Origin: a virus
Lineage: Duplodnaviria > Caudoviricetes
Reading direction: 5' to 3' (one strand)
Length of the DNA stretch: 52,496 bases
IMG/VR virus record: IMGVR_UViG_3300020131_000006
Coordinates: 1-52,496 of that record
Below the pieces are notes generated by a model. That model saw only the letters and a list, made by a program, of their open reading frames with translations. It was not told where the DNA came from and made no database searches. Within the stretch, counting starts at the first letter, position 1, and every line of letters begins with the position of its first letter. Positions 1 through 52,496 of the stretch are shown piece by piece. A program made the translations under genes and the position numbers.

Positions 1-148
1 GGTGCTTTGGTTGGACTTTGATAAAACTGCTGAGATGATTAAGTTCCAACAGTCCTATGGTTATCTCTTTGATTCTATTGAGATTGTCTCTACGGAGAAA
101 GACCCAAAGGAATATTCCACTGAGGAAATTAAAAACCTTTTGACATAA
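1..148 (+). CDS. C-terminal end of DNA primase (Toprim), truncated by window edge
   Basis: Frame 2 reads VLWLDFDK...STEKDPKEY...LLT*; DxD and KDPK motifs; lies directly upstream of the helicase. Confidence 0.7.
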   Translation, partial: VLWLDFDKTAEMIKFQQSYGYLFDSIEIVSTEKDPKEYSTEEIKNLLT

Positions 149-168
149 GGTATTTTATATGGTATAAT
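140..168 (+). promoter_or_regulatory. sigma70 promoter upstream of helicase
   Basis: TTGACA (140-145), 17 bp, TATAAT (163-168) with extended -10 TG. Confidence 0.85.
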
Positions 169-197
169 TAATATATAATATAATAATAAATATAAAT

Positions 198-1436
198 ATG
201 AATATAGATATAATAATAATAAAAATATTATTAAATAAAGATATATTTAATAAATATTTTAATGTAATAGATTTAAATTACTATAAAAATAATAACAAAG
301 AACTTTACAAAGTCTTTGCTATCCTTCCAACACTTCACGAGAAAGCAACAGAGGATGCTTCTCTAGAAGATTTAATCTTGTTCTTCTTTACTCAATATCC
401 ACTTCTTAAACCTGAAGAGAAAGTTCTGTACGAGAACATCTTCAAGCAGGTCACAGAAGCAGAAGTAGATGCTGGTATGGCTATTGACTATCTGGAGAAA
501 CATCGGCAGCACGTCTTAGCCACTAACCTTGCTCTCAAGTGTCTGGATGTAACAAGAGGCAAGGGAAGCATTTCTGAGGTCATAGAGCTTCTAAACAACG
601 AGCGCCCTATCGAGACTATCAACGAAGAATCTTTGTTCGTCTCAGACGATTTGGATGTGCTTGCTGATACTGTTTCAACTGACTCAGGGTTGCGCTGGAG
701 ACTTCAAACCCTAAACAATATGATTGGGCCGCTAAGGAAAGGTAACTTCGGGTTCATCTTCAAAAGACCGGAGACAGGCGGAACTACTCTGCTAGCATCT
801 GAAGTTAGTTTCATGGCAGAGCAAGTAGATAATCCTATCGTATGGTTCAACAACGAAGAAGTAGGAAGCAAGGTAATGCTTCGGTGTTACCAAGCAGTAT
901 TTGGAATTACGCAACAAGAACTATTCACCAACCTTGATTACTACAAAGAAGAATACAACAGGCGCATTGCGGGACGAATTAAAATCTATGATGAAGCGTC
1001 AATCAAAAAGGCAACTGTTGAGAAAATCTGTGCAGAACTAAATCCGTCAGTTATTATCTTTGACCAAATTGACAAGATTGCTTGGTATGAATCTGAACGA
1101 TATGACTTGAAGATGAAAGCTATCTATCAGTGGGCGCGTGAGTTAGCAAAAACATACGGGCCTACTATCGGAGTATGTCAAGCTGGTGGTACAGCAGAAG
1201 GTAAGAAGTATCTGACTATGAATGATGTTGACTCTTCACATACAGCGAAGCAGGGTGAGGCAGACTTCATGTTAGGTATTGGTAAGACCAACAACGATGG
1301 TGAAGAGTTTGTACGGTATCTTAGTGCCTGTAAGAATAAGCTAGACCCTGAGATTCCAGAACTTCGTCATGGTAAAATGTCAGTAATTATTCAACCCGAT
1401 ATTGCACGATATGAAGATGCAATGAAATGGAAATAG
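198..1436 (+). CDS. DnaB-like (SF4) replicative helicase
   Basis: RPETGGTT Walker A-like, IIFDQIDK Walker B, GVCQAG, KQGEADFMLGIG and KNKL motifs. Confidence 0.85.
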   Translation: MNIDIIIIKILLNKDIFNKYFNVIDLNYYKNNNKELYKVFAILPTLHEKATEDASLEDLILFFFTQYPLLKPEEKVLYENIFKQVTEAEVDAGMAIDYLEKHRQHVLATNLALKCLDVTRGKGSISEVIELLNNERPIETINEESLFVSDDLDVLADTVSTDSGLRWRLQTLNNMIGPLRKGNFGFIFKRPETGGTTLLASEVSFMAEQVDNPIVWFNNEEVGSKVMLRCYQAVFGITQQELFTNLDYYKEEYNRRIAGRIKIYDEASIKKATVEKICAELNPSVIIFDQIDKIAWYESERYDLKMKAIYQWARELAKTYGPTIGVCQAGGTAEGKKYLTMNDVDSSHTAKQGEADFMLGIGKTNNDGEEFVRYLSACKNKLDPEIPELRHGKMSVIIQPDIARYEDAMKWK

Positions 1437-1445
1437 GAGAAACAA

Positions 1446-1604
1446 ATGGCTAGATATTATGTAGAGTTTACAGTAAATGGTGAAGAAGATGGATATGAAG
1501 TTGAGGCTTCTTGTGCATCTAAAGCAGAGGCAATTGTTCTATCGGAAAGCACAGTAGCCATTGTTGTTACCTCTGTTTCCGTAGTCGGAGAGTGTGGGTC
1601 ATAA
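1446..1604 (+). CDS. hypothetical protein (52 aa)
   Basis: AGGAGA RBS; MARYYVEFTVNGEEDG...; TAATG coupling to the next ORF. Confidence 0.6.
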   Translation: MARYYVEFTVNGEEDGYEVEASCASKAEAIVLSESTVAIVVTSVSVVGECGS

Positions 1605-1741
1605 TGTATTACAATAGAGAGCTAAATGATTCCTTGTTTGGTTGTCTGATATTGGAATACTTTTACACCAACGAGCATACATTCCCTGAAGGATACACTC
1701 TAGGGGATTTTCATGAACGACTTATGAATTGGATTACATGA
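1604..1741 (+). CDS. hypothetical protein (45 aa)
   Basis: TAATG overlap upstream and ATGA overlap with the polymerase start. Confidence 0.5.
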   Translation: MYYNRELNDSLFGCLILEYFYTNEHTFPEGYTLGDFHERLMNWIT

Positions 1742-2919
1742 GACTTGTATTCGACTTTGAAACCACTGGCGCACAGAGGAATAAAGGTCATCCATTCGAC
1801 TATGTAAATAAAGCCTGTAACATTGGATTTAGAGATATTGACACAAAGCAAGTATGGATATTTAGCCTAGAGTACGATGATGAACCTTACGGAGAGAACC
1901 TTAAGCAGATACAAGAACTGCTGGATAAGACGACACTTCTCATAGGGTTCAACATGAAGTTCGATATTCATTGGCTCAGACGGTACAATCTAAATCTGAG
2001 TCGGCTATGTCGTATCTTTGATTGTCAAGGTGCTTTCTTTATCAAGTCAGGACAGATGGTTAGATACCCATCTCTGAATGGGGTAGCAGAACACTTTGGC
2101 GCAGAGGCTAAACTAGATGTAGTAAAGGAAGAGTATTGGGACAAGGGTTTAGACACAGACCAAGTTCCGTACAGGCTACTCTGTGAGTACTTAGAGCAAG
2201 ACTTGGTTGTAACAGAACAAGTATTCTTTGAGCTTCAGAAGTGGCTAGAGTCCAGTTCTTTTGAGACTAAGCGGGTAGTATCAGTAACAATGCAAGACCT
2301 CTTGGTGTTAGAAGATATGGAATGGAATGGCATGTTATTTAATCGAGATAAGAGTATTAGAAAAGGAGACGAACTTGAAACAACAATTGAAGGAATTGAT
2401 AACCGCCTCAGAGAAATCTTTGGGCAGCCTTGGGCAAACATTAATAGTGGAGAGCATCTTTCTGCTTGCCTTTATGGTGGGACTGTTCTATTGGACGGTT
2501 ACGAGTCTTACACTTTTGTTTACAAAGATGGACGAGAAGCAGAAAAACAAAGAAAAGTCAAAGTCCCGCACACTTGCAAACCTTTGTTTAGCCCACTGGA
2601 AGGAACTGCTCTTGCAAAAGAAGGCTTCTATTCAACAGACGTTGGTACGCTTAAAAAACTTGGTGAGAAAGCCAAGGGGGTGCAACGGGAAGTCATCGAG
2701 CTTCTAACCAATCGAAGTAAACTTGAGAAACGTAGAGGCACATACTTCCATGGTATTCCCAAGAAGGCAATTGAGTTTAATTGGGAAGATAATGTAGTAC
2801 ATGCCAATCTGAATCAATGTGTTGCCAGAACAGGCCGGCTTAGTTCCGATAAACCAAACCTGCAAAACATTGAGGAAGATGTGAAAGAAGTATTTATTAC
2901 GAGGTTCTCCTATGGGTGA
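1738..2919 (+). CDS. DNA polymerase family A, N-terminal part (3'-5' exonuclease + thumb)
   Basis: FDFETT (ExoI), GFNMKFD (ExoII), YLEQD (ExoIII), TGRLSSDKPNLQNI; probable ATG at 1738. Confidence 0.9.
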   Translation: MRLVFDFETTGAQRNKGHPFDYVNKACNIGFRDIDTKQVWIFSLEYDDEPYGENLKQIQELLDKTTLLIGFNMKFDIHWLRRYNLNLSRLCRIFDCQGAFFIKSGQMVRYPSLNGVAEHFGAEAKLDVVKEEYWDKGLDTDQVPYRLLCEYLEQDLVVTEQVFFELQKWLESSSFETKRVVSVTMQDLLVLEDMEWNGMLFNRDKSIRKGDELETTIEGIDNRLREIFGQPWANINSGEHLSACLYGGTVLLDGYESYTFVYKDGREAEKQRKVKVPHTCKPLFSPLEGTALAKEGFYSTDVGTLKKLGEKAKGVQREVIELLTNRSKLEKRRGTYFHGIPKKAIEFNWEDNVVHANLNQCVARTGRLSSDKPNLQNIEEDVKEVFITRFSYG

Positions 2920-3157
2920 AATGGCAGAGTATTATTTGGAGCAAAGTCTATTTGGAGAAGATTGGGAATGGGCACACAACCCAATACCAAGACGAAGAAC
3001 TACATGGACAACCAGAGAAGGTAAGATACTAGAAATTTCCAAAATGGAAACTTCCCATATTAAGAACTGCATTAATTTACTTCGTAAGAAACAAATTCCA
3101 GTACCCTCTGAGTTTTACCGTGTTCTAAAAGAAAGGGGGGAAGGGAATGCTCGCTAA
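2912..3157 (+). CDS. small phage protein inserted between the polymerase halves
   Basis: 81-aa ORF overlapping both neighbours; WTTREG...METSHIKNCINLL; no nuclease motif. Confidence 0.7.
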   Translation: MGEMAEYYLEQSLFGEDWEWAHNPIPRRRTTWTTREGKILEISKMETSHIKNCINLLRKKQIPVPSEFYRVLKERGEGNAR

Positions 3158-3899
3158 CTTCGACGCAGCACAACTAGAATGGAGAGCTTTTGCTCACCTT
3201 TCTGGAGATAAAACAGCTATCCGTGAGATTAACGAAGGTTTGGACTTCCACTCTGATAATCAGGAAAAGTTTAAACTTCCTTCTCGTCTGGTAGCTAAAG
3301 TCTTTCTATTTAGAAACATCTACTGTCCTTGGTGGTTGGCTGAACGGACCGCATATGCTTATTCGGTTGACAATGACTTTAAGGATGTGGGTGGTGTTAA
3401 GTTTTGGAGAGCTGCTATTGATGCTTTCTATGAAAAATACACAGGAGGTTATGAGTACCACAAGAAGCTCAAGAATGAGGCTACAACTACAGGGCAAATC
3501 ATTAGTGAAACAGGCCGCATCCATCCTATTCAGCCCGTCCTCAGACGTGGGCAAATGGAATGGCCTGATAGTGACATAGCCAACTATCCTGTTCAGGGCT
3601 TCAGCGCCGACCTAATGGCCTTGGCGCGGGTGTCTGCGTGGAATAGACTGCGGGAATATCGAGAGAGAGGCGAAGTATTATTCGTTAATTCAGTACATGA
3701 CTCGATAGTTCTTGACATAAATACAGATGAATGGTATAATATTTGTATAACTATGAAAAAGACGTTCAGAGATATTCCTGCGAACTTCGAGAAAATATAC
3801 GGGAAGAAACTTTTGGTTCCTATGGATTCAGATGCAAAGGTAGGAGTCAATTGGTTGTGGCAACATAAAATACAAATACAAGAAAAGGATTTACATTAA
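3147..3899 (+). CDS. DNA polymerase family A, C-terminal catalytic part
   Basis: Motif A FDAAQLEWR, motif B RLVAKVFLF..IY, ANYPVQG, motif C VHDS. Confidence 0.9.
   Translation: MLANFDAAQLEWRAFAHLSGDKTAIREINEGLDFHSDNQEKFKLPSRLVAKVFLFRNIYCPWWLAERTAYAYSVDNDFKDVGGVKFWRAAIDAFYEKYTGGYEYHKKLKNEATTTGQIISETGRIHPIQPVLRRGQMEWPDSDIANYPVQGFSADLMALARVSAWNRLREYRERGEVLFVNSVHDSIVLDINTDEWYNICITMKKTFRDIPANFEKIYGKKLLVPMDSDAKVGVNWLWQHKIQIQEKDLH
3712..3740 (+). promoter_or_regulatory. sigma70 promoter inside the polymerase 3' end
   Basis: TTGACA (3712-3717), 17 bp, TATAAT (3735-3740), extended -10 TG. Confidence 0.8.
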
Positions 3900-4057
3900 T
3901 GGCATTAACTATTAGAAAGTTTTTAGCTTTTCCGTTTGCTTTAGTGGGGGCGTTACTTTTGGTAATCTCTCTACCCATTCGACATAGTTTAGAAGATGCA
4001 ACAAAGATTGTTGAAGGTTTTTCGGAAGTGCTTGACAAAGTAAAGGGAAGTAAATAA
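3899..4057 (+). CDS. small membrane protein (52 aa)
   Basis: MALTIRKFLAFPFALVGALLLVISLP...; TAATG coupling at both ends. Confidence 0.6.
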   Translation: MALTIRKFLAFPFALVGALLLVISLPIRHSLEDATKIVEGFSEVLDKVKGSK

Positions 4058-4644
4058 TGGCTACAGTTTTAGGTACGGTCATATCAGTTAGTCTAGAAAC
4101 AGAAGTAAAGAAGCAAGGTGGTGGTAGTTACAAAGGTTGGGAACTTGTGTATCGTAGCGACAATAATGAAGTACGCACTATCGCAAAGCCGGTACAGGGT
4201 CTTCGATTTAATGCTGCATTGAAGAATTCTTTGAGTTCTCTTAATGCTGGAGACCAGTTCACTCTGACTCAAGAGAAGAATGCACAAGGCTTCAACGATG
4301 TAAAGTCTATCACAAAGGGTTGGGATGCAGCAGCGGGAGACCCCGTAGCAACGCAAGCACCACCCACAGTGGCAGCAGCACAGAAGCAAGCAGCACCTAG
4401 CAATACGTACACTCAGCGGGATTATGAGACTAAGGAAGAACGAGAAAAGAAACAGAAGTTTATTATCCGTCAGTCCAGTATCTCTAATGCTATTGAGTTA
4501 CTTTCGGTTGGTGCGAAGGCAGCCCCAAAGAAAGAGGAAGTGCTAGAACTGGCTCAAGAGTTTGTAAACTTTGTGTATGAAGGTACACCGCAAGAAGTAG
4601 CACTACAAGCAGTAGCAGACATTGAGGACGACATTCCTTACTAA
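4057..4644 (+). CDS. putative single-stranded DNA-binding protein
   Basis: Beta-rich N-terminus, flexible linker, acidic-aromatic tail DIEDDIPY; sits in the replication module. Confidence 0.55.
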   Translation: MATVLGTVISVSLETEVKKQGGGSYKGWELVYRSDNNEVRTIAKPVQGLRFNAALKNSLSSLNAGDQFTLTQEKNAQGFNDVKSITKGWDAAAGDPVATQAPPTVAAAQKQAAPSNTYTQRDYETKEEREKKQKFIIRQSSISNAIELLSVGAKAAPKKEEVLELAQEFVNFVYEGTPQEVALQAVADIEDDIPY

Positions 4645-4660
4645 GTTACAAGCTTGTAAT
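4645..4660. repeat. 16-bp palindromic motif, copy 1
   Basis: GTTACAAGCTTGTAAT directly after a stop codon. Confidence 0.85.
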
Positions 4661-4688
4661 CCATAATAATAAGAAAAGAGAATAATAA

Positions 4689-5054
4689 ATGAAATCACTT
4701 CTAATTGCTATTTTGGCAACTCTCACATTCTCAGCGTTCGCTGCTGATAATGACATTAAACTGGCAGTACCTAACGACAACAATGGTCACATTGTCCTGA
4801 CTCTAGAACCATGTGATGTTAAGTTCCAAGGCCCTGTTCCAGACACTCTCTACCGTGCATACGCAACTCAGGATGAGAATACCCCACGTCAAGTAATCTA
4901 TGAAGGTTGCTGGTCTGCTGGTATCCCACCCGCAAATGAAGAAGCTCAAGGTGCTATTCCTATTGTGAATATCTACACTGATGATGGTCGAGTGTACTCC
5001 CAACCCCTGAAGGATTTTAAGAAGTACAAGCCAGCTAATCAAGTAGACATTTAA
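4689..5054 (+). CDS. secreted/periplasmic hypothetical protein
   Basis: Sec-type signal peptide MKSLLIAILATLTFSAFA; two Cys. Confidence 0.7.
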   Translation: MKSLLIAILATLTFSAFAADNDIKLAVPNDNNGHIVLTLEPCDVKFQGPVPDTLYRAYATQDENTPRQVIYEGCWSAGIPPANEEAQGAIPIVNIYTDDGRVYSQPLKDFKKYKPANQVDI

Positions 5055-5057
5055 TAG

Positions 5058-5885
5058 ATGAAAGCCCTCGTAGATGCGGATATTCTACTTTATCGGGTAG
5101 GGTATACGACTCAGGAAGAACCAGAGGGAATTGCTCAGTATAGGATGGAAGAACTTGTCAATCGGATATTGGAAAGTGTAGAGGCAACAAGCTATGCTTT
5201 CTATTTATCTGATGGGCGAACTTCCACCTTCCGAGCAAAAATAAATCCAGATTATAAGGCAAACAGAACTCAGCCTAAACCTATACACTACGACATGCTC
5301 AAGCGATATTTGATTGAGGCATGGAACGCAGAGGTACAGGTAGAACAAGAAGCTGATGATGCTCTAGGGATAGCTCAGTGGGCAGACTACTCATGGGGTT
5401 TATCTGAAGCATCAGAGTCAGACACAGACCCTGCGTGGGTTGCTGAGACTGTTATCTGCTCTATTGATAAGGATTTGTTACAGATTCCCGGACACCATTA
5501 TAACTTTGTCAAGGAAGAACATAGATACATCACCCCTGAAGAGGGACTTATCTTCTTCTACCAACAATTGCTTATAGGTGACACAGCCGATAACATTAAA
5601 GGGGTTGCCGGTATAGGCCCCAAGAAAGCAGAGAAACTTCTAAGCGGGATGGAAGGTAAGCCCGAAGAAGAAATCTTTAAAGTTGTCCAAGACGCATATC
5701 GAGATTGGTTGCAGCTAGAATGGGCTGACCAGTACGAAGAGTGGGGAGACTTTGAAGAAAAGCAAATGAATAACATCATTCTCATGAATGGTCAATGTCT
5801 AAAAATAAGAACAATAAAGGACGAAGTATGGAATTTCAAGAAAACATTCAATTTAAAACCCGAAACAATACCGACGTTAGGGTAG
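5058..5885 (+). CDS. 5'-3' exonuclease (FEN/T7 gp6-like)
   Basis: LVDADILLY, YKANR, EADD, SIDKDLLQIPG, GDTADNIKGVAGIGPKKA. Confidence 0.9.
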   Translation: MKALVDADILLYRVGYTTQEEPEGIAQYRMEELVNRILESVEATSYAFYLSDGRTSTFRAKINPDYKANRTQPKPIHYDMLKRYLIEAWNAEVQVEQEADDALGIAQWADYSWGLSEASESDTDPAWVAETVICSIDKDLLQIPGHHYNFVKEEHRYITPEEGLIFFYQQLLIGDTADNIKGVAGIGPKKAEKLLSGMEGKPEEEIFKVVQDAYRDWLQLEWADQYEEWGDFEEKQMNNIILMNGQCLKIRTIKDEVWNFKKTFNLKPETIPTLG

Positions 5886-6049
5886 ACCACCTTACCACAC
5901 ACTCCATCACTGGAGCCTATCGCAACGGAGCAAACTGGATTGAGGCTGTATGGGACGAGTCCGGTAGCTTCATGTTAGACGGCTCTGACCACCCTCTAGA
6001 CATTATCTTTGATAACTCCAAGATTAAAAATGCTCTTGGCAGGGCCTAA
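5828..6049 (+). CDS. hypothetical protein
   Basis: ORF track 5795-6049; probable ATG at 5828 after AAGGA; TAATG coupling downstream. Confidence 0.55.
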   Translation: MEFQENIQFKTRNNTDVRVDHLTTHSITGAYRNGANWIEAVWDESGSFMLDGSDHPLDIIFDNSKIKNALGRA

Positions 6050-6435
6050 TGTCTTGGACTGAAGGTCGACGCAAGGCATTTATAACATCTACCATTCGTA
6101 GCGGATTCAGAAGGTATCCAGAGAAGTTTGAAGTACTAAAGGAAGCAGCAGTCGGTAAAAAAATAAATAGCAAGTCCGGCAGAATGGCTCTCCATTATAA
6201 ATGTGCCTCATGCTCTAAGAGCTTCCCAACTAAAGAAGTACAAGTAGACCATATCAATCCAGTGGTTGACCCCATTGTAGGATTTAAAGATTGGGATACA
6301 TTCATTTCTAGGTTGTTCTGTTCTAAAGAGAACCTTCAAGTATTGTGTTTAGAATGCCATAAGAAGAAAACGAAGTCTGAAAAAGAGCAACGCGATAAGT
6401 CCTTAAAGAGCTTATCTAAAAAGGATAAAGAATGA
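6049..6435 (+). CDS. HNH endonuclease
   Basis: CASC...VDHINP...NLQVLCLECH. Confidence 0.85.
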   Translation: MSWTEGRRKAFITSTIRSGFRRYPEKFEVLKEAAVGKKINSKSGRMALHYKCASCSKSFPTKEVQVDHINPVVDPIVGFKDWDTFISRLFCSKENLQVLCLECHKKKTKSEKEQRDKSLKSLSKKDKE

Positions 6436-6662
6436 TTATAGTTCGTAATGTGCGTCAGTTAGAGGATGGAACCTACCAACTCACTTGGAATTTAGCACCT
6501 GACCAAATTGAGTTTCTATTAACTTTTGCTATCAATCATCTGTTAGCTGAAGGTTTAGTGAGTATCGAAGACCAAGCACCGGAGAGTCCTGAAGAAGCTA
6601 AGAAGCAACGAGAGCTTGACTTTCTCAATGATTTAGATGAAGAGGATTTACACCAAGCATGA
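6432..6662 (+). CDS. hypothetical protein
   Basis: ATGA-coupled 76-aa ORF. Confidence 0.65.
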   Translation: MIIVRNVRQLEDGTYQLTWNLAPDQIEFLLTFAINHLLAEGLVSIEDQAPESPEEAKKQRELDFLNDLDEEDLHQA

Positions 6663-6886
6663 GTAAGAATGACGTAACTGGCGATGAAATTAAATCAAAA
6701 GTTCCTTCTAAAGAGTTCCTAGATAACTATGACCGCATCTTCCGTAATCGAATAGATACTATCGGACAGAACGGTAACGAAGGACTCCACTACGATGCTC
6801 TATGTAATATCTGCGGGAAGGAACTAGAAAAGGTCACAGAATGTGCATGGACTTCATGCCCAAAGTGGCTAAGGGAAACTAAATGA
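6659..6886 (+). CDS. hypothetical protein with Cys cluster
   Basis: ATGA-coupled; NDVTGDEIKSK..NYDRIF, CNIC...C....C. Confidence 0.65.
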   Translation: MSKNDVTGDEIKSKVPSKEFLDNYDRIFRNRIDTIGQNGNEGLHYDALCNICGKELEKVTECAWTSCPKWLRETK

Positions 6887-7626
6887 AAATACTTCTGCTG
6901 GACATTGAAACAGCACCAAGCCTTGCATACATTTGGGGAATCTGGCAAGAGAACATCCCACTTGAGAGGTTGTTAGAATCTGGATATATCTTGTGTTGGG
7001 CTGCTAAATGGTTAGGTGAGGATGAAATCTTTTTCGATTCCGTCCAAACAAAGAGTCAGAAGGGTATGCTGAGAACCATCTATAAACTGCTCGATGAAGC
7101 TGATGCAGTTATGCACTACAATGGGAAGAAGTTTGACATTCCTACTCTTAATAGAGAATTTGTAGAGGTTGGTTGGACTCCACCTTCTCCCTATAAACAG
7201 ATAGACTTGTTGGAAACAGTTAGAGGTAACTTTAAACTACCGTCATACAAGTTAGAGTATGTGGCTAAATTCTTCGGGATTGGTGAAAAGTTTAAGCACA
7301 GTGGTTTCTCTGTGTGGGATGGTTGCATTAGGGGTGATAAAGCATCTTGGGAAGAAATGTCAAAGTATAACAAGATTGACACTACACTTCTAGAAGCTCT
7401 TTACTTTAAACTCCAACCTTGGATTAAACGTCATCCCAACTATTCTCTGTACTCAGATGATAGGATGGTATGTCCTAACTGCGGTGGTCATCACTTGGTT
7501 AAACGTGGTACACATAAGACACTACATAGTATCTTCCAAAGATACAAATGTAAGGGTTGTGGTAAATGGTGTCACGATAACAAGCGACTCAACGCTCAAG
7601 AGTTTAAGACTGTGGGTATAGAATGA
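6883..7626 (+). CDS. DnaQ/RNase H-like 3'-5' exonuclease with C-terminal Zn ribbon
   Basis: LDIET, HYNGKKFD, YNKID; CPNC...CKGC. Confidence 0.8.
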   Translation: MKILLLDIETAPSLAYIWGIWQENIPLERLLESGYILCWAAKWLGEDEIFFDSVQTKSQKGMLRTIYKLLDEADAVMHYNGKKFDIPTLNREFVEVGWTPPSPYKQIDLLETVRGNFKLPSYKLEYVAKFFGIGEKFKHSGFSVWDGCIRGDKASWEEMSKYNKIDTTLLEALYFKLQPWIKRHPNYSLYSDDRMVCPNCGGHHLVKRGTHKTLHSIFQRYKCKGCGKWCHDNKRLNAQEFKTVGIE

Positions 7627-7904
7627 CACAAGTAGAAAAACAACTGGCTATTACCAAGCTGGTAAAGAGAATGGTACAACTCACACAGGAACTGGAGTTA
7701 GCCTCTATGGATATGAAGGCATATGCTGTGCCTCTATCCAAGGGGCAGTTTCCTTCCTCTTGGGCAAAAGAAGTAAATAGAGCCTTCGAATCCTATGCTA
7801 CTGAAGCACGTCGGATTGCAGAAGCCTATGCTGAATTGTTCAAAGAGGATATAGAAGCTCCAGAAGAACCTAAACAAGAGATTAAGAAAAGGAAAAGGAA
7901 GTGA
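7623..7904 (+). CDS. hypothetical protein
   Basis: ATGA-coupled helical 93-aa ORF. Confidence 0.6.
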   Translation: MTQVEKQLAITKLVKRMVQLTQELELASMDMKAYAVPLSKGQFPSSWAKEVNRAFESYATEARRIAEAYAELFKEDIEAPEEPKQEIKKRKRK

Positions 7905-7905
7905 T

Positions 7906-8289
7906 ATGGATAATAGGAATATTGGGAGTAGTGATTCTGCTGTTACTGAGCAAGCCACGGAAGAAATCAATCCTGCAAAGAAAACCCCCTTACAAATCCG
8001 GCAAGCGACGCTAGACCAAGCTAAGGAATATACTTCTAAAGACCGCAACAGTGCATATGGTGAACCAGAAGATAACTTTCGTAACATTGCTACTTTATGG
8101 GATGCTTACCTATTTGCTAAATATCCGGGGTCTAAGCGGTTTCTCTTTGCTCCAGAAGATGTAGCAATTATGAACATTCTTCTGAAGGTGGCCCGACTTT
8201 CTACTAACCCTACCCATAAGGATAGCTGGATTGACACGGCTGGTTATGCCGCCTGTGGTGCTGGCATTGCCTTAAAAGGACTAGATTAA
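7906..8289 (+). CDS. DUF6378-like phage protein
   Basis: DRNSAYGEPEDNF..IATLW, LKVARL, DSWIDTAGYAACG. Confidence 0.7.
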   Translation: MDNRNIGSSDSAVTEQATEEINPAKKTPLQIRQATLDQAKEYTSKDRNSAYGEPEDNFRNIATLWDAYLFAKYPGSKRFLFAPEDVAIMNILLKVARLSTNPTHKDSWIDTAGYAACGAGIALKGLD

Positions 8290-8835
8290 ATGAACAATGA
8301 GCCTTGGATTCAGACGTACACAGGAAAAAAGTTTTATTTCTTAAACCCAACTCCTGACATGATTGATGTAGAAGACATTGCCCACGCTCTCTCTATGCAG
8401 GTACGGTTCGGTGGACACATTAACAAGTTCTACTCTGTGGCAGAACATTCTGTTTATGTGAGTGAGCTAGTTGGTAAATCTGATAAGATGGGAGCATTGT
8501 TTCATGACGCAAGTGAGGCGTATATCGCTGACATTGTGAGTCCTCTGAAAGAACATCTTCGGAATTATAGAGAGATTGAGGATAAGTTGATGTGGGCTAT
8601 TTCTAAGAAGTTTGGGTTTGAGTATCCTTTCCATCCAGACATTCACGATGCAGACCACGCTCAACTGAAGACTGAAGCTAAGGCTCTATTGAATCACTTT
8701 CCTACATGGTTAGCTGATTACCCAACAACCCGTGCTGGTGGAGTTCAACCTTATGGGTTGGCTCCTGAGAAAGCTAAAGCATTATTCTTAGGAACTTATA
8801 TGTTCCTTACTACTGGAGATATGAAATATGCGTGA
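8290..8835 (+). CDS. HD-domain phosphohydrolase (YfbR/YfdR-like 5'-deoxynucleotidase)
   Basis: EDIAHALS..RFGGH..YSVAEHS, LFHDASEAY. Confidence 0.85.
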   Translation: MNNEPWIQTYTGKKFYFLNPTPDMIDVEDIAHALSMQVRFGGHINKFYSVAEHSVYVSELVGKSDKMGALFHDASEAYIADIVSPLKEHLRNYREIEDKLMWAISKKFGFEYPFHPDIHDADHAQLKTEAKALLNHFPTWLADYPTTRAGGVQPYGLAPEKAKALFLGTYMFLTTGDMKYA

Positions 8836-9013
8836 AATGAAAATTCGTAAAACAAAAAATGAACGATATATTGTTTCTATTTTTGAAGAAAATGAATGGG
8901 AGAGTGAAGAGTATGCTTTCACAAGTATTTGGGAAGCTACTTTATTTATTCAGAATATATACGACCCTCCAGTACCACGAGCACAGGAACAGACAGATGA
9001 TAACCCTTTCTAA
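8828..9013 (+). CDS. hypothetical protein
   Basis: 61-aa ORF with GGAG RBS, overlapping both neighbours. Confidence 0.55.
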   Translation: MREMKIRKTKNERYIVSIFEENEWESEEYAFTSIWEATLFIQNIYDPPVPRAQEQTDDNPF

Positions 9014-9494
9014 TATAGTATTCCCTGCATGGGTTAAGTATGCAGCTATCGCCGGTTTGGTGGTAGCTGTCTGGGGACATGGCTATGTCAAGGGTCTTGA
9101 CCGATACGTTCACAAAGCGGCTATTGCTGACACTAAGATAATTGTGAAGCAAGGAAAAGTCACTGAGAAGGTAGTCTATAAGTACATCAAAGAATCTAAG
9201 AAGATTGAAGAACAAGGAAAGGCTCTCCAGAAAGAAGGACAAAGCTATGAAATTAAATTCCCTAATGACAATTATGTTTTTAACAATTACTTTACATGGT
9301 TGTACGACGGTAGTATCTCGGACTCCGTTCCCCCACTATCCAGTGGAAATGCAGCCGACCCCTCCGGCGTGGGAGTGTCTGAAGCCATCCCTGTGTTCCT
9401 AAACAATAATACAGCAGGACGTATGTGGGAACAACGAGCCAAAGCTTGTGAGGCTTGGGCAGAAGAACAAGAAAAGTTACAAAATGGAAACTAG
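8997..9494 (+). CDS. Rz-like inner-membrane spanin
   Basis: Probable ATG 8997; N-terminal TM helix then charged coiled-coil region; contains an embedded lipoprotein ORF. Confidence 0.65.
   Translation: MITLSNIVFPAWVKYAAIAGLVVAVWGHGYVKGLDRYVHKAAIADTKIIVKQGKVTEKVVYKYIKESKKIEEQGKALQKEGQSYEIKFPNDNYVFNNYFTWLYDGSISDSVPPLSSGNAADPSGVGVSEAIPVFLNNNTAGRMWEQRAKACEAWAEEQEKLQNGN
9247..9402 (+). CDS. Rz1-like outer-membrane lipoprotein spanin (embedded)
   Basis: MKLNSLMTIMFLTITLHG-C lipobox, Pro-rich mature part, GAAGGA RBS, different frame inside the Rz-like gene. Confidence 0.7.
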   Translation: MKLNSLMTIMFLTITLHGCTTVVSRTPFPHYPVEMQPTPPAWECLKPSLCS

Positions 9495-9497
9495 CAA

Positions 9498-9686
9498 ATG
9501 ACAATCACACTTGAGGAATTGAAAGAATTTATTTCTCATAACGTTGATGAAGTAGATGTACTGGAGCATCTGAATTTAACCTCAGAGGATTTGGTAAAAG
9601 CTTTTCATGATGTTATTGAGGATAAGTTCGAAAAATTGATTACCGACTTGGAACTAGAACAGGAACCTGATGACAACGCAGATTAA
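9498..9686 (+). CDS. hypothetical protein
   Basis: Acidic 62-aa ORF (TLEELKE..DEVDVLE.L..TSEDLV..F.D). Confidence 0.65.
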   Translation: MTITLEELKEFISHNVDEVDVLEHLNLTSEDLVKAFHDVIEDKFEKLITDLELEQEPDDNAD

Positions 9687-11568
9687 TGACTATCAACGAT
9701 ATATTGCCGCCTCTCGTTATGCAAGGTGGCGAGAGGATGACAACCGACGAGAGACTTGGGAAGAAACGGTAGACCGCCTAATCAACTTCTGGAAAGGGCG
9801 GTTTCCAAACCTAGATGTATATGACGAGCTGAGGGATGCTGTAGTCAATATGGAAGTGATGCCTTCCATGCGAAGTTTGATGAGTGCTGGCCCTGCTCTA
9901 GAACGTGATGAAATTGCAGGATATAACTGTTCATTCGTTGCTGTGGATAACCCACGAGCATTCGATGAAATCATGTATATCCTAATGTGTGGAACGGGTG
10001 TAGGCTTCTCTGTAGAACGGCAAGAGATTGCACAACTACCTGTTGTAGCAGAAGAGTTCCACGATAGCGACACAGTGATTCGTGTTCGGGATAGTCGTCT
10101 TGGGTGGGCTTCTGCCTTACGTGAACTTATCTCAATGCTCTACTCAGGAAGGATACCAAAGTATGACGTTTCTGCTATACGCCCTCACGGTAGCCGGTTG
10201 CGTACTTTTGGCGGCAGGGCTTCAGGTCCGGAACCCTTGGTGGATTTGTTTAACTTTGCCATTACTGTGTTTCGTCGCGCAGCAGGGCGTAAGCTTAATT
10301 CTGTAGAAGTCCATGACATTGTTTGCAAGATTGCTGATATTGTTGTTGTTGGTGGTGTTCGCCGTAGTGCGCTCATTTCACTATCTAATCTAACAGACGA
10401 ACGGATGCGTAATGCTAAGAACGGACAATGGTGGGAAGATAACGGACAACGTGCTTTAGCTAACAACTCTGTAGCTTACACTGAGAAACCTGACATTGGT
10501 ATCTTCATGCGTGAATGGCATTCTCTGTACGAAAGCAAGAGTGGAGAACGTGGCATCTTTAATCGAGTAGCTGCTGTGAAGCAAGCTAAGAAGTTTGGAC
10601 GTAGAGATTATGAAGGATATGATTATGGAACTAATCCTTGTGGCGAGATTATATTACGCTCGATGGGGTTATGTAATTTGTCTGAAGTTGTTGTACGTAG
10701 TGACGATACTTTTGATTCACTTCGGCGCAAAGTTAGGCTTGCTACCATCCTTGGAACACTCCAAAGTACGCTCACTAATTTCCGCTACCTTCGCTCAGGA
10801 TGGAAAAAGAATGCCGAAGAAGAACGCCTGTTAGGTGTAAGTCTTACTGGTATTATGGATAACAAATTTTTAAGTCATTCTGAAGAGTTCAAAGATGGTG
10901 CTCTAAGTTTGGCAGGAGCATTGGAAATATTAAGAGATGAAGCAATTGCTGTCAACAAGGAATGGGCTGGTAGACTTGGGGTGTCTCCTTCTGTGGCTAT
11001 TACTACTGTCAAACCAAGCGGTACTGTCTCGCAGTTGGTGGATAGCTCTAGTGGGATTCATCCTAGGTATTCGCCTTATTATATACGAACGGTACGTGCC
11101 GATAACAAAGACCCATTGGCTCAATTTCTTAAAGACCAAGGTGTTCCGAATGAACCGGACGTTACCAAACCAGAACGAGTAACTGTTTTTAGTTTCCCAA
11201 TGAAAGCTCCTGAAGGTGCTGTACTTCGGAACGACATGACAGCTATTCAGCAGTTAGAGCATTATCTGATTTATCAGAAGCACTGGTGTGAACACAACCC
11301 TTCAATTACTGTATATGTGAGAGAACATGAATGGCTGGAAGTTGGCGCTTGGGTGTATAAACATTTTGATGAGTTGGGTGGTGTTTCTTTTCTACCGCAT
11401 TCCGACCATTCTTATAAGCAAGCTCCTTATCAGGAAATAGATGAGGCTACGTATAAGAAGTTATTAGCAGAAATGCCAGCAATTAAATGGGAAGAGTTTA
11501 TAGAGGTAGAGGATACGCTGGAGAATACAAAAGAACTGGCGTGTGTTGCTGGTGTGTGTGAAATCTAA
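9670..11568 (+). CDS. nrdJ: class II (B12-dependent) ribonucleotide reductase
   Basis: SRYARW, MPSMR, YNCSF, GGVRRSA, GTNPCGEI, TVKPSGT, C-terminal ACVAGVCEI; no beta subunit nearby. Confidence 0.9.
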   Translation: MTTQINDYQRYIAASRYARWREDDNRRETWEETVDRLINFWKGRFPNLDVYDELRDAVVNMEVMPSMRSLMSAGPALERDEIAGYNCSFVAVDNPRAFDEIMYILMCGTGVGFSVERQEIAQLPVVAEEFHDSDTVIRVRDSRLGWASALRELISMLYSGRIPKYDVSAIRPHGSRLRTFGGRASGPEPLVDLFNFAITVFRRAAGRKLNSVEVHDIVCKIADIVVVGGVRRSALISLSNLTDERMRNAKNGQWWEDNGQRALANNSVAYTEKPDIGIFMREWHSLYESKSGERGIFNRVAAVKQAKKFGRRDYEGYDYGTNPCGEIILRSMGLCNLSEVVVRSDDTFDSLRRKVRLATILGTLQSTLTNFRYLRSGWKKNAEEERLLGVSLTGIMDNKFLSHSEEFKDGALSLAGALEILRDEAIAVNKEWAGRLGVSPSVAITTVKPSGTVSQLVDSSSGIHPRYSPYYIRTVRADNKDPLAQFLKDQGVPNEPDVTKPERVTVFSFPMKAPEGAVLRNDMTAIQQLEHYLIYQKHWCEHNPSITVYVREHEWLEVGAWVYKHFDELGGVSFLPHSDHSYKQAPYQEIDEATYKKLLAEMPAIKWEEFIEVEDTLENTKELACVAGVCEI

Positions 11569-11585
11569 GAAAAGGAAAATAGAAA

Positions 11586-11819
11586 ATGTTTACGAAGTTT
11601 TTGAAGTTTGTATCCTTCTTCGACAGTGTTGATTCTGTCATTGCTGACATTGAGAAGAAGATAAAGCGGTTAGAAAATGTAGAAGAAACTCATGCCCATC
11701 AAGCACGGGTTATTCGTGAGACTATCTTTGATTTGGAAGAGGAAGAAGGTTTCCATTCTGCTGAAGCTAAGCGTGCCTCTGCTGTAGCTAAGAAGTTTAA
11801 AGCTCTGGTGAACGCATGA
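11586..11819 (+). CDS. hypothetical coiled-coil protein
   Basis: 77-aa ORF with AAGGA RBS. Confidence 0.6.
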   Translation: MFTKFLKFVSFFDSVDSVIADIEKKIKRLENVEETHAHQARVIRETIFDLEEEEGFHSAEAKRASAVAKKFKALVNA

Positions 11820-11965
11820 GTAAAGTAGAAATCAGTCATGTGGAGAATGGATACATCATCACATACTCTAGGATGGATATGATTAATGGTAGGCTAGTTA
11901 CGGTCATCACTATTCATCCTGACCTAGATGCTGTGATAGCCTATTTGAAACAAGAACGTATCTAA
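11816..11965 (+). CDS. hypothetical protein (49 aa)
   Basis: ATGA-coupled; MSKVEISHVENGYII... Confidence 0.55.
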   Translation: MSKVEISHVENGYIITYSRMDMINGRLVTVITIHPDLDAVIAYLKQERI

Positions 11966-11989
11966 AGTTTTCGTGCGGGCGCACAAATG

Positions 11990-12032
11990 AGAAAAGCCCC
12001 ATTGGATTTCGGTCCTTTGGGGCTTTCTTATT
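11990..12032. terminator. bidirectional intrinsic terminator between the convergent arms
   Basis: AAAAGCCCCA...TGGGGCTTTCTT stem with A/T tails on both sides. Confidence 0.8.
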
Positions 12033-12039
12033 TCTGCTT

Positions 12040-12055
12040 GTTACAAGCTTGTAAT
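12040..12055. repeat. 16-bp palindromic motif, copy 2
   Basis: GTTACAAGCTTGTAAT abutting the endolysin stop. Confidence 0.85.
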
Positions 12056-12450
12056 CAACAGATTTCTATTTCAATTGTTTCACCATTCTGAGAGGCATGA
12101 ACTAGCTGAGGGTATAGTTTATTAAATGCTACCTTGCTATTCGAAATCCAATCCTTACCCTTAGCTGTACCTACCAACAGACACCCTTCGGTGTTATCTG
12201 CATGGTTCCCTGTGTGAATCCTCACACCAGAGAAGTTAGGCACATCATGTAGTAAAGGCAGATACCGCTTAAATCTCGGAGAGTATGTAATGGTAATTTT
12301 ATAAGTACCAGTAGGAATCGCAGTCCGAGCGTACACTTTAGACTCTCTAACTTTGTCCTCCAATGTATAGCACTCAAACGTTCCATTAACATACAGTTCT
12401 CCGATGGTAGAATCTTCTGTAAACTCTTTCCTAATCAGTTTTAGATTCAT
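12055..12450 (-). CDS. putative endolysin (DUF5675-like)
   Basis: LIR..FT.DSTIG.L, CYTLED, TAIPTGTY, RIHTGN, TEGCLLVG; last gene of the late arm; probable ATG 12450. Confidence 0.7.
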   Translation of the reverse strand: MNLKLIRKEFTEDSTIGELYVNGTFECYTLEDKVRESKVYARTAIPTGTYKITITYSPRFKRYLPLLHDVPNFSGVRIHTGNHADNTEGCLLVGTAKGKDWISNSKVAFNKLYPQLVHASQNGETIEIEIC

Positions 12451-12604
12451 TCCTCTTTCTCTCACTCCTGTCTTTGATTTGCATTGCATACCAGACTACA
12501 GAGAACAGGGCCGCCAGTGGCGGAAGTAGTTTAGCTATCAGCGTGGCTACTAAAATACTGCCAGCGAGAACTTCCCCTACTACTTTAATAAAATCGTAAT
12601 TCAT
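12431..12604 (-). CDS. putative holin (57 aa)
   Basis: MNYDFIKVVGEVLAGSILVATLIAKLLPPLAALFSVVWYAMQIKDRSERKRNESKTD: hydrophobic core, charged tail, overlaps the endolysin start. Confidence 0.55.
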   Translation of the reverse strand: MNYDFIKVVGEVLAGSILVATLIAKLLPPLAALFSVVWYAMQIKDRSERKRNESKTD

Positions 12605-12614
12605 TCAGCAACCC

Positions 12615-13805
12615 CTAGCTAATTTTCTCAACAAGCACACGAACGGAATATTGCATTGGTGTAGCACCAACAGATGCGTAGTTGCTAGTCACATAGCTAA
12701 GGCTAGAGCCTTGCTGTGCTTGAATAACAATACTTCCAGCAATATGACTGCCTAATTGGTTAGTGGTAGATGTATTAAACATTAAATCACCGACAGCAAC
12801 CCCAGTAGAAGCTTCTGTATAATTAATGGTGACAGATGGAACCACACAAGAGGTAGTAGCTGCTTGAGTTACAACAACAAACGCAGAAACACGATACAGA
12901 GCACTTGAAGTTACTTCATAAAAATTCTGTGCATTTACATTAGCTGTTTGTGCAAGCCGAGCGTCTTCTGCCACATACTTAGGAAGAAGGGCATCAACAT
13001 AATCTTTAGTAACTAGAGACTTTGCATTTGCAGGAGTATACGAAGTACCAGCCAATAGGTCAGTAGCAGAGATAGTAAAGCGAAGGTCCCCAAGGTTAAT
13101 GCCGGTATAGAACCGATGCATAGATAGGGAGTCAGCCGCGATAACTGCATTATAACCCACACCACCTGCTGCTGTACTATCCCAAGAAAGAGTTAGGTTG
13201 CCACTAGCACTCGTAGCAAAGCTCCAATCATTTGCAGAAGGGTCACCAAGAACAAGTTCACTGGTAGTCGCACCCTTAATATTTACAGGGCTGCTGGTAA
13301 ACACATGCGCACCAGACCAAGTATAAGCAGCGGCTTGGTTAATAGCTGGAGCCGCATCTGAACGCATGAATGTAGAGGCCACACCATTAATTACAGCAGG
13401 GCCGGCCAAAGCTGTTGGGTTTGCACCACCAGCCCCGAACTCACCAGTGTCATGCCAATTAGCTAGAGTAGAAGCAGGGTCAGCAGTTAAGTAAAATACA
13501 TGGGGTGGGGTGAAATCTGTACGAATACAAACAGCGGGAGCATTTACAGCAAGAGCCAACATAGCAGCTTGACTGGCAGCTTCACCAACCTCATGCTCTA
13601 ATGGCGGCAATAGGTCTGCTGGAATCTTACCAGTACCGTCAGTGACGACGACACCATCTACACCATTAATAGGATAAGTTTCTGGAGCACCAGCATCATT
13701 AGTGCCATAGATAATATCTGGAGTAGTGGAAGCAGGAACCCCATCACCACCGGCACCTGAAGTAGAAGATATACCAGCTACATCTGGATGGACATTAACT
13801 GACAT
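12615..13805 (-). CDS. tail fibre/spike-like virion protein
   Basis: Ala/Gly/Thr-rich; FMRSDAAPA and LVTKDYVDA fibre motifs. Confidence 0.65.
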   Translation of the reverse strand: MSVNVHPDVAGISSTSGAGGDGVPASTTPDIIYGTNDAGAPETYPINGVDGVVVTDGTGKIPADLLPPLEHEVGEAASQAAMLALAVNAPAVCIRTDFTPPHVFYLTADPASTLANWHDTGEFGAGGANPTALAGPAVINGVASTFMRSDAAPAINQAAAYTWSGAHVFTSSPVNIKGATTSELVLGDPSANDWSFATSASGNLTLSWDSTAAGGVGYNAVIAADSLSMHRFYTGINLGDLRFTISATDLLAGTSYTPANAKSLVTKDYVDALLPKYVAEDARLAQTANVNAQNFYEVTSSALYRVSAFVVVTQAATTSCVVPSVTINYTEASTGVAVGDLMFNTSTTNQLGSHIAGSIVIQAQQGSSLSYVTSNYASVGATPMQYSVRVLVEKIS

Positions 13806-13806
13806 A

Positions 13807-14163
13807 TTAAACTCCCATCGTTACAGTAACTACAGCATCAGTACCAGAGATACCAGAGACAACAGCTCGTACAAATTTCCAAGGGGCGATGGTAGTAAAA
13901 CCATCAGAAGCAGAAGTAGTACCTGTTAGAGTGATAGTTCCCATAGGAGTAGCACACCAATTAATAGGGTCGCCATTTTCATCTACTTGATTAGTAACTT
14001 CAATATCTACAGTAGCACCTACGGCACCTGTACCAGTAACTGTAGCTTGAAAAGTGGAATATGGAGAATCCTTGTAAACACCCTCACCATTCCCATTTGC
14101 AACCACGCCATCTTTACCGAGCAACTGATAGATTCTACCAGAAGCGATTCTCACATTTTGCAT
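13807..14163 (-). CDS. putative virion structural protein
   Basis: Beta-rich 118 aa in the tail module (PWKFVRA motif). Confidence 0.55.
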   Translation of the reverse strand: MQNVRIASGRIYQLLGKDGVVANGNGEGVYKDSPYSTFQATVTGTGAVGATVDIEVTNQVDENGDPINWCATPMGTITLTGTTSASDGFTTIAPWKFVRAVVSGISGTDAVVTVTMGV

Positions 14164-14172
14164 TTCAATTCC

Positions 14173-14361
14173 TTATTTGGTTAAAGAAGTACTTGAGATT
14201 ACACGCAAGAAAGCATTACCTACAGCAAGTACGACTGTAAGAATACCATAAGTATTTACTGGTAACATTGGTTGCAGCATTGAGAAGGAAGCTTCTAAAG
14301 CTACTAGACCAGTTACCAAAAGATTGAACCATAAAGTTTTAGATTTATACCAAGGTTTCAT
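14173..14361 (-). CDS. small two-TM holin-like protein
   Basis: MKPWYKSKTLWFN plus two hydrophobic helices. Confidence 0.6.
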   Translation of the reverse strand: MKPWYKSKTLWFNLLVTGLVALEASFSMLQPMLPVNTYGILTVVLAVGNAFLRVISSTSLTK

Positions 14362-14363
14362 AA

Positions 14364-15779
14364 TTAGGTCTTAATAATTTTAAGGACGACAGCAGAAGGT
14401 TGTATATTATTATGAGCACCATTCCCACCAGTGTTCTGGTTAGTAGCTGTTGCTGCAATGTTTGTAGCTGTTGTTTCTATATTGGTTGCAGTATTGCTAT
14501 TAACGGTGGCGGCGTGTCCGGCTGCTGCGCCGCTGGTATTGCCTCTAGTGGGGTACCCACCGACGGCGGAGGTTGAGATTGTCGTAACCGTTACCGCGTG
14601 CGCATGAGCATTTTGAGTATGGTTATGACTATTTTGGATATGGTTATGACTGTTTTGAATATGGGTATGTGTAGGCATCTCAGAAATAACTAAGGTGTGT
14701 GTTTCATCACCCCCAACATTACCAACAGCATTACCTAACTCAGCAGTGCCAGTACCTCCAGAACCTACAGCAACTCTACGTCTAAAGTCAGGAACATTGA
14801 ATGTAGTAGAACCATCACCAACACCCCAAGTAGTACCAATAGCAGTGAACAAGGCAGCGTAGGTAGTTCTATCTACAGCAGAACCATCACATAATAGATA
14901 GCCAGTTGGGGCAGATGTTCCAGCAAAATCAAACATCACACCAGAGGGAACAGAACCACCTCCGCCACCATCACAGCATTCGCCTGTTGGGGTTCCAGTA
15001 CTGAACCAAGGAAGCCAACCATCAGCTCCCCCAATCTTAACCTTAATCCACTTTTGAGGACTAATTACCGCTGGAGCATTGCCTGAGGTAAAGGTAGCAG
15101 CATCGGCGCCAGTCTCATCGAGTCCATTTATCTCCAGTTCACCATTACCCCCACCTGAATATGGGTTGAAATTAAAAATCGTCGTTAAATTAGTCGAGTA
15201 ATTCATCTCGACATTACCGTGACTATTTACGAAGTATCCCTGTACGTTATGAACGTCATTGGTCGGGTCATTCTCTATTTGGAATATGAATTCAGTACGC
15301 TCACCTGTTGTTTGGTCCTGAGCGAATAAATTAATAGCTCCATAACGGCTGGTGTTACTGGCCCCGCAAAATACTTCGGCAAAGGTATTTAGATTATTCG
15401 CTCCGTAGCCCAAGAACATAGCGGAGTCAGCTCCACTACTGTAAGCAGAGGACATTAGCTGATGGTAGTGGAAAGTACTGGTTGGATTTGTTATATTGGA
15501 ACTGTAGTCAGATGTTACTGTGTCCACCCCTGTAGTACTAGACGTGAAAACTTGGGATGCTTCTAATCCAGAATCAAGGGGTGCCTTAATGGTAACAGTA
15601 ATTGGATTGTCTTCAAAGGCAACTGCCCCTGTAAATGTAGGGCTATCCGATAAGACTACGTTTTCTGTTCCGGTGGACGTGGTTGTACCAGTACCCCCAT
15701 TTAGAACAGGAACAGTATCTCCAGTGGCAAACTGTTCAACAGTTCCTGATTCTATTTTCAAAGGTTTCTTATCAGCCAT
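14364..15779 (-). CDS. tail fibre protein with tail collar domain
   Basis: PSG..FAG..APTGYLLCDG..Y..LF..IGT..G.GDGSTTFNVPD collar motif; HTH/HNH His repeats; HNNIQP. Confidence 0.85.
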   Translation of the reverse strand: MADKKPLKIESGTVEQFATGDTVPVLNGGTGTTTSTGTENVVLSDSPTFTGAVAFEDNPITVTIKAPLDSGLEASQVFTSSTTGVDTVTSDYSSNITNPTSTFHYHQLMSSAYSSGADSAMFLGYGANNLNTFAEVFCGASNTSRYGAINLFAQDQTTGERTEFIFQIENDPTNDVHNVQGYFVNSHGNVEMNYSTNLTTIFNFNPYSGGGNGELEINGLDETGADAATFTSGNAPAVISPQKWIKVKIGGADGWLPWFSTGTPTGECCDGGGGGSVPSGVMFDFAGTSAPTGYLLCDGSAVDRTTYAALFTAIGTTWGVGDGSTTFNVPDFRRRVAVGSGGTGTAELGNAVGNVGGDETHTLVISEMPTHTHIQNSHNHIQNSHNHTQNAHAHAVTVTTISTSAVGGYPTRGNTSGAAAGHAATVNSNTATNIETTATNIAATATNQNTGGNGAHNNIQPSAVVLKIIKT

Positions 15780-15781
15780 TA

Positions 15782-16300
15782 TTAAGCCAAGACGATGGGT
15801 TGATTAATTTCCGCATTCACAGAGTTAGGAGAGCCGGTGGCAACACACACACCAATACGCTGAACTACATTACCAGCAGCAGATGGAGCTGTATTAGTAG
15901 CTACTCCAGCCGTAGTGGACAGAAATACAATACCACCAGTGAGAGTACCAGCAGCTTGAGTATTAGTACCTTCAAAATATATAGTGGCTAATGCTGGAGA
16001 AGTAACCCCTGCCAAAACGAAGCCGTGAGCTTCTTTGCCAGCAGTAGTGGCATCTGCCTTACGCACCTTTACAGTACCAGCATCATTCCAAATGTTTACA
16101 AAATCACCGGCAGCTAGATTCTCACTAGACGCAACCTCAGCCGTATCTGCACCAATACCTACAGGCATTACAGATTCATCTAAACGACCTGTAGAGTCCA
16201 GAGCTACAATCTCACCAGCATCACCAGCTCCAGCAGAAACTACAGTAGCTTCTTTCTCAGTCAGAGTACCGTTCAAATTACGAATAAATTTATCAGCCAT
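15782..16300 (-). CDS. virion structural protein
   Basis: Ala/Gly-rich; ASENLAAGDFVN, VRKADA, VVQRIG. Confidence 0.6.
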   Translation of the reverse strand: MADKFIRNLNGTLTEKEATVVSAGAGDAGEIVALDSTGRLDESVMPVGIGADTAEVASSENLAAGDFVNIWNDAGTVKVRKADATTAGKEAHGFVLAGVTSPALATIYFEGTNTQAAGTLTGGIVFLSTTAGVATNTAPSAAGNVVQRIGVCVATGSPNSVNAEINQPIVLA

Positions 16301-16308
16301 TTGTTATC

Positions 16309-16884
16309 CTATGCTAAAACTATTGGGTTATTAAATCTTAAAAATATCTTTGTTGCAGTTATTGGAAAACCAATAATTAGTGAGAATGCCGGGGCACTCG
16401 GTTGTGTTTGAGTAAGCAGTCCATTTGTACCTAAGAAGATAGGTTGCCCTAACGTCCAAGTCCAAGAGGGTTCTGTGTACTCTCCCTCTGTTTGAATCTC
16501 TACATTAGCTCCCATTGCAGCAGCTCCAGTAGTGATACCAAGAACAGTATTGACAATTGCTAGATTTGTATTGTCAGCATATTGAGCAGTATTAGCATTA
16601 TCTATGTAAACTACTCTATCACCACCTAATGCCGCACCAGCAACATGAGTATATGTTCGTTGAGGAATGTCAGCACTAACTAGGTGTCTGAAACTTGCAG
16701 TACCCGGACTCCCATCAGGAGGACCGGCAAACACTTCATTAGCATCAACAGTGGGAAGAATAATTTGGTCCCAGTCCGCCGAGAATCCGGTGGCAAGGTA
16801 CTGAGCCATCTTGTATAGCCAGTCCTTGTATGCCGGACTATTTGTATCATTGGTTGGTGGCGGTGGTGGTGCATTAAACGCCAT
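16309..16884 (-). CDS. virion structural protein
   Basis: C-terminal domain similar in style to the neighbouring ORF; both end in PIVLA. Confidence 0.6.
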   Translation of the reverse strand: MAFNAPPPPPTNDTNSPAYKDWLYKMAQYLATGFSADWDQIILPTVDANEVFAGPPDGSPGTASFRHLVSADIPQRTYTHVAGAALGGDRVVYIDNANTAQYADNTNLAIVNTVLGITTGAAAMGANVEIQTEGEYTEPSWTWTLGQPIFLGTNGLLTQTQPSAPAFSLIIGFPITATKIFLRFNNPIVLA

Positions 16885-19800
16885 TATTCATCTCCACGGA
16901 TTTGTTTGTAGAACAACTCCCTATTATATTCCTCAGCCCCACCTAGATTCCAAGAGTAGAGCATACGACCCACAACTGGGAAGTAGTTCAGAGACTTGTA
17001 GGTAGGGTCTTCAGCAAGAGCATCTTTAAACAATTGGTCAAACATCTTATAAGGTGGTAAGGCCACATCACCAATTGCTTCTCCAATGGCTCCACGTTTT
17101 ATTTTATTTCCAGCATACTCAGACCAACCAAAGGTCTTAAGAATGTTTAGAGGAATATCATCTAACTCTGGATCAACATCCCGACCTAACAACCAGTCTT
17201 TGATATATTGTGTAGTAGCACCAGCAATACCCATAGTAGCAGCATACTTCGTGATGTTACCTAGGGCAGTACGAACATTACCCTTCTGAAGTTCATTGTA
17301 GAAATCATTACGGACAACATCCATTTGCTTCAGCATAAATGACTTTAGCATATAGACAATACGACCATTAGGCATATCCAAATACTTCTGAGGAAGCTCC
17401 AACTTAGTAATTGGCTGCATCTTAGAAAGCTTTGAGAATAACATGGTTTGTACTGTGTCAGTAAGTTCTCCCCTCTGCAAATCTTCTAACAGTTGTGGGA
17501 ATTCCTCACCAAAGCGTGGCTCCCATTCCCTACGAAGATTCTCAATACCCTTTGGTGTCTTAGCATCAGCTAGAGCACGATTTAGAGTACCATTCAAAAC
17601 AGTATTCTTACCGAGTCTGTCAATAGCAGAGAAGCCAGAGTATTTAAATACAGAGTTCAATAAACGAGAAGTGGTTGAGGTAGATACAAACTCTTCTGAG
17701 ATATGATCTAACAAACCAAAGTCTTTCATATTGACCTTGGAGATACCACCAGCCATTTGGATAGCCGCCATTAAGGTTGGACGTAAGCCATTTAGATAAA
17801 CAGACATAGCAACGTCACCTAACTGAGTTCCCGCGGAGATGAAGTTACCCAACAAACCTAAGTTAGCTACGTCCTTAACACCCTGCACAATAGAGTTAGA
17901 ACTACGATTGCCGGGACCAAAACGGGAACGCAGCATACTCTCAAGTTCAGATGCTTGATCTCCCTTAATCTTACCTCTCTTCAGTTCTTCTAAAACTACA
18001 TTACCAATAGATTGATCTATGTTAACTTTACCAGTCTCAGGGTCACGAATAGCTTCACGACCAAAGAACTTAGAGGTTTCAATTTCTTGAACAGCATTAC
18101 GTAAGTATGTATGCAAAGCCTCAGCAGGTGTAGCGTAGAACTGATGGAATTCCTCTGGCACTTCATTCAACACACGGGTCTTTGAGAAGCCCGGCTTGTA
18201 GGAAGGGTTCGCTGTATTACGAAAGTACTGATTGATTATCTTAGTTCTAGCTTCATCGGTGAATGGTTCTCCACGACCAATGAATTTCCGTTCAGCTTCT
18301 AACAAACGAGTTTCAAGAGCATTTCTACTCTCTGCACCAAGAACCTTCTTCAAACCATCAATATCAGTTACAATACGTGGAAAGTAGTCTTGACGCATAT
18401 CCCCAAGACGACCAGCCTTTTGTAACTCAACACCAGTCTCTTTTAGAACTTGACGAACTCTGTCAAAGCCAGTAATATTATATTCTTTGGCTAATGCAGT
18501 AATCGCTGGAATATCATTGTTAATCAGGGCTGTGTTAAAACGAGCTTGAGCTTCTTTGTCAAGCTTCCCGATTCCTAGAATAAAGTCATCAACTTCACCA
18601 ATCTTCTTATGGGTATTCTTTAAGATGCCTTCCTCGAACTTAATTGCTCGATGAAGGACATTTTGAGAAATGTTACCGATACGGGTAGATAGAACACCTA
18701 AGCCCTTATCTAAACCCTTAGCCAGTTTACTATTTCCAAAATCAGAAGGTTGTTTTAACTTAGATTGGAAAGTATCGTAAACTCTATCAGCTACTTCAGG
18801 ACGGTTGACATACTCTGGATACTTCTCGGCAAAAGCACCACGGAAGTCCTCTTTGGACATACTACGGATACGCTTCTCCAAGGAAGGTGGGGTTTTCTTA
18901 CCACCACCAAAACCTACAGCACCACCTTGACCAAAGCCTTTTTTACCAGTACCACCAAGAGGAGCCTTCGAACGAAGGAAATCTTGATTGATTAGATACT
19001 GACTACGATTAGTTAAAGCTGTATCATTAAAACCTGAGTTATTCTCAATGATAGTAAGCTTACCATCCTTAGAACGTTGGACGATAGCCTTACCCTTTTG
19101 TGCTCTCTTGTCAACACGATCTGCTGTCTTTAGAGGTATGAGCTGATTGGTATTTGGATCAACTTCCCACATACTGATACCAGCAGCATTCTGTTGTGCT
19201 AGACGATTGATAGCCTCAACACTGGCGGCTGATTCACCTGATGCATTATTAGTAGTTGAAGTTCCTTCATCAGTCTTATTGAAAAGCTTCATAAAAGCTT
19301 CTTCAAAGACCTTAGGATCAACTGATCCACCTTGTCCGAACTTACCTTTATTGGGACTCGTGCGGGAACGGTCATGCGGAAATAAGGACTCTTGTAGAAT
19401 CTCAGTTCCTTTGGTTTGGGTCACATCTGTTGGAATTCTTTGGACGTGTTCAATCCCCTGCTCTGGAGTAGCATGATCTTTATAGTTCACACGTTCCATA
19501 TCAGTTAATGGTAGTTCTCCTTGCTGAGTACGCAGAGTAGCAGGGTCAACAATCTCCCACTCAAGAGGGCCAGTATCCTTGACAGGCTCTGCCTTCTTAG
19601 GCATTGACTCTAATTCCATACCTTCGGTCTTAGAATGAATCTCTGCCCATTGCTGAGGATTCAAACCTTCAGCCATAGGATCAATAATCTTCACATCTCC
19701 CACAGGCGCAGAAGCTGCCGCAGGGGTATCAGCAACAGCCTCTTCCTTACGGATTTCGTGGACAAGATCATCAATAGTTTGATTGGCTTTACCATCATAC

Positions 19801-20315
19801 TTCATACCAGCCCGGATACCAGCACCCTCAATTGCCAATCCAGCAATGTCAAAGAGTTGCTTCGCCGCGGCACCAGCTTCGTCAGAACCAGTAGCAGAAG
19901 ATACAGCATTAGCACCAGACTCTACTGCCTCACCAAGCTTGCCAAACATTTCAGAGACAACACCACTCTCATGAGGTTTAAAGCCTGTAGCTGTTTCAAT
20001 AGGAGCATTGAGGAACTTACCAATTCCTTCGCTAGACCAATTCTCTGCAATCTCATTAGCTTTAGCTAGGGGATTCTCTTCATTCCTTAACAGGTTGAGT
20101 ATGGAAGACCATTGGGCGACACTAACCTTAGCTGCCTGTCCGGGCAGACTCAAGATCATATCAGCAGCTTGCATGAAGTCAGAGCCAGCAGCCTTTGCTG
20201 ACTCAGCCCAATTCCCCTTAGTCTTAGAGACAGCAGGAGTTTCTTCCTTAGCAGCGAAAGGGTCAACAATGCTAGGCGCTTCAGCTTGTTGCTTAAAAGG
20301 GTCTATGATAGCCAT
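16884..20315 (-). CDS. large internal virion/DNA ejection protein
   Basis: 1143 aa, helical; YFPR motif; third of three ORFs after the nozzle. Confidence 0.65.
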   Translation of the reverse strand: MAIIDPFKQQAEAPSIVDPFAAKEETPAVSKTKGNWAESAKAAGSDFMQAADMILSLPGQAAKVSVAQWSSILNLLRNEENPLAKANEIAENWSSEGIGKFLNAPIETATGFKPHESGVVSEMFGKLGEAVESGANAVSSATGSDEAGAAAKQLFDIAGLAIEGAGIRAGMKYDGKANQTIDDLVHEIRKEEAVADTPAAASAPVGDVKIIDPMAEGLNPQQWAEIHSKTEGMELESMPKKAEPVKDTGPLEWEIVDPATLRTQQGELPLTDMERVNYKDHATPEQGIEHVQRIPTDVTQTKGTEILQESLFPHDRSRTSPNKGKFGQGGSVDPKVFEEAFMKLFNKTDEGTSTTNNASGESAASVEAINRLAQQNAAGISMWEVDPNTNQLIPLKTADRVDKRAQKGKAIVQRSKDGKLTIIENNSGFNDTALTNRSQYLINQDFLRSKAPLGGTGKKGFGQGGAVGFGGGKKTPPSLEKRIRSMSKEDFRGAFAEKYPEYVNRPEVADRVYDTFQSKLKQPSDFGNSKLAKGLDKGLGVLSTRIGNISQNVLHRAIKFEEGILKNTHKKIGEVDDFILGIGKLDKEAQARFNTALINNDIPAITALAKEYNITGFDRVRQVLKETGVELQKAGRLGDMRQDYFPRIVTDIDGLKKVLGAESRNALETRLLEAERKFIGRGEPFTDEARTKIINQYFRNTANPSYKPGFSKTRVLNEVPEEFHQFYATPAEALHTYLRNAVQEIETSKFFGREAIRDPETGKVNIDQSIGNVVLEELKRGKIKGDQASELESMLRSRFGPGNRSSNSIVQGVKDVANLGLLGNFISAGTQLGDVAMSVYLNGLRPTLMAAIQMAGGISKVNMKDFGLLDHISEEFVSTSTTSRLLNSVFKYSGFSAIDRLGKNTVLNGTLNRALADAKTPKGIENLRREWEPRFGEEFPQLLEDLQRGELTDTVQTMLFSKLSKMQPITKLELPQKYLDMPNGRIVYMLKSFMLKQMDVVRNDFYNELQKGNVRTALGNITKYAATMGIAGATTQYIKDWLLGRDVDPELDDIPLNILKTFGWSEYAGNKIKRGAIGEAIGDVALPPYKMFDQLFKDALAEDPTYKSLNYFPVVGRMLYSWNLGGAEEYNRELFYKQIRGDE

Positions 20316-21416
20316 TTACTTCCCGTATGTTTGGGTATAATATGCAACTAGTTGTTCTTCTGGAACGCCCGGATTAGCTTTCTTTGCAGCCACTAACCAC
20401 TCATCTTGTGATGGAGCAGTTGGTGGTTTCTTACCATTAGCTCCAGAATACTTACTAGAGAAGTAACCATCCTCTTCTAAACTACCGAAGATTTCCTCAC
20501 GAGCCATTTGTAGAGCCTCTGCCTGATCAGCAGCCTCTCCAGAGGAATAGAGTTCTGCGGCTCGATAATAAACATCACGAGCTGCTTGAAGTTTTTGTCC
20601 GGGTGGTAAATCATCAAAGAGATCATTATTCGCCGCTAGAGTTTGTACTTCCATTTCAACAGATTTGGCAGTAGGTTCTTTCATCTTACGAGCGGTAGAT
20701 TCTACCTTAGCCCGTTGACGTTCTTCACGTTGTCTTGCTATTCTAAGATTCTCTTCACGAGCTTTCTGTTTAGATTCATTCTCAGTTGCCTGAAGATCAT
20801 GAGCACGTTTAGTTTCCTCAATCTGAATCTTCTTAAGATAGTTGTCAGAAGCAATTTTACGATTCTCCCACCAAGACTTAGCTTCAGGACTCCATGTACG
20901 ATACTTCTCAGGAACAGCTACACCAAGTTTAGCCAGTGCAGGAATCGCTTCCTCTAGGGATGCTTGGTCGGTAATACCAGCAGCAATATCTCCCTGCATT
21001 TCTACCTTAGCTTTTTGAATCTGCATCTTTTGAAGTTCTGTGGTAATGGCACTAGTCTTGTAGGACTGACCTTGTTTAATTAAATCTAAACCAGTCTTAG
21101 GGTCAGTTCCAATGATAGCCTTACCAGCAGCAATAGATTGTTCTGCCAGAGCTGCATCACCATCAATACTCATCTGAGTACCTTGGTTCTTAGCAAAAGC
21201 TTGTTGAAGCATGGCGGAAGTGTAGTCTTCCCTAGCCATTTTACGCAGCAGTTCCTCTCTCTGTGCTTGACGCATAAGATTCTGAGAACCTACTTCCTCT
21301 GCTTGAAGACCCAACCGTTGCTCATCATTAGCTAATTGTTGGTCGCCTTGTGCCAGCTTTCGAAGGGCTACTGTACCCTCTAAAAGACCTGAATGAAAAC
21401 CTAAACCATGGGCCAT
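20316..21416 (-). CDS. internal virion/ejection protein
   Basis: Gln/Ala/Lys-rich coiled coil; position. Confidence 0.55.
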   Translation of the reverse strand: MAHGLGFHSGLLEGTVALRKLAQGDQQLANDEQRLGLQAEEVGSQNLMRQAQREELLRKMAREDYTSAMLQQAFAKNQGTQMSIDGDAALAEQSIAAGKAIIGTDPKTGLDLIKQGQSYKTSAITTELQKMQIQKAKVEMQGDIAAGITDQASLEEAIPALAKLGVAVPEKYRTWSPEAKSWWENRKIASDNYLKKIQIEETKRAHDLQATENESKQKAREENLRIARQREERQRAKVESTARKMKEPTAKSVEMEVQTLAANNDLFDDLPPGQKLQAARDVYYRAAELYSSGEAADQAEALQMAREEIFGSLEEDGYFSSKYSGANGKKPPTAPSQDEWLVAAKKANPGVPEEQLVAYYTQTYGK

Positions 21417-21428
21417 CTAATTCTCCAA

Positions 21429-22097
21429 TTAACCGAAGCTATAACCTGCATATACATCTTTAGGTGGATTCATTGATCTAGCAATACCTGCTTGATAATT
21501 TGAATTGTCTGCAACCTCTTGGTCAGCCTTTGACTTAGCTAAACCAACACCCGCATTACCAACACCAGCTAGTTCCATCAAGCGACCCATAGAACTATTG
21601 TACTGATCTTCTACACCACCCATAGCTTTGAGCAGTCGGTCGAACTGAGCACCATATTCTGTAGAGGCCATATTCTGACCACGTTCTTGTAACTCGACAG
21701 CAGCATTACCACTATTCAGCAACCCACGCGCACCTAAGCTACGCTCAAGCATACGCTGGCCTTCGTCAAAACGCCATTGATAACTTGGGTCATCTGGGGA
21801 GAATTCTCCCATAGTCATTTGCTGTAGCCTGTCACGGTAAATATCTGATGGATCATTACCAGCCATATTAGCTAGTTTATCAGCAGCACCACCTCGATAA
21901 TAACCCCACGGGTCTATTGAACGTTGTTGTTCCATTGCACCACGCTGGTTGGCAAAGTTAGCAGCCTGACTTCCAGCCAGAGAGTTTCCATCACCCATGT
22001 ATCCGAAAGACTGACGTTGTAACTCTAGGAGTTTGTTTCTATCAGTAGTATAGTCACCAGCAGGTGTAAAATTTAATGGGGCTGTTGGTCTAGCCAT
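21429..22097 (-). CDS. DNA ejection/pilot protein
   Basis: PSYQWRFDEG..LERS..ARGLLNSG..GQ..AS motif typical of podovirus pilot proteins. Confidence 0.65.
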   Translation of the reverse strand: MARPTAPLNFTPAGDYTTDRNKLLELQRQSFGYMGDGNSLAGSQAANFANQRGAMEQQRSIDPWGYYRGGAADKLANMAGNDPSDIYRDRLQQMTMGEFSPDDPSYQWRFDEGQRMLERSLGARGLLNSGNAAVELQERGQNMASTEYGAQFDRLLKAMGGVEDQYNSSMGRLMELAGVGNAGVGLAKSKADQEVADNSNYQAGIARSMNPPKDVYAGYSFG

Positions 22098-23432
22098 TTA
22101 GTTTGTTCCTTCTAAGAAAGATGGTTCTAATGCCTCTAATCTAAGAGGACAAGTATCATGATGACGTATTTCATAAGCTCTACGTCTTGCTCGTCCCATA
22201 CGAGACAACATACTCTTATCTCTATTCAAATCAACAGCGCGGTACTTAGACCAATTCTGGTAGTCGTCGTCGGTGTATCTTAAGTAAGCGAAAGACTCTA
22301 CCTTATCTCCAACAATTTCAATCTGAGAAGTGAATTTCTCTTTGGTACTTCCTGCATCAAACTTAAATGTTCGAATTAGAACATCAATGGGATTGCCATT
22401 ATCCGCGTACGTACCATTATCAATCATAAAGATGTAACCTGTGGTGCTGTCTTGAACGAAGTCAATGTTGTCACCAGAGGTATAGGAAGCTATAGCGAAA
22501 GGCTCTTTATCATAGCCAAACAGAGTACCAAGAACAGTTGCAGTACCGGGATTATCTAGCAAAGCATAGCTAAAGGTATTAGCATCAATGTACGAAATGG
22601 TATGAGAACCATTATATTGTTGTGGAGTACAGCCAGTAATAACTACTCTATCACCATCAGCAAAACCATGATTGGTAAGAGTTACAGTTACAGAACGATT
22701 ACTCCAAACAAGACCGCCAATGTTCTGAGAGTCTTGTGGGATGCAAACAGACCACGTGGCAAATTGCTGTGTGGTTACATCGTAGACTAGAGTAATACCT
22801 ACTGTACCTAAGTAAAGAACATAGAACACATGACCAGAAATACGAATACAGAAGGCAGTAACATTCTGCATATCATCTTTATTCAGTATACGATCAATGA
22901 ATGGGTTAGACAGATACTCAGGATTAGTCCCCACAAACCTATAAATACCACGACCCTTCTGTTTAGTAACACCAACAAAGAACATAGAGTTATCTGTTTG
23001 TGCTACTGTTCCTGCTGCCGCACAACCAACCTCAACTAGGGCACTGTCGTAAGGAAGCAAAGGACTTCCTGCTGCTGGAGGATTTGGATTGGAGTAGAAG
23101 AACTCAGTTGCGTAAGCCCCCATGGAAACCAAGAGGTTCAACTGACGGCCTAAATAAACACCATCATCAGGTTCCGCATGAGACTGAATTACATTAAGAG
23201 CTGACCAAGTAAGAGGGTCATTAATCTCAGAACCGAAGACAGTACCATTAGAGTTCATAACATAGTAGGTACCATCCATATACTGTATGCCCGGAACTGT
23301 GTTCGCAGGATAGTCTGGGTCAGTAATTTGTGTTACAGTAGTTCCATCGAAGTAGTACGCAGCAGTCTCAGACTTATAAACAAAGCCAACACCAGATACT
23401 GGAGATTCTTGTATGAATTCGAATGTAGCCAT
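22098..23432 (-). CDS. tail nozzle (P22 gp10-like), C-terminal part
   Basis: TQITDPDY, DGTY, AEPD, TEFF, GCAA, TLVYD, LRYTDD..NWS, R.G.ARRR; lacks the expected N-terminus; contains an inserted small beta-barrel. Confidence 0.75.
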   Translation of the reverse strand: MATFEFIQESPVSGVGFVYKSETAAYYFDGTTVTQITDPDYPANTVPGIQYMDGTYYVMNSNGTVFGSEINDPLTWSALNVIQSHAEPDDGVYLGRQLNLLVSMGAYATEFFYSNPNPPAAGSPLLPYDSALVEVGCAAAGTVAQTDNSMFFVGVTKQKGRGIYRFVGTNPEYLSNPFIDRILNKDDMQNVTAFCIRISGHVFYVLYLGTVGITLVYDVTTQQFATWSVCIPQDSQNIGGLVWSNRSVTVTLTNHGFADGDRVVITGCTPQQYNGSHTISYIDANTFSYALLDNPGTATVLGTLFGYDKEPFAIASYTSGDNIDFVQDSTTGYIFMIDNGTYADNGNPIDVLIRTFKFDAGSTKEKFTSQIEIVGDKVESFAYLRYTDDDYQNWSKYRAVDLNRDKSMLSRMGRARRRAYEIRHHDTCPLRLEALEPSFLEGTN

Positions 23433-23435
23433 TAG

Positions 23436-24374
23436 TTATCCAATTACCCCGCTGAGAGAGCCTATGTTAGTTAAATCTCCGAAAGCATTTGTTTGCTCAT
23501 CATGAAACTCTAAAATATTTAGAGGGGATTTGTATGAGAAAAGACCGAGGAAAGTAGTCCCTTTCATAAGTTTAATTCTACTAAATGTTTCGGTGTTTAG
23601 GTATCCGGCTGTATATGTATCATTTATTTGATTAGAGTAAATATCACTTAAAACAATGAAGCCACCTTCTCTATCACCCGGTTGCCCAGTTCCAAATCCA
23701 AAGTCAGCATTAGGAAAGATAAAACCACTTTGATCTACTCCTCTAGCTACTATGGTGGCATTAGCTCCATCTACCCCATACTCAGAGTCTGGGTAGAATG
23801 CGTAAAAGACTCTGCTGCCCGGGCTTCCGGATTGGACAGGAACAGGAACAGAGTACCCACTGATAGTGCCTGTGAAGAATACTTCTGGCTCCTCTGGTAG
23901 AATCTCTGTACTGAAAACAACATTTGCCATTTCTCCGTTAACGGCTTGTCTATAAAATTCTAAACTTTCAAAATTATCTAAGGTGATAACAGAGGGATTA
24001 GCTAAAATTAAGTCACCATTTAAATAACTGTTATTCTGTAGTGGGGTTACTGACAGTTTAAAGTGAATGTTATAGTTAGATACAGGAACTTCAACAGTGT
24101 ACCCAGTGGAAATTCCGATACCAAGTGAAACTATTCCATTTCCTATAGAAAGAGTAAAGTTTTGAGTTCTAGAAGTAATATAAAGAAACTGCTCCTCATG
24201 CTCTGGAACAAACCCAACTATATCGAATTCAAAAATAAGTTCTTCTGAGGTCACAGCCTCAACTACTCCAGACACTTCAGCCGTACCCATAGTCTCTCCA
24301 GCCATATCAGCGTAAAGCTGGTAGGTGAATTGGTCAGAGTCTATTACATTAACAATATCGTATTTTTTAGCCAT
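23436..24374 (-). CDS. virion-region protein with shared KKYDIV N-terminal module (copy A)
   Basis: MAKKYDIVNVIDSDQFTYQLYADMAG... then a unique beta-rich body. Confidence 0.7.
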   Translation of the reverse strand: MAKKYDIVNVIDSDQFTYQLYADMAGETMGTAEVSGVVEAVTSEELIFEFDIVGFVPEHEEQFLYITSRTQNFTLSIGNGIVSLGIGISTGYTVEVPVSNYNIHFKLSVTPLQNNSYLNGDLILANPSVITLDNFESLEFYRQAVNGEMANVVFSTEILPEEPEVFFTGTISGYSVPVPVQSGSPGSRVFYAFYPDSEYGVDGANATIVARGVDQSGFIFPNADFGFGTGQPGDREGGFIVLSDIYSNQINDTYTAGYLNTETFSRIKLMKGTTFLGLFSYKSPLNILEFHDEQTNAFGDLTNIGSLSGVIG

Positions 24375-24724
24375 TAAGAGAACTTAATTGTCTGTCCGGG
24401 TTTTAGTGGAAGAAGACCTTCTTGAAAGTCAGTGTAAAATATAATGTTACGATATGTAAAAGCTTCAGTAGAAGGTAGGGAAAGTGTTACTACATTACCC
24501 ACGACATTCGTTACACTAGTTCCAGAACGAAGACCATTAGCGTAGACATATAAACCAATCGAAATTCCAGAGCCAGAATTTACTGTTAGGGAAGTGGAAG
24601 CGTCAGCTATGGTTCCAATCCTAGAGATTGCTGGTGGTGGTATAATCTCAAACTGAGTATATTGTTCCCTATTAAAGATGTTATCTGAAATAGTAACTAA
24701 TTGTAGTTCTTCATCTGTAGGCAT
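24374..24724 (-). CDS. putative tail-associated protein
   Basis: G..V..NG..SGT.VT.V.G..VTLS beta motif; TAATG coupling. Confidence 0.6.
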   Translation of the reverse strand: MPTDEELQLVTISDNIFNREQYTQFEIIPPPAISRIGTIADASTSLTVNSGSGISIGLYVYANGLRSGTSVTNVVGNVVTLSLPSTEAFTYRNIIFYTDFQEGLLPLKPGQTIKFS

Positions 24725-25140
24725 TATTCCTCCAGTACTTCAAGAGAACTCACTGGGATGCGTGGGATTAGGGAAATGTCAATCTCTACAGGACCATCAG
24801 TAATCTCAGCGAAATATAGAAGAGTGCCTGCACCAGTAGCGGCTGTACCTATACCAAAATAGGTTACTTCAACTGCTGGTTCTGCTTCACATTGTGGGAA
24901 CTCAATCTCCGCGGTATTGCTAATGGAGTTAGCATTGACAGTGAAGCCACCACTATTTCTAGTAACAGCTACGCGCTCATATCCTTCGTAATCCACTTCA
25001 TTAGTGGTTTGATCTCCAGCCACAGTTGGAGTATCTGTATGCAAAGAGATATATAGATTGGTATTAGCATTCCAAGGAAGTGCTGTCCCATTAAAAAGAA
25101 GGGTAACTAACTGCGTCCCAAACACTACGGTTTTTGGCAT
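24724..25140 (-). CDS. conserved phage tail-associated protein
   Basis: LYISLHT.TP, NEV.Y.GY.RVAV, N...IEFP, VTYFGIG...G.LLY. Confidence 0.65.
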   Translation of the reverse strand: MPKTVVFGTQLVTLLFNGTALPWNANTNLYISLHTDTPTVAGDQTTNEVDYEGYERVAVTRNSGGFTVNANSISNTAEIEFPQCEAEPAVEVTYFGIGTAATGAGTLLYFAEITDGPVEIDISLIPRIPVSSLEVLEE

Positions 25141-25445
25141 TATATATAATCCTCATTACTGATAACTACACTCTGAGCACCAAACATATTTCCGCTAGGG
25201 ATGAAGCCACCTAAGATGCCGGGGTTAGTTGTGACGTACCAGACGGTACCATTGTGATAAAAGATACCTCGATTGAGTCCTGTGGTAACACCATCAGAAC
25301 CCATTACAAAGCCGGGCCTCTTAACTGCAAAAATAGCCCCATAGGGATTCTTCTCAACAAAGGCATTCTGTAACAAAGCATCTTTGTCTAGGTTAGCATC
25401 ACGAGGCTCTGTTGGGACACCAAGCTCTAAACGTTTTCTTTCCAA
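25140..25445 (-). CDS. probable N-terminal part of the tail nozzle
   Basis: RD....DA...NAFVE....KRPG....RG resembles the gp10-family N-terminus; TTG start. Confidence 0.55.
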   Translation of the reverse strand: MERKRLELGVPTEPRDANLDKDALLQNAFVEKNPYGAIFAVKRPGFVMGSDGVTTGLNRGIFYHNGTVWYVTTNPGILGGFIPSGNMFGAQSVVISNEDYI

Positions 25446-26438
25446 TTAAGTATCCCTCTTTTTATACACAGATATTAAAGTCTCTTCTCCAGAAGGAAGA
25501 CCGAGAACATAAATGCTTCCATTGATGTACCCCATCACTCCAGAAGTTATCAGTGGCATTTCTTCAGGGGTCAGGATATGTTCTATAGGAGCTGAAGCAC
25601 CATCTGGAATTTCCAGTAAAACATTGGTATTGTTAGTTCTTCCAAAAATGTAATTAGTTGTGCCTATTTTAGTTTTGAATTGTCCAAAGACAGAACCACC
25701 AGAGCTAGTCCAATAGAGACTCCAGTTAGTCCCATCAGAAGTCTTCCAAATGTCACCACCATTTGCTCCGAAAACTCTCATAACATATAAGTTATTAGTA
25801 TCCTCGAACCAAATACCGGAATTACCTACTGTCGGCAGCCCTACAGTTTCGTGCCAATCCCCACTCTTAGTTGTCCAGTCCATTCTCCACATGTCATTAG
25901 TAAATGAATCATTTGGAAGTGTGTACATGTAATTATTAAAAACTACATGTTCTCTAGAATCAAACCAGTCAGGAGCATTTCCAGATACACGACTCCAAGT
26001 AGTATAGGGAGTACTAGTTTGACACCACTCGAAGTCACCAATATCTAAACTTGTAAAAGCATATAGGACAGACTCGTACTCATATGGAAATATCCCATAA
26101 TAAAGATAAGCAGTAGCGGGATAAGAGCCTGCTTCCCCCGCATTAATAGGAGTACCATTATCTAAATCAGACAAAGACCAAAGAGTAACAGTTCCATTGG
26201 GGTCTGTATCTATAAAGGTACCAATATATGCCGTATCTTCTGTATAATAATAGATTCCTATAAGATTTTCAGCCCCCAAATCAAACTGGTTAACTAGGTC
26301 AAAGATATTGGGGTCTTCGGCTTCTACAGTTCCACTAACCTCTACTGTACCTGTAGTAGTACCAGCCATATCCACATACAACTGATACGTAAACTGGTTA
26401 GGTTCTAGGAAGTTAACAATGTCATACTTTTTTACCAT
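25446..26438 (-). CDS. virion-region protein with shared KKYDIV module (copy B), beta-propeller-like body
   Basis: MVKKYDIVNFLEPNQFTYQLYVDMAG...; Asp-box-like WKTSDGTNW. Confidence 0.7.
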   Translation of the reverse strand: MVKKYDIVNFLEPNQFTYQLYVDMAGTTTGTVEVSGTVEAEDPNIFDLVNQFDLGAENLIGIYYYTEDTAYIGTFIDTDPNGTVTLWSLSDLDNGTPINAGEAGSYPATAYLYYGIFPYEYESVLYAFTSLDIGDFEWCQTSTPYTTWSRVSGNAPDWFDSREHVVFNNYMYTLPNDSFTNDMWRMDWTTKSGDWHETVGLPTVGNSGIWFEDTNNLYVMRVFGANGGDIWKTSDGTNWSLYWTSSGGSVFGQFKTKIGTTNYIFGRTNNTNVLLEIPDGASAPIEHILTPEEMPLITSGVMGYINGSIYVLGLPSGEETLISVYKKRDT

Positions 26439-27376
26439 TGGGTACGAATAGTTCCACGGTGATCTGGAGTAAAGAATACACCAGCTTCTTCTTGAGAGAA
26501 GTCCATGCAGTCATTCAGATACATTTCTGCTCTAGCTTGAATACGCATAATTTTATTCTCAGCAACTTCATACTCTTCACTCAACTCATTAGCCAAGTTC
26601 CACTTGAGAGCTTGGAACCATTCTTGGGGGAAGTCGAAGTTCTGAGTGCCTTCAGACATATCTTGGAACTGACGTTGTACGGTAATGTAGATAACAGAAC
26701 CATCTGCTGCCGGTACGTTATAGACATACATTAAACCATTGATTAACTGAGTGTCGTAGTAGTATTGAGTAGGGACACCAGCAGAGGATTTATTACCAAG
26801 GATGTTGTATTCTTGTTGGGATATAGCAAACAGAGTAGTGTCAAAGTTCTCTGTGTTTCTGATGTAACCATCAATGATACGTAGAGGTCTGGACATAGTA
26901 AGTCCTGCCACTATAGCAGTACCAGCAGCATTGGTACCCCCACCACTGAATGTTACAGTAGGTGCTGAGGTATATGAGTTACCACCATTTGTAATAGTTA
27001 CAGATTGGATAACACCACCAGATGCTGTATATGTACCAGTAGCACCAAGACCACCACCAGTAAAGGTAACAGTGCCGGAATTTGGATAGCCAGTTCCGCC
27101 ATTGGTAATATCTACTCGATAAATGTAACCAGCAGTAGGACCTATAGGATAGACACCTAAACCACTAAGCATAGGAACAGCAATACGTTCATATACCCAT
27201 AGAGGGAAACCCTTCTTAACCCAACTCTTAAGCATGATATTTAGAGCTTCAGAGCAATTAGCATAATCCTCTGTCTCTGCGGTTTGACCTGAGCCGATAA
27301 CAGTCAAGAGTCTTAAGGCAGCATCAATAATCTCATCGCGTGTTACGGTAAATGAATATGTTCCTGAAGTTGCCAT
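26432..27376 (-). CDS. head-tail adaptor with inserted Gly-rich domain
   Basis: MATSGT..F..RDEII..ALR, ALN.ML..W, G.PTQYYY, FPQEW..AL.WNLA. Confidence 0.7.
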   Translation of the reverse strand: MATSGTYSFTVTRDEIIDAALRLLTVIGSGQTAETEDYANCSEALNIMLKSWVKKGFPLWVYERIAVPMLSGLGVYPIGPTAGYIYRVDITNGGTGYPNSGTVTFTGGGLGATGTYTASGGVIQSVTITNGGNSYTSAPTVTFSGGGTNAAGTAIVAGLTMSRPLRIIDGYIRNTENFDTTLFAISQQEYNILGNKSSAGVPTQYYYDTQLINGLMYVYNVPAADGSVIYITVQRQFQDMSEGTQNFDFPQEWFQALKWNLANELSEEYEVAENKIMRIQARAEMYLNDCMDFSQEEAGVFFTPDHRGTIRTQW

Positions 27377-27377
27377 A

Positions 27378-28235
27378 TTAGCCTATTGTAATATTTGTAA
27401 GTGTGTTTGGTGCAGATGGGCTACTTAAAAGTAAAGTAAGTGTGCCGGAAAGAACATTAGCTGTATTAGCTATCTCAACTCCATTCCTAAAGAAATAGAT
27501 AGTTGTTCCATTCTGACTTGCTTGGAACTCACCTTCTGGACTTAATGTTTGGGTTAGATCATAAGCTATGGCACCAGCTAAAACTAAGGCTGTTCTTACT
27601 GCTGTGGTCGTGAGTATGAAAGCTACGTAATTTGAGAAGTTTGGACCTATGTATATTGCAGTAGTTGCTGTTGGAAGTCCTGTGGATGTAAATGTTGCAA
27701 TATTGTCAAGTTCTGGAACAGGAGCTTCTGCTACAATATAATTGGTTTTAGTTTCAGTATCAGAACCACCGGGACCTGTTACAGTTAGAGAGACTGTATA
27801 CTCACCAGCTTCTATGTATTCGTGAGTAGGATTCTCTAAGGTGCTTTCTGACTCATCACCAAAGTTCCACAAATAACTTGAGATTGACCCGGTACTTTCG
27901 TTGGTGAAAGTTACTGTAAATGGAACTGTATCTCCCAAAGGATTTCCAGAGAAAGCCGCTACTGGAGGTTCTCCTACTGGTGCTGTAGGGTCCCAAGGTT
28001 CTAGAGACTGAGCCCCCGAAGTAAACTCATCAGGAGCTTCTGGTCTTGATAGAACTGGTCTGGAATCATCTAGAACTCCACGAACAAAGTCCTGCGGTTG
28101 TCTAGGTTCCCAACATCTTTTGCATGTCCAAATACCGTCCCACTGTTTTGCTAACTGATGGGCCTTATACTTTTTGCCACACATATCACAGATGACATTA
28201 TTGGACCCATCTAAATAATAATCTGCTCTGCCCAT
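27378..28235 (-). CDS. Cys4 phage protein fused to a PKD (Ig-like) domain
   Basis: CDMCG...WDG..C..CWEPRQPQ, then PVAAF...V.FTN.STG....WNFGD....NPTH.Y...G.Y.V.LTV. Confidence 0.75.
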   Translation of the reverse strand: MGRADYYLDGSNNVICDMCGKKYKAHQLAKQWDGIWTCKRCWEPRQPQDFVRGVLDDSRPVLSRPEAPDEFTSGAQSLEPWDPTAPVGEPPVAAFSGNPLGDTVPFTVTFTNESTGSISSYLWNFGDESESTLENPTHEYIEAGEYTVSLTVTGPGGSDTETKTNYIVAEAPVPELDNIATFTSTGLPTATTAIYIGPNFSNYVAFILTTTAVRTALVLAGAIAYDLTQTLSPEGEFQASQNGTTIYFFRNGVEIANTANVLSGTLTLLLSSPSAPNTLTNITIG

Positions 28236-28243
28236 TTAAGTTC

Positions 28244-28786
28244 CTAAGACGTATATTGAAGATTTGTAACAAATACTTGTTCAGGATTAGATTCAAAAGC
28301 ATCCAAGGGTGATACTGGCACAGTAACTGTGTTATTAGAGCTTGTTATTGAACAAACGACAACACCATCTTGTGATAGAGTGTAGGTATTTCCTATCTTT
28401 TCAACTAAGATATTTCTAGTCCCATATGCCGAAACACCAGTATCTATAATGAAAGAATCCTCATCTTCAATAATACCATTAATAAATCTGCGAAGTCTTA
28501 ATTGGCTATTTACCGTTGCTCCTCTAGTAGTCTGAAAGTAGGCTTCTAAGTAATTAGAAGAAGCATAACCATCATAATACTCCCTAATCCAAGCAGCTCT
28601 AACAGAACCTCCTGCGGTAACATTTGAGGTAATTGTATATGAGAAATTTCTAAACTCCAATGGAGGGGAATCAACTACTCCAGTGACTTCGGATGTTCCA
28701 GTGGTAGTTCCTGACATATCGGTATAGAGTTGGTACGTAAAAGCATCAGAATCTATCACACTGACTATGTCATATTTCTTAGCCAC
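28244..28786 (-). CDS. virion-region protein with shared KKYDIV module (copy C)
   Basis: GTG start overlapping the upstream TAG; MAKKYDIVSVIDSDAFTYQLYTDMSG... Confidence 0.7.
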   Translation of the reverse strand: MAKKYDIVSVIDSDAFTYQLYTDMSGTTTGTSEVTGVVDSPPLEFRNFSYTITSNVTAGGSVRAAWIREYYDGYASSNYLEAYFQTTRGATVNSQLRLRRFINGIIEDEDSFIIDTGVSAYGTRNILVEKIGNTYTLSQDGVVVCSITSSNNTVTVPVSPLDAFESNPEQVFVTNLQYTS

Positions 28787-29043
28787 TATTTCATCTTTCC
28801 GGTTTTGGTCCTTGCATAACTACGATTTTTACTTGCAGCCATAACTCGCAAGTTACTCCGAGAATTTGAGCCGCCCTTAGAGAGCGCCTTCTTATGGTCT
28901 ACATCTTTCCCGTCACCTTTCCGGACGAGTCCCTCGCGCATAAGAGTACGCCTCGCAGCGTTACGTTTGGCCCTCCGTTTCTTAACTTCAGGCTTAGAAT
29001 CATATTTTTGTTCAGCTTTATAATCCCGTACTTTGCGAGGCAT
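28786..29043 (-). CDS. small basic HNH-like protein
   Basis: RDYK.E, GDGKDVDHKK.LSKGG.N...NLRV....NRS. Confidence 0.75.
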   Translation of the reverse strand: MPRKVRDYKAEQKYDSKPEVKKRRAKRNAARRTLMREGLVRKGDGKDVDHKKALSKGGSNSRSNLRVMAASKNRSYARTKTGKMK

Positions 29044-29060
29044 ATCTTATATCCATTTAA

Positions 29061-29270
29061 TTAAGCAGCGGCAATGGTTGCCAGAGTGTCACAACGTAAC
29101 CAATTAGTACCATTAGAAAAAGCTAAAACCGGCTGACCGGCTGCTCCATTTGATACATAAATAACGCCGCCTACATATGTGGCAGCGGCTGGTACAGTTG
29201 CTACGGTGTAAGTACCCGTTTGAAACACATCAGTTTTTAGTGCACCCTTGAAATATGTTGGGTTAGCCAT
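29061..29270 (-). CDS. small capsid decoration/fibre-like protein
   Basis: YTVATVP.A, IYVSNG..G...AFS.GTNW; follows the MCP. Confidence 0.6.
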   Translation of the reverse strand: MANPTYFKGALKTDVFQTGTYTVATVPAAATYVGGVIYVSNGAAGQPVLAFSNGTNWLRCDTLATIAAA

Positions 29271-29339
29271 TTCGACCTCTCTTCTTCTTCCGAGCCGGTA
29301 AAGGCTGTGGTGGAATCTTGAACGACATATAATCTCCTC

Positions 29340-29376
29340 AATAAGAGGGAGCCGCCTAAGCGACCCCCAATCTTAT
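29340..29376 (-). terminator. hairpin/terminator after the major capsid gene
   Basis: GGGGGTCGC-TTAG-GCGGCTCCC followed by TCTTATT on the - strand. Confidence 0.6.
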
Positions 29377-30288
29377 TTAAACAGTGCTACCGAACAGAGC
29401 CAGAGGATCAGTCCAACCGAAGGAATAACGCTCGAAACCCTTAGCTTTCGCATTCATGGTGTCGAAATCGTTATCTTGGTCAAACGTGATAGCCTCACGC
29501 TCGTAGTACTTAAGACCATTCGATACGTTAGTACGAACGAACCAAGCACTTGGATCGGAGAAGTAGTGATTCAGCTTGATGCCTTTCGGGAAGACATTCA
29601 GAGCTTTAACTACGTTGATATCGTTGTTAGCGTTTCCGGTTTGGAATACAGAACCAAAGATGCGATGGGCTTCCCACCAGTTAGCCGGAGCTACGTGGAG
29701 AGATTGACCCATAAGGTTGATCAACAGACCACGATCATCCTTTGCTTCCATGATTTGAGTTGCCAAATCTTCAATTGCTTGTTCAGACAAATCCGCAGCA
29801 ACGGACAGAACGTTAGAGAACGTACCGCCAGAAACATTTGGGTGAGCTGCATTAAGCAACGACACACCATCACCACCGACATAGTTTGCATCAAACGCGT
29901 TGTTGTAGATGCCTGCGGCAACACGTTCCTTCGTTTGACGGAAACCACGTGCCAGAGACGAGGCGCGGGTATTGGATACTTCGGAGTACAGATTGTCCTT
30001 CAGTTCTTCATGAGTCACGATATAACCCATTGCGTAAGCAACGTGGGTATAGCGAGTGATGAAGCCTTGAACTTCAGAATCGTACGTTACAGCAGCACCC
30101 TGAGGTTTTTGTGGAACCAGACCAAAGCCAACCAACTTAACATCTTCTTCATACGCCTTCTCGGACGTGAAGCTGTCAAACAGATCGGTATACTCGGTTT
30201 GGTGATCGTCGTACTCTTTACCCCACCACGCCTTGACACCGGGCCAAAGGGCTTTTGGGTGTAAACTAGTATTAATTACGCCAGCCAT
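29377..30288 (-). CDS. major capsid protein
   Basis: KALWPG, S.KAYEE, G.AVTYD, RYTH, DNLY, GGDGVSL...HP, DFDT.N.K.K..ERYSFGWTD. Confidence 0.85.
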   Translation of the reverse strand: MAGVINTSLHPKALWPGVKAWWGKEYDDHQTEYTDLFDSFTSEKAYEEDVKLVGFGLVPQKPQGAAVTYDSEVQGFITRYTHVAYAMGYIVTHEELKDNLYSEVSNTRASSLARGFRQTKERVAAGIYNNAFDANYVGGDGVSLLNAAHPNVSGGTFSNVLSVAADLSEQAIEDLATQIMEAKDDRGLLINLMGQSLHVAPANWWEAHRIFGSVFQTGNANNDINVVKALNVFPKGIKLNHYFSDPSAWFVRTNVSNGLKYYEREAITFDQDNDFDTMNAKAKGFERYSFGWTDPLALFGSTV

Positions 30289-30304
30289 TTTTTATTCTCC
30301 TAAA

Positions 30305-30943
30305 TTAAACACCAACGGTATTGTTAGCCAGTTCATGTTGATTAATCTTAACATAAACACGGGCATTCGTACCGGGCGTAGCAGTATCATTGTCAGGACG
30401 TGCTGGAGAACCTACGATCTTCAGGGGAAGAGCTTGAGTTACTGCGGCGGCGGAACCTTGGACATACGATGCAGATTGATTAACAGGTGCAGTAGGTGCA
30501 TTGGCTACAAACAACGGAGCATTCTTGTTGTATGCAGTCGAAGCAAACGTATCTGCCTGTGCTTCATAAATTACAGTAGGGTCATCGCAAACCCAAACAT
30601 AATAGTCCTTAGTCTTGGTAGCCGGAATATATACAATATTCAGGTTATCAGGGTCAAAAGCTTGTGGGGAACTACCACCGGGAGTCGAAACAGAACTACC
30701 TACACCGACTAGAACACCACGAAGGTTCCCAGTAGTGAGAGCAGCGTTACGAGTACCAGCAAGAGTTACGGCGGGAACACCAGCAGTAAGACTACCACCC
30801 GCAGCAGACTTAACAGCATCACCGAGGTAATATGCGTTAGTGTCAGCTTGGGGGATAAGATACATGTTCATTGCACCGTTCCAAGACGAGCCGTCAACAT
30901 GCTTTACTGGCTTTAACCCGAAAGGGGCGCTTGCATTAGCCAT
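30305..30943 (-). CDS. capsid-associated (minor capsid/cement) protein
   Basis: MAN..APFGLKPV, GD.V, V.DDP...YE.Q, V.IN.H; directly upstream of the MCP. Confidence 0.65.
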   Translation of the reverse strand: MANASAPFGLKPVKHVDGSSWNGAMNMYLIPQADTNAYYLGDAVKSAAGGSLTAGVPAVTLAGTRNAALTTGNLRGVLVGVGSSVSTPGGSSPQAFDPDNLNIVYIPATKTKDYYVWVCDDPTVIYEAQADTFASTAYNKNAPLFVANAPTAPVNQSASYVQGSAAAVTQALPLKIVGSPARPDNDTATPGTNARVYVKINQHELANNTVGV

Positions 30944-30954
30944 TATTTATTCCT

Positions 30955-31362
30955 TTATTTTCGTTGAATTTTGATTCCTCCCGGTGGCACATAACTATTA
31001 GAAACTCCAATATTGCCGCCCTTAATGGCACGTTCAATATTCTCGTTATGTTCACGCTTGATAGCGTCATCTTCTAGTTTCCATTCCGTCGGGATTTTCA
31101 TTAGATAAGCATACATTGCAGAGCCGTCTTTGTGATCCCCAACCAGTACCTTCACTTTGTCGTCGTCAGTTGCTCGTTCTCCCACTTCTTCGGGAGCGAC
31201 AAAACTATAGCCTCGATCTTCATATTCCTTGATACGACCACCAACATCATTGATGTAAGCAAGTTCGTGTCCGGGAATAGTATTCTTAACTACTAGTTTT
31301 TGTGCTTTAGAGCCATACTTAATACGTTGGCGTTCTAGGGTTGGTTTCTTGTTCTCTGCCAT
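30955..31362 (-). CDS. conserved head-module hypothetical protein
   Basis: PG......IND...RI......GY.FV, AYLMKIP.EW; probable ATG 31362. Confidence 0.65.
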   Translation of the reverse strand: MAENKKPTLERQRIKYGSKAQKLVVKNTIPGHELAYINDVGGRIKEYEDRGYSFVAPEEVGERATDDDKVKVLVGDHKDGSAMYAYLMKIPTEWKLEDDAIKREHNENIERAIKGGNIGVSNSYVPPGGIKIQRK

Positions 31363-31366
31363 TTTC

Positions 31367-32161
31367 TTATTCTCCATCAAAGTAATCTGCGACATATTGT
31401 TCACGTGTCAGAAGCTTCTGCTTCACGTACCTGTCACAGGCGATCTTGGCGTCAGCCGGAAGATCATTATATGTTTTCTTCTTGTTTTGGGATGGGCGGG
31501 ATTCACCAGAACCTGCAACTGCTGAGGCTGCGGCACGAGCATCTTGGAAAGCATCTGGACGGGCTTTCTTAACCTTCTTGACAACTTCCTCAAGAAACTC
31601 AAGACCAACCAAGTCAGGATTCTTTGCCTTAATTGCTTCACCGAAATCACCAGCTAGTTCCGTTAGTTCAGCATCAGAACCATACCAATCATTTTCTTTT
31701 GTCCAGTTCTGCCACTCGGCCTGAGTGAGAGCTGGCTTTTCTTCTTTAGGCTTGACTTCAGGGACTGTAGGAGTCTTTTGAGCTTCTTTCAGACTTTCGA
31801 TCTGCTCTTCAATCTCAACCACCCTGTCACCATCACTCTGTTCAATAGCTACTTTCTTTGCATCCTTTAGCTCTGCGAGTGCTCGTTCATAAGCCCTCTT
31901 TTCTGTTTCTTGGTGATACTTAGCAAACTCTGCAACAGTTGCTCGAATCTCTGCGATCTCTGCATCCTTTTGCTGTAGCTTGGTAAGAATCTTCTCATTC
32001 TCTTTTCGAAGGAAACCATTGATCTCCTTACCGCGACGCATGAATGTTTCTGCGTCCTTCCAATCATCTGGATTACCATTGAAGTCATCCTTAGGAACCC
32101 ATCCAAGTTCTTTGGCTTCAAGTTCTACTGGAGTAAACTCAACTGTGTTATCTTCACTCAT
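31367..32161 (-). CDS. scaffolding protein
   Basis: A..LGW.PK..F.G...W.DA..F, long coiled coil, W...N.WY; lies between portal and capsid. Confidence 0.7.
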   Translation of the reverse strand: MSEDNTVEFTPVELEAKELGWVPKDDFNGNPDDWKDAETFMRRGKEINGFLRKENEKILTKLQQKDAEIAEIRATVAEFAKYHQETEKRAYERALAELKDAKKVAIEQSDGDRVVEIEEQIESLKEAQKTPTVPEVKPKEEKPALTQAEWQNWTKENDWYGSDAELTELAGDFGEAIKAKNPDLVGLEFLEEVVKKVKKARPDAFQDARAAASAVAGSGESRPSQNKKKTYNDLPADAKIACDRYVKQKLLTREQYVADYFDGE

Positions 32162-32474
32162 TATTATCTTTCTCTAAAATGGCAAGTACATCTACATCAC
32201 GAATCAGACGGTAGTTTTTTCCGTCCTTCCCTATCCGAATCATACCGGCATACTTAGCCATAACAACTCGGTCCCCGACTTCACAACGAGCCTTATTTTC
32301 ATCACCCCAAGCCATATCACTAATCTCTATTACGATAGCATCTGTTTGGGCTAATTCATGACGCTCATGTTCACCATCGGTATACAGTACAATTCCAGAC
32401 TCTGTTTCCTTTGCTACTTGTTCTGGAAGAACTAAGATTGAAACTCCTACTGGTTTGATTCCTGAATTATTCAC
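32154..32474 (-). CDS. groES: GroES-like co-chaperonin
   Basis: IKPVG..ILV, ETESGIVL mobile loop, VGDRV...KYAG, DGKNYRLIRDVDVLAIL. Confidence 0.85.
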   Translation of the reverse strand: MNNSGIKPVGVSILVLPEQVAKETESGIVLYTDGEHERHELAQTDAIVIEISDMAWGDENKARCEVGDRVVMAKYAGMIRIGKDGKNYRLIRDVDVLAILEKDNNE

Positions 32475-32715
32475 TCATAAACTCCATTATCTTTTCGTAA
32501 GAACATTGCTCACTATCTAGTAAATACTTTAGGACTTCTGCCTTACCTATTGCTGATGCATTCTTTTGTAGAGAAGCATCACCATCATATGCGGTATAGG
32601 CACCGTCAGACCATTGTTCCTTTATATCTTCCAACATCTTTCGTAGAAAAGCTTGGTAAAACTGGAACTCCTCACTCTTTACTAGGCTTTGAAAGCTTTG
32701 CTTGTCTATCAACAT
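32467..32715 (-). CDS. hypothetical protein
   Basis: 82-aa ORF between portal and GroES. Confidence 0.6.
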   Translation of the reverse strand: MLIDKQSFQSLVKSEEFQFYQAFLRKMLEDIKEQWSDGAYTAYDGDASLQKNASAIGKAEVLKYLLDSEQCSYEKIMEFMSE

Positions 32716-34735
32716 CTATTTTTTCCTTCTCTAGGTTCATTTTCTGGAAGTCTTTCATATGGTCCATGACCATCTTAATACCATCTTGCTTCTGCTTCAT
32801 CAAAGACACAGCCTGTTGCAATGCAGCAATCTGTTGTCCTGATTCAATGCTCTCTGCCTCTGCCAAGAGTTTAGCTGATTCAGCTTCTTTCTTAGCAATT
32901 TCAGCAGCGATATACTGAACTTCTTGTTGCAACTCAAACATCTTAAGTTGCATATTGGCTTGGAATTCCTTGTCTTTCTGTTGTATCTTAGCGAATTCAA
33001 CAGCAATCTTAGGCTCTGGGCCTTGCTCTGGTAGAGCATTTGGTCCTTTAGGATCAGGGAAGAAGCTCTCTACGTCCGGAACCTTCATAGCTTCTAGGAA
33101 GTTACGTTCCACGTTGTAGGTGTTATATCCCGGAGTAGTTGCAGCAGCTTCCTTAATCAACATTGCAGTTTGAATCTTCTGTTCATCGGTAATGAGGTTA
33201 GGATCAGCAGCAGGAACTACATCACGACCATCTCCACTAAAGTCAGAGGCGAATACAACATTTGCTCCATCATTAATCAGAGAGTAGAACTCTTGTTCAT
33301 CCTGTACGAAAATAGAATTCAGCTTATATAGCTTACGGAATTCTTCCTTAAGGGCACGGTAGGTCCGCTTAAATACAGCGTTGAATATACGTTGCCCTTC
33401 CGCAATCATGTTACGAGAGGTTTCTGCCGGTGTATTCTGCCCCGGATTAACCCCTACTAGCGGGTCTACAGCCATACCAATTCTCTCACCATAGTCAATG
33501 AGAAGACTTAAGGTTTGGTAGAGAACCATACTAGGTTCGCGTACAGGGAGTGGGAACACACCCTTATGTAAATCTTCACCAGTCGAATCTACTCTTTTCC
33601 ATTCGAACGGACGGAAAGAGTTATCACCAGACCTAAACTTAACGCCACGCCCAAGGAAACCACCTGCGGTATTACTAAGGGTTCCTGCATCAACCAACTG
33701 ATTAAGAATTGAATTGATAGACTCGTTAATAGGCCCAAGGAGAACGCCGAACCCAAGGTCATAGATGCCTCCATCTGGGGAAGGAATGAATGGGAATTTA
33801 GTATAGAAGTGGTTTGCAGCAATGTAAGAGACTTCGCCCTTAGCGTTTTTCTCTACGCCAGACTTATTAAAGCGAGCTACAATACGCAAGACTTGTTCAT
33901 TATCACGCAAAACAGTGACAATGTAGGGCTCATCAAAGCCGTCGCCGTCCAAATCAAGCCAACGATGCTGTTCCAGCACGTCATACGGTTTATCAGACTC
34001 ATTAGCAGGGTCTACAAGACCTTGAGCCTCATCACGAGCGGCATCAATAGGAGAATCATTATTCATCTGGTTGGATACATGACAATCTGCCTCTAAATAG
34101 ATGCCTTTACGGTACTTCTGGACGAGTTCATTCTTCCGCATATACAGATGTTGCGTAATGCGGCTTGCTTTTTCAAGACTGGGAGCGAAATACGGGATGT
34201 AGAGGTCCTTAGGAAGGACCAATTCAGAGACATTATGACGCAAAGAAGGGTCATAATAGGTCTTTTTGAAGGCGCAGCCAAGGATAGCTTGTACGATAAG
34301 TACTTTATCCATGTTTTCTTCCCAACACTCGTCCTGTTCAAGCACTTGATAGGACATATATTGAGAGATACGGCTGGCACGAGCAGCTTTTTCACCAGTT
34401 GGGTCAGTGCCGATTACTCGGGCTTTGACTACTGAAGTGCTTGGAATGAGTGCTGGATAGGCACGAGATTGGTATTGTAGGGCCGCAATGGTGAGCAATG
34501 GGAACTTAACGTTACTAGCACCCTCCCAAGGGAAGGTTTTCTCGTCCATGACTTGCAGAGCCAACTTATAGGCTTCCGCTGTGCGGTCATCCCATTCAGA
34601 ACGGCTCTGTTTGTCCACTTCCCAATCGGCTACAACACACTGTCCGATTTTACGTAAGTCTTCCTCCGTCATTTTCTCGGCTAGATTAGGAGACTTAACA
34701 ATCTCAGAAATAGTAAATTTGGTTTCTAATTCCAT
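32672..34735 (-). CDS. portal protein
   Basis: SR.EW, PWEGASNV..PLL, G.AFKK.YYD, QLVDAGTL.N..GGF; C-terminal coiled coil; follows the terminase. Confidence 0.85.
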   Translation of the reverse strand: MELETKFTISEIVKSPNLAEKMTEEDLRKIGQCVVADWEVDKQSRSEWDDRTAEAYKLALQVMDEKTFPWEGASNVKFPLLTIAALQYQSRAYPALIPSTSVVKARVIGTDPTGEKAARASRISQYMSYQVLEQDECWEENMDKVLIVQAILGCAFKKTYYDPSLRHNVSELVLPKDLYIPYFAPSLEKASRITQHLYMRKNELVQKYRKGIYLEADCHVSNQMNNDSPIDAARDEAQGLVDPANESDKPYDVLEQHRWLDLDGDGFDEPYIVTVLRDNEQVLRIVARFNKSGVEKNAKGEVSYIAANHFYTKFPFIPSPDGGIYDLGFGVLLGPINESINSILNQLVDAGTLSNTAGGFLGRGVKFRSGDNSFRPFEWKRVDSTGEDLHKGVFPLPVREPSMVLYQTLSLLIDYGERIGMAVDPLVGVNPGQNTPAETSRNMIAEGQRIFNAVFKRTYRALKEEFRKLYKLNSIFVQDEQEFYSLINDGANVVFASDFSGDGRDVVPAADPNLITDEQKIQTAMLIKEAAATTPGYNTYNVERNFLEAMKVPDVESFFPDPKGPNALPEQGPEPKIAVEFAKIQQKDKEFQANMQLKMFELQQEVQYIAAEIAKKEAESAKLLAEAESIESGQQIAALQQAVSLMKQKQDGIKMVMDHMKDFQKMNLEKEKIDVDRQAKLSKPSKE

Positions 34736-36225
34736 TAATATCCTGTAAACCTAGAACGACCTTGCATTTCGAAGGATTGACTGAGCATGTCTTGATATTC
34801 TTCTTCGGCTTCGTCTTGTGCAGACGGAGCTTCTATAATCTTATCAAGAACTAACCCAATCCACGCTAGTGCATCTACTTGGTCATCATGTCTATCTCTA
34901 GGGAAACGAGCCATTTCATCCTCTAGAGTTGGATACCAAGTTCTATCTTTATCGAACCGAATACCACCAGCTCTCATACGAGCTTGTAAGCTTCGTGCTC
35001 TACTTTGTTTATCTTTAGTTGGGGTAACTGGATACAGGTTGATGTAGGTTCCTCTTTGGTTCATTTCCTTATTCAAGAAAGGACCAAGGGACTTCTGAAT
35101 TGCACCAGTTTCTACGATGAATAGTTCAGGTTTGTAACGATGGTGTACTGAGAACATTTCTTCAACAATCTCAGCAGCATCCCAACGACCACGCCTAATG
35201 TTGACTACCAGTAAATCTCCCTCAGAGTTGACCCCCACTGTAGCAATAACTGTGTAATCGGAACGCTCGTTAGTGCTAATAGCAAAGTCAACAGCAGAGT
35301 AATATTCAACTTTAGCTTCTCTATCGTCTTGCGTTAAAGGGAGAAAGTCATCACGCTTGAAATATGCGATAGACTCATCAATTGGATAGTTTAGGAACTC
35401 ACGACTGTATACATCAGACAAACCTTGTTCAAGAAACGCTTGGCGTTCTTTTTGCAAAGCACTCTTAGGCCATTGCTCAGGCCATAGAATTTTACTAAAG
35501 TCTTCATTGTGCGCCCTATACTTAATTGCAGTCCAGATAGCTCGATGGTCTGTAGAGTAACTCTTTAAGTCTTCTTCTACAAAGAATTGACGTTTGGCTG
35601 GAGTCATGATACGTTCTAGCAGACTATCCATGTGCAGGATTGTACCTACAATGATAATCTTACCACCTGTACCACGGGCCGGCATTAACGCACCATAGAA
35701 CCAACGACGGAATTTCTCACGACGGTCCCCGTTCATAACAGCTTCGTCGTTTTCCATATCATCGCAGATAATTAGGTCTGGACGGCGGTTATCCCACTTA
35801 AGACCGCGGAGCTTTTGTTCTGCTCCCTTTGCCATGATACGGAAGGTGTGTCCATCTTCCAACTCTACAATAATATCTGTCTCTGACAGCTTATTGAATT
35901 TCTTTACACCAAACAACTTTATAAGGTCTTCGTTCTCAATCAGCTCTTGCTTAATATCACCTAGAAATAGAGAGGACTGAGTTTCGGTATCTGAGCAGAT
36001 GATAACAAATCTATGCTCACGAAAGAGGACGGCAGCCAGAACATAGGAAAATGTAATCGCTGTAGACTTAGCATGTCTACGTGGTGCTGCAATAGCAATT
36101 TGCTTTTTGTCACTGCAACAGAGGTTCCACCATTCAAGATGACATGCTGGAGTGGCTTTAGGCTTATCGAACTTTCTTTGGAGACATGCCTGTACGAAAC
36201 CATGTATTGTTTGTGCATCAAGCAT
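34735..36225 (-). CDS. terL: terminase large subunit
   Basis: APRRHAKST Walker A, LRG, LIICDD.E Walker B, VGTILH, VDFA, SDYT, HDDQVDA; an alternative TTG start lies at 36237. Confidence 0.9.
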   Translation of the reverse strand: MLDAQTIHGFVQACLQRKFDKPKATPACHLEWWNLCCSDKKQIAIAAPRRHAKSTAITFSYVLAAVLFREHRFVIICSDTETQSSLFLGDIKQELIENEDLIKLFGVKKFNKLSETDIIVELEDGHTFRIMAKGAEQKLRGLKWDNRRPDLIICDDMENDEAVMNGDRREKFRRWFYGALMPARGTGGKIIIVGTILHMDSLLERIMTPAKRQFFVEEDLKSYSTDHRAIWTAIKYRAHNEDFSKILWPEQWPKSALQKERQAFLEQGLSDVYSREFLNYPIDESIAYFKRDDFLPLTQDDREAKVEYYSAVDFAISTNERSDYTVIATVGVNSEGDLLVVNIRRGRWDAAEIVEEMFSVHHRYKPELFIVETGAIQKSLGPFLNKEMNQRGTYINLYPVTPTKDKQSRARSLQARMRAGGIRFDKDRTWYPTLEDEMARFPRDRHDDQVDALAWIGLVLDKIIEAPSAQDEAEEEYQDMLSQSFEMQGRSRFTGY

Positions 36226-36970
36226 CCGGATTTCCAAATAAATCGTTTACTGTTTCCCCGAAACCCTCTTCGTCTTCCTCTTCAACTTCACTAAGATACT
36301 GGTCCTCGTAGGCATCTGCGGTTTCTTCTTGGGTCCGAATTTCATCTAATCTTACCTGTTCTACCTCTTGGGCTAATGAGAATCTACGGAAGTCGTCTCG
36401 GAGTTTTGAGAGGTGCTCGTCTGTGGAGACTTTTTCGACTCTAGATGTAGGTTTACCTCGTAATAGTTCTCGTTTGTCAATCGCAATTGCCGTAACCACT
36501 GTGAGGTCTTTTGCTTTAACTGGTACACGTACCAACTGACCTCGCTTGAGATCGTATAGATAATCCCCATGATCAATTCTATCATTTACGGCCTCGACTG
36601 CTTTATCAACAAGGTTGGTGAGTTTACTGTTTAATTCCTCGTCTTGTTCGTCATGAACACGAGACATAATCTCATTCCACCATTGGGTTTGTTTCCAACC
36701 ACGAATGGTAGCTTCTGGAATAGAAGTGAGTTCAGCAGTACGACGAGCATTACCAGAGACAGCGTAGACGCACACAGCGTTTAGCTTTTCTTCATCAGTG
36801 AAGTGATTCCTACGTCCCTTGACCTTACCACGAACGGGTTCAGACTTACGACGTTTAGCGACAGTGGACTTTTGACCACCCTTCTTCTTGAGAATGGATG
36901 AATCTACTTTGATTTCGTCAGGGAGGGAATCTATAAATTCTGGAGATGGTGCTGTTTGTTTAGCTGGCAT
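36218..36970 (-). CDS. putative terminase small subunit (HTH)
   Basis: GNARRTAELTSIPEATIRGWK HTH, DKRELLRGKPT; directly upstream of terL. Confidence 0.6.
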   Translation of the reverse strand: MPAKQTAPSPEFIDSLPDEIKVDSSILKKKGGQKSTVAKRRKSEPVRGKVKGRRNHFTDEEKLNAVCVYAVSGNARRTAELTSIPEATIRGWKQTQWWNEIMSRVHDEQDEELNSKLTNLVDKAVEAVNDRIDHGDYLYDLKRGQLVRVPVKAKDLTVVTAIAIDKRELLRGKPTSRVEKVSTDEHLSKLRDDFRRFSLAQEVEQVRLDEIRTQEETADAYEDQYLSEVEEEDEEGFGETVNDLFGNPDA

Positions 36971-37057
36971 TTTCTTATTATTCTTTTCTAGAAATGGACC
37001 CCGGTGTTGTTTATCTTGTCGTCATCACAAGGTGGCTGAATCCGGGAACAGCGCATT

Positions 37058-37143
37058 TGGTGGAAGCTGATGGAGTCGAACCACCTAGGAACTAGCCTGC
37101 TTGTGGGTTACAGCCACACCCCTTACCGTTCGGGCAAGCTTCC
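37058..37143 (-). tRNA. tRNA-Tyr(GTA)
   Basis: GGAAGCT/AGCTTCC acceptor, loop CTGTAAC, long variable arm, GTTCGAC, encoded CCA. Confidence 0.85.
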
Positions 37144-37148
37144 TTAAT

Positions 37149-37222
37149 TGGCGATGTGTAAGGGAATTGAACCCTTGCGACCTCTTAGACAGAGAGGGAT
37201 GCTACCTCTACATCAACACATC
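37149..37222 (-). tRNA. tRNA-Asp(GTC)
   Basis: GATGTGT/ACACATC acceptor, CCTCT-CTGTCTA-AGAGG, G73, CCA. Confidence 0.85.
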
Positions 37223-37226
37223 AGAA

Positions 37227-37303
37227 TGGTCCCCATCGGTAGATTCGAACTACCACTGTACGGTTTCTAAGACCGCTATCTCTGCCAATTGGATTACATG
37301 GGG
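37227..37303 (-). tRNA. tRNA-Leu(TAG), short variable loop
   Basis: GCGGT-CTTAGAA-ACCGT, GGTAG-TTCGAAT-CTACC, A73, CCA. Confidence 0.8.
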
Positions 37304-37305
37304 AA

Positions 37306-37382
37306 TGGTCTAGAAGGTAGGACTTGAACCTACGACCCCGAGCTTCCAAAGCTCTCACTCTACCAAACTGAGCTACTCCTAG
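37306..37382 (-). tRNA. tRNA-Pro(TGG)
   Basis: CTAGGAG/CTTCTAG acceptor, TAGCTCAG..TGGTAGAG D arm, loop TTTGGAA, CCA. Confidence 0.9.
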
Positions 37383-37410
37383 ATAAGTTATTTCTACAGC
37401 TTATATAAAT

Positions 37411-37439
37411 ATTATACCACAAATAAGGAAAAAAGTCAA
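37411..37439 (-). promoter_or_regulatory. sigma70 promoter for the tRNA/late operon
   Basis: TTGACT, 17 bp, TATAAT with extended TG, ~30 nt upstream of tRNA-Pro. Confidence 0.85.
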
Positions 37440-37975
37440 GAGATATAAGAAAATATTCTACTAAAAGACAGTAGAACATTAGAAAATATTAAGAAGGTAA
37501 AATATTTTAAAATAAGACATGAACTATTTAAGGTTTTTGTTGTCTAATATTTAATATATATATATATAATATATATAATATATATTAATATATAATATTA
37601 TAATAATATAATATTTATATAATAATAATATATAAATAATATAATATACTTTCTTATATTTAATTATTACAAGCTTGTAATATTCTTATTTATACTAATA
37701 TCCCCTTATCTTCTTAGAAGTAAGTACCTCCATTCTGTCGGTAAGCGAGGTGTCTAACCAAGGACCTATTCTAAGGGCCTACACCGAGCTTAAATATGGT
37801 TCCCTATACATACCCCTTAATAAATTAAAATAATGCGTTTAAGACCCCTTAAAATGAGTTTTAGCCCTATTTTTATATTTATATCTGTACCCAAAAACAT
37901 TCCCCTTGTAAAATTATAAAATTATAGCATTGAGCTATACCCAAATTTTTTAGTTCTGCTTTTTGCCCCCCCCCC
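37440..37975. other. AT-rich non-coding region between the divergent arms (candidate origin/genome-end region)
   Basis: About 100 bp of pure A/T near 37545-37648, several CCCCTT repeats and a C10 run. Confidence 0.55.
37666..37681. repeat. 16-bp palindromic motif, copy 3
   Basis: ATTACAAGCTTGTAAT. Confidence 0.8.
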
Positions 37976-38180
37976 TGCCTGTGCTGCTCGCTCGCATGGC
38001 GCTCGTTCCATATGCCTTATATGTGCTCATCATGGGCTGATTCTTATTGTGTCTAGCCTATTGATGGTGAAGTATTACACGCTCTCATATATATCAATAG
38101 CTTACATACATACTACATATTGTGGTTGATACACAACAACAACACTACATATGGTATGCGCTACCAGGTAACACATGCTG

Positions 38181-38196
38181 GTTACAAGGTTGTAAC
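38181..38196. repeat. 16-bp palindromic motif, copy 4
   Basis: GTTACAAGGTTGTAAC. Confidence 0.85.
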
Positions 38197-38326
38197 AGTG
38201 GAGTGTATGAATAGAGGATGAGATAATAGTTGACACACACTTATATATGTATGCTAGAGTGTGGTTGCGTTGATGTTGGAATGTAAATGAAACATCTACT
38301 AACAACACTAGATAGAAAGGTTAATC

Positions 38327-38524
38327 ATGGCTAAGTACTACACTCTATTAACGAAGGATGCTAAAGGCGATGACTGGTCTATCCAGTTCGGAGACTATGA
38401 CCGCGAAGTGGTTGAAGATGAAAAGGTTGATAGCTATTCGGATTGCTATACTAAGATCATATGCACTCATGCTGACCAACAATCTATTAATGATGCAGTA
38501 GCAAATCTCAACAAGAAAGGATAA
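38327..38524 (+). CDS. early hypothetical protein
   Basis: AAGG RBS; YYTLL...W..QFGDYDRE.V.DE..D. Confidence 0.7.
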   Translation: MAKYYTLLTKDAKGDDWSIQFGDYDREVVEDEKVDSYSDCYTKIICTHADQQSINDAVANLNKKG

Positions 38525-38528
38525 GACA

Positions 38529-38669
38529 ATGAACGCATTACTCTATGCTGTTGTTCTGTTCGTTATGTTCTATGCAGCTCTATGTTCTGCATACACTAAT
38601 GATATATTAGCTACTCTAGTATGTATCAGTGGTATGGCTATTATGTCTTTCTGTTGGTGGCTTGAATAA
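38529..38669 (+). CDS. small membrane protein (46 aa)
   Basis: AAGGA RBS; MNALLYAVVLFVMFYAALCS... Confidence 0.5.
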   Translation: MNALLYAVVLFVMFYAALCSAYTNDILATLVCISGMAIMSFCWWLE

Positions 38670-38813
38670 GCTAAAGGGCCGGATAATTACCGGCTCTTAT
38701 ATCAGTGCCTTGTCCATTACAGGGTATTGATATAAGGATTGACTGTGTTATACTCATGATGTGGGCGTGCGTGTTTTTAAAGGTATGCCCCATTTGTTGT
38801 GTAAATACAACAC

Positions 38814-38829
38814 ATTACAAGGTTGTAAC
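38814..38829. repeat. 16-bp palindromic motif, copy 5
   Basis: ATTACAAGGTTGTAAC. Confidence 0.8.
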
Positions 38830-39016
38830 AGGTAGCTGAAAAAAAGCTTGTATTGTTCGGAACTATCCTGTAATGTGTCAGTCATAGCAGTACAACCTCT
38901 GAATATGCGGGGCGCATGTTCCAACCGAAAGGTTGATTAACAAACTGATGATATATGTGTTTATGTAGGGTGCCTACATTCAATCGTTTTTTATTTATTG
39001 AATGGAGATTAACATC

Positions 39017-39772
39017 ATGGCAAGAAACCAAACACAACCTAAAGGCATGACTAAGGCTGAACTGGAAAAACTCGGCGCATCAATAGCCCACGATTTTATT
39101 AAGGCTATCGTAACGGCTGAAGCTACTCAAAAGGATATTATCCTTAAGGCAGCAGAAGCACACGCCAAGAATCCAGAGCATGTAGTAGCGATTCTCACAG
39201 GCTATGAAAATGGTCTAAAGAGTGAGGGCGTTAGCGATTCTATTGTCCGTGTCCGTAAGGCTGAATTTAAAGCCGTATTCGATGCTGTAGCGAAAACCGA
39301 AGCTTCTGAATTCAATCTCAAGACACTGCGCAATGTGAAGGGCTATCATAACCTTATCGCTAAGGCTAGAGAATTACGTGGTAACAAGACACGTGCTAGC
39401 TCTGAAAAGCCTCGCAAGGCCGCAGAAAAGTTAACAGATAAACAGTACGAGAAGCTTGAGGAAACAGTTTCAAAGGCTTCAGTTTCTCAGTTGATGGATT
39501 TTGCGGATACTGCCATTAATAAGGTACATAAGGACGCACCAGCGGAACTAGCTGGCTATCAATCACTGTTACTGATACAAATGGCAGCCGGGCAAGTCTT
39601 GAAGAATGAGAAGGTAGAAGATTTTTTCAAGAAAACCGCCGAAGCCGTTCTAAAGATTGTCGAGCCTGCAATTTCACAAGCTCAAGAGGCAATGAAGAAA
39701 ACGGCGGAAATGAAAGAGCAAAGCAAAAATTCGTCCCAAGTAGTAACGCACGAAAAGGAAAAGGTAGCGTAA
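39017..39772 (+). CDS. early Ala/Lys-rich helical protein of unknown function
   Basis: GGAG RBS, ATG 39017, 251 aa. Confidence 0.8.
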   Translation: MARNQTQPKGMTKAELEKLGASIAHDFIKAIVTAEATQKDIILKAAEAHAKNPEHVVAILTGYENGLKSEGVSDSIVRVRKAEFKAVFDAVAKTEASEFNLKTLRNVKGYHNLIAKARELRGNKTRASSEKPRKAAEKLTDKQYEKLEETVSKASVSQLMDFADTAINKVHKDAPAELAGYQSLLLIQMAAGQVLKNEKVEDFFKKTAEAVLKIVEPAISQAQEAMKKTAEMKEQSKNSSQVVTHEKEKVA

Positions 39773-39850
39773 TAATTACCTGCCTACATAAACATGTAGG
39801 CATCCTAAATAAGCGCATATATCATCTGAACTCTAACCAAAGGGGCTATT

Positions 39851-40003
39851 ATGTCTTTACTTTCGCAAAGGTTAATAAGTAATAAAAATGCGTTATGTAG
39901 GCTTAGAACAAGTTCATATGCGACACGGCTCGGACTTAGTTATTACGAGACAAAATGTCGTGTCATCGCTACTTTTTTGATATGGGGCAAATATCACGCA
40001 TAG
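39851..40003 (+). CDS. hypothetical protein (50 aa)
   Basis: AAGGGG RBS then ATG. Confidence 0.35.
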   Translation: MSLLSQRLISNKNALCRLRTSSYATRLGLSYYETKCRVIATFLIWGKYHA

Positions 40004-40213
40004 GCCCATATAAGGGAACTTATGCTCATATTAGGGAACTAAGGTATTCATTCACAAAATTTCATCAATAAGGGGCCAATTATGAAGCGTTAATTATCTT
40101 TTTAACTATATAAGAATCACAGAAGCTTTTTAACTGGTGTATGATCGGAAAGGCCGGATTAATTTTCGGCCTTTCTTTATATAAGAGCATTGTCAAGTGT
40201 TTTTATATAAAGA

Positions 40214-40229
40214 GTTACAAGGTTGTAAC
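40214..40229. repeat. 16-bp palindromic motif, copy 6
   Basis: GTTACAAGGTTGTAAC just before the RBS of 40246. Confidence 0.85.
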
Positions 40230-40245
40230 CTAAGGGAGAAAAAGA

Positions 40246-40437
40246 ATGCTATATATTACTGTGTTGTTTAATTTTCCGCATGAGGCACAAGAGCATATCT
40301 ATGCGAAAGAAGATTCTGCCTTAGTTATAGACTTCATGCGCGAGATAGCCGAAGATAAACTCGCTTTGGGTGCTTCTGGCGTATCTTTTCAGGATATGTC
40401 TACAGAGAGGCCGGAGAATTATGGCAACGGCTTCTAA
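40246..40437 (+). CDS. early hypothetical protein
   Basis: AAGGGAG RBS; 63 aa. Confidence 0.6.
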   Translation: MLYITVLFNFPHEAQEHIYAKEDSALVIDFMREIAEDKLALGASGVSFQDMSTERPENYGNGF

Positions 40438-40606
40438 CCCTAAATTGTCAAGACAAGAATTTACATTAGGTTTTATATTCTATTGTTTAGAACATAAAGT
40501 CTTTTTTGATGAATGGAGTATTACAGTTGCATGGGTTGATTATGATAAATATCCCGAAAGATATAATCATATAATTCCCCATGTGCCAGTTTGGGCAAAT
40601 CCATAA
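40421..40606 (+). CDS. early hypothetical protein
   Basis: GGAG RBS, ATG 40421. Confidence 0.55.
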   Translation: MATASNPKLSRQEFTLGFIFYCLEHKVFFDEWSITVAWVDYDKYPERYNHIIPHVPVWANP

Positions 40607-40687
40607 CTCATTGAAATATAAGGGAACTTTCTCTCATATATGTGTTCTAATGTATATGACGGACAGATTCGGGCAATAAATTGTAAA

Positions 40688-40703
40688 GTTACAAGGTTGT
40701 AAC
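40688..40703. repeat. 16-bp palindromic motif, copy 7
   Basis: GTTACAAGGTTGTAAC. Confidence 0.85.
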
Positions 40704-40844
40704 ATTAACTGAGAGGGGCAGTAATGAAACTATCAAGTAATAACGACGGTGTTTTGATTGTGCTTTTAGTTACAGTAGTTGAGAAAACAATAGTCTGGAT
40801 AATTGTCCTACACTTTGCTGCTAAGTATTGGTAAAGGGGCAATC

Positions 40845-41066
40845 ATGAACATAAGATTAATAATAATTCGTGTTTTAATTGTTCTTGTGTCTGTCCTATT
40901 AGTAGTATTCTGCGTATTCCTGTATGAGTACGGAATACAAAAGGAAAATGCACGATGGGTTAAGAATTGCACATATGGACAACGCATGGTGAATTATGAA
41001 CAAGGCTTTGCTAATGTATACAATTGTAAACTTATCGCCATTGACGAACTGAAGGTGATTGAATGA
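40845..41066 (+). CDS. early membrane-anchored protein
   Basis: AAGGGG RBS; N-terminal TM helix. Confidence 0.6.
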   Translation: MNIRLIIIRVLIVLVSVLLVVFCVFLYEYGIQKENARWVKNCTYGQRMVNYEQGFANVYNCKLIAIDELKVIE

Positions 41067-41248
41067 TTCCTATAGATAAGCCCTATGAGGAACAAACCTT
41101 AATAGAGCGATTGCGGAATCGTGCTTTAATTCGTCGTAATGTTCGGGCAAAAGATGATAGAATTGCTGAACTTCTAGAAGAGGCCGCAAGAGTTATTGAA
41201 GCTCAAGAAAATGAACTTATGGAATTAAAAAGAATCCTTGCAAGGTAG
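41063..41248 (+). CDS. early hypothetical protein
   Basis: LIERLR.RA.IRR...DRIAELLEEAA..IE motif; ATGA coupling. Confidence 0.7.
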   Translation: MIPIDKPYEEQTLIERLRNRALIRRNVRAKDDRIAELLEEAARVIEAQENELMELKRILAR

Positions 41249-41606
41249 TTAGATGCTTTCCCCTTAGTATCTAGCCTGTAGCCCGCCAGTAGTTGCAGAA
41301 ATAGAGCAACGAATTGTGTGGGCTATGGAGTAGATATTTGATGATGCAATAAAAAAAGTAGTTGGATAGTATCCGAGCAAACATTCATTCGAATGAACTC
41401 GGCGTGTTGTTTACTATTAGGGGCAATAAAAAATGAATCAAAAATCACAATCAAAAACTAGCGGCACCCAAACTCTCCACAGCCATTTCTGGCGTTCTTC
41501 CTCGTAAGTACTCACAAGTAAATCCAAAGTAACAAACCCAAACTCGCTTTATTTTGTCCTTTTATTTGGGCAGAAATAAGCAACTAAAATAAGAAGGGGA
41601 TTTATT

Positions 41607-41789
41607 GTGATTAAATACGCTTGCCTTTTCATTGTAGTATTTTGTGCCGTTAGCACGATGCTACTATCCAATGCCGCATTATTCATGCGCGTTCATCAAC
41701 CACCGAAACCGCAACTAAGTTACAAGGTTGTAACATTAGATTGTTTTGACCATTACCACAAACAGAAAGTGAAATTACGCTGCATCTAA
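41607..41789 (+). CDS. possible membrane protein
   Basis: GTG start after AAGGGG; hydrophobic N-terminus; contains palindrome copy 8. Confidence 0.4.
   Translation: MIKYACLFIVVFCAVSTMLLSNAALFMRVHQPPKPQLSYKVVTLDCFDHYHKQKVKLRCI
41719..41734. repeat. 16-bp palindromic motif, copy 8
   Basis: GTTACAAGGTTGTAAC. Confidence 0.85.
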
Positions 41790-41837
41790 ACTAAGATGCC
41801 AGCGTTTTTTTACGTCCATATAATGTAGGAGAATATA

Positions 41838-41999
41838 ATGCCAAAAACCCCAAACAAATACCGCGCTGTTGTAGTTCATCCAAACGGCAAATCTAGTATG
41901 AGTAGTTGGTTTAAGTATGATTTAGATTTAAGCACGATGATGTACGAGTGCCTTGTTTCTATGGGCTGTTACGAAGAAGTAAGAATGGAGTTTGAATAA
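41838..41999 (+). CDS. hypothetical protein (53 aa)
   Basis: AGGAGA RBS; MPKTPNKYRAVVVHPNGK... Confidence 0.6.
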   Translation: MPKTPNKYRAVVVHPNGKSSMSSWFKYDLDLSTMMYECLVSMGCYEEVRMEFE

Positions 42000-42002
42000 T
42001 AG

Positions 42003-42018
42003 GTTACAAGCTTGTAAC
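42003..42018. repeat. 16-bp palindromic motif, copy 9
   Basis: Perfect GTTACAAGCTTGTAAC after TAA TAG. Confidence 0.85.
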
Positions 42019-42040
42019 ATTTTTTTATAGGAGAAATAAA

Positions 42041-42511
42041 ATGAAAATGACTAAATGCTTTATCGGTGTAGCTTTGATGTTAACATCACTTTCAGTATGG
42101 GCTGTATCAAGTGAGCCTCCTCCTGAACAAACTGCATTACAACAAGTTGGAGTAAATGATGCAATCCAAACACAACTTGCTGAGTTAATTAAGAAGTCTA
42201 TTAATGCAGCAGAAAAAACAGGTGAGTTCTTACAGAAGGAACTTCCGGATGTTATCAAGCAATTTCTACTATGGAAATTTTGGGAGGCTCTAGCCATTGG
42301 AGTATTCGGCCTACTAGTATTTCTTCCAATTTCTCTATGGGTGATATATAAGGATTACCGTTCTTGGGATGTTGGTGCTGGAATTGCTTTTGGCAGTATC
42401 TCCGCTGTAACAGCTCTCTTGGTCGGGTTTTGTGCATTGTTGGAAGCCCTTAAAATCCATATTGCACCTAAAGTATATCTGCTCGAATGGGCAGCAACTC
42501 AAGTGAGGTAA
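42041..42511 (+). CDS. membrane protein
   Basis: FL..ELPDVI.Q.L.W, two TM helices, LKI.IAPKVYLLE motif. Confidence 0.75.
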   Translation: MKMTKCFIGVALMLTSLSVWAVSSEPPPEQTALQQVGVNDAIQTQLAELIKKSINAAEKTGEFLQKELPDVIKQFLLWKFWEALAIGVFGLLVFLPISLWVIYKDYRSWDVGAGIAFGSISAVTALLVGFCALLEALKIHIAPKVYLLEWAATQVR

Positions 42512-42513
42512 GT

Positions 42514-42723
42514 ATGACTTTATTCTTATTTGTTCTTTGTTCATTTCTTTTCTTGATGTTGTGTTCTGTCTCTTTGTATTTCTATGCACGTGGGTTCTGT
42601 GATGGGACTTTGTGTAGGGACAGGGCGCGTTGCGCTCTTACGGCTGGCTTGTGCGGAACCATCCTTGCTTTGTTGTGGGGTTGTCTTGCCGTTGACCAAT
42701 ATCTAATCCTTTTGAAAGGCTGA
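42514..42723 (+). CDS. small Cys-rich membrane protein
   Basis: GAGG RBS; two hydrophobic segments. Confidence 0.5.
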   Translation: MTLFLFVLCSFLFLMLCSVSLYFYARGFCDGTLCRDRARCALTAGLCGTILALLWGCLAVDQYLILLKG

Positions 42724-42724
42724 T

Positions 42725-43126
42725 ATGAGTATCAAACTAGATGGTAAAGAAGTAAAGGTTGGGGATAGGCTGTTTAGCCTTAATCATGGATGGGGAAGAG
42801 TATCTTCGACGAGTTATTCAAGGGTTTATCCAATCTTGTTTGTCCCTGATTTTGGAGCACCAGTAGCATGTACTTTGGAAGGAAAGATTAATAAAGTACA
42901 CACCAAACGCGCTTTGTTTTGGGATGAGATTGCTATTACTCCACCAGCACCACCCAAAAAGAAAGTGAAGAAGTATAAGGTATTGGTACAGACTGACAGG
43001 GGTGGGTTCTGCGTTTCCGTAGATTATTATAAAACTATGGAAGACTATGACTTACAATTCTCAATGGCTGGACTCAAGGCTATCTACCTTATCCCCGAAT
43101 CTATGAAAGAAGTGGAGGAAGTATAA
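42725..43126 (+). CDS. hypothetical protein
   Basis: VKVGD.....GWG.V....YPI...LFWDEI....PP.P SH3-like pattern. Confidence 0.7.
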   Translation: MSIKLDGKEVKVGDRLFSLNHGWGRVSSTSYSRVYPILFVPDFGAPVACTLEGKINKVHTKRALFWDEIAITPPAPPKKKVKKYKVLVQTDRGGFCVSVDYYKTMEDYDLQFSMAGLKAIYLIPESMKEVEEV

Positions 43127-43449
43127 TGCCTACACCACGGAAACATGCAAAAGAAATTAAAGCTTGGGCTGATGGTACTAAGATTCAATTTAGAATTCCA
43201 AAAGCAGGAAGATTGGACAATCAGTGGGAAGATATTCCAGAAGGTGAGAATCCTTTGTGGTGTGATTCCTTGGAGTATCGAGTCAAGCCTGAGCCGAAAC
43301 CTGACATTATAATAGAGGAACATGTATTGCTACACGGGGGAGTTGGATGTTGGGGAAGTAAAACCCATTATCCAGCTAATGCCCGTTTCATCTTTGATGG
43401 TGAGACTAACCAACTAAAGGATGTTCAACTAATCAAGGAGAAATCATGA
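43126..43449 (+). CDS. hypothetical protein
   Basis: PRKHA..IKAWADG..IQ...P.W....EYRVKP common phage motif. Confidence 0.75.
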   Translation: MPTPRKHAKEIKAWADGTKIQFRIPKAGRLDNQWEDIPEGENPLWCDSLEYRVKPEPKPDIIIEEHVLLHGGVGCWGSKTHYPANARFIFDGETNQLKDVQLIKEKS

Positions 43450-43691
43450 AAATTAAAGGTGTTGTGCCAGCAAGTAAGAACGGTGATGAACTTTCCTTTG
43501 AAGAGATTCAAGAAGAAGAGGGAGTTTATTCTGTAGTAGGGTATGAGACAATACGGATGGTAGTTATCAAACATGATATTTATATCTGTGTATTGTATGT
43601 CAATCAGTTCACATTGGCCCCTGCCGACAGAGCATGGATGGGTAAGAAATTCCTCAAAACTGCTGAGAAAGTAGAACTCACCATAACCTAA
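43446..43691 (+). CDS. hypothetical protein
   Basis: AAGGAG RBS; ATGA overlap. Confidence 0.65.
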   Translation: MKIKGVVPASKNGDELSFEEIQEEEGVYSVVGYETIRMVVIKHDIYICVLYVNQFTLAPADRAWMGKKFLKTAEKVELTIT

Positions 43692-43692
43692 C

Positions 43693-43708
43693 GTTACAAG
43701 GTTGTAAC
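43693..43708. repeat. 16-bp palindromic motif, copy 10
   Basis: GTTACAAGGTTGTAAC fills the gap between a stop and the next ATG. Confidence 0.85.
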
Positions 43709-43709
43709 A

Positions 43710-44027
43710 ATGACAAACCAAATAGCTGCATTATTAACAGATGCGTTGGAGAAGAAAATGGCTGCGGAAGCTAAGCTGTTTGAAGATAAGGCGATGGAAG
43801 CCTTCTCAATTTTAGGGGAAACGCCAGAGTGGGAAGAGTGGATTTATAAATGGCGTAACCAACTTCAGGGTAAGATAAATTCCCTGCGTTGGATTCCAAG
43901 TAAAGAGGGAACAACAGAAGTATTTGATGTAAAGTTTCCAGATAACACAGCTATCAGAGTTTCCCGTTTTATTAGGAAAACAGATAAGACTGTCCATACG
44001 AAAATAGCTAGAGTGAAAGGGGAATAA
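43710..44027 (+). CDS. hypothetical protein
   Basis: 105-aa ORF; start may be the downstream ATG after GGAG. Confidence 0.6.
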   Translation: MTNQIAALLTDALEKKMAAEAKLFEDKAMEAFSILGETPEWEEWIYKWRNQLQGKINSLRWIPSKEGTTEVFDVKFPDNTAIRVSRFIRKTDKTVHTKIARVKGE

Positions 44028-44029
44028 GT

Positions 44030-45469
44030 ATGTGTGGCCTACTCGCATTCCACACAGCGGATAAGATAGGGTTTCAATCAGCGGATAGGGATAGCTTTCG
44101 ACAGATGCTGATTCTTACCTCATTACGTGGGAACCATTCAACAGGTGTGGCTGGTATCTCAAAGAATGTAGATAAGAATGATGTAAGTATTGTGAAAACT
44201 ACAGGCAGTCCCTATGCTTTGTTTGCATATACCAAGACAGATGAGTTCCTGACTCGCATGTTTAATGAGTTCGGTACGGTCATCGGGCATTGCCGCTATG
44301 CCACGCGCGGTGAGATTACAGCAGTAAACGCGCATCCTTTTGAAGAGGAACATATCACACTGGCACATAACGGAGTGATTAATAACTATCACCAACTGCG
44401 GGATTACAAGCGACATTCTGACATTACTGTGGACTCTCACTTAATTGCTCGTATGTTTGCTGAGGAACATCCACTTGACATTCTGCCAAAGGTAGAAGGT
44501 GCTTATGTCTTTATGTGGATTAATTCTGAAGAGGGTAGCTTTAACATTGCTCGTAACTTAGAACGTCCATTGTTCGTATCTCAGAAGGAGCATCAAGCTA
44601 CACTTGCCTTTGCATCGGAAGCACAAACCCTGTCATGGAACTCTTCCCGTAATAATATGAAATGTTCTGAGCCGACAGAGATTAAACCTTTCCATATCTA
44701 TACATACCCACGTGGTTCCATTGAGCCAGTGATTACGGAGTACAAGCCAGAACCAAAAAAAGTTATTATCTACCCGAATCAAGGTGGGCATGAAAGACAA
44801 CACCATAAAAATAATGATAACTTCTCTAAGGTAACACCCATAGATAAAAAGGTTCAGAAGAAGGGAAGTCCTCACGAAGCAGACGAGACTGACATTCTTA
44901 CCTTGAACACGGCATTGGATGTGACTCTGGAAGTAAATCAAGTTGTCAATATTTGGGTAGATGATTATGAGGACATGGATGGTTACACCGTCATCCGTTG
45001 TTATAGTGATGAATACCCGAATGTGGAGTTCTATATCAATACAACTCCAGAAAAAGCAATAGAAATTCTAGATGCTGATTCTCTCCGCGGTAATGTGAAT
45101 GGTATCCACCTAGTACCATCTGAGAAAACAGATAAGGGACTTCGTTGGAGAGCATATGTATCTAACTTTGTGTTTGTCTATGAGCCTAGTGAGCAAAAGA
45201 CAGAGTTTGGGCCAGTAGAGGAACCTAAGAAAACCAAAGTAACTTACAAGTACTCTCGTCGTAAGATGGGAGATATGCTTAAGATAGTTGAGTATCCTTC
45301 TGGAGAACTTATTAAAGTATCCAGACGTACATTCTTGACTTGGTGTGAGAAAGGTTGCTCTTGGTGTCAATCAGAGATAACCCAAGCTGAAGCTGATAAT
45401 TATCAGAAGCTCTTTCTTATGGATGATGAGGTTATTTGTCGTAGTTGTTCTGATACTGTTCGTAATTAA
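44030..45469 (+). CDS. class II (Ntn) glutamine amidotransferase with long C-terminal extension
   Basis: MCGL N-terminal Cys, RG.HSTG, GHCRYATRG, NAHPF, HNGVI, VDS, ERPL, FASE; C-terminal CSWC..CRSC. Confidence 0.85.
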   Translation: MCGLLAFHTADKIGFQSADRDSFRQMLILTSLRGNHSTGVAGISKNVDKNDVSIVKTTGSPYALFAYTKTDEFLTRMFNEFGTVIGHCRYATRGEITAVNAHPFEEEHITLAHNGVINNYHQLRDYKRHSDITVDSHLIARMFAEEHPLDILPKVEGAYVFMWINSEEGSFNIARNLERPLFVSQKEHQATLAFASEAQTLSWNSSRNNMKCSEPTEIKPFHIYTYPRGSIEPVITEYKPEPKKVIIYPNQGGHERQHHKNNDNFSKVTPIDKKVQKKGSPHEADETDILTLNTALDVTLEVNQVVNIWVDDYEDMDGYTVIRCYSDEYPNVEFYINTTPEKAIEILDADSLRGNVNGIHLVPSEKTDKGLRWRAYVSNFVFVYEPSEQKTEFGPVEEPKKTKVTYKYSRRKMGDMLKIVEYPSGELIKVSRRTFLTWCEKGCSWCQSEITQAEADNYQKLFLMDDEVICRSCSDTVRN

Positions 45470-45480
45470 TGGAGGACTAA

Positions 45481-45714
45481 ATGCAAAGAGGGGGTAATTC
45501 AGTATGTGATGATTGTATTAATGATATGGGAACACACTGTCGCCTACATCATGCACATCATCCAAAAATATTGGGATGCTATGACCATAAGGCAGCTCTT
45601 CCAGCTCCTGTAATCCAGCATCCACCTATTAACCAACAAAGCAAGAAACAGATTGAGTTTATTGTTACTGACCCAGAGACTAAGAAGGTAATTAAATATG
45701 CCAAACTTCCATGA
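45481..45714 (+). CDS. small Cys/His-rich protein
   Basis: GGAGG RBS; CDDC...C..HH.H...C. Confidence 0.6.
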   Translation: MQRGGNSVCDDCINDMGTHCRLHHAHHPKILGCYDHKAALPAPVIQHPPINQQSKKQIEFIVTDPETKKVIKYAKLP

Positions 45715-46537
45715 GACACCTCCAACTATTCCAGTCTTTCAAAACCGGGATAGAGTTATTTATCAAGGTCTATCCTCTACTGAGGAAATAGTGTACTCCA
45801 CTACTCATATTTGTTTTGGGTTGTTTGGCTCACACCATTTCAGAAAGGAGTTCTTAGAAGTTCCAGACCTTACTTATTTTCAAACATGGTTTGGTGACTC
45901 TTTATCTCTTGTTCTCAAAGAAGAGGGATGGGCTGAGAAATTCATAGATGCCTTGAAAACAACAGGACTTCTTGAAAATGTAGACCTAAAAGTACTTGAC
46001 AAAAAAGATATTACTAAGAAGGAATCTGAAGCTTTTTCGTATGTTGCTTCTGCTGATAAAGCATTACGCATGGTTCGATTGAGGTTCGACCTTAATAAAG
46101 TATCTTCTCCGGAAATGTTTCTGATTATCTGTACCATTAGAACTCTTGCTATAAATCCGGGGGTAATTTATGACAGCCTTCTGTTGTGGGAGAAACATCC
46201 AGATGTATCTTATTGGAATTGTCTTATAGCAGCCCATGGTATAAATATGGGGACATATCGCTCACACCATCCGCTCCACGGCCTATGCTCAAGTAAAGTT
46301 GGGTATGTTTTAAGCACAGTTGAGGAAATTCTAGAAGTACTAAAGCGTGAGCGAAAAGTACTAGCAATCAAAGATATGCAATATACCCGTGTTATATGGG
46401 ATACTGTAATTCATGCGGATTTTAGGTATGGCCCTATACCGGCTTACTCTGAAGAACTATTTAATTCTTATATGGGGGAAAAACAATTCAAAGAATATGT
46501 AAAAGCTCATCCAAAAACAAACAGACCAGCATGGTAA
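45698..46537 (+). CDS. hypothetical protein in the ligase cluster
   Basis: 279-aa ORF; no motif recognised. Confidence 0.7.
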   Translation: MPNFHETPPTIPVFQNRDRVIYQGLSSTEEIVYSTTHICFGLFGSHHFRKEFLEVPDLTYFQTWFGDSLSLVLKEEGWAEKFIDALKTTGLLENVDLKVLDKKDITKKESEAFSYVASADKALRMVRLRFDLNKVSSPEMFLIICTIRTLAINPGVIYDSLLLWEKHPDVSYWNCLIAAHGINMGTYRSHHPLHGLCSSKVGYVLSTVEEILEVLKRERKVLAIKDMQYTRVIWDTVIHADFRYGPIPAYSEELFNSYMGEKQFKEYVKAHPKTNRPAW

Positions 46538-46552
46538 TTTAAGGAGAAACAA

Positions 46553-47206
46553 ATGGCACGTTTAGTAGCAATCGGTAATTTCTTTGGGGCACATGCTCCG
46601 TTTCAAGACTTATTCAAAGAGGTAGTTGTCATGTCGTTGGGTAAGTATGCAACCTTTGAATTGAAAGATGATGATGTTGTATTGTTTGGCGGTGGTGCTG
46701 ACATTAGCCCATCAATCTATAACCAAGTTCCAAGCAGACATACAGGCGCACGTGCCGAGCTGTCTGATAGGGATGAAGTAGAAGTGTATATGTTTAATGC
46801 AGCTAAGAAGAAGAACCTTCCGATGCTTGGTATCTGTCGTGGTGCACAATTAGTATGTGCTTTATCCGGTGGTTCCTTGATTCAGCATGTGTCTAATCAT
46901 GCAGGGCCGAATCATAAGATTGCTACCAATGAGGGTACGGTCATTGATGTGTGTTCTGTGCATCATCAAATGATGAACCCATTCTCAACTAAGCATGAGC
47001 TTATTGCGTGGGCGCATCGACGGCTATCCCCACATTACATTGTTGCAAATGAACTTGAAGTTGAAATGAAGGTAGAACCTGAAGTAGTTTATTTTCCTGA
47101 GACGAAAGCTTTGGGTATCCAATACCATCCTGAGTTTATGCACCCTGACGACCAAGGCGTTATCTACGCTCGTGAGTTGGTTGCTAAATATCTTCTGAAG
47201 GAGTAA
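46553..47206 (+). CDS. class I glutamine amidotransferase / peptidase C26 (gamma-glutamyl hydrolase-like)
   Basis: GGGADISP, RD..E, LGICRGAQ, SVHHQ, GIQYHPE catalytic triad. Confidence 0.9.
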   Translation: MARLVAIGNFFGAHAPFQDLFKEVVVMSLGKYATFELKDDDVVLFGGGADISPSIYNQVPSRHTGARAELSDRDEVEVYMFNAAKKKNLPMLGICRGAQLVCALSGGSLIQHVSNHAGPNHKIATNEGTVIDVCSVHHQMMNPFSTKHELIAWAHRRLSPHYIVANELEVEMKVEPEVVYFPETKALGIQYHPEFMHPDDQGVIYARELVAKYLLKE

Positions 47207-47210
47207 GACC

Positions 47211-47657
47211 ATGTTTTTTGATGATATGACTACAGCACGCTATAAGAAACTTATAGCTAATCTGTCTAAAGAAATTAAAAAAGAGGTTAAGGTATATTTT
47301 CCTCTAATGGATGGTGATGGTTATGATGAGAATGATTCGGCACTAGTTCAGATTTCTGTTGAGGGACAAGCACGAAAATTTAGTGCTTATTTTGACGGGT
47401 ATCCAAGTAATTGCGGCATAGCTATTCTTAATAATATGGCACTGACTTCTGATAAAGCTCAGAACAAAGCTTTTCTAAAATTCCTTCTTGACTTGGCTGA
47501 GTCTGCTAATTATACGCAAGTTCATTATACAGCAACAGACCATCAAATTGGGATTCGTGATTTACTCGACGAGTGTGGCTTTGTAGAGATAGAGGCTCTC
47601 CGTTTTGAAAATAAACGAACTGGCAGTCTGCTGTTCTATTACTCAATGGAGATATAG
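47211..47657 (+). CDS. hypothetical protein, possible GNAT fold (paralog 1)
   Basis: YPSNCGI, YTQVHYT, L.ECGFVE...F.N.RTG. Confidence 0.6.
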   Translation: MFFDDMTTARYKKLIANLSKEIKKEVKVYFPLMDGDGYDENDSALVQISVEGQARKFSAYFDGYPSNCGIAILNNMALTSDKAQNKAFLKFLLDLAESANYTQVHYTATDHQIGIRDLLDECGFVEIEALRFENKRTGSLLFYYSMEI

Positions 47658-47673
47658 GTTACAACCTTGTAAC
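47658..47673. repeat. 16-bp palindromic motif, copy 11 (inverted centre)
   Basis: GTTACAACCTTGTAAC directly after a stop. Confidence 0.85.
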
Positions 47674-47694
47674 AATCTAATATAGGAGAGTGTT

Positions 47695-48144
47695 ATGTGG
47701 CTGAGGATATTTAAAGAGCATATCAAGAAGGATATCGAAAAAGAATTACCTGATAAGTTCTCGGTGGAGTATGGTGTTTTATCAGCGGATTACAAAAGTA
47801 TACATCGTCTTCGGTTTACGACGCAAGAAGACACATATACTAGGACACTGTTTTCAGTTAGGTTAACACAGTTTCCAGAAAATTGCGGTATTGTTTTGGT
47901 AGCTGGTTTAATCTCTGACACAGATGAACTCAGAAGCATTGGTCTAAGGGCCATTAAGTCACAGTGTTATGATGCTGGATATACTCAGTTATTATACACT
48001 GTGAATGAGAAGCAAGAGGCATTAAAAGAGGCTCTTTTAGAGTTTGGTTTTGTTGAGCATCCATCTCTAAGTTTTCTGAATCATCGCTCAGGTAAACAAA
48101 TTACGTATCTTTCTTATGACTTAAGGAGCAAGAACAATGTATAA
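47695..48144 (+). CDS. hypothetical protein, possible GNAT fold (paralog 2)
   Basis: FPENCGI, YTQLLYT, L.EFGFVE...F.N.RSG. Confidence 0.6.
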   Translation: MWLRIFKEHIKKDIEKELPDKFSVEYGVLSADYKSIHRLRFTTQEDTYTRTLFSVRLTQFPENCGIVLVAGLISDTDELRSIGLRAIKSQCYDAGYTQLLYTVNEKQEALKEALLEFGFVEHPSLSFLNHRSGKQITYLSYDLRSKNNV

Positions 48145-48910
48145 TAATCTGCAACGCGGGGCTGACCCTGAACTCTTCTTACGGGATAAGCATAACTTTC
48201 CCGTAACAGCGATTGGTCTGATTGGGGGTAGTAAGAATGTGCCAAGGCAAATCGGTAATGGGTTTGCTTTGCAAGAGGATAATGTAGCTGTGGAGTTCAA
48301 CATTCCACCAGCTTCCTCTAAGGAACAGTTTGTTTCGTCCATTCACTTTGTACTTGACTTCTTACGTCAAGAACTAGCACCCAAGGAATTACACCTTGAC
48401 ATTTCTCCAACTATGGAATTTACAGAGGAGCAACTTGACCATCCACAGGCTCGTCAGTTTGGATGTGAGCCGGACTTCAATGCGTGGACTCTGGACATTA
48501 ACCCACGACCCAAAGCACCAGCAAACTTCCGTAGTAGTGGTGGTCACTTACATCTAGGTTGGGATGATCCAACTGAGGAAGAACAGGTTCGATTGATTAA
48601 GGCCCATGACTTATTCTGTGGTGTGCCTTCATTGATATACGACCCTGACGTTAAGCGTCGTGAAGTATATGGCAAGGCAGGGGCATGTCGTTTCAAAGAT
48701 TATGGTGTGGAGTATCGCACTCTATCGAACTTCTGGCTGAAGAGTGAAGAGTTGACAGCTTGGCTTTTCGAACAGTCGGAGAAAGCAGTTAAGTTTGTGA
48801 AAGACCAGAATAAATTATCTGAAGAAGATTGTGCTAAGATAGTTCATTGTATCAATGCATCTGATCATCAGCTTCTTGCAGAGTTGAATGAGAAGTTTGC
48901 AATTCTATAG
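48137..48910 (+). CDS. phiEco32-like COOH-NH2 ligase (type 2)
   Basis: GADPELF, IGGSK, LQEDNVAVEFN, FGCEPDFNAW, GGHLHLG, RR..YGKAG..R...YGVEYRTLSNFW. Confidence 0.9.
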   Translation: MYNNLQRGADPELFLRDKHNFPVTAIGLIGGSKNVPRQIGNGFALQEDNVAVEFNIPPASSKEQFVSSIHFVLDFLRQELAPKELHLDISPTMEFTEEQLDHPQARQFGCEPDFNAWTLDINPRPKAPANFRSSGGHLHLGWDDPTEEEQVRLIKAHDLFCGVPSLIYDPDVKRREVYGKAGACRFKDYGVEYRTLSNFWLKSEELTAWLFEQSEKAVKFVKDQNKLSEEDCAKIVHCINASDHQLLAELNEKFAIL

Positions 48911-48919
48911 GATTCTAAT

Positions 48920-49639
48920 ATGGATAATTTCAATGCAAAGGAATTACAGCGGCGGTATGGGGGAACGTATGTAAGTATCTTCCGCAAAGATACTAAGGAG
49001 ATTGTCGGAGCCTATGTAGATAGGATACATGCGGATGAGAACTTAACAGCAATACCCTCCGCTGTTCTCTATGTACTTCCCAAAGAGAAATCTGAGGAAT
49101 ATGTAATTAAAGGGTCTAAGGGGGACATGGGAAAAGCTGTTCTCCCACTTAGTCACTTTACCATTCTACCAATGCCACCGGCACGTGTCTTTGATGTTAA
49201 TGGGGTTACTATAGTATTCCGACGTGATCCTGCTAGACAGTGGCAGCGAGGACTTACTGGACAGAACGGAACGTTCCATAATCCACTGTACACATTCCTA
49301 ACTTCGGTAAAGAACTTCAAAGTTAAACGTGAACAGTTCAGATTATCTTTACAAGAGATTAATAATCTTTTGATTGGGGAGAGTGCTGGTAGTTTTAACA
49401 AAGCTCTGAATGATATTGAGGACTACAAGCTGTTGTCTAGAACTATCAACGATAAGTACTTTATCTCGTTGTATCCAGACAAGCAGCATGAGTATCTGCT
49501 ATTCCGAATGGAAGAGCCTCTGGCTTATTACAGTAGGGTTACAGATACCTTTACTGTTGTGAATCCTTTATTCGAGCAAGAGGTAAGTGATTTTATTCGT
49601 CGCAATAACTTGCGTTCATTTGTGAAGAGGGCCAATTAA
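48920..49639 (+). CDS. hypothetical protein in the ligase cluster
   Basis: 239 aa; R.P.RQW.RGL motif. Confidence 0.7.
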   Translation: MDNFNAKELQRRYGGTYVSIFRKDTKEIVGAYVDRIHADENLTAIPSAVLYVLPKEKSEEYVIKGSKGDMGKAVLPLSHFTILPMPPARVFDVNGVTIVFRRDPARQWQRGLTGQNGTFHNPLYTFLTSVKNFKVKREQFRLSLQEINNLLIGESAGSFNKALNDIEDYKLLSRTINDKYFISLYPDKQHEYLLFRMEEPLAYYSRVTDTFTVVNPLFEQEVSDFIRRNNLRSFVKRAN

Positions 49640-51133
49640 ATGAGAGTCAGAGATATGTTTCATGCGCCGGACTTCCTAGATGAAACAGAAATCTTATTGA
49701 AGATAGCACAAGATAAGAAGTATGTTTCTCCTGTTAAGATGGCAGTTGATGATGTTTTTGTGGGCATTGAGGTAGAGGTTGAACGAGTGTTCCGAACCAA
49801 TGGTATTCTCCCTCTGCCTTCGTCCGGTAACTTCCTATGGAAGAATGTAGAGGATGGAAGCCTACGTAACAATGGTCGAGAGTTTGTTTCTATTCCCATT
49901 CGTGGGGATACAATTCCATTCGCTCTTGAGGTATTGAATCGTACTCTCAATAAAGAGAAACTCTGCATTGGTCATGAGTTCTCTGAGAGAACCTCTGTGC
50001 ATGTTCATGTTGATGTTCGGGCAATGACTACTGAGCAGCTACAGAGCTTTATCCTGACGTACATTCTGTTAGAACCCCTGTTCTATAACTACACAGGAGA
50101 CACACGGTATAACAATATCTTCTGTGTACCTTTGAACTATTCAAATCTCAACAAGGTACTTAAGAGACTCTTTGATGATTTGCAAAAGGGAATTGCTCAT
50201 AAAGCTATGGGCGGTATTAATACATGGCCTAAGTACACAGGGTTTAACCTTAAACCAGTTACAACGTATGGTACTGTTGAGTTTCGGCATATGGGTGGAA
50301 CTTGTGATGTTGCTGAGTTGTCCAACTGGATCAATTTAATCTTACGGTTGCATCGGTACGCTGAGGGACAATCGTTTGAGAAGTTGAAGAGCCGCATCCT
50401 TAATATGAATACAACGTCAGAGTATATGCAAATTGTCTCTGAGATATTCGGCAATGACTTGTACTTGATTCGTGAGGATAAGTTGGTGCAGCATATGGAA
50501 GATATGGTTGTCTTTATTAAGGATATTTTCTCAAACGTATCTGTTAGCACACTCTTTTCCGCGGAACTAAAATCAAATTTCCCTGAAGAGTTATTAGATT
50601 GTAAGTTTGTCAAACATGCCACAGATGCAGGATGGTGGGTTAAGGTTAGGCTGCCATTTACTCGTGATGAATATCATACTTTCTTGGCAACAAGTGGACA
50701 TAATACGGAATATATTTCTTGGTTGTTTGAGTTCCACAAACGACACGCTATCAAGGTTCGGGATGACGACGAATTGCTTCTTCTATCTCACGAGCATATG
50801 AGATATTACTTGGACGAAGTACAGAAAAAGGAAAAGAAGGAAGTGGTGAAGAAGCGTGCCACACCACGGGAGCCTAGAGTGGAAGCTGTTGGTGGATGGG
50901 GGGGTGTTAACCCCAATCGAGATGATGCTATAGCGGCAATGGCCGCCGCCGCCCGTCGTGGTCTTGACCCTGATGTTGCAGCAGCAGCTCTTCGTGTGGA
51001 TGCGGTACCACCACTAAGGCCATTCGGCGAACAGCCGCAAGCAGAACCAGCCCCACGTCGTAGAGGACAGGTAGCAGAAATAGTTCAAGATGAAAATGGA
51101 AATGCAAATCTTATTTGGAGGGACATAGAATGA
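49640..51133 (+). CDS. putative amidoligase (glutamine synthetase-like fold)
   Basis: GIEVEVE, DGSLR, EFVS, SVHVH, KY..FN, GTVEFRH. Confidence 0.85.
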   Translation: MRVRDMFHAPDFLDETEILLKIAQDKKYVSPVKMAVDDVFVGIEVEVERVFRTNGILPLPSSGNFLWKNVEDGSLRNNGREFVSIPIRGDTIPFALEVLNRTLNKEKLCIGHEFSERTSVHVHVDVRAMTTEQLQSFILTYILLEPLFYNYTGDTRYNNIFCVPLNYSNLNKVLKRLFDDLQKGIAHKAMGGINTWPKYTGFNLKPVTTYGTVEFRHMGGTCDVAELSNWINLILRLHRYAEGQSFEKLKSRILNMNTTSEYMQIVSEIFGNDLYLIREDKLVQHMEDMVVFIKDIFSNVSVSTLFSAELKSNFPEELLDCKFVKHATDAGWWVKVRLPFTRDEYHTFLATSGHNTEYISWLFEFHKRHAIKVRDDDELLLLSHEHMRYYLDEVQKKEKKEVVKKRATPREPRVEAVGGWGGVNPNRDDAIAAMAAAARRGLDPDVAAAALRVDAVPPLRPFGEQPQAEPAPRRRGQVAEIVQDENGNANLIWRDIE

Positions 51134-51918
51134 ACTTAGTAATATATCCATACAACTTAGGTAGTGCTTCTGCTCGTGCTTTAAAAGAAGCACTTACGGA
51201 TAGGTTACAAGCACGGGTGTTGCGGGTACGGTCATCTGCTCGTTTGCGGCAGCGTCCTCGTATCGTGTTGAATCTTGGGAATGCTAGACCACCTGAGTTC
51301 TTCCATACTCGTATGATTAATCAACCAGCCGCTGTTAATGTGGCAGGTAACAAGCTTCTGTCTTTCCAAGCTTTGAGGGATGCCAACATTCCAATTCCTG
51401 AGTTCACTACTGATATTGCTCAGGCAAGCAATTGGTTACAGGAAGGTATTTCTGTACTTTCCAGAGAAGCACTTCGTGGGCATAGTGGGGAAGGTATTGT
51501 GATAAATAATCCCAACCCAACTAATGCTGTGGCATTGGCTCCACTGTATGTCAAGTACAAAAAGAAGAAACATGAGTTCCGTGTCCATGTGTTTAATGGT
51601 CAGGTGATTGACTTGCAGCAGAAGAAGAAGATACGTGACTTCGAGCATACTGATGAACAGAAGAAAGTTCGTAGTCATCATAATGGTTGGGTATTCTGTC
51701 GAGAGGACTTAAATTTAAATGAAGAAAATCTGGTTCGAATTAAAGCTATCGCTGTATCTGCTGTTAATGTTTTGGGTTTGGATTTTGGTGCTGTTGACAT
51801 TATTTTTAATGAAAGAGAGAACGCTTTCTACGTCTTGGAAGTTAACACCGCTCCGGGCTTGGAAGGGCAGACGTTAGAATCTTATGTTGAAGCTATTGCT
51901 AATTTTGTGGGGGTATAA
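51130..51918 (+). CDS. ATP-grasp peptide ligase (RimK-like)
   Basis: NK...F, GHSGEGI, EFRVHV, LDFGAVDII, VLEVNTAPG; ATGA coupling. Confidence 0.9.
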   Translation: MNLVIYPYNLGSASARALKEALTDRLQARVLRVRSSARLRQRPRIVLNLGNARPPEFFHTRMINQPAAVNVAGNKLLSFQALRDANIPIPEFTTDIAQASNWLQEGISVLSREALRGHSGEGIVINNPNPTNAVALAPLYVKYKKKKHEFRVHVFNGQVIDLQQKKKIRDFEHTDEQKKVRSHHNGWVFCREDLNLNEENLVRIKAIAVSAVNVLGLDFGAVDIIFNERENAFYVLEVNTAPGLEGQTLESYVEAIANFVGV

Positions 51919-51922
51919 TAAA

Positions 51923-52078
51923 ATGAGAATTAAATGTACGTGTCATCATGAGTATCAGGATAACCGTTATGGTAAGGGGGTTAGAGTAGCAACTCCTAAG
52001 AAACTTTCCCAAGGAAAACCAACAGAAGTTAAGTGCACTGTTTGTGGAACAGTTACTAAGAACTTCACAGAAAAATAA
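51923..52078 (+). CDS. small Zn-binding protein
   Basis: CTC.HEYQD..YG.G.RV...CTVCG. Confidence 0.65.
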   Translation: MRIKCTCHHEYQDNRYGKGVRVATPKKLSQGKPTEVKCTVCGTVTKNFTEK

Positions 52079-52094
52079 GTTACAAGCTTGTAAC
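52079..52094. repeat. 16-bp palindromic motif, copy 12
   Basis: Perfect GTTACAAGCTTGTAAC directly after a stop. Confidence 0.85.
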
Positions 52095-52125
52095 ATCCAC
52101 CTATAATAATTATAAAGGAATTGAA

Positions 52126-52329
52126 ATGCATTGCCGTGCTTGTGATTGTGAATTAACTGATGAAGAAGCTGTTCGTAAATATGACAATTGGAAAGAGATT
52201 GAAAATCCAGAAGAGCGATATATTGATTTGTGCAACAGATGTATTGGTAAGTCAGACCTAGCGGTTTATGATAGTGACATGCTAGATACAACAAGTATAC
52301 CTGAAGAGGATTATCATGGAGAAGAGTAA
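52126..52329 (+). CDS. small Zn-finger protein
   Basis: CRACD..L...E..RK...DLC..C; AAGGA RBS. Confidence 0.7.
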   Translation: MHCRACDCELTDEEAVRKYDNWKEIENPEERYIDLCNRCIGKSDLAVYDSDMLDTTSIPEEDYHGEE

Positions 52330-52496
52330 AGTAGTGCCAGTAGAGCCAACAGAGGAAATGATTGAGGCAGGAATACTCAACGCGCACGGACACAAAGCGG
52401 AGTGGGAGATACGCCTGTTTTACAAGCTGTTCTACGAGGGAGCGATAGCAGCCGCCCCACAGCAGCAGGGCGAGCCGGTGGCATGGTTGATTCCAC
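52316..52496 (+). CDS. hypothetical protein, truncated at window end
   Basis: GAGG RBS; VPVEPTEEM...AAAP..EPVAW motif; locally higher GC. Confidence 0.6.
   Translation, partial: MEKSKVVPVEPTEEMIEAGILNAHGHKAEWEIRLFYKLFYEGAIAAAPQQQGEPVAWLIP

Follow-up and report, generated by a model that had tools for sequence, protein, structure and literature searches.

A shared N-terminal module on three otherwise unrelated proteins of a podophage, a candidate docking tag for a gp80-like whisker dimer

The window, meaning the whole stretch of 52,496 b analysed here (virus record IMGVR_UViG_3300020131_000006), belongs to a P22/GP4-like podophage. Three of its minus-strand open reading frames (ORFs), called A, B and C, have an N-terminal module of about 40 residues in common, referred to below as the tag. 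The capsid gene is three genes upstream of C; B comes straight after the gene of the adaptor, and A immediately precedes the main nozzle piece. The nozzle gene is split, with a gp80-like gene, a 116-aa ORF (p116) and gene A between its halves, so that the gp80-like gene stands two genes upstream of A. The features are as follows.

28244-28786, minus strand: ORF C, 180 aa, GTG start
28667..28786, minus strand: tag copy C, the first 40 codons of C (alignments; module profile E 3e-30)
28244..28666, minus strand: body of C, a small all-beta domain in the AF2 model
26432..27376, minus strand: adaptor, SU10-type (Pfam PF24175, phrog_12985)
25446-26438, minus strand: ORF B, 330 aa, ATG start
26319..26438, minus strand: tag copy B, the first 40 codons of B (alignments; module profile E 4e-32)
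25446..26318, minus strand: body of B, beta-propeller-like in the Atlas model
25140..25445, minus strand: nozzle N-terminal piece, 101 aa, matching the start of relatives' single-protein nozzles
24724..25140, minus strand: gp80-like fibre I/whisker protein, 138 aa (PF23140), predicted socket as a dimer
24374..24724, minus strand: p116, 116-aa ORF with no relatives found
23436-24374, minus strand: ORF A, 312 aa, ATG start
24255..24374, minus strand: tag copy A, the first 40 codons of A (alignments; module profile E 3e-32)
23436..24254, minus strand: body of A, residues 41-312, beta-rich and matching no known family
22098..23432, minus strand: nozzle main piece, 444 aa, a P22 gp10-type "stabilization protein" (phrog_578, E 4e-33)

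The original prediction described three ORFs with a common N-terminus of about 40 residues, conserved as peptide rather than as DNA, carried by diverging bodies of which one is propeller-like, and with starts that overlap upstream stops. All of these points hold. Residues 1-44 of A, B and C align without gaps, 23 of the 44 columns being invariant (B is 66% and C 70% identical to A), and the alignment falls apart beyond about residue 40. A profile of the module detects exactly three places in the 52,496-b record at E <= 1. Over codons 1-40, each pair of copies has 25-30 identical residues, 15-18 of them in different codons, and the nucleotide identity among the copies is 76-83/120. Since the identical residues are mostly written in different codons, the peptide has been conserved and the copies are not a recent DNA duplication; on this comparison, the synonymous divergence shows that selection acts on the tag peptide. 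The A-rich runs in tag codons 2-4 merely encode Lys-Lys. In the AF2 model of C, the tag is the most confident part and is formed by three strands, at residues 5-12, 15-22 and 26-33. The start of A overlaps the stop of p116 by 1 nt as TAATG, that of C overlaps the upstream stop by 1 nt as TAGTG, and the ATG of B falls within the adaptor gene, 7 nt inside its end. The suggestion that frameshifting yields fusion peptides at these overlaps was not borne out, as neither a stop-free path nor a slippery site is found upstream of the stops.

Pairwise BLASTP comparison of the bodies (residue 45 to the end) gave best E values of 1.9, 51 and 0.47, i.e., no similarity. A profile of the C-type body scored E 0.2 against the body of A and E 0.45 against that of B; a distant relationship between the A and C bodies is possible, and A may contain a C-type domain (E 0.2). 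No Pfam or PHROG family matched A, B or C, either as module or as whole protein, and the body of A had no match among GenBank phages. The ESM Atlas model of B (pTM 0.70) resembles Kelch-type beta-propellers at TM 0.60-0.71, while the AF2 model of the same protein has a pLDDT of 30.5. The AF2 model of C is all-beta and of low confidence (pLDDT 51.5). For A, the Atlas model has a pLDDT of 0.39, too poor for its weak jelly-roll/LamG-like matches to be more than a lead. By eye, a common motif can be seen in the profile alignment of C-type and A bodies.

Beyond this genome, an exhaustive profile search of 1.84 billion representative proteins returned 17 matches at E <= 1e-3, comprising the three own proteins, 11 others, and three long bacterial repeat proteins. 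The 11 outside tag proteins are 148-303 aa long and match no Pfam family; the C type is the commonest body among them, and bodies across the tag family are about 25% identical. The module stands at residue 1 in 14/14 phage-type tag proteins, in agreement with its proposed nature as an always N-terminal unit on different bodies, and 11 columns, including the FTYQLY run, are invariant over these 14. The family of 14 members is absent from both Pfam and PHROGs. Outside it, only the last strands of Big_9/Cadherin_5 Ig-like repeats show a likeness, in P0008 and P0011. Residues 1-45 of A retrieved A itself alone in a word-based homologue search (1/1 candidates). Against all PDB chains, the tag profile gave seven hits in hmmsearch, all at E >= 1.1 and none from phage; the chains of 8JOU (GP4) did not match at E <= 10, and among the chains covered by this search no homology appeared to the known ropes, namely the GP4 rope, the Bas63 collar N-terminal extension, and A1002 gp39. 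At the DNA level, 155 pattern matches in viral contigs yielded 0 confirmed loci related to the tag, and degenerate tag patterns matched nothing in either viral or genome contigs. The single pattern match in metagenome contigs was discarded as chance, lying inside unrelated repetitive DNA. The longest contig is 25,623 b for both the tag protein P0013 and P0020, a 72%-identical gp80-like protein. Co-occurrence of tag and gp80-like protein is drawn from the present genome and from this coincidence of values, which is a suggestive hint.

Among the products of the neighbouring genes, the gp80-like protein belongs to Pfam PF23140 (E 1.4e-19; 71.2 bits, the cut-off being 27), matches PDB 8jou_a at E 1.9e-5, and has at least 256 clusters or relatives, with GenBank phage matches spanning residues 1-89 alone. 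For p116, a word-based search returned p116 itself as the one relative among five candidates; there is a weak PHROG match (E 0.003), and weak PDB matches (E 0.21-0.38) are to chains named "Tailspike protein" (7rfo, 7rej). Residues 4-74 of the nozzle N-terminal piece match residues 5-74 of the 584-692-aa nozzles at 20 related loci (E about 1e-5 to 1e-3), and the main piece matches relatives' nozzles at about residues 109-130 and from 256 to the end. The latter also matches PDB 9vyg_M and 7eeq_1, is 39% identical to EBPR podovirus 1 gp29, and has a small barrel inserted between about residues 232 and 316. The original prediction saw a likeness between the module and this barrel, which did not reach significance (module HMM against nozzle residues 280-293, E 4.3). 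The adaptor has an inserted domain at residues ~86-160 with weak PHROG "baseplate wedge" matches (E 1e-4 to 8e-3); relatives' adaptors have 331 aa when this insert is present and 247 aa when it is absent. In the relatives, the nozzle directly follows the adaptor, with no gene at the place where B lies here between the adaptor and the nozzle N-terminal piece. The tag, a gp80-like gene and p116 are all absent from each of the 23 related-nozzle loci.

A complex of two gp80-like chains, p116 and the tag was predicted with a score of 0.79 in 3/3 runs, which agree in at least 95% of contacts and give a partner pLDDT of at least 81. The score dropped to 0.21, and the tag pLDDT to 46, when the gp80-like protein was replaced; the score fell to 0.02 and 0.00 when the tag was replaced, these controls being unrelated natural proteins, not other beta-strand peptides. 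The mark used is reached by 58/80 solved complexes and 2/110 mismatched pairs, rates that hold roughly here, with our own alignments supplied and four chains. The score of 0.79 is a model confidence; similar complexes are already solved, and likeness to rope/whisker structures may lie behind the pass. In the model, residues 2-43 of tag A are in contact with p116, at its N-terminus, and with each of the two gp80-like copies. The predicted pairings join tag residues 19-25 to residues 120-132 of the first gp80-like copy and tag residues 34-38 to residues 128-135 of the second; in both copies, residues 1-3 and 109-138 touch the tag. The interface residues of the gp80-like protein are 74-76% identical in three near homologues, and in 44 distant homologues they average 25% identity, where the remainder of the protein has 52%. 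Such an interface, kept in near and diverged in distant homologues, fits a lineage-specific partner surface, as does the confinement of the GenBank phage matches to residues 1-89. As for p116, it touches the tag (strand 1) mainly via residues 2-29, with residues 24-25 pairing with tag residues 5-7 at an error of 0.6-0.8 A, and also via residues 102-107 and 115-116. Binding of the tag to the gp80-like protein and p116 is a prediction of the model. The original prediction had named p116 as a tag partner on account of its C-terminal LKPGQTIKFS: the partnership is retained by the model, but the core of that motif (residues 108-114) is not among the confident tag contacts.

We propose, with slightly better than even odds (about 0.55), that the module is a one-dimer rope unit, a portable docking tag clamped by a gp80-like dimer. 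The tag would be an extended three-strand peptide gripped by a single fibre I/whisker dimer, its strands filling open grooves in two incomplete beta-sandwiches, with residues ~19-25 in one monomer and ~34-38 in the other, and its first strand (residues 5-7) would pair with the N-terminal segment of p116. Docking through beta-strand or fold complementation, as originally proposed, is the best-supported mechanism on the model and by analogy with known assemblies; what changes is the socket, the main predicted one being the gp80-like dimer (24724-25140) and not the nozzle barrel. Because A, B and C carry the same rope unit, all three could be joined to the same gp80-like/p116 apparatus, which would be encoded by a cassette within the split nozzle gene. 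Candidates for tying the rope unit to the tail are p116 and the 101-aa nozzle piece. The overlaps of stops and starts may couple translation of A, B and C to that of neighbouring tail genes. We infer that the gp80-like dimer anchors and the tag proteins are anchored, that they would be incorporated into virions, and that the bodies would serve as receptor-binding heads. The tag would then be the conserved anchor, and the bodies, namely a beta-propeller, a small beta-sandwich and a larger beta-rich protein, would face outwards as alternative heads, probably for adhesion. As the bodies have no family assignment, "receptor-binding" is deduced from fold type and variability.

The original prediction held that no such modular system had been described, which does not stand. 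Rope/whisker assemblies have been recognised recently, in GP4 (2023), Bas63 (2025) and A1002 (2026). In the felixounavirus Bas63, whisker dimers wrap the N-terminal rope extension of the collar, thereby completing incomplete beta-sandwiches (PMC12609058). The likeness to the arrangement predicted here lies in the gp80-like whisker dimers and in a rope unit that is an N-terminal extension of a globular protein. On the other hand, Bas63 is a myophage with one rope-bearing Ig-like collar holding two dimers, whereas the phage here is a podophage with three unrelated proteins of one putative unit each, and p116 also touches the rope unit in our model. In fibre I of GP4, a podophage whose gp80 falls in the same family PF23140 as the 138-aa protein, gp80 dimers are described as sitting on a rope protein of its own, which interlocks with an Ig-like collar (PDB 8JOU; Zheng et al., 2023). 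Five dimers are reported to be strung there on one dedicated rope protein; no multi-unit rope is seen here. In A1002, the nozzle is divided between nozzle-rope gp39 and nozzle-base gp42, the fibre proteins are gp40/gp41, and each fibre dimer forms an augmented beta-sheet with the rope (PMC13730344). Both phages thus have a two-protein nozzle with gp80-like fibre genes in between (the A1002 order is taken from gene numbers). The A1002 rope lies within the nozzle-rope protein and carries 11 dimers of two kinds; the present genome has a nozzle N-terminal piece of just 101 aa, a single gp80-like gene, and putative rope units on three separate proteins.

A further parallel, by analogy alone, is found in Klebsiella podophages, where a "conserved docking peptide" of RBP2 binds the T4gp10-like branching domain of RBP1, which is reported as experimentally validated (PMC13352976; branched RBP systems are also treated in PMC6872550). 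That system likewise uses a short conserved N-terminal peptide for transferable docking of different bodies, but its socket is a branching domain in a trimeric tailspike, in place of the gp80-like dimer predicted here. No T4gp10-like branching domain was detected at significant scores in Pfam, PHROG and PDB searches, and no depolymerase-type bodies were found. Comparable docking systems have therefore been described already, and what would be new, if the model is right, is a single rope unit serving as a tag on several unrelated proteins.

The same complex model fits equally well with the opposite polarity, in which A, B and C are attached to the virion at different sites (capsid, adaptor, nozzle) and each holds out one gp80-like dimer that touches the host. 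The genes of A, B and C do adjoin different core genes, and the Bas63 rope is the N-terminal extension of a globular collar fixed to the connector, the whiskers being displayed (PMC12609058). Virion-attached parts are usually conserved, but here it is the tag that is conserved, with bodies that are unrelated in this genome and little alike across the family. Moreover, homologues of A, B and C are missing from relatives that share the adaptor and nozzle types, so the core tail needs none of them. We give this arrangement a real but minor chance. Direct docking on a tail socket, be it the adaptor insert, the nozzle small barrel or the adaptor-nozzle junction, would make the gp80-like prediction a false positive. 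N-terminal anchors of podophage fibres usually dock in this way, T7-like and P22-like fibres attaching at the adaptor beta-dock domain (PMC13730344); furthermore, both adaptor and nozzle have extra inserted domains, and the tag is weakly like the last nozzle-barrel strands (E 4.3) and the Ig-like repeats. The dependence of the complex score on the gp80-like protein (0.79 against 0.21) and the existence of relatives with the same adaptor insert and no tag proteins make direct tail docking improbable.

Two other explanations dispense with the gp80-like dimer. The tag could be one half of a split small barrel, with the C-terminal tail of p116 (or of another protein) as the other half and p116 alone as the socket. 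The p116 stop overlaps the A start, and p116 touches the tag in the model, contacts at residues 102-107 and 115-116 included, but most contacts are at residues 2-29, and without the gp80-like protein the score and tag pLDDT fall to the values given above. There is no barrel-like C-terminus upstream of B or C, p116 and the tag have no significant sequence similarity, and the tag has 11 outside relatives where p116 has none detectable; a split barrel is accordingly very improbable. Finally, the module might need no separate socket and be a self-contained oligomerisation or folding element, such as an intramolecular cap or a trimerising beta-prism. Many phage fibres trimerise via N-terminal beta structure, and AF2 does give the tag three strands. 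A meander of three strands and 35 residues lacks its own core, however, the bodies differ in fold and include a single-chain propeller, and the complex prediction sets all of residues 2-43 against other chains, which leaves this last explanation with hardly any weight.

Rope/whisker assemblies have so far been described as identical beads strung on one dedicated rope. If the docking-tag proposal is true, the gp80-like family, with its at least 256 clusters, would be a connector for diverse cargo beyond its role as a fibre subunit. This would help to explain how host-recognition parts diversify in short-tailed phages, and would provide a small, defined tag-and-socket pair usable for testing the modularity of phage host range in laboratory strains. 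A bolder extension, possible rather than probable in our estimate, is that the gp80-like dimer is a general clamp and the tag a plug by which any tag-bearing protein is mounted on the tail through fold complementation, so that one phage would show mixed, unrelated adhesin heads (propeller, lectin-like sandwich, larger beta protein) on a single type of socket; new heads would be gained by tag fusion, and the cassette would have invaded and split the nozzle gene. Such a compact, transferable display system would differ both from the Klebsiella branching system and from trimeric fibre anchors.

Layouts with a shared N-terminus were also sought in the 23 related-nozzle loci, EBPR podovirus 1 and three GenBank phages bearing gp80-like genes, where unrelated cases only were encountered. 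In MW202692.1, two proteins downstream of the gp80-like gene are full-length paralogues and were rejected as an analogue of the tag proteins. In EBPR podovirus 1, gp31 and gp30 have a common nozzle-platform-like N-terminus, and at locus L028 two large proteins have a common N-terminus, both being cases unrelated to the tag.

The window is a complete virus record of 52,496 b, and its head–tail gene block lies on the minus strand. Three ORFs in this block, A, B and C (312, 330 and 180 aa), begin with a common module of about 40 residues, hereafter the tag; the remainder of each protein is called its body.

Genes of the head–tail block, in order from the capsid protein to the ejection proteins
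29377-30288, minus strand: capsid protein
between the capsid protein and the 85-aa ORF, minus strand: 69-aa ORF
28786-29043, minus strand: very basic 85-aa ORF (phrog_4590, E 3e-21)
28244-28786, minus strand: C
27378-28235, minus strand: PKD-domain protein, 285 aa
26432-27376, minus strand: SU10-type adaptor
25446-26438, minus strand: B
25140-25445, minus strand: 101-aa ORF (putative nozzle N-piece)
24724-25140, minus strand: 138-aa ORF, gp80-like (Pfam PF23140 'Podophage GP4 fiber I protein gp80', E 1.4e-19; PDB 8jou_a, E 1.9e-5)
24374-24724, minus strand: 116-aa ORF, p116
23436-24374, minus strand: A
22098-23432, minus strand: P22 gp10-type nozzle, 444 aa
beyond the nozzle, minus strand: ejection proteins

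The original prediction held that one N-terminal module is carried by three otherwise dissimilar proteins, and this was borne out: 23 of 44 columns are invariant in a gap-free alignment of the N-termini, alignability is lost past residue ~40, and BLASTP among the bodies alone detected no similarity (E 1.9, 51 and 0.47). It is also the peptide rather than the DNA that is conserved, as had been proposed, for over codons 1–40 each pair has 25–30 identical residues, 15–18 of which are differently encoded. Since identical residues are written in differing codons, the modules are old copies maintained by selection on the peptide. The start codons of A, B and C do overlap the upstream stops, by 1, 7 and 1 nt, respectively. 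The body of B is propeller-like (Atlas model, TM 0.60–0.71), and AF2 models of the tag-protein bodies were of poor quality. By eye, residues ~106–157 of A have a motif, Y-x-N-G-x-L ... N-V-x-x-x-T, in common with the C-terminal end of C-type bodies (hhalign E 0.2), and A may consist of the tag, a C-type domain and an additional domain of ~155 aa.

Proteins of the gp80 type are known from phages in which their dimers, the whiskers, surround an extended peptide, the rope. In Bas63, the collar protein has an N-terminal extension, the rope, which whisker dimers encircle "like beads on a string" and which threads the grooves of the monomers, completing sandwiches that are otherwise incomplete (PMC12609058). 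The GP4 rope is a separate protein, interlocked with an Ig-like collar and bearing five dimers (PMC12609058, PMC13730344), while A1002 has 11 dimers, each forming an augmented beta-sheet with the rope, and a nozzle made of two proteins, nozzle-rope and nozzle-base (PMC13730344).

A complex of two gp80-like copies (48-row alignment), p116 and residues 1–50 of the tag family (14-row alignment) was predicted, with the tag as the scored chain. All three runs scored 0.79, with contact agreement of at least 95% and partner pLDDT of at least 81; the score fell to 0.02 and 0.00 when the tag was swapped for unrelated proteins, and to 0.21 when gp80-like was replaced. The control that replaces the longest other chain is the one that tells gp80-like and p116 apart as candidate sockets. 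Of 80 solved complexes, 58 attain the scoring mark, as do 2 of 110 mismatched pairs; for a non-standard job of this kind such counts are only approximate, and similarity to complexes solved before can also produce a pass. In the model all tag residues 2–43 are in contact: 19–25 lie against copy 1 of gp80-like (120–132), 34–38 against copy 2 (128–135) and 5–7 against p116 24–25, and p116 touches the tag through residues 2–29, 102–107 and 115–116. The modelled geometry is that expected of one rope unit through one dimer, with p116 contributing an edge strand. The complex model is in keeping with two independent observations, namely that AF2 renders the tag as three beta-strands, and that the predicted-interface residues of gp80-like are 74–76% conserved in the three closest homologues (68–72% in the rest of the protein) versus only 25% in 44 distant homologues (52% in the rest). 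GenBank phage matches to gp80-like end at about residue 89.

The reading that best fits these models is that the module is a rope unit for one dimer and would serve as an N-terminal docking tag on A, B and C, its likely socket being formed by the gp80-like dimer and the N-terminus of p116. The earlier idea of a plug completing a split beta structure was right in spirit, but the likely socket is another one: the module's resemblance to the nozzle barrel lacks significance (E 4.3), the modelled socket is not that barrel, and the core of the p116 C-terminal tail, the other candidate, falls outside the predicted site.

The tag family extends beyond this phage. When a profile of the module was searched against 1.84 billion representative proteins, 17 passed the cut-off of E ≤ 1e-3, comprising the three of the window, 11 others and three long bacterial repeat proteins. 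Of the latter, one contains PPC repeats and matches weakly; the other two are Big_9/Cadherin_5 proteins, whose Ig-like repeats each align to the profile in their last strands. The module stands at residue 1 in each of the 11 outside tag proteins (148–303 aa), some of which are encoded on contigs of ~51–52 kb, as large as the window's genome. Their bodies are mostly small all-beta domains similar to C, with that of one protein, P0015, resembling B. Eleven columns, including the FTYQLY run, are invariant across the 14 phage-type tag proteins, none of which has a Pfam family; nor is there a PHROG family for A, B or C. Among 741 ORFs of the window, EBPR podovirus 1 and 23 comparison loci, A, B and C alone matched the tag.

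Those 23 IMG/VR loci encode relatives of the nozzle. Where the gene is full, the adaptor is followed directly by a single nozzle gene of 584–692 aa. The N-terminal ~74 residues of its product align with the 101-aa ORF (E about 1e-5 to 1e-3, 20 loci), and residues ~109–130 and ~256 onward match the 444-aa nozzle. Since the two ORFs match separate parts of one protein, the nozzle gene of the window's phage is, judged from these alignments, divided in two, an N-piece of 101 aa and a main piece of 444 aa. The two halves enclose the genes for gp80-like, p116 and A, and B separates the adaptor from the N-piece; the relatives' loci lacked homologues of gp80-like, of p116 and of the A, B and C bodies. 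This layout parallels that of Pseudomonas phage A1002, whose gene numbers (gp39, gp40/gp41, gp42) place two gp80-like fibre genes between the nozzle genes (PMC13730344).

As to polarity, we favour an arrangement in which the tag anchors the proteins to the virion and the bodies face outward as heads, because the tag is the conserved part, because the bodies are diverse (propeller-like in B) and because the core tail of the relatives does without them. The reverse arrangement, in which the bodies are anchored in the virion and the tag holds the gp80-like dimer outward, has a precedent in Bas63. With either polarity, a short conserved N-terminal docking peptide with its socket has already been published for Klebsiella podophages (PMC13352976), and so has rope/whisker fold complementation for Bas63, GP4 and A1002 (PMC12609058, PMC13730344). 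What may be new here is a predicted rope unit on several unrelated proteins. Keyword searches of open-access full texts on rope proteins and on GP4 and chain-like fibres, which leave absence unproven, brought up no account of a single rope unit common to several unrelated proteins of one phage, nor of the 14-member family.

Common N-termini were also seen elsewhere. In EBPR podovirus 1 (JF412294.1), adjacent ORFs 7204-7581 (125 aa) and 7563-8594 (343 aa) are 30% identical over 47 N-terminal residues (E 1.7e-4); the former weakly matches the window's nozzle N-piece (E 0.006), as does the N-terminus of the latter by eye, and the 'stabilization protein' gp29 is without that segment, so that this nozzle may also be divided. 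On an unrelated 85-kb phage contig (IMGVR_UViG_3300049846_001128), adjacent proteins 1361-3448 (695 aa) and 3467-7540 (1357 aa) have their first ~45 residues in common (44% identity, E 2e-6), which looks like an ordinary fibre anchor.

Within the block, the 85-aa basic ORF adjoining C on its upstream side is an unusual neighbour among structural genes; the function of phrog_4590 is not known, and there are weak matches to HNH endonuclease PHROGs. The PKD-domain protein has a Cys-rich N-terminus of ~100 residues (CxxC...CxxC) matching stand-alone proteins of 117–137 aa in three related loci (E 1e-17 to 3e-20), a further conserved N-terminal anchor with a variable C-terminal addition. Adaptor residues ~86–160 form an inserted Gly-rich beta domain, present in some relatives (331-aa adaptors) and absent from others (247-aa adaptors). 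The domain is found again N-terminally in the nozzle proteins of the relatives, and its matches to 'baseplate wedge' and 'virion structural' PHROGs are weak.

Follow-up and report, generated by a model that had tools for sequence, protein, structure and literature searches.

What do tailed phages make with the amide- and peptide-ligase module of the phiEco32/PaP3 type? The question has stood since the module was first described, reportedly by Iyer et al. in 2009, and the module is carried, among others, by Pseudomonas phages relevant to therapy, by crAss-like phages of the gut and by marine phages. We found no demonstrated product for this module in the published literature, as the original prediction for this locus had stated, and papers from 2023–2025, in the parts available, term its function unexplored or speculate on it. 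We analyzed one such locus from an uncultured phage, using a window that comprises positions 1 to 52,496 (52,496 nt) of record IMGVR_UViG_3300020131_000006. Gene-neighborhood counts are based on 42 related loci.

Gene content of the locus

Positions 44030–51918 of the window contain ten co-directional ORFs (A to J) on the plus strand, which are separated by 0–37 nt or overlap (B/C, F/G and I/J), and no minus-strand ORF longer than 141 aa lies within this block. The ORF map and the domain matches bear out the ~8-kb co-directional amide/peptide-ligase block that had been predicted. Promoter- and terminator-like sites were not in excess within the block (18 versus 27.5 expected and 6 versus 7.5 expected, respectively). 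A Kyte-Doolittle scan revealed no evident transmembrane segment in the block, the only values above 1.6 being a borderline 1.61 in C and the core sheet of J. Searches against Pfam and PHROG gave no match for B, C, E, F and H.

ORF A (44030..45469, + strand; 479 aa) encodes a class II (Ntn) glutamine amidotransferase matching GATase_6 (3.7e-19; 69.5 bits for a cut-off of 27) and phrog_4736 (2.5e-56, spanning residues 1–477). The Cys2 nucleophile lies at the N terminus and is followed by a variable central region, a Zn ribbon (approximately 45356–45448) and a tail ending in DTVRN; M1-C2-G3 is retained, as in 85% or more of 40 family rows. The Zn-finger tail proposed for this protein is real: its CxxC...CxxC pattern is invariant in 14/14 aligned relatives, and 16 of 21 close relatives end in a hydrophobic residue followed by His, Asn or Gln. 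As judged from these alignments, class II amidotransferases with an invariant Zn ribbon and this frequent terminus are new here. The GlmS label that A carries in PHROG and GenBank is a misnomer, with NCBIfam GlmS models reaching 58.7–65.4 bits against cut-offs of 381–418 over residues 31–201 only; GlmS and PurF models align only to residues 31–204, far under their cut-offs.

Another Zn-ribbon protein, d67 (52126..52329, + strand), is small, has an acidic tail (...HGEE) and matched no Pfam family. In 10 loci a homolog is encoded directly 3' of the gene for the ATP-grasp ligase, and d67 may belong with the module, although this is uncertain. We considered a LysW-type carrier for the tail of A and for d67: 26 proteins scanned at E<=5, including 14 A tails and 10 d67-type proteins, gave 0 LysW matches and only sub-threshold matches to generic zinc ribbons.

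The block encodes three ligases. G (48137..48910, + strand; 257 aa) is a COOH-NH2 ligase type 2 (COOH-NH2_lig, PF14395, 2.1e-9, 37.4 bits for a cut-off of 25; phrog_3815, 2.6e-79). I (49640..51133, + strand; 497 aa) is a GS/GCS-like Amidoligase_2 (PF12224, 1.1e-8, 35.7 bits for a cut-off of 22; phrog_7469, 3.5e-41), whose catalytic part (~residues 36–300) is followed by a long C-terminal extension with an Ala/Pro/Arg-rich stretch. J (51115..51918, + strand; 267 aa, TTG start) is an ATP-grasp ligase (Pfam RimK, 9.2e-6, 25.8 bits for a cut-off of 21; phrog_2599, 5e-81). Its NCBIfam matches to MptN (5e-15) and rimK_fam (8e-15) are both under cut-off, the latter model (TIGR00768) giving 54.9 bits where 143.4 are needed, and J is thus RimK-like but not a curated RimK member.

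D (46553..47206, + strand; 217 aa) belongs to the Peptidase C26/class I GATase families (Peptidase_C26, 1.3e-21, 77.8 bits for a cut-off of 20.5; GATase, 4.5e-11; phrog_7218, 3.9e-36), and its Cys95-His192-Glu194 triad falls in columns with 90% conservation or more. Its NCBIfam matches, led by gamma-glutamyl-CDP-amidate hydrolase (6.8e-11, under its cut-off), include relatives of both kinds, glutaminase and hydrolase, and D could be a second glutaminase instead of a hydrolase. The key motifs of the block had been described as intact; in the family alignments, every strongly conserved column is kept in A (24/24, Cys2 included), D (29/29), G (47/47) and I (18/18), and all but one in J (14/15).

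E (47211..47657, + strand; 148 aa) and F (47695..48144, + strand; 149 aa) are paralogs (32% identical across 92 residues by BLASTP, E 4e-14) that share a family profile (4.0e-76 for F) with invariant residues N67-C68-G69, N134 and R136 in the numbering of E. Their description as GNAT-like holds at moderate strength. Neither E nor F matched a Pfam GNAT family at E<=0.01; 5/52 family members match Acetyltransf_1 (Pfam, best E 2.5e-6) and the family profile matches the solved acetyltransferase 8iym (E 3e-4). The AF2 model of E (2-row alignment, pLDDT 65.5) retrieved GNAT-fold chains with Foldseek (best E 8.8e-4, TMq 0.56), and of the 50 VIA-align rows, 38 bear the title of an acetyl/acyl- or Fem-type transferase, with a best Z of 7.6, below 8 (rmsd 2.9, 90 residues aligned). 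We assign the GNAT fold to both proteins with moderate confidence on the basis of these predictions. The canonical GNAT acetyl-CoA pyrophosphate loop reads Q/R-x-x-G-x-G/A. In the alignment, inspected by eye, the loop that follows strand 4 varies, and E, F and most members have no conserved Gly in it; K-G-V-G is kept in a few. This previously unannotated, putatively GNAT-fold family with its invariant N-C-G motif is new here.

The original prediction listed three unknown ORFs, a description that suits B and C, which are unique to this phage, but not H, a conserved core member. B (45481..45714, + strand; 77 aa) has a Cys/His-rich N-terminal stretch; it matched no Pfam, PHROG or NCBIfam family, tblastn found it in 0/42 loci and hhalign against the locus families returned nothing. 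For C (45698..46537, + strand; 279 aa), the sole match among 452 candidates from a search of 5.8 billion proteins was C itself; tblastn detected it in 0/42 loci, hhalign probabilities against the locus families were at most 0.3%, and its low-confidence Atlas model gave no usable structure match. In contrast, the H family (48920..49639, + strand; 239 aa in the window; motif R-x-P-x-R-Q-W-x-R-G) was found in 14/42 loci, always between G and I. PaP3 orf47 matches H (hhalign probability 86%), which indicates at the sequence level that the ORF between both ligases is a core member in PaP3 too, a relationship that is new here. The AF2 model of H (pLDDT 72) predicts an N-terminal SH3/Tudor-like barrel and a confident C-terminal alpha/beta part; the best VIA structure match has a Z of 6.0 and Foldseek returned nothing at E<=1e-3.

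Conservation of the module across phages

The co-occurrence of PF14395, PF12224, a class II GATase and an ATP-grasp ligase in one block confirms the predicted membership in the phiEco32/PaP3-type ligase module. Across the 42 loci, G was found in 42, A in 40, J in 40, D in 39 and I in 38, and the order G-H-I-A-J is kept from PaP3 to the relatives of the window. The module is spread over very different phage groups, crAss-like phages included, and at least 318 GenBank phage records carry the ligase; homologs of the C26 enzyme occur in 64 such records overall, a count made separately from that of the ligase.

The locus had been viewed as an expanded cluster. This view is not supported in that form, as the extra genes recur in relatives: C26 is present in 39/42 loci and GNAT-like genes in 13–15/42 (13 at E<=1e-3), frequently placed, as here, after the C26 gene and before the ligase. 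GGCT is missing from 29/42 loci and present in 13, and we therefore did not treat it as obligatory for module membership. Six-frame searches of the window with PF06094 and PF13772 (0 matches at E<=1) agree with its reported absence, which is not absolute, since some 0.6 kb or more is missing from the beginning of the record. A gamma-glutamyl-cleaving family, C26 or GGACT, occurs in 40/42 loci.

The PaP3, LUZ24 and phiEco32 modules share with the window the COOH-NH2 ligase type 2, the H-like protein, the Amidoligase_2, the Zn-ribbon class II GATase and the RimK-like ATP-grasp ligase, all co-directional and adjoining replication genes. The PaP3 stretch has a GGCT and none was found in the window, whereas C26 and E/F homologs are present in the window and absent from the PaP3 stretch (tblastn, E<=0.01). 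In relatives, A is normally encoded immediately 5' of J; in the window, unlike in PaP3, the GATase-II gene stands at the head of the block and is followed by two ORFans. This shift and the ORFans B and C are particular to this phage. The nearest cultured relative, Alcaligenes phage vB_Af_QDWS535 (OK172329.1; identities of 30–48%), resembles the window in carrying C26, a tandem paralog pair in the C26-to-ligase slot, G, H, I, A and J. It differs by a GGCT gene ~2 kb upstream, by the absence of B and C, and by the place of A, which is the canonical one between I and J. The second paralog of QDWS535 lacks annotation in its record.

Together, we consider it very probable that the block is the early/middle operon of a lytic tailed phage, carrying the module in a C26-bearing, GGCT-less form that is common in uncultured relatives, and with enzymes that look functional.

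Proposed function of the module

The question of the product is narrowed by the definition of a conserved five-gene core (G-H-I-A-J), by the almost constant presence of a gamma-glutamyl-cleaving enzyme, which is new here, by a GNAT-fold family as a recurrent accessory, and by the conserved amidotransferase tail as a concrete candidate acceptor. Our main reading, to which we tentatively assign a probability of roughly 0.45, is that the block would assemble a short amide-linked gamma-glutamyl-type peptide in the cytoplasm. It is based on the enzyme families and their conserved columns, the tight co-directional packing and the conserved G-H-I-A-J order, and it draws support from the small-molecule gamma-glutamyl relatives of all five enzyme families and from the lack of an evident transmembrane segment. 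We infer the chemical steps, their order and the acceptor from gene content, families, conserved residues, synteny and co-occurrence. G, I and J would act as three ATP-dependent carboxylate-amine ligases adding one unit each, and the presence of three different ligases suggests a defined heteropeptide and not a homopolymer tail. A would hydrolyze glutamine at Cys2 and pass ammonia to one ligase, converting a carboxylate into a carboxamide as in MurT/GatD or NAGGN synthesis, and E/F would acylate or aminoacylate an amine. D would remove the gamma-glutamyl group, as a protecting or carrier group or for turnover, a role that GGCT may take in other phages, alone or with C26; the near-ubiquity of C26/GGACT points to a gamma-glutamyl amide that is made and then cleaved. 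Non-catalytic recognition or docking might be the part of H and of the Zn ribbon in A.

Several observations argue against peptide assembly. The nearest characterized relatives of J include RimK and LysX, whose substrates are the C-termini of proteins. The tail of A and H look like macromolecule-binding modules, the block has no exporter or amino-acid-tailoring enzyme typical of metabolite clusters, D could be a glutaminase, and E/F have no evident canonical acetyl-CoA loop motif by eye. Protein or peptide tagging is a quite possible alternative, in which the ligases add amino acids to a protein of the host or the phage at a carboxylate (e.g., a C-terminus, in the manner of RimK and S6), A amidates the tag, C26/GGCT trims or erases the tag, and H and the Zn ribbon recognize the target. 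The RimK-likeness of J, the predicted barrel of H and the invariant ribbon and enriched terminus of the A family are consistent with tagging, and the rapid divergence of the accessory parts (H, E/F and the C-terminal region of A), against conserved catalytic cores, fits interaction with a host target. However, three distinct ligases and an amidotransferase exceed the machinery of known protein-tailing systems, the characterized relatives of G, I, D and GGCT work on small molecules, and no candidate target was identified. We lean slightly toward a free small product, following a glutathione-, NAGGN- or gamma-glutamyl-amine-like logic, over a protein tag. It is improbable that the class II amidotransferase itself serves as the carrier, with the Zn ribbon and the flexible tail forming a built-in LysW-like scaffold on which J, G and I build, the GNAT proteins tailor and C26/GGCT releases; if true, this would be a phage-borne, protein-tethered assembly line for non-ribosomal peptides.

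The remaining explanations are less probable still. Amidation or extension of cytoplasmic peptidoglycan precursors, blocking superinfection or lysis from without, follows a proposal of Iyer et al. 2009 as cited in the part of PMC10580990 consulted. D-Ala-D-Ala ligases are the top solved-structure sequence matches of J (E 6e-4) and FemA is among the fold matches of E (Z 7.2), but the RimK and MptN models outscore Ddl on J, the module reaches groups as different as the crAss-like phages, and the amidoligase–GATase pair is also reported, in the excerpt of the source, for viruses assigned to the murein-less Poseidoniales archaea; we regard this role as distinctly unlikely. A role in modifying nucleotides, DNA bases or tRNA, with the module as part of a replication/nucleotide-metabolism block, seems at best a slim prospect: primase-like, DnaB and DNA-polymerase genes lie directly downstream of the cluster in the window and in at least 24 loci, and the best NCBIfam relative of D cleaves a nucleotide-linked substrate, yet this adjacency may just mirror early/middle gene order and domain searches found no glycosylase, kinase, transglycosylase or nucleotide-binding tailoring enzyme in the block. 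We give very little credence to auxiliary metabolic genes raising the amino-acid supply of the host through nitrogen or glutamine. This role was put forward for Phage-ZRK32 (PMC10945688), where the evidence in the sections available is growth stimulation and not enzymology, and the fixed five-gene synteny, specialized ligases, conserved adaptor and Zn-ribbon tail would be superfluous for a simple nitrogen boost.

Comparison with known systems

J matches models of both the RimK family and LysX, below the NCBIfam cut-offs. The A family resembles the LysW carrier in having a C-terminal tail after its Zn ribbon, but its terminal residue is His, Asn or Gln and not Glu. In the MurT/GatD amidation of lipid II, a glutaminase supplies ammonia to an ATP-dependent ligase and a carboxylate is amidated. 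The block shares this logic of a stand-alone glutaminase feeding a ligase, whereas GatD is of class I and MurT is a Mur-type ligase, and neither family was matched in the block. All five enzyme families have characterized small-molecule gamma-glutamyl relatives, in the Puu (PuuA and PuuD), glutathione (GshA, GshB and GGCT), ergothioneine (EgtA and EgtC) and NAGGN (Ngg and AsnO) pathways. No protein of the window reached the curated equivalog cut-offs of the NCBIfam models for these pathways; the superfamilies are nevertheless common to both and are combined in similar ways (GS/GCS-like and ATP-grasp ligases, C26 hydrolase or GGCT, class II GATase, GNAT). To this shared set, the phages add H and the Zn-ribbon tail.

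Organization of the genome and of the cluster

The window has the layout of a lytic tailed phage. Replication and nucleotide genes (a DnaB-like helicase, a split family A DNA polymerase, exonucleases and a class II ribonucleotide reductase) lie on the + strand at 198-11568, packaging and structural genes occupy about 12.6-37 kb of the - strand, and four tRNA genes in a row (Tyr-GTA, Asp-GTC, Leu-TAG and Pro-TGG; 37058-37382, - strand) stand between these and the + strand early region, which begins at about 38 kb, takes up the rest of the record and is closed by the cluster at 44030-51918. The polymerase is encoded by separate ORFs (1729-2919 and 3147-3899) with its exonuclease as a gene of its own (6883-7626), and an HNH endonuclease ORF is found at 6049-6435. 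The entire IMG/VR record measures 52,496 bases, has no end repeats and is rated 100% complete by CheckV. It opens within a gene: bases 2-148 code for the C-terminal 48 residues (positions 196-243 of a 246-position profile) of a primase-like protein (regions 1-148 and 52316-52495), which comes after the cluster in 24 loci, and the same proteins are also carried by a 53,374-base contig in the protein library. Given this contig and a start within the primase-like gene, the record is short by at least about 0.6 kb.

The cluster comprises ten + strand ORFs, named A to J, that overlap or are spaced by 0-37 nt. Open frames as long as 217-497 codons lie far above chance at 40% G+C. Neither promoter-like sites (18 versus 27.5 +/- 5.1 in shuffles) nor terminator-like sites (6 versus 7.5 expected) are in excess. 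Just 3' of the J gene are two small Zn-ribbon proteins, d67 (52126-52329), whose acidic tail of 28 residues ends in GEE and which has homologs at the equivalent position in ten loci, and d64 (51884-52078), whose homologs in five loci lie elsewhere in the early region. Neither has a Pfam family, and their terminal residues are not conserved.

The gene content and shared direction described in the original prediction were confirmed, and Pfam and PHROGs matches bore out five of its enzymes: the class II GATase A (GATase_6, 3.7e-19; phrog_4736, 2.5e-56 over the full length), the Peptidase_C26 (1.3e-21) or class I GATase (4.5e-11) D, the COOH-NH2 ligase type 2 G (2.1e-9; phrog_3815, 2.6e-79), the Amidoligase_2 I (1.1e-8; phrog_7469, 3.5e-41) and the RimK-like ATP-grasp ligase J (9.2e-6; phrog_2599, 5e-81). 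None of B, C, E, F and H had a match in Pfam, PHROGs or NCBIfam. The motifs described as intact are so: in alignments of relatives, strongly conserved columns were retained at 47/47 positions in G, 18/18 in I, 29/29 in D, 24/24 in A, 14/15 in J and 6/6 in H, and these take in Cys2 of A and Cys95, His192 and Glu194 of D. The PHROGs and GenBank label of A, 'L-glutamine-D-fructose-6-phosphate aminotransferase', is a misnomer, as GlmS models cover its glutaminase part only and score far under their cut-offs. The amidoligase I carries a C-terminal extension of about 200 residues (members of the family measure 212 to 600 aa), and its residues from about 420 to 480 (50900-51080) are rich in Ala, Pro and Arg, which is unusual in a phage of 40% G+C.

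Distribution of the module among related phages

The window DNA had no near match in 50,697 phage records, and homologs of ligase G were found in 318 of them, the best being that of Alcaligenes phage vB_Af_QDWS535 (47%). We compared 42 loci, consisting of 40 IMG/VR loci fetched via G and the stretches of QDWS535 and crAss cr108_1; PaP3 was added later. The set contains near-duplicates (L024/25/26/30, L017/18/19, L037/38/40, L039/41, L032/33 and L012/13/14), and the presence of each family was scored by combining tblastn and iterated local HMMs. Among these loci, which were picked by likeness to G, G was present in 42, A and J in 40 each, D in 39, I in 38, H in 14 and GGACT, a family named from the Pfam match of a representative, in 13. 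The usual order is D, a spacer ORF, G, H, I, A, J, small ORFs, primase-like gene, DnaB and DNA polymerase. What is conserved is an operon with three ATP-dependent carboxylate-amine ligases plus a glutaminase, joined by a non-enzymatic partner that is itself conserved and by recurrent GNAT-fold proteins. A reordered cluster lies directly after the DNA polymerase in one uncultured phage (L005, 7478-15888), where G is followed by a 375-aa protein of unknown function, an ATP-grasp, an E/F-like protein, GGACT, GATase-II, Amidoligase_2, a second, short protein of the GATase-II type and an unknown of 389 aa, the E/F-like gene thus standing between those for ATP-grasp and GGACT.

The original prediction had read the cluster as an expanded pathway that includes a C26 enzyme, and had seen no GGCT. 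A six-frame search of the window did find no GGCT-type gene, but this is the majority state (29/42 loci without GGCT). Likewise, C26 is the rule among the relatives of the window (39/42) and so is not an expansion; C26 homologs are in the minority in the isolates of GenBank, with 64 records versus 318 with ligase G. The original interpretation is borne out in part: the idea of a unique expansion must be dropped, and what stands is a known and widespread phage module, of which this cluster is a new form. The literature searched, including passages of PMC11706807, PMC10945688, PMC3517423, PMC2938197 and PMC7824862, yielded no paper that demonstrates a product for this module. As a lead only, a figure legend to archaeal virus maps names LysW, glucosamine-6-phosphate synthetase and a carboxylate-amine ligase (bioRxiv 10.1101/2025.02.15.638363).

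The paralogs E and F

E and F are related as paralogs and share 32% identity (E-value 4e-14). Word-based searches returned only E itself when E was the query and five proteins with the E/F profile, and an exhaustive HMMER search with this profile yielded 100 cluster representatives at E<=1e-3 (6 at E<=1e-10), almost all of 130-200 aa. No relatives were recovered by single-protein scans of viral contigs with E, P0003 and P0048, by a metagenome scan with P0048 or by a scan with the closer alignment A8, nor did F and P0003 match any of the 50,697 phage records by tblastn. E/F-like proteins occur in 13/42 loci at E<=1e-3 with the 52-row profile, a number that iteration of the profile raises to 15, and several occupy exactly the slot between D and G. 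Three groups of spacer ORFs from this slot align to the family with hhalign probabilities of 89-95%, and the spacer of L007 reached 52%. For a further group, from L006, L016, L027, L028, L031 and L034, no link to E/F was established (<=3.9%).

The family alignment (52 rows picked by length from the top 60, fragments and very long proteins omitted) presents an invariant cysteine (C68 of E) inside F-P-x-N-C-G and two further blocks, G-Y-T-Q..Y-T and G-F; G69, N134 and R136 vary hardly at all. Pfam Acetyltransf_1 was matched by 5 of the 52 members (best E 2.5e-6), and the family profile retrieved one acetyltransferase from the sequences of solved structures (E 3e-4); the profile of E gave chance-level rows only. 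Foldseek matched an AF2 model built from a two-row alignment (pLDDT 65.5, pTM 0.67) to many acetyltransferases and to M. tuberculosis ICL2, in its GNAT-like domain that binds acetyl-CoA (E 8.8e-4, TMq 0.56). In a VIA search, which is independent of Foldseek, 38 of the 50 rows listed bore titles of acetyl/acyl-transferases, Nat subunits, FemA/FemX or an aminoacyl-tRNA-dependent peptide synthase; the top match had a Z of 7.6 (rmsd 2.9 A, 90 aligned), which, being under 8, is modest. Since these four lines agree, 'GNAT-fold' seems a fair call for E and F despite the modest Z. GNAT enzymes usually carry an acetyl-CoA loop motif, and none was evident by eye in the alignment for E, F and most family members; the acyl donor could thus be a CoA thioester or an aminoacyl-tRNA.

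H, B and C

H always sits between G and I, carries the conserved motif R-x-P-x-R-Q-W-x-R-G and is a core member of the module. PaP3 orf47 occupies the same position and aligns to the H family with an hhalign probability of 86%. The AF2 model of H (12 rows, pLDDT 72) has a confidently predicted C-terminal part and an N-terminal small beta-barrel that weakly resembles Tudor, KOW and SH3-like domains; its best VIA match reached a Z of 6.0 (rmsd 3.5, 67 aligned), and Foldseek gave no match at E<=1e-3. The H profile returned chance-level rows only from the sequences of solved structures, and Atlas structure searches with C and H, on models of low confidence, gave nothing informative (scores <0.9).

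B and C had no relatives in the 42 loci, the protein search or the locus families, and all their hhalign probabilities against 11 locus families and PaP3 orf41, 47, 49 and 50 were <=0.6%. As they lack relatives in anything searched, three features set this phage apart: B, C and the position of A, which has left its usual slot after I and before J and heads the block.

Proposed chemistry and possible acceptors

The chemistry of these superfamilies is known from GshA/GshB/GGCT, PuuA/PuuD, EgtA/EgtC, Ngg/AsnO and MurT/GatD, and it leads us to a scheme in four parts. A short gamma-glutamyl-type amide-linked peptide would be built step by step, one carboxylate would be amidated using ammonia from glutamine, E and F may transfer an acyl or aminoacyl group, and D would take off a gamma-glutamyl group. 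At least one family that cleaves gamma-glutamyl bonds accompanies the ligases in 40/42 loci.

We slightly favor a small amine or amino acid as the acceptor, a reading to which our analysis would assign a probability of about 0.45. A protein C-terminus is somewhat less probable as the acceptor. Peptidoglycan precursors would be an unlikely acceptor, the modification of nucleotides or nucleic acids is about as unlikely, and a role in general nitrogen metabolism is the least probable of these readings. A thiol peptide feeding the phage ribonucleotide reductase is unsupported, because no thioredoxin or glutaredoxin was found among the other + strand ORFs of the window.

The tail of the amidotransferase A

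The A family is highly variable past its glutaminase domain, where a low-complexity linker leads to a beta-rich region and a CxxC...CxxC Zn ribbon. The predicted Zn-finger tail held up: the CxxC...CxxC is invariant in the 14 sequences having the ribbon among 21 aligned, and PaP3 orf45 has one as well. In 16/21 close relatives the chain ends in His, Asn or Gln, the penultimate residue is usually Leu, Val, Ile or Ala, and Ser/Thr often precedes (SSTLH, SSTVQ, PTIH); A of the window ends in DTVRN (C-terminus at 45455-45466). A terminal His, Asn or Gln was found in 17/40 non-redundant A-family rows versus 11/165 rows of six other families from the same loci (Fisher p 1.7e-7, in a post hoc test on related rows). 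A long low-complexity linker often lies ahead of the terminal His, Asn or Gln. Complex prediction of J with the A tail (alignments A6 and A7) scored 0.00 in both runs relative to a mark of 0.32, which speaks neither for nor against binding.

Comparison with known systems

Like the window, the PaP3 stretch contains A, G, I and J by tblastn; unlike the window, it showed no D, E or F in this search, and it possesses GGCT. QDWS535 (OK172329.1) resembles the window in having a tandem paralog pair in the slot between D and G (blastp 5e-7). There, a 192-aa ORF without annotation (7400-7978 of its stretch), a paralog of gene 44, lies between gene 44 and the COOH-NH2 ligase. Gene 45 of this phage, annotated as a 'peptidase' of 459 nt, can be aligned with the C26 protein across 636 nt, so its start was probably called too late. 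LysW is a Zn-ribbon carrier whose C-terminal tail is loaded by LysX. No LysW model matches the tail of A. In the usual order, the A gene directly precedes the RimK/LysX-like J, often overlapping it; A thus resembles the LysW/LysX system in combining a Zn ribbon and a tail with a gene next to such a ligase, and differs from LysW in that the terminal residue of its tail is not Glu.
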